From Octopus vulgaris (taxonomy: Eukaryota): a stretch of 64,000 bases of DNA. This document shows, piece after piece, positions 1 through 64,000 of the stretch. Position 1 is the first letter of the stretch. Each line of letters opens with the position of its first letter. Where the stretch lies: NCBI GenBank assembly GCA_951406725.2, contig OX597819.1, positions 77,190,001 to 77,254,000 on the forward strand, in the 5' to 3' direction. The position numbers were made by a program, and so were the translations under genes. The notes under the pieces were generated by a model, which saw only the letters and a program-made list of their open reading frames with translations, did no database searches and was not told the DNA's origin.

Positions 1-936
1 ATAGAAGTAGTGGCTTAACCCAGAGAAACTCTCTGAGCTTTTCACTCCAAGAGAATCTCATGACTATACTTACTTAATCAATCCCCAATATTCATGAGGA
101 TAAACATGAAACTGCTTTCCTTACCAACCTCTCTCTCTCTCTCCTCTTCTAAGAATTGGATGTTGAAGTTGGCACAGTACTGTGTCAGCACAATTGAGCT
201 TCCTGCCACACATCACTTATGAATATGGCCCCAAGATATTTAAACTTCTCCGTGTGCCGCAAACAAGATGGGCAATGATTTAGATCTTAGTATTCTCATT
301 TGAAATTGTATCATATTATGTTTAATTTTTAATATCTGAAATCTGATGGTGATTTTGCTGATATTTATTTCATGTCCAATATCTTAGGTACCACCCGTTT
401 TGTAGCTGGTTTACATCTGTTAGCATATCAAGCAGCCAAATTAACTGCATAACACCTGAAATAACACGCGCTCTTGCATGACTGTAATCATACAGTTTAA
501 ACTAATTGAAAATGCTAAAAGAATTAAGATAATGCAATGTAATTAAAATAAATGTTTTAACACCTTGAGTGAAGGATAACATGCTTCATTTGAATCTTAA
601 CTTGGTTTATATATCAAACTGAGGTGGAAAATCACGATGACAACTATTACTATTGGAAAAGAAAACAACATCAAAAATTATATAAATAAAACTTATTCGT
701 GAGTCAGATAAATCATTATCAAATGATACATGTCGTTGTACTGTATTTTTGTTAGATATCTCAGAGCTTCATTGCCAAAAGCATCTAGATCATGTGCATA
801 GTTGTGCAATCAAACTTTGTCTTTTCTTTTTAATATTGAACAAAAGGTAAATCATTAGTATTGTGGGAAAAATGCTTAGCAGCATTTTGTCCATCTTTAC
901 ATTTTGAGTTCAATGCACACACACACTCACACACTG

Positions 937-1335
937 CATTGGGTAAGTATCTTCCACTATAGCCTTGGGGCAACCAAAGCCTTGTGTGTGGGTTTGGTAG
1001 ATGGAAATTGAAAGAAGCCTGTCATCATCATCATCATCATCATCATCGTTTAACGTCCGTTCTCCATGCTAGCATGGGTTGGACGGTTCGACTGGGGATC
1101 TGGGAAGCCAGAAGGCTGCACCAGGCTCCAGTCTTATCTGGCAATGTTTCTACAGCTGGATGCCCTTCCTAACGCCAACCACTCCGTGAGTGTAGTGGGT
1201 GCTTTTTACGTGCCACCTGCACAGGTGCCAGGCAAGGCTGGCAACGGCCACGGTCGGATTGGTGTATTTTATGTGCCACCGGCACGGAAGCCAGTCGAGG
1301 CGGTGCTGGCATCAGCCACGAGTCGGCCACGAGTC

Positions 1336-1373
<38 letters not shown>

Positions 1374-1612
1374 TTATGTGAGTGTGTCTTTATGCCTGTG
1401 TTTGTCCCCCCCACCATCACTTGATAACCAATGTTGGTGTATTTATGTCCCCATAACTTAGCAGTTTGGCAAAAGAGTCCAATAGAATAAGTACTAGGCT
1501 TACAAAGAATAAGTCTCGGGGTTGATTTCTTCGACTAAAGAAAAGACCCTATAAGATTGTGCTCCAGCATGGCTGCAGTCAAATGACTGAAACAACTAAA
1601 AGAGTAAAAAAA
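937..1612 (+). mobile_element. SINE-like interspersed repeat, interrupted by a nested retroposon
   Basis: Segments (GGTAAGTATCTTCCACTATAGCC; GAATAAGTACTAGGCT; GCTCCAGCATGGCTGCAGTC) recur at ~1625-1780(-), ~2660-2890(-), ~4455-4590(-) and ~50615-50875(+). Confidence 0.65.
1021..1337 (-). mobile_element. (GAT)n-tailed retroposon copy (probable RTE-like LINE 3' end or derived SINE)
   Basis: High similarity to 9950-10260(+) and 47845-48307(-); (CAT)n tail on the + strand; GTCAT at both ends is a candidate TSD. Confidence 0.75.
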
Positions 1613-2989
1613 ATATGTATTTATGATGGGCTTCTTTCAGTTTTCATCTACCAAATCTACTCACAAAGCTTTGGTCAGCCCAGAGTTACTGTGGGATACA
1701 TTTACCCAACATGCCACTCAGTGGGGTTGAACCTGGAGCAATGCAGTTAGAAAGCAAACTTCTTAACCTCACACCCATGCCTAAATATATATAAATGTGT
1801 GTATTCACCAGAGAAATCGTCTTTCACACTGACAAAGTTTTGTCTGGTTAATATCAGACCAACGCTTGACATGCAAATGCCATGCAGATTTACAAATAAT
1901 TTAATACAACTATATTCTTTGTGGTCTGCTACATAATAAGTTTAAAATTTTAGTCTTCATTGTCGTCTCTTCAGAAGTACTTACTGGGTTTGCTTCCTCT
2001 GTTCACTCTCCTGTGGATTATGGCTCCACTATACTTTCTTGAGAATTCATTTGTAATAGAAATGCTTTCTTTGTTAGAATATAACTTCTCAACTGTTAAC
2101 TCTGTTCTTTGTCTATCTTCCACAATACCATCACATTGCTTCTATCAGCAAACTATCAAAGACAAACTGTAGTGTGTAGTACAGTTCTATATTTAAGAGA
2201 AGAGGAATTATGTACATTATTTACATTTGATGGATATTTTTCCTCATCTTGTTTGTTGTTATATCCTCCAGCCTTCATCAGGTGTCTTGGAGAAATATCA
2301 AACCTGGGTTCTCATTCCTAAGATATTTTTCGATGTTATTATTATTCAGGTCACTGCTTGGAATCGAACTCGGAATCTTAACCACTACGCCATATGCCTG
2401 TGGGCAATTATAGAGTGAATTTTAGGGCTTATAAATCTAATATTTTTCTATCCTTCCTTAATACTGGTTCCCATATGCTGCTCATATCTGCACTTAGTCT
2501 GCTTAGGAGGTTGTTGTGTCCTAGCATATGTGCTGCTTCTTTTAGTTTTTGTATTTTCCAGTGGTGTTCTCTGTCTATTATTAACAACAAACAAGATGAG
2601 GACAAATATTTGTCAAATGTAAATAATGTAGTGTGTAATAGTTACATAATTTTCTTTTAACTCTTACTTGTTTCACTCATTGGACTGCAGCCATGCTGGA
2701 GGACTGCCTTGAAGAGTTTAGTTGAACAAAGCAATCTTACTACTTTTTTTTTCTTAAGTCTGGTATTTATTCTACCAGTCTCTTTTGCCAAACTGGTAAG
2801 TTACAGAGACAAATAATTAATTAAATAAACCTAGTTGTCAAGTGATTTGGGAAGACAAACATTAACACAAAGATACACACACACACACATTTTGAATTAT
2901 TGTTAAGTCAGTTATGTTGATAATATATTTAAATGTGTACATACACACACACACATGTGTGTGTTTGTGTATGTATGTATATATGTATT

Positions 2990-4175
2990 TTTGATCGAAC
3001 ACCATGAAGGTCTCCTACACTAACTCTGCTAATTTAGAGTAGCTTATGCACCACATAAACAATAGTTAAATGCAACAAAGGTTCAATAACCCACCTACTG
3101 GATCTAGCAAACATGCACATCTAAATACCAATGAAGGAGATATAAGCCACAATGAAAAACACCAATTACAGCCAAATTGTATGAGTAGAAATGCTTATGA
3201 TACAGCTAACACAGTAATAGAGTTAGAACTACCTTATATACAAATAAATATGATAAATGCTCATGCAGAGAAAAATCAAATTGATGAACCTTTGTATGAA
3301 TACAAGTCTTGTATATAAATGTACTGTGCACACAAGGAGAGGTCCATATGCTTACATTGGGCAGACAGCTGATTCATTTAAAAATCGTTATCATAACCAT
3401 ATTGCCAGCTTTAAGACAATCAATAAGAGACATTCAACATCTTTGGCTGATTTTGTATGATGACTGAAGGAGGATAAAATTAAGTACAGCATAACCATAC
3501 AATATAATTTCCAGGAGATGCCATCTCTGCTACAAGAAATCTCTGTTTATTCTGTGGATCAACAAGAAGATCATTAATAGAATTTCTGAAAGACTCACAA
3601 GATGCCTGTATGCATATAAATGCACTTTCTCACAATGCAGTGGGGATGAATTTGAGTAACTATTATAATTTACTTTAAAGTATGGATGAATTAAGTTTAG
3701 TTTTAACCTCTCCATTCTTATAAATACCAAGTAGATATTTAACTTGCTTTGTGATCATGAGTGCACCAAACACATGTGCACATGCTTGTATGAGTGAGTG
3801 TACATACACCATGCAGCTTGCTCAAGGGTGTTTATACATCCATATTTGTTAACGGTTATTTTCAATTCTTTTCTCACTGTATTGTGTTCTTTTTTGCATC
3901 TGTGATTTTATTTTTGATCTTCTATGTAAATGAAGCTTTTTCCTTTGTTCTGCTGCATTTCTTTCTACGAAATGAGAGGATACATTGCAGAACTGTTATT
4001 TTAACGAGTTGTGTCTATTTATCACCCGATGAGACACACCTGCACTACCAGATGCTCCTGAACCAGTTGTTGAGTGCCCCACCCATGAGGGATCGATACT
4101 AGATGTGTCAAAACAATTGTCGTGATTAATAATAAATTCTTGTATATTCCATCTTCAGTCTTTCATTTACCATAT
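2990..4175 (+). mobile_element. Decayed Penelope-like element (GIY-YIG endonuclease remnant plus 3' end)
   Basis: ORF 3257-3460 contains LVYKCTV...YIGQTADSFKNRYHNH...STSLADFV (GIY-YIG pattern VY...YIG.T...R...H), interrupted by stops; hammerhead-like motif at 4021-4126. Confidence 0.75.
4021..4126 (+). ncRNA. Degenerate minimal type I hammerhead ribozyme of the Penelope type (probably inactive)
   Basis: Stem I ATCAC/GTGAT, core CCGATGA (canonical CTGATGA), stem II GACACA/TGTGTC, AAAAC (canonical GAAAC), palindromic ACAATTGT, GTC triplet. Confidence 0.6.
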
Positions 4176-4195
4176 ATATATATATATATATATAT

Positions 4196-4425
4196 TTCTT
4201 TACTACCTACAAGGGGCTAAACACAGAGGGAACAAACAAGGACAGACAAAGGGATTAAGTCGATTACATTAACCCCAGTGCCAAACTGGTACTTAATTTA
4301 TCGACCCCTAAAGGATGAAAGGCAAAGTTGACCTCGGCGGAATTTGAACTCAGAACGTAACGGCAGACGAAATACGGCTATGCATTTTGCCCGGCATGCT
4401 AACGTGTCTGCCAGCTTGCCGCCTT
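4196..4425 (-). mobile_element. tRNA-derived SINE with a Meta-domain-like core
   Basis: Reverse complement has a GAGTTCAAATTCC B-box and a GCCTTTCATCCTTT..GGGTCGATAAATTAAGTACCAG core; many other copies in the window. Confidence 0.8.
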
Positions 4426-5636
4426 AATATATATATATATATACATATATAACAGGCTCCAACACTGTTTCCTTCTATCAAATTCACTCACAAAGCATTT
4501 GTTGATCTCGGGACTATAGTAGAAGACACTTGCTCAAGGTGTTGTGCAGTGGACCAAACCCAAAACCACATGGCTGCAAAAACAAGCTAGACTGAAAATA
4601 ATTTCTTAGTTTTATATGTCTGTCTTTGGTTCTGGAATGCCATTGTCTACTCCCCAGACTTCTACAGGTGTTAGATATTTGATTTTATGTCAATAATTCC
4701 CATTTACAATTGCATTATAGTTGCCATGATAACCACTTAAAATACACTCATATTGCTTGTTTACTTATGTTTATCTATAATAGTATTTTATTTACTACTT
4801 AGTAATAGTAGTGACTAGGTTAGGGGTGTACAAATAAGACACTTTAATTCCTTTATGATGTGTATAATAATATTATTACAAAATATACTAGAATCAAATA
4901 TAATGGTGTGTATATTTATGTGTGTGTTAAACTACTATCATGTCTCTTCCACTAAGAAATTGTTTACTTCAAAGTATTCTTAGATTAAATTGGTTGACAA
5001 ACTAGTAAAACTTAGACGTTTTTTTATTTAGATACATCAATACTATTTTTGAAAAATTTTAGACATTTATCAGAATGACTCTGAAGACATAACATTTTAA
5101 TGACAATTCATTCCTCTCTGCCCACCCCACACCAATTGATATGTCTGACTACTGAAAAACTTATTGATCTGGACTACATGAATTGCTCTATGTAGTTCTC
5201 CCACCTACCCCAGTTTCAAGTTTATTTTAAAATTCATTCATCTAAGGTTTGAGTTCTGGGGCAAAGTTTGATCGATAAAATAATTTCCAGTGATTCAGTC
5301 TAGCTCAACACTTTCTATAAGAAGGAAAAAGTTTCAGTTTTGTGATTAGTCAAAAGATGAAATTTCAAATAATTTACTTATCCTCATTTCTATTCACATT
5401 TCTTGTTGGAAATTAAGTTGCTAACCCCAAGGATAATTCTGATTGAGCATACATATAATCAAAGCTAGTTGTTCTTGCCTTGTTCATCCTGTCTTTTGGA
5501 GACACAGGCAAGGTTGCATAATTGAAATACTTGCTTCACAATTAAATGGTTTAAGGTTCAATATCAACTACCACCATGGGGGCCCCTCAGGTAAGAGTCT
5601 TCTACTATAGCCTTAGGTCAATTAAAGTCTTGTATA

Positions 5637-5865
5637 CTAATCCTTTAGTATTCAGATTACTCCATCTATTGTATTCCTTATTTATTCACATTGTTTACAA
5701 ATTAATCCTGTATTATCTTGTAGCTTTGAGATTTCATTGATGTGATTGTATATTTCTCGAATGATATTAGAGGCTAGGTGTGAGAGGCTGGATCTGTCTT
5801 GTTTAAATATGAAACAGGCACAATATATTGGCTGGATATGGCCAGTTTCAATGCTAAAGGATTAA
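5637..5865. mobile_element. piggyBac-type MITE
   Basis: TIRs TCCTTTAGTATT / AATGCTAAAGGA with TAA/TTAA flanks; related copies at ~7857-8000, 47801-48465 and ~49288-49504. Confidence 0.65.
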
Positions 5866-7200
5866 TTTTGGTGGAAGAGCACAATGTGGACGCTCATTGA
5901 AAAGACCATTTCTGTTTCAGGTTGTAGACTTAATCCATTGCCAACTTCAACACATTCATCCTAGCTTGTGGGTGTCTTTCAAAGAATCTAATCCATCTTA
6001 AGCATTCAGGCCAGGCTTTTAGTCTGAAGATAACTTCCACCATTCCCCCTGCAAGTCTCACACACCCTGAAAATTGAAAATATCATGAGGGTTGTCCTTC
6101 CTTACTCTTTTCTTCATTTATCAAATCTTAAAAAATGAGAGAGAAAAAGGTCAAGAACTGCATTATCATGAGTGTTCTTCCTATTTTTAAGAGGGGTTAG
6201 AATGTGATCTGAAAGGGACTTTGCTGCTCTTTCTAGCAGGTTGTGTGACTGCATAATGACTTCCATTGTTTGCTTTGTAAATGAAGTTTTTTTTTTAAAT
6301 GAACTCACTAGTCTCTTAGTTCTGGGCTTTTTTTTTTTTTTTTTGTAAATTTATATTAGAAATACCTAAATTTCAAATATATGTGATGCATATATAAACC
6401 TGTGTATATATCTGTATACATATGTGTTTGTGTGTGCATGTGTATCTTGCTCTAAATTCTATCCCTTTTTTTTTAATTTTGTACTTCCCTTTTCCAGATA
6501 TAAATTGCATGTATAAGAACCCAAATTTAGATACTGCTTTTTTTTCTCTCTCTCTCTCTCTCTTTTTTTTCAAGAAATATTTCATTAGCTACAGTTAGTT
6601 ATTTCTTTCCTTGCCATTGTTGAGTGAAGAAGTATTCTTGTATGGCATTCTGATTTTTTTATTTCATTTATGAAGAATATCTTGGATTCTTATTGTTAAC
6701 ATATTTAAACAGTGTATAGTTTTGGCCTACAGTAATCTTTAATGTTAAAATATGACAAGAAGAAAAAAGAAATCAATAAAAAGTAACAAAACTGCAATCC
6801 AAATAAAGTGTATAAAAAAAAAATCAATGAAAATAATATTATTATCAAATCTTATTTATTTCAGTGACATGAGCTACACTGAATGATTTTCACTTTATAT
6901 GTATTGAACACTGATAAATTCTGTTGTCAGTTTTATCATTTGTTTGCTTTTTGTATTGTTTATTATTATCATCATCATCATCATCAGTAGTAGTAGTAGT
7001 AGTTGCAGCAGCAGTATCAGTTCAGTTAGCAATTTACTAAATAATTACTGATTGTGTTGTTCCTTTCAATAGAAAATCCTTTCTCTGCACCATCATACCA
7101 CATGAAACAGAAGCTCAGCTCCATGCTGCTACTATTTATTTTGTCTTGTTTATTATTTTTATTATCATTATTTTTGTTGATGTTGTTGTTGTTATTTTAG

Positions 7201-7392
7201 GCACAATGTCAACATTTTTACGCAAAATCTCTCAAAGCAGCTTTGTCGAGGATACAATTGAGACGCTAAACTCCGCCAAAGTCAGTTTGATGCAAAACGA
7301 ATCCGAGAAAGACAAACTCTCTAGTGGAAAGGCTTCAATGCCTAAATCTCCTTCTACTTCTAATACTGCCCCCGTGCATCAGAGAATGTCAG
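7201..7392 (+). CDS. NCX: Candidate alternative cassette exon A of the NCX gene (CBD2 variable loop), (G)TMSTFLRKISQSSFVEDTIETL...PVHQRMS(G)
   Basis: T-rich tract ending TTTTAG at 7200; donor GTCAGA at 7393; 192 nt, open, phase 1-1, matching the phase-1 start of exon 20809; peptide is paralogous to exon 12207-12389. Confidence 0.75.
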
Positions 7393-7494
7393 GTCAGAAT
7401 ACGCACCAGCTGCACTGATAGCTGTCATCATTTAATTCCTTAGATTGTCTTCAGCAGTTCAGTATTCAGAGAGAGACACAAAATATAGCAAACA

Positions 7495-7815
7495 TAGAAT
7501 ACTGGGTTCTAATCATGAAGTAGTGAGTTCAATTCCCGGACCAGGTTGTGTGTTGTGTTTTTGAGCAGGACACTTTATTTCGTGTTGCTCCAGTTCACTC
7601 AGCTGTAGAAAATGAGTTGTGACATCACTGTGGCCAATCTGTATCAGCCTTCGTCTTTTCCTTGGATGATATTGATGGGATGGAGAGGGGAGGCTGGTAT
7701 GCATGGGTGACTGCTGTTCTTCCATAAACAATCTTGCCCGGACTTGTACCTCGGAGGGTAACTTCCTAGTTCCTAGGTGCAATCTCATGGTCATTCATGA
7801 CTAAAGGGGGTCTTT
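7495..7815 (+). mobile_element. tRNA-derived SINE (second family)
   Basis: GAGTTCAATTCC B-box then GTGTTTTTGAGCAGGACACTTTATTTC; body matches 36030-36370(-) and 50350-50605(+). Confidence 0.75.
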
Positions 7816-8025
7816 ACTTATTTTACCTTATCCCAACTGTAAGCTTTTGAGTCCTTAAACCTTTTAGCACTCAGATTACTCTGCCTAATTTAAAGCTTAT
7901 TTATTCACATTGTTTTGAATCAATCATGCATTATCTTGTACTTTCAAGATTTTAATGATGTAATTGTTTTATTGTTAGAATGACATTGTAGGGTTGGTGT
8001 TTGAAGATATCATGCATTATGATTA

Positions 8026-8578
8026 TCTATTATATAAAACCGTTCTGTCTGTCTGTCTGTGTGTCTTCTAGGATCTCGGGCATCCTCCATCCAATTGCGC
8101 TCAAATTTGATATGTAGATACTGATGGTATCAGGGCGTGTATAAGTCTAGAAAAAATTACAAAAATCAATTCCAAGTGAGAATGCGATTGATAAAGCCAT
8201 GGGAATGTGCATTTGTACATGCAAGTACATCAGCTGTTGCAATCAATACTATGCGTATGTGAGAAAAATGCACGTGCAGTTTGTGCAAAAAAAGCCAGCT
8301 GGCTTGAAATAATGCCACAAAAAGCAGTATATTTAAGAGACCAAAAAAAGTAAGATGCAAAAGTGATATTTTCTTCAAACTTGGCATGAATGAAGGAAAG
8401 ACTATTTGGTTTCTCATGAAGTATTTTTTTTGCCTTAACTTCATTTAACAAAACCAAAAATTTTATTGAAATAAAGGCATGCTTAATTTTTTTTCGAATG
8501 AAAAGAAAACACTGATTGCTTTTTATTCAGCAGATATGATTCAGCACCGTCCACTGGACAGAGGGGCGTTTTGCTCAT
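8026..8578 (+). mobile_element. Possible non-autonomous Helitron-like element
   Basis: Begins TCTATTATATAAAA followed by a (CTGT)n microsatellite; GC-rich hairpin-like 3' end near 8545-8570. Confidence 0.4.
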
Positions 8579-9949
8579 ATATATATGTATATATATATAT
8601 ATGATTAATGTAAAATGAAGACAAACACCAATGTTCTGTGTGACAGGCTTAAATATTGTTGAGGACTTCCTTAACATGAAACCAACAGTAGCCTTAATAC
8701 ACAAATAATGCACTTATTCTCATATGTGCCTGCAATTTTTCATGCTGCTCATTTTCTTGTGTACATACATTAGTACGCATGCACACACACACACACATAC
8801 ATTCATTTCAATTGTCTATATAACAAGTCTGGTCTCTGGCAATTAATTTCCTCCTCTTTTCTATTTTTCTATTTCTAATTGATAAACTACATAAACTGTT
8901 TGCATTTATAGATATCTCTTTAGCTTGCTATGTTTTGCATGAGCACTGATGCCATCTGATAACAAATTAGCCTGAGAGGGCATCCCACTCCACCAGCCAA
9001 ATCAGGGAAAGAGAAGAAAAAAAAAACTCGCAAAAGAAAAGAAAAAACATGCCTTTTGTTGCTATCTCAAGGTCAAAATGGTTTGTGTGAGTTAGCGTGT
9101 ATTCTTGTTGTCTGTCAACAACTATTTTGTAGATTAGTAGTAATTTACAAGCAAAGCAATGATATAATGTGTGATAATAATGGCAGATGTCTGCATTTAT
9201 CCATCCATTTGCACATTACCATAGAGACATATCTGGTTGATCCACATAGTCGTTGATTATGATGGATATATGTATAGGTGGTGGTGATGGTGGTCTAACT
9301 CTGAATAATTCCTGAGTGAGCTGACCTATGGTCACAGGTTTTTCAGCCATCTCTATCCTATCATTTTTCTTTCTTTCTTTCTTTTTCTTTTGTTACAGTA
9401 ATTCTATGACTGCTTTTACCAATGCGTCCATAAAAAAAAAATGCTAATGTGTGATATGAGAGAGACTGGGCTGCTATTCTTTGCAGGCCAAGCAACCACA
9501 TAGAGGTTTCTTTGTTGGCATAGTGAAAGAAGAACAGCTAAACAAGCCTTACAATGAGAGAATCTATCAAAAGAAAAGACTTAAAGGAAACTATTGTAGA
9601 AAGCATAATATTTAAGATCATGATAAATGGTGTTCCAGCCACTACCTTTATGTATATGAAGCACTATGCTATCTGATGTGACACATCCCCCTACACACAC
9701 ACACACTTTTTTTCTTACATGCTAAGGTATGGTTGGAGGAAAATATGGCTATTGTTTCTAGTAGGTTGAACACTTGTGCAGATGCTCTCTCATTGGCTTG
9801 AAATATGGAAAGTAATTTAAGACAGAATACAGAAGGCAGCACAAGACTTATGTGTTGTTTGATTTATAAGATATAAAATTTCTATAATGTTTTCTCTTGG
9901 AATTAAGTTACTTATTATAATCTATGCCATTTATGGTTGTACATAAGCT

Positions 9950-10260
9950 GGTGGCACGTAAAAAGCACCATTCATATGTGGCCGATACCAGCGCCGCCTT
10001 GACTGGTTTCCGTCTTGATGGCACATAAAAACCACCAACTGATCGTGGCTGTTGCCAGCCTCTCCTGGCACCTGTGCCGGTGGCACGTAAAAACACCCAC
10101 TACACTCACGGAGTGGTTAGAGTTAGGAAGGGCATCCAGCTGTAGAAACACTGCCAGATCAGACTGGAGCCTGGTGCAGCCTCCTGGCTTCCCAGGCCCC
10201 GGTTGAACCGTCCAAACCATGCTAGCACGGAAAATGGACATTAAACAATGATGATGATAA
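9950..10260 (+). mobile_element. (GAT)n-tailed retroposon copy
   Basis: Inverted homolog of 1021-1337; contains GGAAGGGCATCCAGCTGTAGAAAC and ends GGACATTAAACAATGATGATGAT; an older copy follows at ~10520-10745. Confidence 0.75.
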
Positions 10261-11190
10261 TCATATAATTATCACATTGTTGTTCATACTGAGTCATTTT
10301 GGTTGGTTTGTAGATGTGTAAACTCTTCAATTGTTACAGCACTTGTTGGATTGTGACAGAGTTAAGTATGTTGTTTAAGGTCACAGTAAGTTTTGTCTTC
10401 ATTAAGATGTCAGTTTGTATACCATATTTAGTTGATGACATAACAAGTCTGCTGGTCTTTAAATATGACCCAATTGTCTTTGCTTTGGGGTTCTTTATGA
10501 TTGACTGACTTACGTTTATTACTGTTTTGTGCCAGTGCCACATAAAATGCACTTATGCTGGTGTTATATAAAAAGTACCCAGCATGCTTTGTAAAGGATT
10601 GGCATTAAGAAGGGCATCAAGCCATAGAAACCATGCCAAAACGGACAGTTGAAGCCTAGACAGCTCTTTGGTGATTCCTGCTCCTGTCAGACCATTCAAC
10701 CTATGCCAGCTTGGAAAACGGACATTAAACGATAATGATGATGACTTGATGCTCCAGTTTAGATCAATAACCAGATGAGTGATCTTTTGGTGATGTGGGG
10801 TATCTGTTGAATGCTCAGTCCCACTGATACTTTTGTGGGCAGATAACAACTGATTGTATACCAAGTGGTACTTGCTTTGTTGACCCTTGGCAAGATGAAA
10901 ACTTACTTAACCCCAACATGATTTGAACTCAGAACATTGAAAGATGTAATTAATTAACACAGGGTATATTCTCCAACATCTTGACAACTCTACCATCTAT
11001 CACACTTAGAAATGAAACTTTCCACAAACTATTATGATTCTTGTAGATTGCAACAAATGACATTATGGAAAAAAGAATGAAATAACCAAACTGTTCTTAG
11101 TCTTTGTAATATTGTTTTAGCAAAGCTAGGTATAAGAAACAAATATTGTAAAAATGCTTTTACATTGATGATGACAATATTTGGGAACAG

Positions 11191-11395
11191 TAAAAGGGCA
11201 AGATGGCAGAATTGTTTGCATCCTGAGCAAAATGCTGAGTCATTGCATTCTGAGTTCAAATCCCACTGAGGTTGACTTTGCTTTTCATCATTTTGGAGTC
11301 AATAAAATAAGTACCACTTGAGTACTGGGGTTGATCTAATCGACTGAGCTTCTCCATACTTACTGGCCTTGTACCAAAATTTGAAACCAATATTT
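11191..11395 (+). mobile_element. Meta-like SINE copy
   Basis: GGCAGAATTG...CTGAGTTCAAATCC...GACTTTGCTTTTCATC...AAGTACC. Confidence 0.7.
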
Positions 11396-12206
11396 GAGAA
11401 TAGAATAATACTGAAGCCTGTATCGTTTCAGTCGTCTTCACTATCATTAAGAGTTCAATATTCTATTTTTCCATATATCTATCTTAAAAATGTATATTGA
11501 TGCCAAGTATTCTGAAACGAGTGACCAGCTAAACTACAATGTCATGCAAACTATTTCATATGGCATTGAAAATAATTCAATTGCCATATCTCAAATAAAA
11601 AAAAAAGCCAAAACAAAACGAAAAGTATTCTTTTCACTATTCTTACCTTTTGAAAATTATCCAAAATCTTATTGAATTAATCAGTCAAGTCAGTTAATAT
11701 GAAGCACAGCATGATAGCTGACAATTCTTTAGAAAATGGTCTGAAGCTTTTGTTATGCTTTGTGAAAGCTATTAGTTCTTGTTTGAATTCTTCCAGCTTA
11801 TATTATTTTAGAGGAATCTGCTCCATATACACCAAACACTGATATTCAAATATCTATTCAAAATATCCTTATAAGATGAATATATAATTTTCAGTTATAC
11901 ACTTCGTAGGAGTTTTTTAAAAAAATAGTTTCACTAAATAAATGTTTTGGTTATAAGTAAAAGCAACTAGTATATTTTTTTTTTTAAACTTGTTTTCTTT
12001 AGTAATTGTATTTATACAAAAATTTCTATTCACATTAGGTGAAAATTATCGGTAGCTGTTTGTTATTAGACCAAAAATTTTGAAATGCTTTTTTCATACA
12101 TGGCATCACATTTTTCTGGAATGAGCAGCCCTGCACTATTATTTCATTTTAAAACTTGAGCTTAATGATATTGGTGTGTCAATATATGTCATGTGTTCCA
12201 TTCTAG

Positions 12207-12389
12207 GTACCATATCTCATTTTTTTCGAAAAATATCTCAAACCAGCTCTGATGATAGGTTAAGTACAGCACTGGAAACTTTTCCATCATCAAGTTATAT
12301 GCATGCAGATAGAGAGGAGAAAGAGAAACAGCCAATTCACCAGTCAAGTGATAGCAACTTTTCTTTAGCAACTATGCACCATGCATCAG
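12207..12389 (+). CDS. NCX: Candidate alternative cassette exon B of the NCX gene, (G)TISHFFRKISQTSSDDRLSTALETF...ATMHHAS(G)
   Basis: Acceptor CCATTCTAG ending at 12206; donor GTCAGT at 12390; 183 nt, open, phase 1-1; 10 of the first 14 residues identical to exon A. Confidence 0.75.
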
Positions 12390-13616
12390 GTCAGTTTAAG
12401 GTCAAGTTCTGGAAAATCTAGGATTTGCCATTGTTTTGCACAATGAAAACCTATGTACCAAACCAATTCTAGTAGAAACTAGTTTCATAACTTATCTCCT
12501 GGTTAGTTTTCCTCCCTTGATGTATTCTCTGACATAGAAAATACTCCATCCTCCTTTAGTAGATGAGTCTCTAGACTTCATTATCTCCCTTGACATAGAT
12601 TTTTTTCTTTTTACCTTGACACATTCTCAGTCATTGAACACAGAATAATGATAATAATAAAAAAAAAAAGACTCTTTTATTTCAGGATTATGCATTCTTC
12701 TGCCCTGTATAACATAAATTTGCATATGCTCAATCATGCCCATACAGATGTGCACATTATTTTTGGAGTATCTGTTATACTTCTTCATATTTCAAAAGGT
12801 TTAATTTTATCTGTCATCACTTAGTGAACAATAAAATTAGCAGCAGTTAATTCACTAAGGATAATTCTAATTGCAATATTCTTTTGTTTCTTTTTTTTTT
12901 ATTTTTAGCTTTATTTATCTATTTATATTGTGTTGGTCTGGATGAAGTAGCCAACCCACTGGACTTCACAGGCACTCTGAAATCTGTGAAAACAATTTAA
13001 TTAATGTTCCTATTACAAAACAAAGCTTGTGTTTTGCTATGGGATGTTTTTTATGAACTTTCTCTTTTGTCTATGTATGTGTACATAGAGGGAGTTGTTT
13101 AATAGTTTCTACTGATGCGAGGATTCCTCGGTAAACATTAAATCTATTCTGTAATATGAGCTTCTATTTGTGTGTGCTTAACTAGTCATTTCCTATAAAT
13201 GCTTTGTCTTCTCATTCTTTCCTTTCATACTCTTACAGTTACGTTACATTTTTCACATAGCCAAGGGGTTGAAACACAAAATTATTTTGGGGTTTCCTTT
13301 CTCAGAGCTAGAGAATACTTCAGTCCTGAACATCTGGTGACACCCATATAAGGCACAAATATGCCAAAGCCCTCGCCTTAAAGTGCTGTTCATACAGCTG
13401 TGAGGAATGAGTGATGAATTACCTCACCCAGCCCATTACAAAAATAAAAAAAGTGTTTTTGCAGATCCACAATCAACAACTTACTATTGTTGTTAAGTTC
13501 CATGTCAGTACTGATCAAGCAAACCTATGATAGCAGCATTATCAGGCCATTTTTGCTATCTCTACATTCTAAGTTCTGTTTTAAATCATGGTAAATAAAT
13601 TATTATTATTATTATT

Positions 13617-13812
13617 AAAGTGGAAAGCTGGCAGAATTGTTAGCACACTGGACAAAATGCTCGCAGCATTTCACCCGTTGCTACATTCTGAGTTCAAATT
13701 CTGCCAAGGTCGACTATGTCTTTCATCTATTCGGGGTCGATAAATTAAGTACCAGTGAAACACTGAGGTCGATGTAATCAACTAGTCCCTGCCAGTTAAA
13801 TTTCAGGCCTAG
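13617..13812 (+). mobile_element. Meta-like SINE copy
   Basis: Same head and core; preceded by (ATT)n. Confidence 0.75.
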
Positions 13813-15942
13813 AAAATAGTTATATATAGATAGAAGAATAGATTTCTGCTGATTTCAATGATGGGAATTTGTTTGAGTCACTTGAATTATATGTAAGTGG
13901 CTGAGTATTCCATAGTTATTTGTATCATTAAGATAATTCTTTGACAGAATCTGCATGACACATTGTGTGACAAGATTGTACTTTGAATCATGAATAGAGT
14001 GTATCTGACAGGCTTCTATACACTTTCCATCTGCTCAGTTATGAGTCTACCCATGGCTATAAGAAAAACAATGACATTTGCCCAAGATGCTGTGCTCTGA
14101 GATCAAACATTGAGACCTCATGGTTCTGAAGTTAACTTAACCATTTGACAACATGTGCGTACACACACATACACTATACTTGCATCACATACTCATATTA
14201 TAGTTCTAAGAGGCAACATGTTCATCAAAGTATATGCTTGTGTTTCTATTTCATCAGTGGCAGCAGAAAGCACCATAAATGTAGGAAACATTATTTCAAA
14301 AATGCTAGCAAATACAGAAAGTAAAACCATAAAATATTGTAAACAGCTGAAATATCTTTCATTTAAATACAGTTTCTCTCCATGTAAAGCTTTCACATAA
14401 CAGTTTTTACACTTCTCTACTCTCATTCAGAAATTAAGGATAATAAAAATTTTGAATTAAAATTTCATTTTATGTTCATTTTCTAATGCTAGCAAGGGTT
14501 ACACAAATATACCATTGAAGCATTGTTTTATAGCTGGGCAGCTGGAATCCCTTCCTGCTGCTATCTTTAGCTTTTTACTTTCATAAGGGATCATCTCTTA
14601 TTTCACAAATCTTTGAAAGCATGAAAGTAGGTGATTTGTTGACAGGAGTGACAACAGCAATACTCCTCATAGGGAGTGACTTTTGTTGAGTGCAAACATA
14701 AAGATACCTACACAGTCTTTTTCCTTTTTCTCGTACAGGTCTTTTTGCTATTTGATAAATGAGATACACAACAAGCATATATATTTTTAGGAACATGGGT
14801 ATTCTGAAAACATGATGCTATTCCTGGAGAAAATATTTGGAATGGGAGTGTATACATCTTAAACATTTGAACATTTCTGCACACAAATCCATGTACAATA
14901 CAACCTTTGTGTTATCTGCCATAGCAATTCTCATTGGGGTAAAATGATGAAAGAAGTAGACTTATGATGAAAAACGTTTCAATTGTTACCATCTCTTATT
15001 TACAAGCACACTGCATCTAAAGCTACCCTGTGTTTTTTTTTTTTGTTTTTCTTTTTGTATTAAATTTGATTTGCTGCAAATTAAAAGAGAGTTGACTGGT
15101 ATTTTCCATGTTGGAAGAAGCTTACTCATTGGCTCATAATAAATCCATTTATGTCCTGAGGAGGACAAATATGGTATAATGAATTTAAACTTTTTTTTTT
15201 AACTGTTCGTTAATAATTTCTCTAATTCTGCTACAAATATGACATGAACAGCAGTTTGTTGTTTAATCCAAAGCTTAGCCTTGATGGCGCTGCTCTATTG
15301 CCAAAAGCATTTTTGCCATGACCATCTTGTCATTTGGTATATCATATCTTTGATTTGCTTCAGTAATCCAAGTAGGGCACTGCTTTAAACAGTTTAGTCA
15401 AACAAATTAACCTTAGTACCTATGTTTTGAAAGTCTGGTACTCACTTTACTGAACCGCTAAATTATTAAACGAACCAATATCAGTTGTCAGACAATGCAG
15501 AGACAGACACACAAACAAGCATACATATGCATGCATGCATACATACATACAAATAAGTTTATACCCATAATTATTGGGGTACTGGGATATGTAACATACT
15601 GCCTAAATACCAATCTTGAAAAATTAGGCTTCTCAAAGCCAGAAAGGAGACAGCTTATTTAAAGACTACAGTTCCAAGCCATCACTAGTACTGTAAAAAT
15701 CTGTAAACCTTTTGAGAAGTTTAACATTTAAGTATATATGAGCATTTCTAGACATGCAACTATATGCATGAGCATACATGCACAAAACAAAATAAACAAA
15801 TCTGCACACACACATACATACACACACAAAATTTACCTTGTTGATGTTGTTGAAATTCCAATGAAGGAGCCTTGGATCTAGGTTAGAAACTAGTTCTTCC
15901 TCTATTGGCAAGAAATCTTGAAATAAAACTGAATAATCACTT

Positions 15943-15975
<33 letters not shown>

Positions 15976-17058
15976 AGCACAAGAAATAAGGTTAAGTATG
16001 AGTTTATATTATAGTTCCTACGCACATTTCACCAATATGGTTGTTTGGAGCCCTCCGGTAAGTGTTCTGAGTGCATTTAGATGCTTAATTACAATGGATC
16101 ATCAAAGAACATTTCATTGCATCAAGTTACAGCTAACTATATACACATGCACACACACACACACACATGTACATGTGTATATGATAGACTTCCACACGCA
16201 GTGGGATTGAACCTGAAACCATGTGTTTGCAAAGCAAGCTTCTCAATAATCACACAGCTATGTCTGTGTCTATATATCCCTAAACTTATTCATTTATTCA
16301 ATCATATGTTCTGTATGGTTTTTACATAAGGCTTCATTTTCTACTCATTAACAATACAAATGTACATGTTCTATTAAATAGTTTTTCCACTTTTTCTTTT
16401 TCTTTTCTTTTTTTTTTATACCAACAGTTTGTCTGCTTCTGTTTCTCCTTAATAATATACTTCAGATTGCCTTTCTTTTTGGCTAATTTTTTTGAAACAT
16501 TTTGCCATTTGCTATTTATTTCTGTATAATTTTTAATTTTTTTTCATCAAGTGGCTTTACCAGCGCTTTGCACTGATCAACAGTGTTCCAGCTTCCTGTC
16601 CCTCTTTACTCGCTGATTGGTTTTTATGTAGAGTAGATTTTTCACTATTATTATTATTTTTATTATTATTATTATCATTATTATTATTGTGGCCTGATTC
16701 AGTCTAAGATGATCGATAAATGTGTTCTTAATTTCTTCAACACTAATGCAACTTCAAGGTTATACATGTAGACAAAACAAAGAACAAAAAATGAAAAAGA
16801 AGAAAGTAAGCACAAAGAAGAGACATATTTTTCGTCTAGCATTTGTCTGTGTGTCTGTTTGTCTTAAAAGACAGTAAAAATTAGTGAGTATATATATATA
16901 TATGTTGCTCTGCTGGTATTAGTAGGCAAACAACTTAGTGGATTTTCCTTTCAATTTATTTGTTGTTGTTCTTCTTCTGCTTCTTATTAATATTATTTTT
17001 GTGGTTACTATCATCATCATCATGATCATGATCATCATCATGATTATGATCATGATTA

Positions 17059-17094
<36 letters not shown>

Positions 17095-17097
17095 GTG

Positions 17098-17310
17098 AAG
17101 GCAGTGAGCTAGTAGAATTGTTAGCATGCTGGACAAAATGCTTAGTGGTATTTCGCCCATCGCTACGTTCTGAGTTCAAATTCCGTTGTGGTCAACTTTG
17201 CCTTTCATCCTTTCGGGGTTGACAAATTAAGTACCAGTGAAACACTGGGTTCGATGTAATCAACTAGTCCCTCTCACCAAACTTCAGGCCTTGTGCCTAT
17301 AGTAGAAAGG
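17098..17310 (+). mobile_element. Meta-like SINE copy inside an (ATT)n tract
   Basis: Full head, core and tail; (ATT)n on both sides. Confidence 0.8.
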
Positions 17311-17326
17311 ATTATTATTATTATTA

Positions 17327-17357
<31 letters not shown>

Positions 17358-17989
17358 GTTTTTTCCTTCTTTCTTCAAATTTTCTTCTGTTTCTCACCGA
17401 GTGTTTTCCATACACCTAGGGCAGAGAAGCTGATTGTATGTATTATTATTATTATTATTTTATGAAAACATCTGAATGTATTCCATTAATGAATGATTCA
17501 TTATTACAGTTAAATCAATCTGTTATAATTCTAGCCTGCTCTTCTCTTCTCATGAAACTGTTCTTAACTAATGTTACTAACGCCTACTGTCAAGCACCCT
17601 TTGCAGAGCATTTTTATGCAACAAAAACAAAACAAAGCAAGGTACAATGAAAATCCTGCTAGCATGGATTGCAGATGGTTCAGCAGTGATTTGTGTAAAC
17701 TTATAGGATCATAAAACTATTTCCTCTCTGCTATTTACCATTTAATTGTCTGGTAGGAGTGGTGCTTTATTTTTGTTTTATTTCTTTGAGTTATGTTAAA
17801 TGTAGCCTGTAATATCGGCCTTTACACAGCACAATGAAAATTTCTTAAGTGCTATAGCCTATTCAATATTAGTCAATAATCAATCCCAGCATCCTGTTGA
17901 TATAGTTAACAGATTCTGTAATCCATTCAGTCATAGCAGCTTCATAGATGCTGTGATTTTAGTATTAATATACCAGCATTAATCACAGC

Positions 17990-18210
17990 AGCAAAGTGGC
18001 AGAATTGGTAGCATCCCAGGCAAAATGCTTTGCAGCATTTAGGCTGTCTTTATGTTCTGAGTTCGCATGCTGCCCAGGTCGACTTTGTCTTCCATACTTT
18101 GGGAGTTGATAAAATAAGTACCAGTTGAGTACTGGGGTCGATGTAATTGACTTACCCCCACCCCTTCCCCGAAACTGCTGGCCTTGTACCAAAATTTGAA
18201 ACCAATATAT
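17990..18210 (+). mobile_element. Meta-like SINE copy
   Basis: Same head and core with tail GGCCTTGTACCAAAATTTGAAACC. Confidence 0.75.
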
Positions 18211-20701
18211 TAACATTAATCAGTTTTGGAGTTCTGTCTCTGCTTAATACTGTAAATTGTTGAACAAACAAAGGAGCCTTTCTTTGCAGTTTCTTGACTT
18301 GCTGGAAATAATAGCTGATTTTTTTGTTGATTGAAACTACCATTTTAAAAAGGAATGATACATTAGATAAGATAGCTCAGGACACACACTGATTGGAAAA
18401 AAAGAAAGAAATTGAATAAAACATGATGGTTCTAGTTTAAGTGCCTTTTACCATGTCTTTTAAAGCAAGGTTGTTGTTGCTTTTTTGTTGCCCTAGGTGA
18501 TCCATAAGCAAAGAGCACATGTAATTGGCTAAATGCCAAAGGTGTGACCCACAGATCTTTTGTTCTGTTCAAGATATACCTGTGCATAACAGTTGTTGTT
18601 TGCCTGCACTTATCATTGGTGATGTATATTGCAACACATTGTCTGAGGTTATTGAACATATTAAGGATGCAACCATTTTTGTGTGCCAGTGTATTTTATG
18701 TTTCTGTGTACCAAATGGGAGAGATAATGTTTTTAGAACATTCTAGTACTGTTCTTGTGTATTGTAGATGTGACTGTGGGGTAGATTTTGTTTTTACATC
18801 TAATGGAAGAGATCATAAAGGTTTGAGTTTGCTCTGACAGGAAATACATCTACACACACATTCAATTGGTTTTTCCTTTTCAGCCAGTGATTTCATGTGA
18901 ACTTATAAAAGCACTGCATTCACTTTCTCTGGAAAGAAAAACAATTTTAAGAAATTTCCTGATTGTTTCTTTTCGTTCTTCAGTATTGAACTTTCATCAT
19001 GAAAGTGCGGACTAATGTGTATGGTTATATTTCATTTTATTTTTTTGCAGCGTTATATTCCTACAAAGTTATTCGAATTATTTGAAGCAACATTCTTTTC
19101 AAATAAAAAAAAAACAATCAAAACCTCATCGTATATGTGCATTTTTATGTTTAAAACAATCTCTGGGCTAATATCTATGACTCAGAGCTTCTGCCATTAT
19201 GTTTGGTGTCTAAAGCACATATTTCTTTCAAACTTTTAATATATTTTTAAAGAATTTTGATAAAATAATTTTGGAAATACTAAGTTATTAAATGTTGTTC
19301 TTCCTTTCCTTTATAAGGATGGAAAGAAAGTTCTTATTTAAAACATCTAAAATAAGAGGAGAATATATAAAAAAAAGCCTAAGTTTTTAAAACTGTTATA
19401 TTCATTAAAATATTCACCAAAAGAATATAAATGGCATATGTGGCTTTCATTTATTTGTTTATTCTATTATATTTATTATGTGAGCATCAGAGAGGATTGA
19501 TAGCACTCATGTCCATTTTAGAGGATCTCCAAAGCTGCTTGCAACTGAGGGAATACTACTATAGGTATCGAAGGGTCGGGTAGTGGAATATTAAGCTGAG
19601 TAACAAATTACGTCTACCAGTTCAACAAGTACACAAATTATAATTTTCTTTTCAATGAAACTTGAAGAAAGATAAGTTTAAAAGTATGCAATAAATTAGG
19701 AGTAGGCAGCCTTTCTTGAGAACCAGGCTGCATGAGACATAACCCATAATCAGGCAAGTTGCACAATTATGCATATGTATATCATTTTCCTCATGAAGTT
19801 GAGCATTTCATTCCGCAAGTCCTCCAGACCACAGTTTGCTCATGGCTGTAATAAGTTTTTCCATCAGGATTATTAGGATTATGAAGGAACTTGGGTTTAC
19901 TATGATATGACAAGATGTTATTTGGTATTATATGTGTTTTTAAACTATAGATTCTTTCAAATATGCAGCAAAATGGCATCAGCATGCTAGTGTTACCATA
20001 TGTATTAATGAAGTTTTTATACATCCATAATATAATTGAGATTGTTGGGTAAATGTTTTTTTTTTTTGTTTTTGTTTTTTTTTTCCTTTTTAAAAAAAAA
20101 TATAATAATAAATTACAAGATTTTCAGATTCAAATCTTGACTTTCTAATTATCTGAATAAACACCTCAAAGCTATACAGGAATAGACTAATACAATAGAA
20201 GAATGGTGAGTGAATGTCAAATATGGTTTACTTTTACATCACTTGAGGTTTTAGCACACCTGTGAACACATATGCGACAGCACATTGCATAGTTTTGTTA
20301 TTATATATCATACTCTGATTTACTTCTTGGCTTTGATTGCTAAAATGTTGATTGCTATGCGAATATTTAAACAGCTTTATGAAGTATGTGTTTATTCATT
20401 CTTCAAACTGTTCTCACTCTACTAGTTTCTTTCTCTCTCTCTCTCTCTATATATATATATAAGTTTCTATTCTTGTTCCTTCCAGTTGATTTGTCTTTTT
20501 AAAATGTCACTAAATTGTTGATAGAGATGTTTAATAAATGGCTTGGTCATTTTACAGTTTACCTTGGCACAAAATATATTGAATTTCTTTATTAACGTTT
20601 TATGAAATAAATGTAACATTTCTAATTTAACCAGAAATCATTTGCTTGATTTTTTCCTATGGAATAATTTTGTAAATATAGTTCTCTGAATTTAATTTCT
20701 G

Positions 20702-20738
<37 letters not shown>

Positions 20739-20808
20739 CATCATTCCTGTTATCTTCAAAAGGCTTCTTTTTTTTAACTTGTTTTGTTCTTTTTTCTGTC
20801 TCTTTTAG

Positions 20809-20930
20809 GTAGTAGTTCTGAAAATGTACAGCAGGAGGAAGATGATCCTGTATTGGTGGAACTTGGTAAACCGAGACGTGGTGAAAATATCAAGATTACA
20901 GTTCACATAACTGAGAGCACAGAATTCAAG
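20809..20930 (+). CDS. NCX: NCX exon: end of Ca-binding domain 2, (G)SSSENVQQEEDDPVLVELGKPRRGENIKITVHITESTEFK
   Basis: Long polypyrimidine tract plus TAG; donor GTCAGT at 20931; ELGKPxxGE...ESxEFK is the NCX CBD2 C-terminal signature; phase 1 to 0. Confidence 0.93.
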
Positions 20931-21745
20931 GTCAGTGTCTTTGATTTACGAAAACATCCACAGAACATTGATTCCTTTGCTTTTTTTTTTACTGAATAAA
21001 ACAAAGAAAAGCAAAAAAACAATTATGCATATTTATGGTGGTAGTGTTGGTAGAATGTTGAGATCAGCCCTCACCACTTTTCCTCCCCATTTCTTCCTAG
21101 AAGTTACTGTTCTTCAGGTTCCTTCCACTGGATCAATTTATTATCTTCCAGACTTATCACATGTCCATACCAGTACAATTTCTTCTAATATCTAGTTTCT
21201 TTGTCTGCTTGTTTGTATTCCATCTTTCACACATCCTGCACATTCACTGCTCATATTCTACTACTATGCTACATTTCACTTCATAAACATGCCTCATACA
21301 ATTATAGTTGGCCTGTGCTGTGATAGTCCATTTTACAATGTATTTGAAAGACGTGCTATGGTTAAAAAGTCTTTGCTTGCACTTATTGTCAACCGTATCT
21401 CCATAGCTGGTTATTGGGAAATGGTTGAGGTAACTTCAGCTTCATGAATTTATCTCTTGAATTCCACATCTTGTATACCCAAGCATACATCTCTCACCCA
21501 CTTCTATCTGCTCTTTTATTTAAATAGTGTATTTAGAACTACTTTATCCACTGTACTTTTTCTTTTTTGTTTTTAAAACAACAGGACATAATTTAAGAGA
21601 GATTTAGCTGCTATGTTCAGCAAGCTGAACAATAGCATAATCTCCTTTACTGGCTCATTTCTATTTGGTTGAGTAATTTTTTAAATAACATGTTCCTAAG
21701 TATTATTTTCATTCACACTATACAATGTCAGGTTCTACTTGTGCT

Positions 21746-22582
21746 TACACTGTAAAAGGCTAAATTTGATGATGTTTCAGGTCTCCTGGTAAACAGTTAT
21801 TGGAGAGCATAAAGATTAAAGTTGTTGCTGAGAGAAAAAGTTAGCTAACATGGAGGCCGGAAGCTATCTGAATGTTGGAAAAGAGTAACATGCAACATGA
21901 GGATTCACACCTCATATCAAAATGTCAACATCATGGCTGCTGCTCAGTGCTCTGTAAACACTGTAAAGGCTGTAAGACATGGCATGGATAACTGCAACGG
22001 AGACAATGGTCATTCTGACTGCATCTGCATACCAAACCTGAGTTCATCTTCACATCTTTGAACAGGCCCTTAAGCTCAATTCAGACGGCTATGTGAAATT
22101 GTTGGTGACTATGGTAAATCCCTGGTTGGAAAGTCATATGTGTGGCAGCAAGATTTGGCTCTTTGCAATTACCTCCAGAAAAATGACAGAAGTGGTTGTC
22201 AGAAAATTTCTATGAATTCACCTTCTCTAGTTTCTGACCTCTCTCCAAATTATAATCCCATGGATTACTATGGGATGCAGTTGAGAAAGACACCAACTGC
22301 TCTGCCTGCAACACCAAGACCAAGCTGGTTGATCAGTATCAAGGAACTGTTCGAAAATCTTTCCAAGAACACAGTGGGGAACACATGCACTAGGTTCCAG
22401 ATCAATTTTCATTCCATGATGGGAGCTGAGAGTGGCTACTTTTAGTAAATTGATATCTCCCAGCCATAATCTAGTTGGTGTTTTTTTTTTTTGTTTTTCT
22501 TTAGATACTTTTATTTTTTTGATGGGATATTATGCTTTCTTTTCCTTTTACACAAACTGTCAAATTTAGCCCAAACACTGTA
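21746..22582 (+). mobile_element. Decayed, internally deleted Tc1/mariner-superfamily transposon
   Basis: Imperfect TIRs (CACTGTAAAAGGCTAAATTTGA / TCAAATTTAGCCCAAACACTG) flanked by TA; transposase remnants WQQD...SPNYNPMDYY. Confidence 0.7.
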
Positions 22583-23086
22583 TTTTCAATTGTAGTCATT
22601 GAAGTGCAACGGAACACTGAATTAAAAGCAATTCAAAGCTGGAACAGAGTTTTATCTTTACCTTTATAAGATGATTTCAACTTAGCAAAATTATTGACTT
22701 GTTTTTTTATGACTCCCAACAATGCTATATTTATCATCAATTATCAAGTAGCATATATAAAGAAGAAGGAACAGTTTTATTGTGTTTCAGTGACTTACTT
22801 TCTTAGATAAAATACTAGTTCACAGAATTTCTAGAAATTTATAAGTACTTTTTTTTTTTTAGTTTTCCATAATGAGATTAGGAACAGTTCTTTAAAATTT
22901 AATACCAACATTTTGACTGTTTTACATTAGTCTTATAACTTGTTGAGTCTTTGTTTCGTGAGATTCTATCAAAGACTTTCTCCTAAAACTGGTTATCTAG
23001 GTTAATACAAATTGATCAGTCTTGTTCTTCCCAAAGTTATTTCCCCAGGTGTTAAACTCAGTGCTTAATGCTAACTGTGAAGGTTT

Positions 23087-23400
23087 ATGGCTTAGTGGGT
23101 AGGGTATTTGGCCGACAATCATTTTGCCATGAGTTTGATTTCTGGCAGCACATTGTGTCCTTGAGCAAGACTCTTTACTTCACATTGCTTCAGTTCACTC
23201 AGCTGGCATAAGTGAGTTATACTTGTATTTCAAAGGGCCAGCCCCGTTACATCCTGTGTCACACTGAATCTCCCTGAGAATTTTGTTAAGGGTACATGTG
23301 TCTCTGAAGTGCTCAGCCACTGACACGTTAATTTCACTAGCAGGCCGTTCTGTTGACCAGGTCAGTTGGAACCGTCATCATTACAACTGACAAAGTGCCC
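23087..23400 (+). mobile_element. tRNA-derived SINE (second-family head, different tail)
   Basis: ATGGCTTAGTGG A-box-like start; GTGTCCTTGAGCAAGACTCTTTACTTCACATTGC core. Confidence 0.65.
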
Positions 23401-23489
23401 ACTGCATGCTAACTAGCTACTTGTCAATTTTACTATGCTATCATAATAACTGACTTTATTGGTTTTACACCTAGTTTTCATACCTGTGT

Positions 23490-23800
23490 GTGTTGGACAA
23501 TTCTCTCTAGAGACAGTCCCACCACTTATCTGTTGTGTTCCTTTGTGAAGTTCAACATCTTGAGATCAGATTTCACCACTCCTACCCATATCTTCTGCTT
23601 CCATTTTTTTGTAATTCCATGCAGATCTCCTGGCACTCCTTCACCAAACTGTCATCAGCTGTATGCATCACTTGCCCATACCACTGCAGTTGTACCACTA
23701 GCACACTTTTTCTTCTTATACCCAATTTTTCTCTCGACAAATCTGTTCTTTGTCATCCGTACACACTGACATTACACTATATCGCTCTGCAATGTTATTG
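23490..23800 (-). mobile_element. Degraded RTE-like LINE C-terminal fragment
   Basis: Minus strand reads ...WVGVVKSDLKMLNFTKE..., resembling RTE ORF ends; heavily decayed. Confidence 0.4.
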
Positions 23801-24048
23801 CTTATAATGGTGAGTTGTTCTGAACATAGGGTGTCTATTTTCAACTTGGTGAACTTGACCATTAAAAAAAACGCATAGTGTAATGTTAGGTTGAAAACTG
23901 CCAGTATTTTGTCTGGTTGTCTGAGAACCTAACAAACACACCCAGCTATTCCCTCTAACGTCCCTCACCTAACCTAGATTAACTGTGAGGATGAAATATT
24001 TACCTGCTACCATTTGGAATCAAATCACATTTCCTTTTATCTTTTCAG

Positions 24049-24148
24049 AGTGTGGTTGACAAGTTACTAAAGAAAGCTAACTTATCTCTTGTCGTTAGCA
24101 CTTCTTCCTGGAGAGAACAGTTCATTGAGGCCATAACAGTCAATGCAG
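24049..24148 (+). CDS. NCX: NCX exon SVVDKLLKKANLSLVVSTSSWREQFIEAITVNA (missed by the ORF track)
   Basis: Acceptor CTTTTCAG, donor GTCAGT at 24149; 100 nt, phase 0 to 1; VDKLxKKxNL...SWREQFxEAITV is diagnostic for SLC8. Confidence 0.96.
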
Positions 24149-25553
24149 GTCAGTAAACTACTGCACTGTGTGTATAAATATGTGTATATATAGTGGTGAG
24201 TGTATGCAAGTTGTATGTAAATGATCGACTTTCTTTTGAAAATATTTACCTATTCTTTATTCTTAGTTATTAAAAAGAAACTTTATAATCATCTGATATT
24301 GAAAAATTGTTTATCTTTTCTGTGTATTACACATCAGAGATTTGAGTGTGTTGCAATTATGTATTATTGTGTTGCGATTTAGCTTACATCTTGATCTAGT
24401 ACCATGCCAAATATCTTGCTTTAGGCTGGATAAATGCAATAAATTATATTAATCATAAATGATGCTATAAGTATCGTAGATTTTGTGAACTTGCCATGAA
24501 ACTTTTACTATGTTTGGTAAGACCAGTGACAGCTGTTATTGAATTTACTGTTGCTGAGAGAGAAAAATGCATTATTAGCAGTACCATTATGCAATTCTAA
24601 GGGAGTCTTAAGTCTGGTTAATAAAAGCATAAAACTTTGAATTTTGTAATATGTATCATAAATAATAGAAAAAAGTGGGGGAAATATCAGTGCATTTAGT
24701 GATTCCTGTATTCATGCATGTAAGCAATTTTTTTTAAATATTTGTTTTTTAAGTAACAGGCTTCTAATATAAAATAAAGGATACCATAATACAAAACAAA
24801 AAATGGAAGCAATTGATTCCTCTTCTGTATATCGTGCTGACCTGAGGTTTAGTACACCTCTGTATTATGGTACTCAGTAGCAGATGTTCTCTACTGAACT
24901 AAATTAAACTATTTAGCTAAAAAAGAAGAAAATTTATTGATTTTTACTTTTCTTTTCCATTCATGTCTCTTTGATGTTAGTAACTTGCATAGGAATTAGG
25001 CTTATAAGATCCAAGTAAACTGCAACTTCTACTTATTCTTTCTTAGCCATTGTTTTTAGGCTGCTATTACTGTTACCAGTCTGCAATTTAGTATTTCTGT
25101 GGGAAGCAGCATCTGTTAGAATTGTTCTCCATTTTCTATTCTCTCTGATTAATTTTGTTTGGTTAAAGTGAATGACTTAATTTTCCAATCAATTTTTAAG
25201 GTAGTTTCTCTGCAGTTCACATAATGTAGTTTAAATGGTCACTTATGTTGTGACTTTGTATATGTGTGTGTGTGTGTAATAGTTGATATTTACTAATTCT
25301 ACTATATTCATACATACACAATAAATAAATAAATAAATATATATATATATATAACATCTATGTAACATATATATGTGTGTGTATTATGCAATCAAATAGT
25401 TATTAGTTATATATTATTTTTTTATTCAGCTCCATGCAGCTTAGAGTTTCTTAGACTCATTCACCAAATCTCTTGGTCTGATGAGTTCAGTTCAATGAAC
25501 AAGCTCATGTAAATTCAAGTTGCATGGAGCTTCCTGCTCCATGTGCCTATATA

Positions 25554-25642
25554 TACAGGGGGTCTATAAAGTCCATGTGCAATTTAATTCCATCATGCTA
25601 CAAGTATTTTAATTTGCACATTGATTTTATAGCAACTCTGTA
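25554..25642. mobile_element. Short TA-flanked MITE (Tc1/mariner-like)
   Basis: Imperfect inverted ends CAGGGGGTCTATAAAGTCCATGTGCAATT / AATTTGCACATTGATTTTATAGCAACTCTG. Confidence 0.5.
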
Positions 25643-25651
25643 TGTATGTGT

Positions 25652-25690
<39 letters not shown>

Positions 25691-25794
25691 ATCGAAATAA
25701 GCAACAGGATATCAAGTAGCAATGCAGTACAACTGTTTCAAGTGGCTCCATTTAAGTGAACAGTGTGATGCTCTTGTAATCCCAAGGTGCAGCG

Positions 25795-26460
25795 TCATAT
25801 GTTAGCTATGTCATGTTTCTGTGGAAGACATCATGCATGTGATTAGCAGCTGTCCTAAAATGTCATCAAGATACTACTTCTTTATGTGGCACAATGTTGT
25901 TGCTGAAACAATTTACAATGCCATCTGCAAAAAAGACTGTCCTGAAATAAACTTAGAAAATCCCTTTTATGGAATACATTCCTAAACACCAACTCAAGGA
26001 ATACTGGTGGAATATTCCCATCAAAACTTCTGTCAAATATAAACATAACAGGCCAGATATTGTTGTTTGGGACAGAGGGGCAAAGGTATGTACTATCATA
26101 GAGGTCAGCTGCCCTGCAGACATAAATATCTCTTTGAAAATCAAAAACAAAAAAAGTATATTTATGGACAGCTGTTTCAAAACCTCCAGCTTCTATATCT
26201 AGACTATGAATTCATATTCATACCAATAATAATTGGAGTACTAGATTTTGTTTGTAAATGCTTAAAGGAGGATCTAGATAAACTGGAGTTTTCAGAAAGA
26301 GAAATCAACTGGCTAATTCGTACATTACAAGTGCAATCTGTGTGTGGAACAGTAAAAATATGCAAGACTTTTCTCAAGTTCTAAATGTGAATTTGTCTGT
26401 GTTAACTACATCCCAAAGATGGAGCCTTGTATCTTTGTTGGAAACCTGCTCTCTCCTCAT
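25795..26460 (+). mobile_element. 5'-truncated R4/Dong-like non-LTR retrotransposon (zinc knuckle plus restriction-like endonuclease), frameshifted
   Basis: VEDIMHVISSCP...HNVVA...YWWNIPIKT...NRPDIVVWD...IIEVSCP...IPIIIG...ICKTFLKF*; ORFs 25969-26202 and 26067-26384 are two frames of one broken ORF. Confidence 0.85.
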
Positions 26461-28401
26461 AATTATAATAATTAAAAAATAGAAGACACACATACATACA
26501 TACTGAGTAATTATAAAATCCATGTGCAAATTTTATATATATATATATATATATATATGATATGATATGTATTCAATGTATGAATATAGACCAGTATTAA
26601 TATCAACTATTTTATTGTTATTCTCACTGTTATTGTTATTCATGAATGAGTACCACTACAATGGAGTAAATTCTCAATGACTTAGTTTCCATTCTCAGCC
26701 AGGTTGGAAACATTTTATTTTATTCTTTTTCATCACTTTTGCCTTTTGGTTAAAGCATGAATGTCACAAATTTGTGTTCTACCCTTGAAAAATATCTCAG
26801 CAACTACATATGTGAAAAAATAAAAATGATTTCAATGACAGAAATATAAGTTGAGATATACACCAAAACGCCACACAGATTTGAACTGGAAATTCATGCT
26901 TGTTGATAAGATAAGTATAGCGACATACTAGATGGTGATTCAAGCAAATACAGCTCCTCTTCTAATAAAACTGGCAGCTGAGATTCAAACTATTTGGTTA
27001 TAAAGTCTGTTAAACATATGAAACGTGCTGCTATTCTTATCAATATTGTTAGTTTGAGTGTCTGTTGTTTTTAGAAGCCTATCTGATGACTATTAAAGTT
27101 TGACCAGTTTTCTGATGAAAACTCTCGCCGCATTTTTGCGTCACAAAAAGGTTGTTATCATTTCATCCAGAGACTCTCGCAATACTCTTCTCCCGTATCG
27201 GTTGTAAACCCTGTCTGAACATGTTTATGAATGATTTCGATATTATTTGCTATGCTGTCACACTGTTTTTATGTACCATTTGTAAAAAATGTTTCTTCAT
27301 TGTTACATTCTTCCTCTTCTTACTATCATTATATCAAGCCTGGAAGTTTAAGAGGGCAACTTCACCTTTCATCCTTCCAAGATTGATTTTTTAAAAAAAT
27401 GAGTACCAGTCAAAAACTGGGGGTCAATATATTTCACTGTTCCCGTTCACCCCATGACTAGCATTATGCCTAAATAAGAAAATAATAATAATAATAACAA
27501 TAATATCATTATTATTATCATTATTATTTCTCACCCTTCCCATCACTGTATTTTTCTTTTGTTTTTACTTCATTTTAAAAGAATTTTATTTCTTTTCTTT
27601 TGTTTTTTGTTTTACTTTTTGTTTTTTATTTTGTTTTGTACTTTTTGTTTCTTTTTATTTTTTATACTTTTCCTTTTTTTTTCATTTTAATTTTTGTTTC
27701 ATATACATAAAAAAAAATTTTCTCTTTCCATTTAAAAAAAATTCTTTGAAGAAAATTTATTTTTCTAAATTGAAATAATTACAAACTTTATATAATTTCG
27801 GCTTCTTCAATAGAATTTCTAAAATAATTTTTTATCTTTTTATTTTTATTATTGATTTTGTTCCTGTACCCAACAAATATTGTGACCTTTCAGTTTTGAC
27901 CCCTTGCTTCAAATTGTATGGTTGTGGCTGCTTACCTACCCTACCCATCTACCTGTTCGATTCCACTATTCAATAGTGCTGCTGGCATTCACTAGCACAT
28001 AATAATGATGGACTCTCCCATCAAAAATGACATAAGTGTGTTTTTTTTGTGTTTTTTTGTTTTGACATATAAGTGCTTTTTTGTCGAATGACCTGCACAA
28101 AAGATTTGTTTACAGTGATCAATTTATGTCATATATTAGATCACTCCCTCCATCAAATTGACTCTTCCTGGACAAGTCAGGTGTTGAAATGATCATAGAA
28201 CAACATGAAATGAAGTGTTTCACTCAAGAATACAATGAACCACCACCGAGTCTAGGAATTGAAACCACAATCTTGCTATCGTAAGTGTAAACATTTTAAC
28301 CAATATGCCAATAGTAATGATGATGATAATTATAATAATAATTTTAATATCAATAATATTATCATTGATATTATCATTTTTGTTGTTGTCATTATTATTG
28401 G

Positions 28402-28682
28402 CCTAGTGGTGAGGGTGTTGCACTTATGATTGCAAGATTGTGGTTTCAATTCTTAGAGCAGGTGGTATATTGTATTCTTGAGCAAAACACTTCATCTCAC
28501 ATTGCTCTGGGGATCACTTCAACACCTGACACTTGGTACACCATGCACCTGTCTGGGCAATGTCAATTTGATGGAGGGAGTGAGCTATGTACAGCACATG
28601 CATTTGATCACTGTAAACAAATCATTTGTGCAGGCCATCCAGCAAAAGCTGAACACTTGTACATTGTCTTCAGTAGGAGAGT
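28402..28682 (+). mobile_element. tRNA-derived SINE copy (diverged)
   Basis: GGCCTAGTGGTGAGGG...GGTTTCAATTC...TCTTGAGCAAAACACTTCA. Confidence 0.55.
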
Positions 28683-30255
28683 CCATCATCATCATCATCA
28701 TAATTATTATTATTATTATTATTATTAAAAAGAGAATACTGATATAGTGTAACTCATTCCATGGAGAACTCTGGTGACTACTTGTGAATGATGGTATTTC
28801 TCTCTCTCTCTTACAGTTGCCTCTTTTCTTTTGTGAAATGCATATAAATAAATAAATAAATAATAGGCAAATAAAACAATCATACATTCATCCATCAAAG
28901 CCAGCTAGCCAGGTGGAAGCAATGAAGAAAAGATTATTTTTCATAATGAAATTCCTTTTGCAGTGACGACAAAATTAAGCCTAAGATTTCGATTTGTCTC
29001 CCTTTGATTTTCAAAAGTGTATTTTTCCCCCACCAAACTCCATATTATTGTTCCCTGCCATGCCTGTTGCTAGATATTTCCCCCCCTTCTGTTTTTTGTT
29101 TTGTTATGCTTGTTTACAGTGAAGCTTCATTGTATTTCATTCAGTATTTCATTGTTTTGGCTGTTGGTGTTATTTTTGCTCTTTGCTTAGTTGTGCAGTT
29201 TCTGTTTCTTACCACTGTAGCAATCAGGATTGTTTACCGTCAAATTTCGCTTCCTGTCAGTTTATGCCAGGCACAAAACAAAAACCTATCAAATTAACTA
29301 CCAAAACAGAAATCACGAGAATAGTGTAGATATGTGTATTTCATATATGCATATGTATGTATACAGTGTCGCTTATGTGCGTTATGGCTTACATGCATAA
29401 AATTTTAAAGTGCCATGAATATATGTTTGTTATAAAGCATGCAGAGTTCATTATGTGCTTTTGTAACTATGTTTAAATCCTTACCATAGTTGTACACAGG
29501 TAGCTCTGTGGATACCAGTAATCTTTAGTGGGCATGAAGCTCAAGTCCTACCTGTTGTGACCTCTCATTTACTCTTTCTCCTCTTTTATTTTCACCCACC
29601 CACCCCCACCTCTCTCTCCCTGTCTGTCTGATTTCAACAATGTGTGTGGTCCAATGGTTTGATCAATGGAACATCCTACTCTGAATTAAGGTGCCAGTTG
29701 CTAACTATTGCACACACAAACATACCCTTAACATAACACTCAAGGAGAATTAGCATGGCTGTGTGACAAGGCTGGGCCTGAGAATTACAAGGACTGTTTC
29801 CTTTGATATGCTTCCAAACAGTTTCTCTCTACCTTTGGGACAACTCGAGGCTATGGTACAAGATACTTTTCCAAGATGCCATGTACTTGGCCAATTCTTT
29901 ATTCTTTCATTCTTCTTTCTAGTTTTTCATTGGTTATTTTGCAAATCAAAAGTTTTCTCGTCTGTCTGTCTCCTCCTTTCCTCCTTGTCATCTTTTCTCT
30001 TTTGTTCCTATCAGTTCCTCCCTCACCCTTTCCCTCTTTCCCTAATATCTCTTATTGTCTTTGCTACATTCTTCCCCCCCACCCACACTCGCACATGTTT
30101 TCTTTTTTTGTTGCCCCTTGAAATTACTGCCCTTTATTTGCATTAAGATCCCTTATTGTCCAGGCTTTTGTCTGTGGGTTCATGTGACCATAACAGTGTA
30201 TGTATTGCAGGAATGCAGTATGCATGTATGTGTTTGTGTATATGCACATATATAC

Positions 30256-30305
<50 letters not shown>

Positions 30306-30495
30306 GTACCTATGGTTTAATATTGATGATGTTACTTTTTGTATATGTTAATAATGCAAACCTCTTTCTCTCTTTCTTTCTCTCTCTCTCTTTCCCATTT
30401 TTTTTTATTGTATGCATTGCTTCTTGCTGGAGTCTTTGGAAGACATTTTAAACTGCAAGCAGAAAAAACTTGAGTTTTCTGTTTTTGTTTTTCAG

Positions 30496-30498
30496 AAG
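30496..30498 (+). CDS. NCX: Candidate 3-nt microexon AAG, adding one Glu (NA-G to NA-E-G)
   Basis: GTTTTCTGTTTTTGTTTTTCAG|AAG|GTAAGA: strong acceptor and consensus donor 3 nt apart; frame-neutral between phase-1 junctions (GCA G|AA G|GA). Confidence 0.6.
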
Positions 30499-33400
30499 GT
30501 AAGAAAACAAACAAAGAAAAAAAAAACTATCACCAAATATCTTTTCTCATTTTCTATTAGCAATGGCTATTTCTTCACTTACCTTCTTACATCACTTTTA
30601 TTTATTTTTTTTTTCCTTTCGTTCCTTTCTTTCAAACACTTTTTAAAATCTAATTTGAAAGGCTCCTTTTTAGTACTCACTAGCTCACTCACTCTACTCA
30701 TTCTTTCTCATCTGCTTGCTAGTCAAACTTACTCTTTACTGCTTGTCTGCTAAATAGCATTATTCTACCACCTTTCTCTTTACTATTTTTCCTCTTTTCC
30801 AAGTCTTTAAACTTTAGTCTTCTGTTTTATTTCCTCACTTTTTTTTTCTCTCTTGAAAGCCCTTTTGCATAAAATATTAAAAAAAAAAAAAATAGTAGCA
30901 TTTCACACTTAAACTTTTGCTTCACTAATTATTATATATAAAGTAAAAATATATATTATGTTTAAAGGGACACGTACTAGAAATGTCCCATACCCTGTTT
31001 CATATAGGTGCTTAATGCTAATTACAGCAATGGTGAATGCCCAGATCTATATAACTAAACTGGCAAAGAAGGAAAAGAGAAGGATCAGTTTGTATAGTAT
31101 ATTTAGTTTCCACTTGATTTGTCCGGTAGTTCAAAGACTTAGTTCATGATCATAAGGTTAGGGGTTCAATTCCTAGTTTAGGCATTGCGTTGTGTCCTTG
31201 AGCAAGATAATTCATTACATGTTGCTTCAATCAACTCAGCCAAAAATGAATACCAGCCAAGTGCTTGATGCTCATGCAGCCCTCTCTCCATCCATCTATG
31301 ATATCCTGTATGCTCTGTTGAGTCAAGAGTGGAGGAACCAAGAGGGTTTCAGTGTCTACTCTCAACTGCATAGGACTCTAAAAAAAAGTAATTAACAAAA
31401 GAATAGTCTATAAATTCCTTTTTATAATTTGAAAAATTCAGAAAAATCTGAAAAATAAGGATAAATTAGCAGAATTTATTGGAAAGCATGGACAAACAAA
31501 TAGCATTATTATAAGAGGAGTAGGGGCTGAAACCGGACGTGGTTCCTCCTGATGATGTCTTGAGCTAACTGGATCCTATAAAGGAGCTGTTGTAGTAGCA
31601 GACCACAAAACACGGTTGTAATTCCTTATTATTATAATAGCTTTATTATATTTATATTATATTATTTTTAATATTATTATTATAATATTATATTATTTTT
31701 ATTAAAATTATTATAATAGCTTTATTATCAGTTGAACCATCCAACCCATGCTAGCATGGAAAGTGGACATTAAACGATGATGATGATGATGATGATGATA
31801 AACAGCAGAACACTTCCACATGGGCTTCATTGTTTGCAAAGAAGTTGATTGCTGGATCTCAACTTTAATAGATACTATAAATTGTGGAAGTTGTAAAGAT
31901 GATTTTTGAACACTCTGTATATGCTTCCAAGCCATCCTCAATTTCTGAGTGACTGCCAAAGGAGTAGAGCTGCTTTTATCTTCTCTATCTCTCTAGGAGT
32001 TATGAAAGTGGTATTATATTTAAACTGATTATATTCCCACCTCTCCTGAATAGATTAAAAAAAACAAACCCATATGTAACAATATATATTGGTTATGTGT
32101 ATAACACTGTAAGATTAAAATGGTATATTACTGCATCCATTTGTGTTGTATCCATGAATGAGGCACATAACTCTGTCTGCTCCAGTTTGCTTGGCAGACA
32201 AAAGTGCTTGTTCCACTCCTACGTAAGTGTGTAGGAGGAATTGCATGTATAGGAATAAGAACATCCAGGTGTAAAAACATTTGCTTCACCAACAATAATA
32301 TTAATGACTAAAAAACAAGCCATCACCACATACTACTTTGGAAAATGAATATAAGGCAGTAAATAAATAAAAAAAAAAGGCTTGTGTACTTTACATAATA
32401 CACATAACACACCAAACTTCAGATGCATGCTGATACTGCAAAATGAAAGAAAATATTCGAGATGATCGAATATCTTTCTGTCAGTTCATGCTTAATGCCA
32501 AGAATAATATTCTTTATTATTTGAATGGCCACTTTTCTATGCCTGCATGGGTTGGACAACATTTGTGAAGGCAGATTTTCAATGGCTGGATGCCCTTCCT
32601 TATCATCAACCCCCTTCTGTTTCCAAATTAGCTAATATTTCCCCATGGTTGAACATGTTTTCACAGATGTTTGGAAACAAAGGACGCAGTTTGTATGAGA
32701 GTAACACTTGTTTGCACCAATCATGCACACACACACACACACACATATACGTATATATCTATAATGGGCTCCATTTGGTTAGTTTCCATCTCGTAGGCCA
32801 GGGATTATAGAAGACATCTGCACAATCTGCACCACTGGGACTGAACCTAGAGCCAACTGGTCAGGAAGCAAGCTTATTAACACTTGCACCCATATATTCT
32901 AGTTAGCAGTTTTCTGTTTCCAACCACTGGGATCATGAGTAATCATCACTGAACAGTAAATTGAATTTCTCACAAGCAGGTGAATCTAGAATTTTAAGAG
33001 ACAGTTCAGTCCGTGAAAAAAAAACTTATTTTTTTTTTTTTGGGGGGGAGGGGGTTATCCTATCTGGGATGTAATGAACTGGCTCTTATGGATTTCTCTT
33101 TGAGACATAAACATCTAACAAGACTATGATTCACAAATGGACATATCAGGTAGAGAAACTAATAGTAGCCTAAAAATACATCTTTGTATACTGCAAATAA
33201 ATACTGAAATCAGATTGTAGCATACAAGGATTGATGATAATGAGACTTTGAGAGTATTGCATACAAATACATCATCGTCAACATTTAACATCCATTTTCT
33301 ATGCTGGCATGTGTTGGACATTTTGACAGGATCTGGCAAGCCTTAGGGCTGTGTCAAACTCCTGTGTCAACTTTGACATCATTTCTATGACTAGATGCTC

Positions 33401-34362
33401 TTTCAAACACCAACCACTTTTCAGAGTGAATTGAGTGTTTCTTCACACCACCAGATTAAAGCACTCACATTTTAACACACCCAAAGTCAATAGTATTATA
33501 TGTGATTTCAGAAGAATAATAGAATTAAATCTGATGTATCCTGGCCTATGACACATCATTTAGTATGCACATACTGATGACATCTTATCTAATAAAATTA
33601 AGCTAGGAGTACAACATAAACAAAATGCAATTGAGTGTGTGTTGCTGTATGTAAATGTACTTCTATATATCGCTGTGTCATGCCTAACAAACAGGATCTT
33701 TGACTTATACAGCCTTTAACATAATTTGATTTTGATGAAGTGAGATAGCAATAATTTCAAATTCGAGAATAGATATGACAGCAATGGAAATCTTGCCAAG
33801 CTTAAAGTGCAATATTTTAACATGGTAATAAAACTGATATTTTCAGCCTGTTGCCTTTCAAGAAAGTTTGTCACACAACACCAGAATTCCTTGGAACTAC
33901 TTTTACACTTAATTAGCTCTCCAAACAGAAGCCAGTAGCATCTTGTTGATTGGAAGAATAGCTCAATTAACAGAAAATAAAATATGAATTAAAAATTTCT
34001 GCTCAAATTTTGTTCCTTTTCTCCCACTTTAGCATATTGAGTTTTGATTTTATTAGAGTAAATTAATGATATTCCATTAGTCTTGCTTGCTGCAATAGCT
34101 TTAGACTTTTTAGATGCTTATATAGTTTGCTAGCTAGCTCTCAGATGTAAACTTTTTATTGCAGTGATGTTTGATTACATTCATATATATATATGTATCT
34201 ATATACTTATATATGTAAATGATAATGTATGTGTATACACACACACATAATTTTGTAAGTATAATAATACCTAACTATGAGTTGAATAAGAGTGTGCTTA
34301 ACTCACATTGAAGGTCTATGTTTAAATTTATTTCAGTTCTTCTGATTTAAGATGTGTTGAGG

Positions 34363-34484
<122 letters not shown>

Positions 34485-35190
34485 CAATTTTATATTGTTC
34501 AAGAGATATGTACATATCATTGCCCTCATCATTGTCTAAACACCTACTTCCTCATACTTGCATTGGCCACATAACAATGCATTGAAGTCGATAGATTTTT
34601 CTAAATGTGGCTGCACTTCCAGTTGCCAATACCCACCTGTTTTTGAAGCAAGATAATAGTCACTCAGTCTATTGAACAACAAACAATTTGGACGTAGTTA
34701 TACAGAGAAGTGGAACACAGACGACAGTGCATAAAGGAATATTTTGTTTACAAAGATTGTGCAACATGTCAAGATATATCGAGGAGCCCAGACATGCTTT
34801 TGTGGTGAACCGCAAGCAAATAGCACTATGTGCATGAACAGTAAAGTCATTGCGTGCAACCAGCTTGCATGGGTTGGACACATGTGAAAATGAGGGAAAA
34901 TATGAACTCACTGATGCATATGCGTGTGTGTATATGTGTGTGCGCACACAGACACACACACAGCTAGCTTCTCTTAGTTTCTGTATACCAAATCTATTCA
35001 CAAGGCTACAGTGGAAAATATTTTACTGAAGTGGCATGCAGTGAGATTGAACTTGAAACCATGTGGTTGGCAAGTGAACCTCACACTCACACATATGTGA
35101 ATTTGAGTGTGTGCATGTTTATACATGTAGTATATATTCATATTACGCACACTCATATATATGTATCTATGCATGCATTATATATATATA

Positions 35191-35442
35191 TAGGAGAGTA
35201 TTGTAGTTCGCTTGAAGCACTGTGTATTGTTTAAAGAATAAAAAGTTTCAAATGGTACAACAATGCACTATAATACAGACATTGTCTACCATTCAAAACT
35301 TTTTATTCTTTACAAACAATACACAATGCTTCAAGCAAACTACAATAGTCTCCTATCTCTACACCTGGGTCAGGCCGAGTTCACAACTGCTATACCCCAT
35401 TGTCTGTATTATAGTGCATTGTTGTACCATTCAAAACTTTTT
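35191..35442. repeat. Three-armed inverted repeat (fold-back element)
   Basis: 35191-35257 is a near-perfect reverse complement of 35287-35355; 35240-35283 is also complementary to 35399-35442. Confidence 0.85.
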
Positions 35443-36029
35443 GTTATGTATATATATATATATTTGTATGTATGCATTTATATGTAGGTGTGCATGCATA
35501 TATATATATGTCTGTATGTACCCAAAATTGCATATGTATACATGCATTTATATATGTGTGTGTGTGTGTGTGTGTGTATTTGTTTATATATTTGCGTGTA
35601 TGTGTTCTATGTTATATATTCTCATATGTAAAACAAATTCTTACCAAAATGCTTAGGTTAACTATTGAAAGCTATATTAAAAGTGGCAGCCATCAAGAAA
35701 ATCTACTGAAAAGCCAAAATATTTCCTTTACATATTAGAAGCAAAAATGTGCTTGCAAAGAATTAGAGGAACACTGTCTACATTATATATCATCAATGTC
35801 TTGGAAAATGTTTATCGAGGAAAAACTCATTGTGTATCTAAAGCTTACTAAATGATACCTAGTCTCATTGTTTTTTGGGGGTTTTTTCGTCCATGTTTAT
35901 GCTGTTTCATACAGCCACTGTAAAGCAGTTACTCAAGCATTTATAAGGAGACATTGCAAAGATTTTTGACAAATTTGAGCATAGGACATTGTTACAAACT
36001 TTAAAGAAAATGAGACAGTGGCTGTATGG

Positions 36030-36370
36030 GTAAAGGGTAAAGATCTCCTTCTGTCTCCTTTTGAATGATGATGGGATTGCACCTAGGAAGTTCCCTTCCA
36101 AGGCACAAGATCAGGCATGGCTATTTATGGAAGACCAGCAGTTGCCCGTGCATACCAGCCTCCCTTCTCCATGCCACTGATGTTATCCAAGGGAAAGGCA
36201 AAGGCTGATACAGTTTGGCATCAGTGATGTCACAACTCCTTTCTGCAGCTGAGTGAACTGGAGCAATGTGAAATAAAGTGTTTTGCTCAAGAACACAATG
36301 CACAGCCAGTCCAGGAATTGAACTCACTACCTCATGATTGTGAGCCCAGCACTCTAACCACTGAGCCATG
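36030..36370 (-). mobile_element. tRNA-derived SINE (second family), near full length
   Basis: Minus strand starts ATGGCTCAGTGGTTAGAG (A-box) ... GAGTTCAATTCC (B-box). Confidence 0.8.
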
Positions 36371-36439
36371 TGCTGTATGACTCCCTAAAAAATAGAAAGT
36401 ATGTTGTTTCAGGTAATATTTCTTTGGTGGTTTACATAT

Positions 36440-37400
36440 ACTGAGCAGCTGTACCATAGATGGCCATCTTGGATATTTTATTGTTTGCAATTATTCCATA
36501 TGATTTAATTGTGGTTGTCAGTGCAGCCATCCTCATAATCTTTGCCAATGAGAATTAAACCATCATGAGCAGTAAAATTCCTCCAAAGATATCAAAAGCC
36601 TAAGATGTACTGAAGGAAACATAAAATTTAGTGGCTGAATAAACATAAAATTCAATGGAGATTAGTTTGCTATCAATCCTCTAACACAATACATCCTGTG
36701 TACTGAGTCTCAGAAGAAATTACAGTATCAGTCAGAAATTCTGTAGTGTCTGGAAAATGTAATGACCAATGATGTACTATTCTACATGCAAATGAATGGC
36801 AAAATATTCAGAATAAGAGCACAAGAGATCATGCTTATTCCCTGGAAGACATTTGTTCTCTGTCATTTCTCTCAGCTGTGGCTACTCCTATTACAAAGCT
36901 CACTAGTGATCTAGAGACAGTCCAGAGGACTTACTCAAATAAGAATGATTTTGTGCACCAGGTGAAAAGTTGAGAGGCCTTGTAAACTTTGAAGTTGGGA
37001 CATAAAAAAAGGACAATTTGCAGTCATGTATCTATAAAGTCTGAGATAGAATGGTGCCAAACTTCAACATTGAAACTTACATGAATCCCGGCTCAAGGCA
37101 CCATTTCATAATTCCAAAAGTTCTGATTTTTCCCTTCTATAATGACAAAGTTCTGCAACATTCTGGATTTCAAGAGATTTCAGCTCTTCAATGTTCTCTC
37201 TTGAAACAAGAGAAATGTGTAAATTTGATGTCAGTGTCTTTGTTGAGGATTTGGACATCCTGCTATGTACAATCGACACAGACCTGATGAACTTACATTA
37301 TAGCAGCAAAGACAGGTGAAAGTGGTAAAATTAAACTCCTTCATTCATCAAATCCTGAACACAAAACTGAAATAGATGCCATAGTGATGCCAACTTTTTT
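36440..37400 (+). mobile_element. Degraded CR1/Crack-like LINE RT C-terminal region
   Basis: Fragments DLETVQRTY, MVPNFNIETYMNP...IIPK and PDE resemble CR1-group RT C-termini; many stops and frameshifts. Confidence 0.55.
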
Positions 37401-40400
37401 TTTTTCCTATCAATATTCAAATATGAATCTGAAGCTTTCATGTTTTTACTAAGTTGTAGCATAAACATTCTTCGGTCAGAGATATTTTGCTTAATTCATA
37501 TGACTTAGTTTTTTTTCCAACACTGAACAAATCAAAATTATCATAAATGAATTTTTTTCTTATTTCTCTAATGCTTACAAAATTAGTTTCACGTTGCATA
37601 GGATATGAAAATTATGATTTCATGTTACTGAGATTTCTGGAAGAAAGTATGAAGAAGATATTTATATTATATCCCAAAGGGATAATAGTAAAGTGCTAAC
37701 TAGGGCTAAAAATATACATTCTTATCCACCAAGCTTCCAATCTTAAATTTCACAACCTAGGAAAATATTTCTCTGGAGTATAGGAAACATTTTATTTTGT
37801 CTCTTTCAAATATTTTCTGCTACTGCTTTTTTTTTTTTTTATCAAAAACAACAAAAACCCATCATACTTCCTGTTATCTTTCTTAACTCTTCTTCGGCAC
37901 TTAATTCATAATTCTTCATTTTCTCCATTTTCTTTGCTCTCTTCACAAATATCACATTGTGATAACATCTTCACTATAGGACTTAAAACAAGGAGTCTAC
38001 CTAACTTTTTTTCCTATCATTTCATAACTGTTAGAGGTATCAAACTAAATTACTCAAAGTAACTCTTCAATGTGGTAAAATCTGTTCTGGGAATGCTTGT
38101 TTTTACTAACACATTTTAATGCCTATCATATTAACATGGATAATATTTAACATGAAGACTATTTCTGGATTCTAAAGGATTGACTAAGTAACCTAATGAA
38201 GTCGTGATTTATTTTTTTACTAAAATGTTTCTGAATAAAAACTGTCAATTTTAATTATAGACTAAGTGATTATTTTTATAGTTTCTGTTTGCTGAAGTTT
38301 CAGATATAGTTTATTACATATTTTTTCTTCTACATTTGAGTCTACTACTCATATAATACCTAATAAAATTATTAATTATAATTATATTACTGGATTATTA
38401 ATATATATTTGCAGCTAATGAAATATCAGGGTTTTTTTTTCATTGGAGAAATATAAACTAATATTTTTCTTTTGTTCTACAAATTAAAATCCTTTCACAA
38501 AAAATGTCATATATTTTAAAATTCTTTTGACAATAAAAGTAAGTCATTTATTTACTAATGTCAATTTAAAAGTTTTTAGTCATTAGCTAGTATAAAGTAT
38601 AGCTATCAATCTGATCTTTAAATATTGAACAGTGTCATTGAAATTTGATGTTTGATTTTTTTCTTTTTTTTTGGTTTCTTAATTTCCAACATATGATATT
38701 TACCTTAGAAATATTCGCAAGTTCATTATAAAGTATTGTTCCAATATAGAATTTTATTTTCTTACTGACATTCAACATAGGTCTTGTCTATATAGTTTTC
38801 GTCTAATAATTTTTAGCTTCACAATAATGAAAGAGCTTATTTTCGTTATTTTAATACTAAAAATGTCATCTTGAGAATGCGGAAACATATATAAACCATT
38901 GTTTAATTTAATCCTATTTGACTATGAAATTGGTCTTTTTCTATGGCAGTGATAATACCACTCTCTTTTTATGAGGCACATAAGTCAAATATTTTTGGTT
39001 TAAGACAATAAGAACATATGATATATATCGTTTTTTCCAAAGGCATATGTAGCATAGCAGAAGTGGAGTGAAATTCTTTGAATCATTCTTTAAACTTTGT
39101 TATGCTCTTGCCACACAAATGGAGGTATTTCTTCTGCAACTATCATCATTATAATGTATGATAAGAGACTAGCAATCATTTATTTTAAGTGAAATTTTAC
39201 ATCATTTGCTTCAAATCTGATTGAATTTTTTTTGGGGGGGGGTGCTAATAATTTTGAAAACTCTTCATGGATAGTGTTTATTACAGTTTACTATAAATGA
39301 TTGATATTATTTAAATACTATAGAGGCAAAAAGCTATCAAGTTTTGAAATAAATTATAGCTTACTTAAAGTGGAAAAGATAAAACAAACATAAAGCCTGA
39401 GTTAATCAAACGGACACTCAGAATCAGAGACGTTCCAGTTATGACCACTCTGTATTTTTTGAAGATATAGTGTAAACAGGTGTACATTATCCCATATGTT
39501 CTTTCTTTTCCTTTCTCAAAAGACGAGGATATGATTTTTGGTAGTTTTACCTTCTGCTATATGCGTGTTGAGCAATCTTATAAAGTTTCCCTTGTTCACT
39601 CAGCTCGGTTTGTTTCGTTGGCACAACGATTATGTGAATATGAAACAAGGAATTGTAAATCAATACAATTCTGTTATATTTCTTGGTTTATCCCCCTCTA
39701 AGTTAAGCATTTTCCCATAGTTTTACCATTCGTTTAAATAACCTTAGCTTATTTTTCTAATACTTGATGCGTTTATGTAAACACAATAAGACTCTAGATT
39801 AATTTTGATAAATTAATAAACAATATCGCCGTCAACACTAACTTATTTTGAAGCATAAAATTGGCAGATAATTTCTGAATTTAAAAAAAAATTATCCAGA
39901 GATTTGAAAACGTGTTAAATATGTAATGCCTGCTTCCCTCCCTTGCGCAATGAAGCTATGGAGTTATTTCCCTTAAGTAATTTTTTTTCTTTACCATAAA
40001 ATACGAAGATGTTAACGAGAGAGGCTGTTCACATTTTCTTCCTTTTCAAAAGCAAATATAAATCATTAGTAGTTTTCATTCCAACCTAGTTTTCTTCAAT
40101 TTCAGATGAATAAAGTACATGTTAACCACCGAAACCGCCAATAATAATAATTCAAATTTGCTTCCTTCTTTGCAGCTGAAAAAGCAAATGCTGAAGACAG
40201 AAAGGAAAAAGGTTTCCTAATAACTACTCGTAGTTTAAAGTAGACACTATTACTAATATATCACATTAAATTTTTAAAAAATTCCAACGTGAAATAATCT
40301 ATAATGATCAAATACTTATGCTAAAAATATATTAATTCAACTTTATTTTTATCACATTTTATCAAATTAAATTTAAAAAATAAATCACTTAATATCTATT

Positions 40401-40624
40401 TAGCTGGATCCCTTTTAACTATACAGCTTTTCTTTTGAGAAATAATTTGCACCAAAGATAATATATTTTTGAAAATAATAACATAATGAAGAAATGTGAA
40501 AGGCTATTGTGAAGTCTTCTATAATTTTACAGCAAATGGATATGTTCATTGATGTGAATGAATATATACATAGGATGTATATGAGTGTATATTTGTGTGT
40601 CTGAATTAGACTAGCACTTCAAGA

Positions 40625-40697
40625 TTGTCTACTAAAATTAAAGGATCATCAATAATTACTTGTCTACTAAAATTAAGGGATCATCAATAATTACTTG
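40625..40697. repeat. 35-bp tandem duplication
   Basis: TTGTCTACTAAAATTAARGGATCATCAATAATTAC twice, one mismatch. Confidence 0.9.
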
Positions 40698-42543
40698 ATT
40701 ATTTTGTTCTGTAACCCCCAAATAACACCCAACTTCAAATAGTTCCAGGATATAGGTGTATTGAATATGCAAAATATTTTTTAAATATGATTTCATCAAT
40801 ATGAACATTAATAAAAATACAACAATGACAATATTTAAGTTGTCAAAGCTGGAGATGGTTTATTTAACTCTGCTATTAGAGATTTATATTTTTGGTTCGC
40901 TACTTATTTTAAATCAGATTTAATTTATTACAATATAGGAGTGCTATGATTTGTATTTCAGATTAATCTCTATACTTAATGAATTGTTTTTATTATTTTC
41001 TCACTCAACACATGTTCAAAGAAAAATTATTTTCTTCAGCCAAGGAATGAAAATATATCTATAGAATCACTGATGTTTATAAATTATGAAAAGGTTTTTG
41101 ATATTGTTATTGTTCAGGTCAAATTTATTGAACAGAACTATGGTCAAAGGTTCTGCAGCCTTGACCATCCTGTCTTTTTAGAGATATCTAAGACTGCATT
41201 TTCTAATGTGTCTTTTATATAAAAGGGCTAATGCATGAATGAACAGTATTTGGCTACTATTTCTAGCAAATCGAATGGCTGTTCAAGGCTCCTTTGTTGG
41301 CATAGTGGTAATGGTGCTTTGCTTTTCTTTATATGGAAATATATATTTTCTCTTTGTCTCTATCTTACTTTCCCCCCCTCTCTCTCTGTTTGTCTCTTTT
41401 TCTTTCAATCTTCCTCTCTCTCTTTTTTTGGCTTATTTTCTTTCAGTCTTCCTTTCTCTCTCTCTCTCTCTCTCTTTCATGTAGTCTTCTTCTCTCTCTT
41501 TATCTGTCTCTTTTTCTTTTAATCTTTCTCTCATGCATATTGCTCTTTTTTTCTGCACATACATAAGGGAAATTAAATTGAGAGAGGGAGTAACTATGTA
41601 ACTAAGAAAACATTTATCCCCAACGTTTTTTTCTCAGGTGTTGCTATTAATTAAAAGAAGGAATTATAACAGACCAAAGTTTATCTCATTTCAGTGCATT
41701 AAGTGGTAAAGTAATGGTTATTTCCTTAGTAACATGGCACCATATTGTTATGTATTATCAATCAAAGGAGTAGAAGCCATTTTTCATTTTTCTCATTAGT
41801 TATAACTAGACTTGGTCCACCCAGATTTAAGTTTCTTTGCCAAGAACATGGTACAGTGTTGATGATATGAGCAAAACTGTTGAAACTTCAGCCATTGGTC
41901 TGGTGGCATTACCGTCTTAAGGCATGAGCTCACACGACAGTTGTCCAGAGGCTTCACAGGTCTAGGGGCCCAATTTTAATCTATGAATTTTGTGGCTTGC
42001 TGTCAGTATGTGCCAGGTGCATTGATATCCCTGAGGTGTCTTTAACACTGCTAAGACTGTCCTGCCTGGTGATGTTTTAATATTTTGATCAGTTGCAATT
42101 GTCTGAAAATTTATACGAACATCTAAATTTAAAGACCTGCATTTATTATTTAAGTGCAAAATAGTTGCATGACTTTTCTCTCAATCTGATGGGTTTTTTT
42201 TTTTTTTTTTTTTTTTATTATTGAGACATCATTCAGTTAGGCTGATTACTCAGGCCAGCTTAACTACCGCTCTCCATCCTTCCCGATCTTCTATTAGTGT
42301 TTTTAAGTTTTCAACTTGGCATCCAACATCTTCTGCAAGCTGTTGTATGACCATACATGAAATAAATCTTTGTCATTCAGAGACTATTTTTGTGACCTGT
42401 AAGTTTATTTATCTCTCTAGTTTTATCAAGTCAGCCAGTTTAAAACATTTTATGCAAAAGAAACGAAATCAAACTATTTCTTTAATTAGCATGTAGATCT
42501 TTCTTTTTAATAATATCTATCACCCTTTCTCTCTCTCTCACTT

Positions 42544-42612
<69 letters not shown>

Positions 42613-43289
42613 ACACACATACATACATATATATTAACATTTAATATGAAACTTAAGGACTATTAAATCATCTTCTTTGACTAATAAATATCAACACTAT
42701 CAATCAAATAATCAGTAATTTTAATTTAAATCGATCTAATTCAACAATTTTAGCTCATTATTTATACTTGGTGTTAATGTTTCTACTAAAGATAAAAACA
42801 ACAACAACAACAATCTTTCTTGATTCTAATTATTTACTCATAAAGTGTGGATTGGTTCATCAGTTATAATTGCTCAATGTTAATATATAAAAAAAAATCA
42901 GTGAATGGATTAGTTCATCAATCATATTTTTCTCATTAATGTTGATATCCAGAAAGCAATGTTATGCAAAAGTATATTGTAAAAACTTTAGGTGACCTTG
43001 TTGATTGAATGGGTTAAGGTACTTTTCAAAATAACTGTATACATCCATGTCTCTGTGTACCATGTACTACAGCATCACATTGCTCTCTGTTTCTACATGG
43101 ATTAATTCACTGGACAGTAGACTCTAAAATATCTGGGAACATTCTACAATCTCATCCAATTATTGCTACTGAAACAGGAGAGGCACAATAATGAAAAAAA
43201 TAATAATAATAATCCTTCCTACTATAGGCACAAGGCTTGAAATTTTGTTGGTCAGTTCCAATTTGCTGCCTTAATAATAATAGTAATAA

Positions 43290-43508
43290 TAGTCTTTTCT
43301 AATTTAGGCACAAGGCCTGAAATTTGGCGGCGAGGGAACTAGTTGATTACATCAACCCCAGAGCTCAACTGGTACTTAATTTCCATTCCTGAAAGGATGA
43401 AAGGCTAAGTTGACCTTAACAGAATTTTGATTCAGAATGTAGCAACAGACGAAATGCTGCTAAACATTTTGCCTGGTGTGTTAACAATTCTGCCAGCTTG
43501 CCACCTTA
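43290..43508 (-). mobile_element. Meta-like SINE copy
   Basis: Reverse complement of the 17098-17310 family; (AAT)n-like flanks. Confidence 0.75.
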
Positions 43509-43538
43509 ATACTATTACTAATAATAATAGTAATAATA

Positions 43539-43905
43539 ACAAGAGCACTCAGAGAGCACAAACCTCTGCCAAGGCAACACCAACATCCTCGCAACAATTA
43601 GCTAGAGATTATTTTTAAAATGAGAATATTTGAAATAAACTCTACTGCTCTCACAAACAAGAATACTAAAACTGAACCCAACTGCTCTCAAATATTTAGT
43701 AAAAAAGCAGGAAAAATAATCCCAAATCCTTGTCTGGTACTGGATCAATCCCAAAATCTAATCAGTTCGTGCCAGTCACTAGGACAAACATCCCTGAAAG
43801 TTTCATCCAAATTCATCCGGCAAGTCTTGAGATATCTTGCCCAAGGACAAACAAACAAACACGACTGAAAACAATACCTCTGCCTTTGCTAAGGTGGAGG
43901 TAATA
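43539..43905 (-). mobile_element. Helentron-associated (DINE-1/HINE-like) non-autonomous element
   Basis: Minus strand ATTACCTCCACCTTAGCAAAGGCAGAGGT, (TTTG)n, subterminal CCTTGGCAGAGGT and terminal hairpin GCTCTCTGAGTGC; flanked by (AAT)n on the + strand. Confidence 0.6.
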
Positions 43906-44679
43906 ATAATAATAATAATAATTTCTTTTATTTACCAGAGAGGTATCAGATGAGGGTGAAGGCCTGTTTATAATTTGTGTGATGGTTTAGATAAAAAAAA
44001 AAAAAATTGGGGGCAGAAAAGGGAGAGGGTGAAATGAAATAAAAGTAATACCTAATATACAAAATATTCAAAAACAACTACAATGTAATCCTCATGATAG
44101 AGGAGAAACTCCACAGATCCAAGATTACCCTGATGACCAAGGGTACAAGCTTTTGCCTAACTGTTGTTCTTCAGTCTATATGCACATGCTTAGATTAAGT
44201 CCATTCATTTGAATGATTTTTTCTTTTTACTACGGTCACTCACCTTTTCACTAGGATCTTCCATCTATTTGTTAATAACGTTACTTTAACCTTCTATCAA
44301 CTATGTTAAATTTCTACTGTGCCATATGCTTGATTCTGCTTTTGTAACATAAGGAGGATGAAAGCATACTATGTTCCTGTCAATTGCTACATAAATAAAT
44401 ATGATTGTGAAACTATTCTATTACCATCTCCTTTGTTACAAGGATGTGTAATTCCAGCTTCTTAAAATATTTTGTATCCATTACATTATATCTAATCTGT
44501 GTGCAGGTAGGTATGTACAGTAAATATCTTTCTCTTGTCATTAAATGATTGCCCGTTAGAAAATGTGTATTATTGTATGAATTGTAAGCTAGAATTTTGT
44601 TAAACATGTAAAAACATTTCTTTTGAAAAGATTTGATTTAATTATTCGAGGTGCGAATAGAAGAAAAGAAATACATTTT

Positions 44680-44746
44680 TATGTGTATGTATACATGCAA
44701 AGATATACACAAATATACATATTTGTGTACATATGTGTGCGCATAT

Positions 44747-44783
<37 letters not shown>

Positions 44784-44882
44784 CATACATACATACACAT
44801 ACATACAATCATATATATATATATATATATATATACATACATACATACACATACATACAATCATATATATATATATATACAT

Positions 44883-44941
<59 letters not shown>

Positions 44942-44942
44942 A
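44680..44942. repeat. Compound (AT)n/(ACAT)n/(AC)n microsatellite with a higher-order repeat
   Basis: Directly visible; CATACATACACATACATACAATC occurs twice. Confidence 0.9.
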
Positions 44943-45768
44943 TGTGCATTATACAATATGCATGATATGTTTGATAAGTGCTTAGTGTTTACAGTTTCTT
45001 TTTTTACTGCTATGGCAATCATAACCACACTCTGAAGTTGTTGGTAGTCTTTATTATGTCACCAATGTTCAGCCTTTCCATATATAAGCCCAAAGGAAAA
45101 TTTTAGCTCTTAGATTAAAACATCCCTTATAATATCAATCATTTATTGATAATTAATAATTAGCAAAAGAACTCAGAATTTACTACAAACATATAGACAT
45201 TAGTATTGAGCACTTAATGCTAAAGTAAAATCACAATTCTTACATCTGAATAAATTTTTTGAAATGAATCAATGTGGAGCCGTACAGATATGACCATCTC
45301 ATATTTATAAAAAATTTTGTGCATCCTTGACTACGTTGTCAAATGTGTCCTTAATTTTTGTTAATTTGAAAGAGATCTTGTTGATATTTTTAGCAGGCCA
45401 AGCAACTGCATAGAGTATTATGTTGTAAATAGTTCCCACAGCATAACAGTCATTTCTATAAATCTCTAATTATGTATTATATATATTATAACTACGGTAC
45501 CTCTGTGGCACCTTGTAAATTGTTCAGCTTTGACCAATTGCAAGCCTTCTCCAAAGCTCAAATAAAACTTGCAACTGGAGTTTAGTTTATGAATGTTTGT
45601 GACAGTGTTGCTGCTTCTAGACACTCAAAAACATCTTGGTGGGCCTTCTTAGACATTGATTTTATACTTAACAAAGAAGACCAAAATATGATTTACCATA
45701 TAATAAGCTATACAATATTGAGCTCAAAGGAAGCTCTGTTCACAACATGATTTTTATTGTTGAGTAAA

Positions 45769-46020
45769 TACAGGGTGCAGAAGAAGTAATACCTTTTTAA
45801 ATTTGTTTTTAGGTTTCTACTGTATAAGTTTTTATTTTTATTTTTTTAGTTTGTATGTATTTTATAGTATAGATTAAGCACTCAGCAATGGTTGAATCTT
45901 AATTTTGAGTGGTGTATAGAATGGCATAGGGCTACCATGCTCACAACTTGACTTTTTCTCGTGAGTGTACTAAAAGATGTTGTTTACAGGCTCAAGCTGA
46001 AAATAATTCCTAATTTAAAT
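45769..46020 (+). mobile_element. Possible mariner-like remnant
   Basis: TA|CAGGGTG start and a decayed ...DFF...LKDVVY transposase-like segment. Confidence 0.35.
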
Positions 46021-46650
46021 TAAGCAATTTCTGACATAGAAATGTGTCAAATAGTTTCTAGAAGTGTTGCTGGTAAGATTTGTCATTGTGCTGAACACAA
46101 AGGAGAACATTTTGGACATGTTAATTAGTTTGTTAATCATAACAAATCTGTTGTTTTGATGAGACACTTTTCTTAAGCTACTGTAATTCATTTTCGTTCT
46201 ATAAAAGTTAAGGGCAATACTTTTTTCCACACCGAGCACTTACTGCCTTGCCCTTTGGAAAGACAAGCATTACATAAAATGTTCCCTTTCTCTAAAAATG
46301 TAGGTCCTTACATAGGAAGTTAATATTATGAGTAGTTGTTCCAACATCTTCAGGTTAGCAGTTGAAATGGACAAGCATTATAGAAAGGATTTAACTTCTT
46401 GAAAGTCGCATTCATTGCTAGTTTGAGCAGTCAGTAACAGAACAGATGCCTCCCAGTGTAATGAATATAAAAAAGTAAAAATAAATAATCACACACATAT
46501 ATCCAGGTGTCACAGTTTTATATAATCTGAATTTTATGATATTTGATAAGGTATAGTCAATATTATAGAATTGTAAAATATTTATAGCTTACAAATGATA
46601 TAAATTCTGCATATGATGAAGTACTTTCTCTCTTATTGAAACAAGTGCAC

Positions 46651-46708
<58 letters not shown>

Positions 46709-47164
46709 CAATAAGAAAATGGAGGGGATCAAGAGGTGGTATTCATCAACTTTTAGACATTATATTATGTCTATTTATTTTTTTAAAGACAATTATAACA
46801 ATATACATACATGTATAACATATTATGATTTACATATATAATATATAAAAATACCAGTAATTATTAAAATATATAACTAAGAGCATAGGATAGTATCTTA
46901 CAGCTGTTTCAACCAAGAGGCCATAGTGCCCCACACTACTTCCATATATATTTGTGTGTGTGTGTGTATGCACACACTCAGCCTTTACATTTTAATGAAT
47001 AAACTTTTGTTTTATGGTATATTCTTATTTTATATTTCCTTTTTAAATAAACATATACCTGGTGTTCTGGTGAATCAATAATTTTATTGGTATATATGAA
47101 GAACGTACTTATGTGTATATGATATGTATGTGCATGTGAACAAACAATACTGTTACTGTTTTAG

Positions 47165-47275
47165 GAGATGATGACGACGATGGTGAAGAAGAAAAACTCC
47201 CTTCTTGTATGGATTACATCATGCATTTTGTCTGCTTGTTCTGGAAAGTGTTGTTTGCTTTTGTACCACCAACAG
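47165..47275 (+). CDS. NCX: NCX exon (G)DDDDDGEEEKLPSCMDYIMHFVCLFWKVLFAFVPPT (missed by the ORF track)
   Basis: Acceptor TGTTTTAG, donor GTAAGT at 47276; 111 nt, phase 1-1; contains the acidic tract and the PSCxDYxMHF...FWKVLFAFVPPT motif of SLC8. Confidence 0.97.
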
Positions 47276-47800
47276 GTAAGTCTATTAGCAATGAGTAAGT
47301 ATTATTTGTTTTGGTGAGTAATTTGTTGCTAGAAAACATGAAATATATCTAGAGTGAGCTGCTCTCATTTAACTGTACTTTCCATACCTGGCTGTTAAGT
47401 TTAGGATATACAATCATACCTGTGTGTGTGATGTCAGTCTTTAAATCGATGAAAACCAGGAACAAAAAATATGACTTAGCAACTCATGCAAACTGAGCTC
47501 TGATGCACTCATCTATCACATGATTTCAGCTACCACTTGCACCCTCCCTTTACTATATACTTTTGCTCTCTTTCTTCCCAGTTCTCCTAGCACTTCTGCC
47601 ATTGTTCTCTATTCACCTTCTCACTCTATATCTTAAGCAAATTAACACATCTCGGAATAGTGTGGGTTCTTAGTTTCATGGGATGCAAGTCAACCTCACT
47701 AGTGCTGGTGCTAAGATAAACCTCACCTGGTACCCTTTGTAAAGTGGTTGGTGATAGGATGGGCATCTTGGGTAACATTGTCTAAGATGCTCTTTTTTTT

Positions 47801-48465
47801 TTAACCCTTTATCATTTAGATTACTATGTCTAATATTATGTTTATTTATTCATCATCATCATCGTTTAGCGTCCGTTTTCCATGCTAGCATGGGTTGGAC
47901 GGTTCAACTGGGGTCTGTGAAGCTGGAAGGCTTCATCAGGCCTAGTCAGATCTGGCAGTGTTTCTGCGGCTGGATGCCCTTCCTAACGCCAACCACTCCG
48001 TGAGTGTAGTGGGTGCTTTTTACGTGCCACCCGCACAGGTGCCAGACAGAGCTGGCAAACAGCCACGAACAGATGGTGCTTTTTATGTGCCACCGGCACG
48101 GGGGCCAGGCGACGCTGGCAACTGACACGAACAGATGGTGCTTTTTACATGCCACCGGCACGAGGCCAGTCGGGGCGGCGCTGGCAACGGTCACGAACAG
48201 ATGGTTCTCTTACATGCCACCAGCACTGGTAACACATCTGCAATTTCCATTGATCGATTTCGATTCTGATCCTCACTTGCCTCAACAGGTCTTCACAAGT
48301 TTATTCACATTGTGCGAATTAAGCAATTATTATCTTGTAGCTTCAAGATTTCAAATATGAATGACATTGTAGAGTAGGTGTGATAGGTCAGATCTGGTGG
48401 GTTTGAACTTAAAACATATAGAATTTTTGGGCTGGATATAGCTGGTTTAAAAGCTAAAGGGTTAA
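47801..48465. mobile_element. TTAA-flanked piggyBac-type MITE carrying a nested (GAT)n-tailed retroposon (47845-48307, - strand)
   Basis: TTAA|CCCTTTA...CTAAAGGG|TTAA; insert flanked by the 8-bp duplication TTTATTCA (47845-47852 and 48300-48307). Confidence 0.8.
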
Positions 48466-48909
48466 GGTAGTAGGCTTGGTGAGTTTTTAAGGATATTTAA
48501 CTGATATTTCTTACAAGTCTAGCTGACACGTTCATGAATGAAAGCACTGTGACTTTTTTTTTTTACTGACTGTAATTCTGTTCTATATTCCTGATGAAGT
48601 TATTTTCAAGTATTAATTATTTAGTGAACTCAGTCACATACATTGTGTACTGCTCTTTACAGTGGAAAGGATACATATCTTATTAGATCAAAGAACAGCA
48701 CTGACCTCCTAAATAATCTTGAGGTCAAAGATCTTTACAAGACATATGCATCTAAACAAATTTTTATTACTAAACTGGAAGACACACCCTGCCTAACCAG
48801 ATTTATCTGACAGTTTTAATGCACTTCAGCCTTTTCTCCATTCAACTACTGCTGCACCTATTTTTTTTTTTTTTAGATAACAACATCAAATTAAAGGACA
48901 TTAAGTGTA

Positions 48910-49013
48910 TTAACCTTTAGCACACTGTAGGTATATCATGTATGAATTTTCTCCCCTATACTAATAGGACACTGACAGGGGAAACAATTCTAGTACAGTG
49001 TACTAAAGGTTAA
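48910..49013. mobile_element. 104-bp TTAA-flanked hairpin MITE
   Basis: TTAACCTTTAGCACACTGTA ... TACAGTGTACTAAAGGTTAA (19/20 complementary) plus inner arms TCCCCT/AGGGGA. Confidence 0.8.
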
Positions 49014-49944
49014 ACAGTCAACAATAACGATACTCTTCATATTCTTTATTGGATTAAAGGGGCATAACTTAGATTTCATGAATGGAATTGTCCCCCTTCT
49101 CCCTTAGAGTGTTTTCTTTTTTAGAAACACTTTTAAATATTTCCTCACAATGTAGTTCTGTGATTTGGTTCTGAATGCTTGCCATTTGTTGCAATTACTG
49201 CACTATCTAAACAGGAAATTTGAAGGTGCTCTCATGTGACTCTTGTTTCCAATGAATGATGTGTGTGTATATTGGTTCAGACATGATCAATCCTTCAGCA
49301 TTTAAACCGACCATAACTGGTCCAAATATTCTATCTGTTTTATGTTCATACTGGCCATATCAAGCCTCTTACACCTACCCAAGATTGACATTCTAAAAAT
49401 AATCAATCTTATCAGTGAAACTTCAAAGCTATGAGATAATGCATGATTAATACAAAATAATATGAATGAATAAGCATAGCATTTAACAGAATACTAAAAA
49501 GTCGACGAAAGCCTTGTGAGTGAAATTTAGTTGATGAAAACTTTGTGTAGCTCATTGGAAGGACTAAGATTATAGAATATCTAATAGACAAGTTACTGGA
49601 CATCCAGCTAAAAGGCAAGAGGTTCATGTTCAGCTCAGAGTCTTACATTGTACCAGTGGCTGTGGTTCAAAACTCTCAATATTGCCCATAACCCATTCTA
49701 CCTAGCTTTAAATAGACACTGAGATGAATTAGTTATGTCAGATAGTACTGAACTCATGAGCAAGGCATATGACAAACCATTTCTGTAATATGCCAGAGAA
49801 GATTTGTCAAATATGGTAATTCTACAAGGTCACTAGAAGTCGGATTAAATTAGTTCCAGTGATTTCATCTGTTTCTTTCAAAAATGTATAAAAGCTTTTT
49901 TTATGTATTTGAATTTTTAAAAAAACTTTTCATTTCTCTTGCAG

Positions 49945-50103
49945 AATACTGGGGTGGTTGGGCATGTTTTACAGTAAGCATCAGTCTCATTGGTGTTTTG
50001 ACTGCCTTCATCGGTGATTTTGCTAGTCATTTTGGCTGCACGATAGGTCTGAAAGATGCTGTAACTGCCGTTTCCTTTGTAGCTTTGGGCACCAGTGTCC
50101 CAG
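49945..50103 (+). CDS. NCX: NCX exon (E)YWGGWACFTVSISLIGVLTAFIGDFASHFGCTIGLKDAVTAVSFVALGTSVP (TM and first half of the alpha-2 repeat)
   Basis: Acceptor TCTCTTGCAG, donor GTAATA at 50104; 159 nt, phase 1-1; ALGTSVPD alpha-2 motif completed across the junction. Confidence 0.97.
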
Positions 50104-50349
50104 GTAATATTTTTACTTACATCATACTGAGTCTTCCTTATTAATATTATTTCTGTCATATAACCTCATTTGTATCATTCAAGGATTGTTTGTGTCCGTG
50201 AGCAAATCTGAGGATTTATATATGTCTGTGAAATGTGTCACAGCATTGCTCATATTTTACATATTTTAGAATTAAGGCGGGTTCAGTTTTTCTCTCTTTT
50301 TTTTATGAGCAAGAGTCTTTATTATAGCTCTTGGCCAAACAAATTGAGT

Positions 50350-50875
50350 TGCTTGTTGTGTTCTTGAGCAAGACACTTTATTTCATGTTGCTCTAGTTCA
50401 TGATATGAATGAGTTTTGATGTCACTGGTACCAAGCTGTATTGGCCTTTGTCTTTCCCTTGGATAACATCAGTGGCACAAAGAGGGGAGGCTAGTATGCA
50501 AGGGCGATTTCTAGTCTTCCATAAACAACCTTGCCCGGGCTTGTGCCTCAGAGAGGAACTCTCTCGGTGCAATCCCATGGGCATTTATGACCAAAATGGG
50601 TCTTTTCCCCTTTTAGGCCAACCAATGCCTTGTGAATAAATTTGGTTGGTGGAGACTGTGTGGAAGCCAATTGTGTGTGTATTGCTATGCTGCCTACTTC
50701 TTGACAAGTGTTGGTTTGTTTTTGTCTCTAACTCAACAATTCAGCAAAAGAGACTGATGGAATAAGTACCAGACTTTAAAACTAAGTATTGGGGTCAATT
50801 TGTTCAATTAAACCTTTCAAAGCAGTGCTCCAGCATGGCCAGGATTCAGTGACAAACATGTAAAAGATAAAAGAC
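50350..50875 (+). mobile_element. Two adjacent SINE copies in the last intron
   Basis: 50350-50605 matches the 7495-7815 family; 50615-50875 matches the 937-1612 family. Confidence 0.65.
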
Positions 50876-51190
50876 ACTGGAATTGGTTTAATTAAAGCAA
50901 TATGCATTATTTTGTTGTCACTTAGTCCCCAGCCAACATTAATCAAGAAAATTCATGGTTAAAAATTTCCAGTAAAGACCCTCACTTTGCTCTCCTCTCT
51001 TTTTGACTATTTTTGTTTTGTTTTTTGTCAAATCACTATTTTCTTGTGTAACTAAATCACATTCTTGTAAATATCAAGCATTTCTTGTAATTGTCACCAA
51101 TTTATCACAATCATCACTTTTATGTAATTAAAACTATCTCATTTCTGTTAATTATGATATTCATATATGCTCTTTATTTCTTAATTGTAG

Positions 51191-51567
51191 ATACTTTTGC
51201 CAGTAAAGTAGCTGCTGTAAATGACAAATATGCAGATTCCTCAATTGGTAATGTTACTGGCAGCAATGCTGTCAACGTATTCCTTGGAATTGGCATTGCC
51301 TGGAGTATTGCAGCTATTTACCATGCTGCCAATGGATCAGTGTTCCGCGTCCATCCAGGAACCTTGGCATTCTCTGTCACAGTCTTCTGTGTCTTTGCTT
51401 TCTTTACAACTCTCATTCTCGTGTTACGGAGACACAAGAAGGTCGGCGGTGAGTTGGGCGGGCCTCCCGTCTACAGACATGTGGCAGCTTCCATTTTTAT
51501 CCTATTCTGGGTCATATACATCTTGCTGACCAGTTTAATGAGCTATTGTTACATTGAGGCTTTCTAA
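51191..51567 (+). CDS. NCX: NCX last coding exon (D)TFASKVAA...IGNVTGSNAVNVFLGIG...GGELGGP...YCYIEAF*
   Basis: Acceptor AATTGTAG ending at 51190; NVTGSNAVNVFLGIG and GGELGG motifs; TAA at 51565-51567. Confidence 0.98.
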
Positions 51568-52035
51568 ACTATCTAAAGTGGGCCACCTGATTGTTTTTAT
51601 TATACAAAAACAAAAAGAAGACAAACGATGAAACGTGCGCTGTAAAAACTGCTACATTTCACTGGCTGACTTTGCTGCCTCCACTGTGCATTTGATCAAG
51701 CCAAACGACTTACTTTTAATGTTTTTGGCTGCTGTGCTACAGATTGCTGTTCCCTCTCTACAAGTGTGATGAAATTGGTATTATTTAAGAATTATATGAA
51801 TTATGGAAAGAACAAAAAAAAAAAAAAGAATAAAGAAAAAGAACAGCAAAAAGACACTCAGTAACCACCTTCTCCCATCCATTTTTACAAAATTACTTCC
51901 ATACATAATATAAATATATAAAAAAAATTTAAAATTATTTAAAAAAAAAAAAACCAAAAAGATGCAAACAAAAGAAAGAATATTCTGTCATTAAACTTAT
52001 TTTTATTCTCCATGCTAAAACTAAAAATAATAATA

Positions 52036-52098
<63 letters not shown>

Positions 52099-52741
52099 AT
52101 CAACAACAAAATAAACCAAAAAATATGACAACACTTTGCATGAATTTTTTTTTTTTTTTTTTTTTACAACAGTGAAGATCTTGTTTAAAAGGGTCATCTA
52201 AATTATTTGATTCATAAAAAAAAATAAATGAATGAAAAACAAAACAATAATAAACACCCACAAAACAGGATTTGCTGCAACTATGAAAAAAAACACCACT
52301 AACAAAACAACAACAACAATGATGATAATAATAAAATAATAATAATAATGATGATAATAATAATAAGGATAATAGTAATGATGTAATAATAATAATAATA
52401 ATAATAATAAAATTGAAATCACTGAGAACAGGACAAAGGAACTATGAAGAAAGTACATTGACATTTTTTTCGTTCATGGGTCAGGATGAAACAATGCTGC
52501 TCAGTGGCCTTTCCTCACCCCATTCCCCACTCTCCAGCAATATGTATTATGTATTGTTACAAAAGTTTATTTTTTTTTCCCCGTTGTTTTGGAAATTGTC
52601 CATATTGCTTTCATTTCAAGAGAGAGAGCGGGTGAAAAAAAATAAGACAGACCTATCCATGCCTCTATATAACATTTGCCACATGAAAACAAACAGTACA
52701 CACACACACATATATTTATTTTACATACACGTACATACATA

Positions 52742-52923
52742 CATACATGCATGTGTGTGTGTATGTACATACATGCATGTGTGTGTGTATGTACATACAT
52801 GCATGTGTGTGTGTATGTACATACATGCATGTGTGTGTGTATGTACATACATGCATGTGTGTGTGTATGTACATACATGCATGTGTGTGTGTATGTACAT
52901 ACATGCATGTGTGTGTGTATGTA
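52742..52923. repeat. 26-bp minisatellite x7 (CATACATGCATGTGTGTGTGTATGTA)
   Basis: Perfect 26-nt period; TGCATG at 52748, 52774, 52800, 52826, 52852, 52878 and 52904. Confidence 0.95.
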
Positions 52924-53343
52924 TATACACACATGTGCATGCACTCATACTCGCCCATTCACACACACACATGAGTATGGTACTCAGTTTAATAATGAGT
53001 ATGGCCATTGCTAGTTACTGAGCTGCAAAGAAAAGATGTCACTCTCTTCATATATATATATATATGTGTGTGTGTATGTGTGTGCACACACACATACATG
53101 CACACGTGTATATATGAGTGTGTGGTGGAACTTCATTTTTATCCATGTGAAGTGTGAGTATAACTGTAGAACTTTTCTTGTTTGTGAAATATGCTACAAT
53201 TAACAGAGTGTTTCTCCATTTTTCTTCACATCTTGTGCTGTCTAACAAAAACTTACCTCCTCTTTCTTTTCCCTCCCATAAAAAAAGTTGAAAAATTGTA
53301 TCCTAAGGTTTCTACCTCAGACACCTGATTCAATCTCCTTTTA

Positions 53344-53384
<41 letters not shown>

Positions 53385-53421
<37 letters not shown>

Positions 53422-53858
53422 CATATATCTATACAATATATATGTATGTATGTATATATATACACATATATCTATACAATATATATGTATGTATGTATAT
53501 ATATACACATATATCTATACAATATATGTATGTATGTATATATATATACACATATATATGTATGTATGTATATATATATACACATATATATGTATGTATG
53601 TATATATATATATACATATATATATATGTATGTATATATATATACACATATATATGTATGTATGTATATATATATACACATATATATGTATGTATGTATA
53701 TATATATACACATATATATGTATGTATGTATATATATATACACATATATATGTATGTATGTATATATATATACACATATATATGTATGTATGTATATATA
53801 TATACACATATATATGTATGTATGTATATATATATATACACACACATATATATATATG
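53385..53858. repeat. ~32-bp minisatellite built from (AT)n/(TATG)n with CACAT spacers
   Basis: 32-nt period visible (e.g. CACATA at 53645 and 53677); 5' units carry an extra CTATACAAT. Confidence 0.9.
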
Positions 53859-54458
53859 TCTCACCTTATACCCCACCCCATTACTCTGTCTAGTCTTCAT
53901 ATCCATGGTTCAAAGCAGGCTTGGTCACTCCTGACTTCAGAAGCAAGAGAAAAGAGGAGAGTAAATATTTAAAGAATTGGGAGGCATAAAGAAATGTGAG
54001 AAACCAAAAATAAATTTGTGAAATCTGGCTATGCCTGACCATAGCATCAGCCGGGACGGCTGAAAAAAAGTTTTTTTTCTTAATAAATAAAAATGACTAA
54101 AGAACTTGAATTAAAAAATAACAATAATTATAATAACAATAACTATATATAAATAAATAATAACAATGATTTCTAACACTGATGATAATGATAATAATAA
54201 TAATAATTAAAATAATAACAACAACAATTATTTTTTTATGGTGATGATAGGAACACATAATTACATTAGCTAATGAAGACTAAAGGAAAATTGTTTGAGA
54301 TTATTATTGAGTCACATGTAATTTATGATAATATTTGTTTGCATTTCTATTTCATTACTCTTAGATTTTGGGTTTTTTTTTTTTGAAATAGTGTTCTCAC
54401 TAATCTGCATGTGTGGAAATATATATATACATATATAAATATATATATACATAAATAT

Positions 54459-54512
<54 letters not shown>

Positions 54513-55116
54513 GTGTGTGTGCATGTAATGTGAGTGTGTGTGTATTTCTCCTAACTCAAATCCATTCACTAATCTTTATTAACACTGCAGAATATTTTTG
54601 CACATGTGGGCAAAGCACCAAAGACATCTATATGTTTGTGTGTATATATATATATACATATGTGTGTGATGATATATGTGTATATATATATCCCCATATG
54701 TACAGACATATATAAACCTTAACTGCAATGAACTGAAATGAGACAGCACTCATTACTGGAAGGTAGAGTTCAAAATCTTTAATGAAATTAAATTCAAATT
54801 ATTCTGGAACCTTAGGTTTCATGTTAGTAACATATGTGCTTGAAAAGCAGAAGGGCGAGATAAAAAGCAACATGGTTAGGAAAGAACAATATCAGCACTT
54901 TGCAGTAATTTAATGATTCTTTAAGGTGGCTTCAATTTATATAGAAATGAATATAGCCCACCTGTTCACATGAAAAAACGGTAGAATGCATGAGAGGTTT
55001 TAGGTAAGGACTTTCTATATCTACATAAATATCTTGCTATTTTTATTTCTTTTTCATGCAATATGATATTATATTTTTTGCATACTTGTGTATACACATG
55101 TATGTGTGTGTGTGTG

Positions 55117-55147
<31 letters not shown>

Positions 55148-55588
55148 CTCAAACAAATACATATATAAATTTATGTATGTATATATGTGCTCATCATTGT
55201 GAGATGAGCGATATATATATGGCATAACAAGTTTCCCTTTAAGAACTCTCTGTTCTAGATTTGAAGCTCACAGTTGGCAATACAATAAAATTTTACATTG
55301 AAGACAATACAAGTTTCTCAGTTTGGATTTATGGATGTGTTCCTCAATTTCAAGCACATAAAACATCTCATAACATTTTTGTTTTTACTCCAAATGATAT
55401 CAAGAAGAAAAAAAGAAAAGAATTAAAAAGGCAAAAAAGGAACAAAATATATGCTGACTTTGCCTTTCATCCATTTTGGATTGATAGAATAAAGCATTGT
55501 TCAAGTCCTGGGGTTGATTTAATTGGCAAACCCCTCCTTCTGTCCCAGACTTTGTAGACTTGTGCCTATGTTAAAAATAATAATAATA

Positions 55589-55627
<39 letters not shown>

Positions 55628-55629
<2 letters not shown>

Positions 55630-55840
55630 GGCAAGTTAGCAGAATTGTTAGCATGCCAGGCAAAAAGCTTTGTGGCATTTTGCCTGTCTTTACATTCTGA
55701 GTTCAAATTCCACCAAGGTTGACTTTGCTTTTCATCCTTTCTGGGTTGATAAAATGAGTACCAGTTCAGCACTGGGGTCGATGTAATCGACCTGCCTACC
55801 TCCCAGGAACTGCTGGCCTTGTGCCAAAATTTGAAACCAT
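55628..55840 (+). mobile_element. Meta-like SINE copy inside an (ATT)n tract
   Basis: Same family; (ATT)n on both sides; decayed partial copies adjacent at ~55460-55575 and ~55900-56110. Confidence 0.8.
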
Positions 55841-55842
55841 TA

Positions 55843-55892
<50 letters not shown>

Positions 55893-57069
55893 GCTTGTGA
55901 TGGCAGCGGATTAGCTGACTTAGAGTGCCGGACAAAATGCATTGTGGTGTTTAACCACTATCACTTTTGATGTTCTGTCTTCAAAATCTTCAAATCCTGC
56001 CTAGGGGGTTAACTCTGCCTTTCATTGTTTTGTTGTTTTTTTTTAACTTCTGGAGGTGTGAGGAGTTGCAATAAAATGATAAAATGAATACCAGTGAAAT
56101 ACTGAGGGAATATGAGGTGGAGGAGGAAGGAGTACATCAATCTGAACAGTACTCTTTTCCTTGAAAAAGAAATAAAAAAAACAATTTGAAACTTTCTGCC
56201 TACGTTAGAAACAAATTAGTAAAGTGGATTATTATTATTATTTGATAAATATTTTATCTAACTTAATGTTGCTTGTTGATGGGCGTGGGTGGGGAGGTTG
56301 AATTTATTTATTATTTTTCCGTTTCCCTTCTCCAAACACCACTACCACCTCCACATATTCATTGTGTTGGTATATTCTTTAAGTGACATAACAATTAAGA
56401 TCTCATCTTCTTTTTACTAACTAAAACTTATATAAATATATATATATATATATTTATAATGTGACATGTGCAATAGGAAAAATTTGCTTTGAATATATTT
56501 TGTGCGTCTGCGTGTGTGTGTTTGTAATTTGTGCGCATGTTTTGATGAAAATATTGCAGTCCTCATTTCTTTTTGTTTTTTTCTTGTTGCTTAGAGAGAG
56601 AAAAAAGTATATAGCAAAAAGAAAGAAAAAATAAAAATTGTTCAAATTATCAACTGCAAAAATTTTTTTTAAATATGTTTTAACAATGACTACATACAAA
56701 AAGAAGAAAAAAAAGAAAAACATGGAATCATTTGAAAATTATTTCAAAAAATGTATGGAAACAAAAAATAACAATCTGATAATTTGTTAAACTAATAATA
56801 ATAATAACAATAATAATAATAATAAAAACAACAACAGTTAATGTTCATATAAACAGTGTTGTGATGAAAAATAATCATCTGAATATATGTGTATGTTCTT
56901 TAAGATGAAAGAAAGTAATAAAAAAATTAGTCTGTGCTTTAATGTTTAACTCTTTTTCAGTTGTGACTTCACATTTAAAAAAAAAAATTATTTTGATAGC
57001 AAAATGCCAAAACTCTTTAATTTAAATAGTTTCTCAAACCCTTCCATCATATAGCTTTTAATATATATG

Positions 57070-57120
<51 letters not shown>

Positions 57121-57210
57121 TGACATTTTCAGTTTCTCAAATTTTGTAGTATATTTTATTAATGAATTACACTGTTTGCTGATAATCACATATAATAGAA
57201 GCTACTATAT

Positions 57211-57258
<48 letters not shown>

Positions 57259-58568
57259 GATATGTCTACATTCAGTCTGTTTATATGTAAGCTTTTTGGT
57301 TATTTTGTTTCTTTTTCTATTTCTGTTCAATAATGGTCTTTTCGATGCTTGTTGGAAAATTGTGATAACATTTTCTATTGTTGTCTCATTGGAGGCTATT
57401 TCTTGTCCAGAAAGTGTAAATTCACCAGAAGTGTACTCAATGTTTGCAATCTTTTTTCCATGTTGGTTGTTTTATTAAGTGCAGTATAGTCACAGTTTGC
57501 AGTCAGTTGCATTTGGCTAATGTTAGTGCAATATTTTCATGGAGGGTTTAAGTTAAATGACACGCATAATATGATAAAGGCAACATTAAAAACCAAAAAT
57601 TATAATTAAGAATAAAATATTGTAAAACAATACAGGATAAATGTATTTAATTAATTAAAAATCCAACAATCCAAACTGAACTGCTTCTAAAAAGTTGTCT
57701 GTGGCAAACTTTGTCCTAAATAATTCTTTAAAAGCAATTTCTCAAACAAAGATATTTATTGGTTTCATAGCATTTCTTCCATCATTTTATCTTAACGCAA
57801 AACAAAAAAAAAAAAAGAAAAGGAATTGTTCCAAATAATCCAAATTCTGGGAAAGTAAAAGTGAAAAAAAGAAAGGAAAATTATATATCTCTAGTTTTTA
57901 CTTCCTTCAAAATATAAATATGATCCTAATTTGGCAAAGACACAAACTGTGTTTATGTCAAAACATTTTTCTGTAGTAAATACTTTTTAATATCCCTTTT
58001 TTTTTTTCATATCCCTTATGAATAATTCTATTTTGTTTATTTCTTTTTGAACATATTGGGATATGTATGTGTATATATTTATATAGATAGATGTGTATGT
58101 ATACATATACGCGTGTATTTTTATGTATCTGTATACATATGTGTGCGTTTGAGTGTATGTATGTATATATGTATGTATGTATGCATATAAGTGTATGTAT
58201 GTATGCATATATGTATATGTACATATGCAAATATATATGCATGCATGTGTGTCGTCTAACAGAATTTTCTACAATTAACGTGTCATGGTAATAAATATTA
58301 CTCTCTAAAGTACAATGACACAATTATTTCCTCATAATGAGATCCCAAACTATTCTTATAGCTTTATACTACTTTCTCTGATGCACATGCTGCCATCTGG
58401 AATATCTCATTTGATTTTCCCTCACCACTCTCAAAATTAAAAACAACAAAAAATATAAACACAGAAAAAATAATTTTTATCTAATGACTTAACCCCACTC
58501 CCACCAAATTTGTTTTCTATTTAAGCTTAATCTGCTGATAAAAACTGTATAAAATGTTTTTTGTAATA

Positions 58569-58612
<44 letters not shown>

Positions 58613-60716
58613 CACATATACACATATATATATATATATATACATACATACATATACATACAGACAGACAGACAAAATCACTCATGCATATATGTATGTA
58701 AAATAAAAAAAACCTTCCCCGAAAGAGAAAATACGCAATGTTCAAATTACTTCTAACTAATTAGAACAGCTTGGTTCTGGTTCTAACAATCTAAATTTTT
58801 TTCCACTTTTGAAAATACATACAATGTCTGTTTGTTGAGAAGTATTATATTCACTTATAGTTATTAACAGAATATAAATCAAGATTTGCATTCTCTAAGA
58901 ACTTCATAATCAAACTTACAAATTTTCTTTTCTTTCTTGCTATTAGTTCTGTTTGTGTTTAATTGCCACACATCTTTAATTACCAACACACACACACATG
59001 GAATTTTTGTACATGGATATCTTTCAGACCCACAGAATTGACCTGTAGGTACAGAAGTGATCCCTGTTCATTGTAGGAAATTTTCTTACTGGTAATCACA
59101 GTTCCTCCCTTTATCAGATGAATTGTGCTTATAAGCTAGGTATAATTTCAAATTCATGATACCATACAATTATATACTGAGAACTTTAATAGATATGTAA
59201 GGAAGCATATACAATAACATACATACTGTGTGTATATGTACAGTGCATGCATAAACTATGTGTATATGATGCATATGCATTCATTTATACTCGCACATGC
59301 ACGTTTCTACATTTGTGCACATGTACACAAAATGTGTATAAAACTAATTGTGATTAGTCATTAAACATTGTTGTTAATTAGAGCATCATTTGCTAACCTG
59401 GTGAGTGAAGGTAGTTTCAAAATATTTTTATTTATTCACTCTACAGAAAGATTTATTTCTGTATCTTTTATCACTTATATTGAAATATTTTGTGATTTCT
59501 TTTTCAAGAAATGTGATTAGGATATATATGTGATTTGTTTAACAATAAATCTTATAACATTTTAATTAATTATGATTTCTTTCTTTCTATTAGTCAAAAA
59601 TCAAATAGACATTTCTTTTTACTCTAAATAGAAAAAAAGTATTTTATAAGTTCACGGCCATAGTTAAATATTAAATAAATTTTGATGGATTTAAAGTGAT
59701 AACTATTTCAAAGTTATTCTAGATATCTATTGCTTTTCTAAGCTTTGAGGTTTACCAAAAAAATTAAACTGAAGTAGTAAAAGAAAAAGATTTTTTTTTG
59801 TTACTTCTTTTTTAAAAAATTGAAATGATTTTGTTTTTGGAACAAAATAATGTGTTAACGTGATGTAAGCTGTCAACTCACATACATTCAGTAGCTATGT
59901 GTCTCCCATAAAATTAAATAAATTATTTTCAAATGCCATTTTTTTCTAATTGTTCGTATTGGACACACAACATTCACGAGTGCTTTTACAATGCACCAAA
60001 GGAGCATTGATTCAACTGTATTTAACTTTGTTACTTATTCTGTTACATTTTAAGAATAATTTTGGCACACACACACACACTTACATACACATACACACAT
60101 GTATATACATATATATATTATAGTCCATTTGGTTATTTCCAATGTTATAAAGAACGGGAAACCTTTTTTGTAGTTTAAAAAAAAAATTAATTAAGCATGT
60201 GAAAATGGTTATATGTTTGTAGTATGCATCTTTAATTTTGTAATTTCAAAACACTTTGATCTACAGTCAATAACTCTGCACTGGATATCACAATATATTT
60301 GCCTATTTAAGAAGAAAAAAATTTCAAAAATATATAAATTATGAACTCCCTTAGTTTGCTATATGTAAACCACTAAAAGGTAGTCCAAATATTACCTTTA
60401 GTCAATAGATAGACGACTAAAGAAGAATCGTTCACTCAAGTGAGGAGGAGGAGGAGAAAAAGTTTAAGTGGCATTCCTTTTTGAATTATGTAACTAGCGT
60501 TAATCTAAATTTCATGGGGGTCACAGTATCAGTAAATCAATCTCAGTTCGAATTCATTTCCAAGGATAGTTCTGTCTGGATATTTCTGAAATCAAGTTTC
60601 AAAGGGATTTTGTAATCATGAAATGTGAAACTAGAATCTTGTAGAAAGTGGGAATGTTTTGAAAAAGATTAAAAGTTCAGTTCTATCTTTACCAGGCATG
60701 TATCTATGTATGCCTC

Positions 60717-60747
<31 letters not shown>

Positions 60748-61883
60748 ATACATATGTGTGTGTATATATATATATGTATATATTATACATGCATGTGTAT
60801 GTGTGAACATATATATATATATATATATATTACTTTGGTATTTTTACGGACATGACTTATTTCCGGAATGATTATGATGGTGGTTAATGCTATTCTTTTG
60901 CATCAGCTCAGTTGATGTTTTGTTATTTTCCGAGTTTACTCTTGTTACTTTGAGAATTTGTTACTGCTGCCTTGAGTTTTCTCTAGGTTATTTTTGGTAA
61001 AGCATCTTTCAGTCTGTAGATATACTTATTGGTATCTTTGTTACTGCCAGTCGGCATGTTATAAAATTGACAATGGTATTGGTTTTAATTTGAAATGTTA
61101 ACATTTTCTTTTGAAATTTTTTTGTCATGGGGAAAAAAATCTGAATAAAAATATTCAATGGATAAGGGTTTATCTCACAGTTGTCTGTGATATTCTTTTT
61201 TTATATTCACTCTTTAACTACAAAACATTTTGTTTTATTGTGTTAATGGGTGTTTACATATGTATTTATGTGTGTGTGTATGCGTTCAAGTTTCTGTAAA
61301 GAGATTGTTGATTGAATTCATCATATACTTAATTCACTGGAGCATCAATTAATATGTGATATAATTTCAGAAGGAAAAATGATATTCAAACATCTAGTTT
61401 ATGTTAAAGGATATCTGGATCAAAGCTTGAGCATTGTTTCCTTATGGGGAAAGCCCTGAGGCATTATTGTATGAGATGGTCTTATTAATTTTAATTAGAT
61501 ATTAGGCTTTGACAATCACATGCACCATCATGCAATTAGATTTATATATAAGTGACCAGCGTATATACATACACACACACATACATACACATATATCAAA
61601 CCTTTGCATGCACACACACATACACTCATATGATATATAGGTGTGCATGTGAATTAATTTTACATTTACTGATTTACATACTATTGTTAAATGTTGAGTC
61701 CTTCTCTATCTCTCACTGAAGTGTCAAACACTCCATTACACCTACATATAAATATCATCTCAAATGCTGAAATACACATGCATACATTTTTCATTGGTTT
61801 TCTTTGAATTTTATTAAGTGGTAGGTTCAGGAAATAAAGTAGAAAAACAATATAATTGAATGCGAAACCTCCAATGAGTTACT

Positions 61884-61884
<1 letters not shown>

Positions 61885-61931
<47 letters not shown>

Positions 61932-61932
61932 A
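61885..61932. repeat. (TATC)n microsatellite
   Basis: Directly visible. Confidence 0.95.
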
Positions 61933-64000
61933 TACAAACACATATACATACACACATGCACATACTTACCTACTCACACATGTGCACTTGGCTCAACATA
62001 GTGAAATATAAGTCTTGAATTTTAACTGTGAAATAATTTGTGATTTGATGACAACTGTATTATTACTGTTGTTGTTGTGATTGTTCCTAAGTAGCCCTAG
62101 TCAAATGTGATTGAAGAATGCTATTATTGTTCTTTCGTGTTTAAACATTTAGAACTAACTCTGAGGTTCTGCATCTCAAATTTGCATATATTGGTTGGTT
62201 ATGATAATCTTTTTTCCATATTTGTTGTATGGATATGGTAGTGTTTGAAGATTTCAATTTTAATCATTTTAAAGGTTTGGCTGCATTCTAGAGGAGGTTC
62301 TGCTGCCTTTTGCATATTGTTAAAAAAATCTGTTGCTGTTAGATAAATGGTCACAAATGTTGGTGAGTAAAAGTGTTATATATATATATACACATCCTCG
62401 TTATTGTGCAAAGTTAATGTCTTTGCTTTTGAGAATCTTCATAAAGATAAAAAGGATCTTTTCATTCAGATTTCCCTGGGACATATTTTGTTTTGATTTT
62501 TATTGCTGTCAGCATTTGGTATTGTTACAATTGGAGGTGAACTCTCTGTGAAACAGGTCTGTGATGTCTTATGATTTCTAGCTGAAGCCATTTCCATTGG
62601 TTTATGTTGCTATTACCTTTGAGGAAATTATGAATGTTAACAGTATCCAATTTCCTGTCCTTTTTTAAAGCTGAGATTTTGTTGGTGTCTAGTCAAGAGT
62701 AGTTAATATTAAATATCTGAAATTATGCTTTATGAGTTTCATAGGTTTAATAATAAGATATATAACAAATCTGGTTTTGACTAGATTCTGTTGAATTAAC
62801 CCAAATTGAAACTGTCATGTCAGCATAGTCATCCTGGTAATGCTAGGGTTTAATTTTCTATCTCTGTGGTGTCTAGGTGAAACTATTGAGTACTTATATC
62901 ACGATTGGATGGGTGGAGAAAATATTGGTAAAATGTATTGCAGTAAGTAATAGAATTAATTTAGTCAAACGCAAATTTTAGAAGTCATAAAACAATTAGT
63001 CTTTAAATTGGTAAAAATTTAAATTTCTCTCTTTCTTTCTCTCCTATTCTAAATTTAGTGAACTGTTATGCTGGGTTTATATTTATGCAGTGAAGGTAGC
63101 TGAGGTGGTAGAGTGCCTGATTTAAAAGAAAATTCATTACAATATTTAGTTTCATATCTTTATGCTCTGAGTTCACATCCTGCTTGTGCCAATTTTTATT
63201 TATCATCTCCACGGGGCATGTGTATGTTTAGGCAGGCTGTTTATATGAATCCCAGTTATATATTGGGAATTGATTCAGTTTGTTTAATTTTAAACCTTCT
63301 TTTACAAAGAGAAATAAAGAAATGGCTATGAGCCTTAAAATAGAAATCAATATTTGACATCATGTTCAAAAACTTTTCCTTTCTATAATTTTAATATCTA
63401 TATCTTTTTCCACAATTGAGCTAGGACATATATATATATATCTTGTATTTCAGCTAATTATTATTATTTAGTCTTACATAATTACATCCTCATATTGTTT
63501 TTTCAACTTCTTTTATTTTTTTCAAAAAGATCCTTAATACATTTTTTAAAATGAAAACATAATTAACTACAGAGGATTCTATTTACAAAAGACTTTCATC
63601 AATCTATATATGTATATCTGTATTTAAAAAAAAAAATAATAATAATAATAATATCATTAATAAATGTGAAGAAACAAAGAAAGAAAACAACACAAAGAAA
63701 AAAAATGATAAATAAAACCAAGCCAAAAGTAAAGAACTGTAAAAAAAAAAAAAAAAATAATAATTCAAAGAGAGTGTTATCATCAGCGCAGATGTGTGTG
63801 TGTGTAAGAGAGAATGTATATGCGTATGTGTTTGTGTGTCTATGGGAATCTGATGGTCTGTCAGTACTGCCTGAAACAGCTATGAACGCACACAGGAAAC
63901 GAAAACCCAGAAGCAGATGATGTCTTTTCATCCATCACTGTATGATGTTATAAGTGCATGCATGTGTTTGTCTAAAATGCATGGTTTCAACTATGATATT

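What the first reader, a model, noticed from the sequence alone, without database searches (positions are those of the whole stretch)
7201..12389. Tandem-duplicated pair of large cassette exons in the NCX CBD2 variable loop
Seen: two exon-like segments 4.8 kb apart (7201-7392, 192 nt; 12207-12389, 183 nt). Both are open, phase 1-1 and end ...TCAG|GTCAG. Their peptides are paralogous: GTMSTFLRKISQSS vs GTISHFFRKISQTS (10/14 identical), ETL..MQNESEKDK vs ETF..MHADREEKEK, and HQRMSG vs HHASG. Protein similarity survives despite changed codons, which suggests purifying selection. Known: this junction maps to the CBD2 F-G loop region, where vertebrate NCX1 has short cassette exons and Drosophila CALX1.1/1.2 differ, tuning Ca2+ regulation. 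From memory, squid NCX-SQ1 cDNA runs directly into GSSS with no such insert. Inference: a lineage-specific module that adds 0, 1 or 2 disordered, Ser-rich ~60-aa inserts, possibly mutually exclusive or tissue-specific.
Basis: partly seen in the sequence, partly recalled or inferred. Interest (0 to 1): 0.85.

Follow-up and report, generated by a model that had tools for sequence, protein, structure and literature searches.

The report
Triplicated optional exons in octopus exchanger
The octopus gene for the sodium-calcium exchanger, which removes calcium from cells, carries three related optional exons; two of them are seen spliced in together in a close relative's RNA, and all three would add about 180 residues to a loop known to tune calcium regulation, likely giving a minor, differently regulated form of the exchanger.

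Summary
Segments A (7201-7392) and B (12207-12389) are open, phase 1-1, single-copy, paralogous exons of an Octopus NCX gene, placed right after strand F of CBD2.

They are two of three: paralog Z lies 3.2-3.4 kb upstream of the window, after a 21-nt microexon that decapodiform-like cephalopod proteins share. They are not mutually exclusive. An assembled contig from a close relative joins A to B, and its end fits a join to exon 20809; its depth is about 6% of the constitutive contig. Three other runs showed no piece on A or B. Of 10 annotated Octopus proteins reaching this loop, 3 carry Z+A+B, 7 none, 0 one or two.

The full loop is 215 aa against at most 79 in 186 other NCX proteins; the cassettes were found only in Octopus. 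The best-conserved part is an amphipathic head with an RKIS kinase-type site, a motif class Octopus short forms lack here but 38 of 51 other invertebrate representatives carry.

Verdict: a new, oversized variant of known F-G-loop splicing, already in RefSeq models, not found described. Function, tissue and disorder are untested. Interest 0.45.

The parts
7201..7392 (+). Cassette exon A (192 nt, phase 1-1, 64 aa), second of three paralogous cassettes. The first (Z, 171 nt) and the 21-nt microexon lie upstream of the window.
   Evidence: Covered by spliced contig X12 record 8. Present in RefSeq models P0001, P0005, P0006.
12207..12389 (+). Cassette exon B (183 nt, phase 1-1, 61 aa), third paralogous cassette
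   Evidence: Joined to A in X12 record 8; its last 28 letters fit AG plus 26 nt of exon 20809 (inference from contig overlap).
7221..7232 (+). RKIS basophilic kinase-type motif inside the amphipathic head of A
   Evidence: Hydrophobic moment 0.64, the highest 11-mer of A. Phosphorylation untested.
12227..12238 (+). RKIS motif inside the amphipathic head of B
   Evidence: Moment 0.75, the highest 11-mer of B. Phosphorylation untested.
20809..20930 (+). Constitutive exon: end of the F-G loop, CH1 helix and strand G of CBD2
   Evidence: Spliced to 24049 in 4 of 4 runs. CH1 and strand G assigned by homology to NCX1.
24049..24148 (+). Constitutive exon (region of the CH2 helix, by homology)
30496..30498 (+). 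Candidate 3-nt microexon (AAG) that would explain the NAG/NAEG isoform pair
   Evidence: Only candidate of its pattern in intron 24149-47164; P0005 vs P0006. No reads laid there.
47165..47275 (+). Constitutive exon with the acidic stretch and the LPSC helix (the palmitoylation site in NCX1)
49945..50103 (+). Constitutive exon in the C-terminal transmembrane half
51191..51567 (+). Last coding exon, final transmembrane helices and stop

Best explanation
A and B are two of three tandem-duplicated, frame-preserving cassette exons of the Octopus Na+/Ca2+ exchanger; A and B are spliced together in a close relative's RNA, and all three are likely included as one regulated block that would lengthen the CBD2 F-G loop by 182 residues and likely retune the exchanger's Ca2+/Na+ regulation. 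Shown: exon anatomy, paralogy, position after strand F, the A-B splice, and no piece on A or B in three other runs. Inferred: one ancestral exon of about 60 codons duplicated twice long ago, since the flanks no longer match and synonymous sites in the head have largely changed. Inferred: the block is switched on in some tissue or state and off in most transcripts. Inferred: the insert sits at the CBD1-CBD2 hinge near the Ca3-Ca4 sites, as NCX1 exons C-F do. There the conserved amphipathic heads would dock on CBD12 or the membrane and shift regulatory Ca2+ affinity or relief from Na+ inactivation, with the Ser-rich remainder as flexible spacer. Most speculative (about 0.3): phosphorylation of the RKIS serines by a PKA/CaMK-type kinase toggles that docking.
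For: Spliced A-B contig with no break at either junction; depth 7.4 vs 124.2 for the constitutive contig. RefSeq models of two Octopus species include microexon+Z+A+B in order; 3 of 10 annotated proteins that reach the loop have all three, 7 none. All three frames are open in the window, O. sinensis and O. bimaculoides, with one in-frame 1-aa gap. Paralogy statistics; head pS 0.53 vs pN 0.18. The insert falls between query 611 and 810 of the NCX1 alignment, after CBD2 strand F. In NCX1, exons C-F lie in this loop, raise CBD1 Ca2+ affinity stepwise and form a subdomain that fastens the two CBDs (PMC9820601 passages; PMC10550945 section 9).
Against: Inclusion was seen in 1 of 4 runs, in a relative about 1% divergent, not in the two runs whose intron contigs match the window best; the output was cut to the best rows. 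Depth suggests about 6%, and contig depth is a poor expression measure. Inclusion of Z is not shown by reads (it is outside the stretch laid). Cassettes differ at 12 of 179 positions from O. bimaculoides against 0 of 105 in the three flanking exons; whether that is below neutral depends on a divergence I could not fix (P 0.49 at 3%, 0.08 at 4.4%, 0.002 at 6%). An R[RK]xS motif arises in 5% of shuffles of each peptide, the looser motif in 14-26%, and Z lacks it. No structure model and no functional data.
Confidence: 0.55

Rival explanations
1. The block is a regulated, functional insert, but it serves targeting or partner binding (membrane lipid, scaffold, calmodulin-like protein) and does not alter CBD allostery.
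For: The conserved part is a short amphipathic, basic helix-like head (moments 0.64 and 0.75). At 182 aa the insert is far larger than needed to brace the hinge (41 aa for NCX1 exons C-F; PMC2408596 Table 2).
Against: The characterised inserts at this site (NCX1 C-F, CALX1.1/1.2) change ion regulation. No partner was identified.
Confidence: 0.2
2. The exons are tolerated, leaky remnants of an old duplication, included at low level with no selected function today.
For: About 6% depth in one run, no piece shown in three. Faster change than flanking exons. Skipped in the O. vulgaris protein record P0010. No relatives outside Octopus.
Against: Three symmetric open exons kept while their flanks lost all similarity. 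Head residues kept across changed codons. All-or-none pattern in annotated isoforms.
Confidence: 0.15
3. The block mainly leads to truncated transcripts: reading through the B donor and polyadenylating in the intron gives an exchanger without strand G and the last transmembrane half.
For: O. bimaculoides X1 (P0001) ends by reading through the B donor. AATAAA at 12656 and 12830.
Against: The X12 contig leaves the genome at the end of B and its remaining 28 letters fit exon 20809. O. sinensis X1/X2 are full length. The other O. bimaculoides models also lack the C-terminal half, and an A-run beside 12656 could prime internally.
Confidence: 0.06
4. [quoted passage not shown]
For: They are tandem paralogs of similar length and the same phase.
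Against: Direct A-B splice. Co-inclusion in 3 of 3 annotated long forms. Both lengths are multiples of 3 and they lie 4.8 kb apart, so neither frame nor steric hindrance forbids both. The 25 longest of 67 inverted pairs shown were repeat copies or simple repeats.
Confidence: 0.04

Closest known systems
Vertebrate NCX1 (SLC8A1) cassette exons C, D, E, F
   Same: Same place (after CBD2 strand F), optional, frame-preserving, additive.
   Different: 7, 6, 5 and 23 aa (41 in all) against 57, 64 and 61 aa here. No significant sequence relation was found between A or B and the loops that carry C-F. The octopus exons are paralogs of one another and appear all-or-none. C-F fold into a subdomain; the octopus insert has no model.
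[quoted passage not shown]
   Same: Tandem exon duplication in the CBD2 variable region (PMC2408596 section 9).
   Different: Those encode the Ca2+-binding core and exclude each other. The octopus gene has one such exon (L012 9612-9709; no second copy by tblastn over the introns), and its duplicated cassettes are co-included.
Drosophila CALX1.1 / CALX1.2
   Same: Splicing within the F-G loop that changes the response to regulatory Ca2+ (PMC9820601 passages).
   Different: Five residues differ there, against 182 added here.
Short F-G loop inserts in other lophotrochozoan NCX isoforms (Mercenaria, Mya, Dreissena, Mytilus, Haliotis, Babylonia, oysters, scallops, Lineus)
   Same: Annotated isoform sets differ by optional inserts at this same point. 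A clam insert carries HFLRRKT, resembling the octopus HFFRKIS head.
   Different: Whole loops are 19-72 aa. The clam resemblance was not among the best-scoring of 266 local alignments, so homology is not shown.
Squid NCX-SQ1
   Same: Orthologous gene, same flanking sequence.
   Different: No insert; nine RT-PCR clones from optic lobe and stellate ganglion showed no splice variant (PMC2217150 passage). Other decapodiform-like proteins carry the 7-aa microexon but none seen carries a long insert.
Frog cardiac NCX1 9-aa insert linked to cAMP inhibition (recalled; papers not held)
   Same: Lineage-specific exon in this loop proposed to add second-messenger control; a Xenopus isoform with an extra insert there is (P0125).
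   Different: Recalled as 9 aa and proposed to complete a P-loop; no sequence relation was tested beyond, and the claim was not read here.

Membership tests
SLC8/NCX Na+/Ca2+ exchanger gene | Two Na_Ca_ex halves and two Calx-beta domains; similarity to NCX1 | tested here: met
   Pfam on P0005; PDB match to NCX1 at E reported as 0; exons mapped over about 318 kb of G000:C6
CBD2 F-G loop cassette exons (NCX1 C-F type) | Located between strand F and the CH1 helix / strand G of CBD2 | tested here: met
   by sequence alignment, not by a model
CBD2 F-G loop cassette exons (NCX1 C-F type) | Optional and frame-preserving: inclusion and skipping both occur | tested here: met
   Inclusion of A+B in X12; contigs through exon 20809 with no piece on A or B in X1, X9, X13; annotated forms of both kinds
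CBD2 F-G loop cassette exons (NCX1 C-F type) | Sequence homology to exons C-F | tested here: not met
   The best vertebrate matches of B were to the constitutive stretch after exon F, low-complexity, among 266 comparisons; no Pfam or library hit outside Octopus
CBD2 F-G loop cassette exons (NCX1 C-F type) | Tissue-specific use | tested here: inconclusive
   Runs differ (1 of 4 shows inclusion) but tissue labels are coded and species differ
CBD2 F-G loop cassette exons (NCX1 C-F type) | Changes Ca2+ affinity or Na+ inactivation | not testable with these tools
   Needs electrophysiology or binding assays
Mutually exclusive tandem duplicated exons | Paralogy between neighbouring exons | tested here: met
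Mutually exclusive tandem duplicated exons | Never included together | tested here: not met
   A-B junction; P0001, P0005, P0006
Dispersed repeat / exonised transposon | Further copies in the genome | tested here: not met
   DNA and protein searches of G000 return only the locus itself for A, B and Z; other hits cover only the simple repeat upstream of A, or have E 0.08 with five stops. The tool warns that counts are lower bounds.
PKA/CaMK-type substrate site | Basophilic consensus R-K-x-S with hydrophobic residue at -5 | tested here: met
   RKIS in A and B, kept in O. bimaculoides and O. sinensis; consensus recalled from general knowledge
PKA/CaMK-type substrate site | Phosphorylated, with a functional effect | not testable with these tools
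   No phosphoproteomic data available

The most novel reading that the evidence does not exclude
Octopus lost the constitutive basophilic kinase site that most other invertebrate NCX proteins carry at the start of the F-G loop and regained it as a splice-gated module: a triplicated exon block adding two RKIS helices and one acidic copy, so that splicing decides whether the exchanger is under cAMP/kinase control. That would give a natural on/off pair for the open question of direct kinase regulation of NCX.
Probability: 0.22. Interest if true: 0.72.

Novelty: new variant of a known kind. Interest (0 to 1): 0.45.

Why it matters
The CBD2 F-G loop is where splicing sets NCX regulation, and squid NCX is the classic preparation for that regulation, yet its cloned form showed no variants. 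An octopus form with a 215-residue loop built from three old duplicates is the longest of the 188 loops compared here. It shows tandem duplicates used additively rather than as alternatives. It also offers a ready isoform pair for testing how loop content, and possibly phosphorylation, acts on CBD12 allostery. The excitement is limited: optional inserts here are common across molluscs, the long form is already in automated annotations, it appears minor, and no function is shown.

Tried and rejected
No RNA holder listed: one search listed no run on record as RNA; the four laid are guesses, though their contigs cross GT-AG introns.

Searches for orthologs outside Octopus found none: longer proteins with A (1 of 23 candidates, O. 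bimaculoides); shorter proteins with the insert (0 of 239); a profile of A/B/Z over 1.84 billion representatives (1 hit, the same protein; the alignment used was imperfect in the middle of B); metagenome contigs (0 of 120); ESM Atlas (no usable hit). No other cephalopod genome could be searched, so absence from squid genomes is not shown.

Further copies in the gene: none among 7932 acceptor-anchored open heads (next score 16 vs 36-44). The strict candidate-exon filter in the same call missed A, B and Z themselves and is uninformative.

Origin from a neighbouring exon (E2, microexon, 20809, 24049): no support; best 49 of 1000 among 12 tests. Homology of B to the vertebrate stretch after exon F, or to the clam RRKT insert: treated as chance or unproven.

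Shared TCAG|GTCAG as proof of duplication: weakened, since constitutive donors share GTCAG. Flank similarity: none.

Disorder by simple scales (recalled values): not discriminating. No structure model was obtained, so fold and docking of the insert remain open.

Rfam over 1-25000: no match. Splicing-factor motifs: one TGCATG 16 nt before Z, nothing near A or B; not interpreted. Earlier findings of this scan: none for this place. Frog exon papers: not held, and searches did not find the claim.
Full report
Observation. 7201-7392 (192 nt) and 12207-12389 (183 nt) follow AG acceptors, are open, start and end in phase 1 and end TCAG|GTCAG. Their similarity is beyond chance: DNA local score 51 against a shuffled mean of 18.9 (0 of 2000), protein global 0 of 10000, local 16 of 10000. 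At protein level the signal is mostly the first 13 residues; without them it is not significant. The GTCAG donor is shared with two constitutive exons, so it is weak evidence on its own.

The gene. The window holds the 3' part of an NCX gene. Its exons translate 98-100% identical to O. sinensis proteins, so it is an Octopus close to that species. I fetched the 269 kb upstream in 27 stretches and mapped the gene with RefSeq protein P0005. The order is: a large first coding exon; a 98-nt exon homologous to vertebrate exon A/B; a 21-nt microexon (L009 9446-9466); cassette Z (L007 6636-6806, 171 nt); A; B; then exons at 20809, 24049, 47165, 49945 and 51191. Z is a third, more distant paralog (global score reached by 0 of 10000 shuffles against A and 8 of 10000 against B; local scores not significant). 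No fourth copy was found among 7932 acceptor-anchored candidates. Searches of the genome return only this locus for A, B and Z.

Are they used? Contigs of 4 runs from 4 studies were laid on 6500-24400. All four join 20930 to 24049. In X12, a relative with 2 differences in 189 letters of A and none in B, record 8 (540 nt) covers A and B with no letters between them, which is an A-B splice across a 4814-nt GT-AG intron. Its last 28 letters leave the genome at the end of B. That is the length expected for AG plus 26 nt of exon 20809 if contigs overlap by 30 letters, and the constitutive contig begins 4 letters before that exon; so the B-20809 join is inferred, not displayed. The 139 letters before A are unplaced; part of Z would fit, but Z was outside the stretch. 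Depth is 7.4 against 124.2, about 6%, a rough figure by the tool's own warning. In X1, X9 and X13 one contig runs through the start of exon 20809 and on for 289-2741 letters with no listed piece on A or B. The tables were cut to the best rows, so rare inclusion there is not excluded, and inclusion in the runs that match the window best is not shown.

Annotation agrees. O. sinensis X1 and X2 and O. bimaculoides X1 carry microexon, Z, A and B in order; seven other Octopus records that reach the loop carry none of the three; none carries one or two. These are automated models and may share assumptions. The O. bimaculoides model ends by reading through the B donor, but that species' other models also lack the C-terminal half. 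Mutual exclusion is therefore contradicted, and the data favour an all-or-none block of 182 aa.

Age and selection. The 300-nt flanks of A, B and Z show no similarity. In the 13-codon head, A and B differ at 0.53 of synonymous and 0.18 of non-synonymous sites. This points to an old duplication with constraint on the head, but the block is small and was chosen because it matches. Against O. bimaculoides the cassettes differ at 12 of 179 positions (one an in-frame gap), the large first exon at 18 of 581 columns, and the three flanking exons at 0 of 105. Whether 11 substitutions is below neutral depends on the species divergence, which I could not measure (P 0.49, 0.08, 0.002 at 3, 4.4, 6%). That test is inconclusive.

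Distribution. The cassettes were found only in Octopus. One search listed the best 120 of 379 hits; its Argonauta, Doryteuthis and two unnamed decapodiform-like representatives, and the 14 members of those two clusters, have no long insert. The microexon is present in decapodiform-like proteins. No other cephalopod genome was searchable, so a minor unannotated form in squid is not excluded. Of 202 proteins held, 188 had a parsable loop: 215 aa in the two full-length long forms, at most 79 in the other 186. That set is biased to molluscs and vertebrates and holds no named arthropod or nematode.

Mechanism. The insert lies after CBD2 strand F. In NCX1, exons C-F occupy this loop near the Ca3-Ca4 sites of CBD1 and raise Ca2+ affinity stepwise, and five residues here separate CALX1.1 from CALX1.2 (PMC9820601, passages). 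In the cryo-EM structure they fold into a subdomain fastening both CBDs (PMC10550945, passages and section 9). The likeliest role of the octopus block is therefore to retune Ca2+/Na+ regulation in some tissue; this is inference by position. The inserts are 25-32% Ser/Thr, but disorder was not shown and no model was obtained. The most conserved part is an amphipathic head with RKIS in A and B and an acidic counterpart in Z. A motif [RK][RK]x[ST] sits in the first nine loop residues of 38 of 51 non-Octopus representatives that I classed as invertebrate (oysters over-represented, many unnamed, some only KK-type), but in 0 of 7 Octopus short forms. That suggests a kinase site made optional by splicing. 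Such motifs are common by chance (5% per peptide for R[RK]xS), so I give this about 0.2-0.3.

Comparison and novelty. It works like NCX1 C-F cassette splicing but is not shown to be homologous to those exons (7, 6, 5, 23 aa; PMC2408596 passages and section 9), and it fails the test for mutually exclusive duplicates. Squid NCX-SQ1 lacks the insert, and nine neural clones showed no variants (PMC2217150, passages). Short optional inserts here are common in mollusc annotations. I found no paper describing the octopus exons in searches (listings only), nor NCX in the main text of two preprints that include octopus. Their supplements were not seen and may list these exons, and most subscription journals are not held. 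The frog cAMP-linked exon is recalled, not read.

Verdict. A real, previously annotated but apparently undescribed variant of a known regulatory splicing site, unusual in size and in using three duplicates additively. Interest 0.45; novel case 0.22 probable, 0.72 if true.

Noticed in passing
L007:6636-6806 (G000:C6:77186636-77186806), 3.2-3.4 kb upstream of the window: Third paralogous cassette Z (171 nt, phase 1-1, ends GTCAG|GTCAG); acidic head with two cysteines in place of RKIS; a TGCATG 16 nt before its acceptor.
   Followed up: yes
L009:9446-9466 (G000:C6:77169446-77169466): 21-nt microexon, optional in Octopus and in decapodiform-like proteins (42 contigs without, 41 with); a similar peptide occurs in unnamed protein P0018. 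It is absent from the cloned squid neural form.
   Followed up: partly
window 30496-30498: Candidate 3-nt microexon with strong splice sites explaining the NAG/NAEG isoform pair before the LPSC helix; both forms also occur among decapodiform-like proteins.
   Followed up: partly
L009:5258-5260 (G000:C6:77165258-77165260): Candidate 3-nt microexon explaining the KKP/KKPA isoform pair; all three long forms carry the extra Ala.
   Followed up: partly
window 12390-12840: Read-through of the B donor gives a short open tail; AATAAA at 12656 (beside an A-run) and 12830; matches the truncated O. bimaculoides X1 model.
   Followed up: partly
L006:2965-4703: One 1.74-kb first coding exon followed by a 214-kb intron, like the large exon of vertebrate NCX1; several database proteins stop at its end (P0003, P0007).
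   Followed up: no
window 4251-4447 versus 11243, 13663, 17098, 17963: Inverted copies of a dispersed repeat (74-82% complementary) bracket A, or A and B; probably incidental, but could loop them out in pre-mRNA.
   Followed up: no
window 25885-26381: Fragments resembling a non-LTR retrotransposon endonuclease region (RPDIVVW...IEVSCP motif; resemblance recalled) in the intron after 24148.
   Followed up: no
G000:C4:33.43 Mb, C5:51.06-51.09 Mb, C2:31.87 Mb: Other Calx-beta matches in the genome; not examined.
   Followed up: no

Follow-up and report, generated by a model that had tools for sequence, protein, structure and literature searches.

The NCX locus and its coding exons

The octopus Na+/Ca2+ exchanger gene (NCX, SLC8A) has its final five constitutive coding exons in the window, a stretch of 64,000 nucleotides of the Octopus vulgaris genome (contig OX597819.1, positions 77,190,001 to 77,254,000, forward strand). 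The gene product has Na_Ca_ex and Calx-beta domains and is orthologous to NCX, and the coding region covers about 318 kb of G000:C6. All features described below are on the plus strand unless stated otherwise. The exon at 20809..20930 encodes the end of CBD2. It is followed by an exon of 100 nt that ends in ...ITVNA (24049..24148) and by one that encodes an acidic tract and the LPSC palmitoylation motif (47165..47275); these two are supported by the sequence, by protein models and by spliced contigs. Protein models also place an exon for the TM6-7 region at 49945..50103, and the last coding exon (51191..51567) is 100% identical to the O. sinensis RefSeq proteins. The O. vulgaris gene model P0038 agrees with the window at a residue where O. 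sinensis differs. This model leaves the last exon by a splice into window positions 62876-62947, which replaces the final transmembrane helix and is probably a mis-annotation. Three more multi-exon NCX-family loci, with about 35-59% identity, are present on G000:C4, C5 and C12.

Besides the exon that is the subject of this work, the gene has other small exons or candidates. A 21-nt cassette microexon (G000:C6:77169446-77169466, L006), located upstream of the window, encodes DTDSAHS; in octopus, in cuttlefish-like and in squid-like proteins alike, it is present in some and absent from others. Within the window, positions 40176-40211 (AEKANAEDRKEK) could form an in-frame cassette exon of 36 nt, whose acceptor is good and whose donor is weak; this candidate bears a loose resemblance to part of the Sepia model P0020, and no transcript support for it was found. 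Finally, the O. sinensis isoforms X3 and X5 contain one extra Ala after VKKP, which requires a CNG insert in the region G000:C6:77139712-77169445 (L003-L006). Judged by candidate sites at 77159715 and 77165258, this Ala may come from a second 3-nt microexon or from a tandem acceptor.

A three-nucleotide exon within the 23-kb intron

GCAG closes the upstream exon at 24148, and GAGATG opens the downstream exon at 47165. The intron in between (24149-47164; 23,016 nt) is in phase 1. An earlier sequence-only reading of this DNA proposed that this intron houses a 3-nt microexon that adds a single Glu before the acidic tract, and the signals are arranged as it described. A T-rich, AG-free tract leads into a CAG acceptor (30475..30495, with the CAG at 30493-30495), which is followed by the cassette microexon AAG (30496..30498) and immediately by the donor GTAAGA (30499..30504); AAG/GTAAGA matches the donor consensus at seven of nine positions. 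The exon is internal, is bounded by AG and GT, and falls within the 3-27 nt size range of the microexon class. Because of the intron phase, inclusion of AAG reads NA-E-G and skipping reads NA-G.

Scanning of the whole intron revealed that 30496 is the only site that matches YAG-NNN-GTRAG, and also the only AG-AAG-GT. The intron has 61 AG-NNN-GT sites, of which two have a YAG together with a pyrimidine tract, and the three bases are AAG in only one of these two. In simulated introns (n = 150 at each of three Markov orders), the bare motif turns up on average 0.54-0.79 times per intron, and the motif preceded by a tract with at least 80% pyrimidines at most 0.007 times. One similar 3-nt site was found on the minus strand of the window, and two looser look-alikes are present in the 71-kb upstream intron; calling a microexon from sequence alone would therefore be insufficient, and we consider the sequence by itself moderate evidence.

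Transcripts with and without the microexon

Contigs that cover the upstream exon (24049-24148) were obtained from four of 24 candidate public runs, belonging to four studies. In all four the contigs are spliced at both ends of this exon, which demonstrates that these runs are RNA; at its 5' side, the exon is joined to that at 20809-20930 in each of them. In runs X1 (organism A) and X12 (organism B), the contig follows the genome up to 24148; AAG comes next, and after it the exon at 47165. In runs X7 and X10 (both organism A), the contig passes from 24148 directly into the exon at 47165. Hence, both mRNA forms exist, and both occur under the organism A label. The comparison of the two junctions in RNA that the sequence-only reading had proposed thus yielded contigs of either form, each in two of the four runs; contigs collapse minor variants, so that one form is seen per run, and these counts of runs are not inclusion levels. 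The phase-1 reading frames predicted for the 24148 to 47165 junction, NA-E-G and NA-G, are both found in these spliced contigs. Run X1 also contains an unspliced contig over the 24148 donor that is identical to the window and has no insertion.

A search of the intron for other sources of the AAG at the junction, such as a GC donor or a tandem downstream GAG acceptor, gave no matches in the three placements tried. The three bases seen in the RNA correspond to the better of the two sites having a YAG and a pyrimidine tract, and 30496 is the sole site in the intron able to supply AAG with canonical splice signals. Since no intermediate joining the upstream exon to 30496 was seen, the AAG is assigned to this site by exclusion, and this exclusion is tight.

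Proteins across species

The sequence ITVNAEG is present in 12 of the 265 proteins compared and ITVNAGD in six, all of them cephalopod by name or by similarity. The proteins with the Glu are four O. sinensis RefSeq isoforms, the Doryteuthis cDNA NCX-SQ1 and seven Logan proteins; those without it are the gene models of O. vulgaris, Argonauta and Sepia pharaonis, plus three Logan proteins. The squid motif that the sequence-only reading had given proved correct, because NCX-SQ1 (AAB52920.1, P0012), an orthologous exchanger, reads NA-E-G. The residue was therefore already implicit in the RefSeq proteins of O. sinensis and in a squid cDNA of 1998.

Several closely related proteins differ in this respect. 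The Glu is the sole difference between P0009, which is 99% identical to a Sepia protein, and P0123. It is present in P0011 and P0132 and absent from P0130 and P0131. Both forms also occur in a second decapod-like cluster, which shows about 91% identity to Doryteuthis and 84% to octopus. As the two forms are found in octopod and in decapod proteins, the choice between them is common to both groups at the protein level. Together with the spliced contigs, the proteins with and without the Glu bear out the proposed one-residue microexon: AAG is an RNA-validated alternative microexon, apparently coleoid-wide, at the lower size limit of its class.

The other molluscs, arthropods and vertebrates compared lack the Glu at this junction, and no AAG-type insertion was detected in the vertebrate NCX proteins compared except in the sturgeon model P0168, which is flagged as contaminated and has a two-residue insert. 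Optional inserts at the same junction were found in models from Mytilus (6 aa), Dreissena (11 aa) and Pycnogonum (6 aa) (P0204, P0242, P0244, P0251 and P0258). In the Sepia model P0020, the donor is followed by FFFVFS-E, a sequence similar to what reading through the microexon acceptor would give; this model also has ISE-GDDD, which could reflect a tandem acceptor in cuttlefish. Its extra segment was not found in other proteins; eight candidates gave three matches, all to the flanking exon.

Possible neural expression and eMIC dependence

Neural microexons of 3-27 nt are regulated by SRRM3/4 or by the eMIC domain of Srrm234 (PMC8797185; bioRxiv 10.1101/2024.09.17.613571; PMC10250204), and ion and calcium channels are over-represented among the eMIC targets described in flies (PMC8797185). 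The cDNA of the squid form containing the Glu came from a library made from stellate ganglion (PMC2217150). In a cuttlefish-like cluster, the proteins with the Glu are found on 42 and 41 contigs versus two for the protein without it, a distribution that fits broad inclusion as well as neural inclusion. On balance, we consider it slightly more probable than the opposite that inclusion is enriched in nervous tissue.

The octopus genome contains a match to SRRM_C (PF15230) of 32.6 bits, above the cut-off of 27. This match (L002, G000:C25:37317492-37317626) is probably an Srrm234 exon of the eMIC region. Upstream of the microexon, the stretch at 30348..30456 has a putative regulatory role; it contains TTAAT at 30348 and a TCTC-rich tract at 30367-30390 (a UCUC tract at -129 to -109 relative to the exon). 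TGC is present at 30355, 30413, 30418, 30425 and 30454, so that the nearest copy is 42 nt upstream of the exon, and AGs are located at -23, -35 and -38. No CTRAY branch-point motif was detected in the 200 nt upstream. The UGC signature of eMIC-dependent microexons is thus partly present and weak at 30496; among human targets, UGC is found in only 74-79% (bioRxiv 10.1101/2024.09.17.613571). Dependence of the microexon on Srrm234/eMIC is conceivable, but we would not quite expect it. The 21-nt exon of the same gene, having a TGC at -16 and an AG-free zone of 73 nt, shows a better eMIC-type signature than the 3-nt exon.

Predicted effect on the exchanger

The added Glu is positioned at the start of the acidic loop ahead of transmembrane helix 6. 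According to the protein alignment, the insertion point falls within residues 709-728 of NCX1, which were identified as an XIP-binding segment by peptide array and deletion (PMC7296346). From there it is 15 residues to the cysteine that corresponds to the palmitoylated C739, a position conserved in squid (PMC4608915). Binding of XIP, which is basic, could become stronger with an additional acidic residue. The human cryo-EM structure shows XIP against the beta-hairpin and the CH2 helix and not against the acidic loop, leaves residues 719-737 unmodelled, and attributes inactivation to the beta-hub and helix CH2 (PMC10550945). Loop length differs among species, so that one more acidic residue may be neutral. 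An AlphaFold model of P0003 was set aside for its low confidence (mean pLDDT 47.8; the loop scores below 50). We regard it as rather unlikely that the additional negative charge measurably tunes XIP- or Na-dependent inactivation, and little or no effect is more probable than a large one.

These considerations lead to the strongest competitor, which is compatible with the core of our explanation: the exon may be real and yet functionally neutral, broadly included and tolerated in a flexible acidic loop. The unmodelled loop in the human structure, its freely varying length, the dominance of the form with the Glu among the cuttlefish-like contigs and the weak eMIC motif would all fit such neutrality. 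It is opposed by the persistence of both forms in octopods and decapods and by the optional inserts that other invertebrates have at the same junction. We give it a sizeable chance, though somewhat short of an even one.

The most ambitious reading sees the intron that follows helix TMH1 as a second regulatory site of NCX, tuned by splicing and unused in vertebrates. Cephalopods (one residue), mussels (six), zebra mussel (11) and sea spider (six) would then have placed optional exons in the segment for XIP docking and palmitoylation, the single Glu would adjust Na-dependent inactivation in cephalopod neurons, and the squid-axon exchanger would be a neural microexon isoform. As a conjunction of all these parts, we consider it improbable.

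Probable order of splicing and rival origins of the AAG

Three bases are too short for simultaneous recognition of both splice sites. Hence, the two introns that flank the microexon (6.3 and 16.7 kb) are most likely removed in sequence, and the strong donor would probably act first. Of the SRRM4-dependent microexons in human cells, 58% lose the downstream intron first, and shorter ones do so more often (PMC10250204). The good donor of the octopus exon (seven of nine) would fit this order.

At recursive splice sites, a donor comes immediately after an acceptor within a long intron, which permits stepwise removal of this intron. The octopus microexon might have such a role as well: its donor would also serve recursive removal of the 23-kb intron, and use of the distal AG would yield the skipped mRNA. 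CAG-AAG-GT is a tandem acceptor that abuts a strong donor, the intron is long, and either order of splicing would leave tandem NAG acceptors, of which the distal choice gives the skip isoform; a dual role is therefore possible. AAG is, however, a weaker acceptor than the proximal CAG, and no intermediate contig was seen in X1, a weak objection since contigs drop rare forms. We think this dual use less probable still than the ambitious reading above.

A very improbable alternative is that the two forms are allelic, or come from a tandem NAGNAG acceptor of the downstream exon, with 30496 being a chance match. The acceptor allele of the X1 and X12 animals was not observed, the ISE-GDDD of cuttlefish P0020 would be compatible with tandem-acceptor read-through in that species, and the bare motif is common by chance. 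Nevertheless, the acceptor in the octopus genome is gttttag/GAG, without AAG, and the O. bimaculoides model P0134, in which this acceptor is read through, has VTVLGDD there. In addition, the three bases in the RNA exactly match the best predicted site, and both forms are found in three cephalopod lineages. The other option that the sequence-only reading had left, a purely recursive AG/GT site that adds nothing to the mRNA, would suit the juxtaposed signals in a long intron but is contradicted and effectively ruled out by the AAG in mature spliced contigs of two of the four runs, for which the intron offers no other source.

We therefore return to the alternatively spliced 3-nt NCX exon that adds a Glu, likely favoured in nerve and predicted to cause a slight regulatory change or none, as by far the most probable explanation.

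Significance and comparison with known systems

The literature searches listed no paper that describes the octopus NCX microexon; supplements could list it, for example that of bioRxiv 10.64898/2026.09.05.749416, which analyses O. bimaculoides exons. For NCX-SQ1, no other splice isoforms were reported among nine RT-PCR clones, and the available part of that paper yielded no mention of the Glu (PMC2217150). The results imply a gene-model correction for O. vulgaris, as P0038 lacks the Glu, and they identify the much-studied squid exchanger NCX-SQ1 as one of two forms at this junction. They also provide a minimal, validated and apparently coleoid-wide test case for cephalopod microexon splicing, a subject on which the literature searches yielded next to nothing. 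The most interesting lead is the recurrence of inserts at this NCX junction. If these alter inactivation, they mark an NCX regulatory site overlooked by vertebrate work and offer natural variants for probing residues 709-728; otherwise, the AAG exon is an ordinary microexon.

Like the neural microexons controlled by SRRM proteins, the octopus exon is very short and frame-preserving, has a good donor and a calcium-handling host gene, and occurs in a genome with an SRRM_C match; unlike those that depend on the eMIC domain, it lacks a UGC close to the acceptor and has a short AG-free zone. It shares with recursive splice sites an acceptor that abuts a donor in a long intron, but it differs from them in leaving three bases in the mature mRNA. 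The inserts of Mytilus, Dreissena and Pycnogonum are located at the same protein position and are likewise optional between isoforms, whereas they are longer and unrelated in sequence. Finally, the vertebrate NCX1 cassette exons A-F in CBD2 are also small and optional, and they too diversify the exchanger's cytosolic loop (PMC2408596, PMC10550945). In the octopus gene it is the 21-nt exon, and not the 3-nt exon, that sits in the CBD2 region; the AAG exon is located two exons further downstream, after helix TMH1, and its position is therefore different from that of the vertebrate cassette exons.
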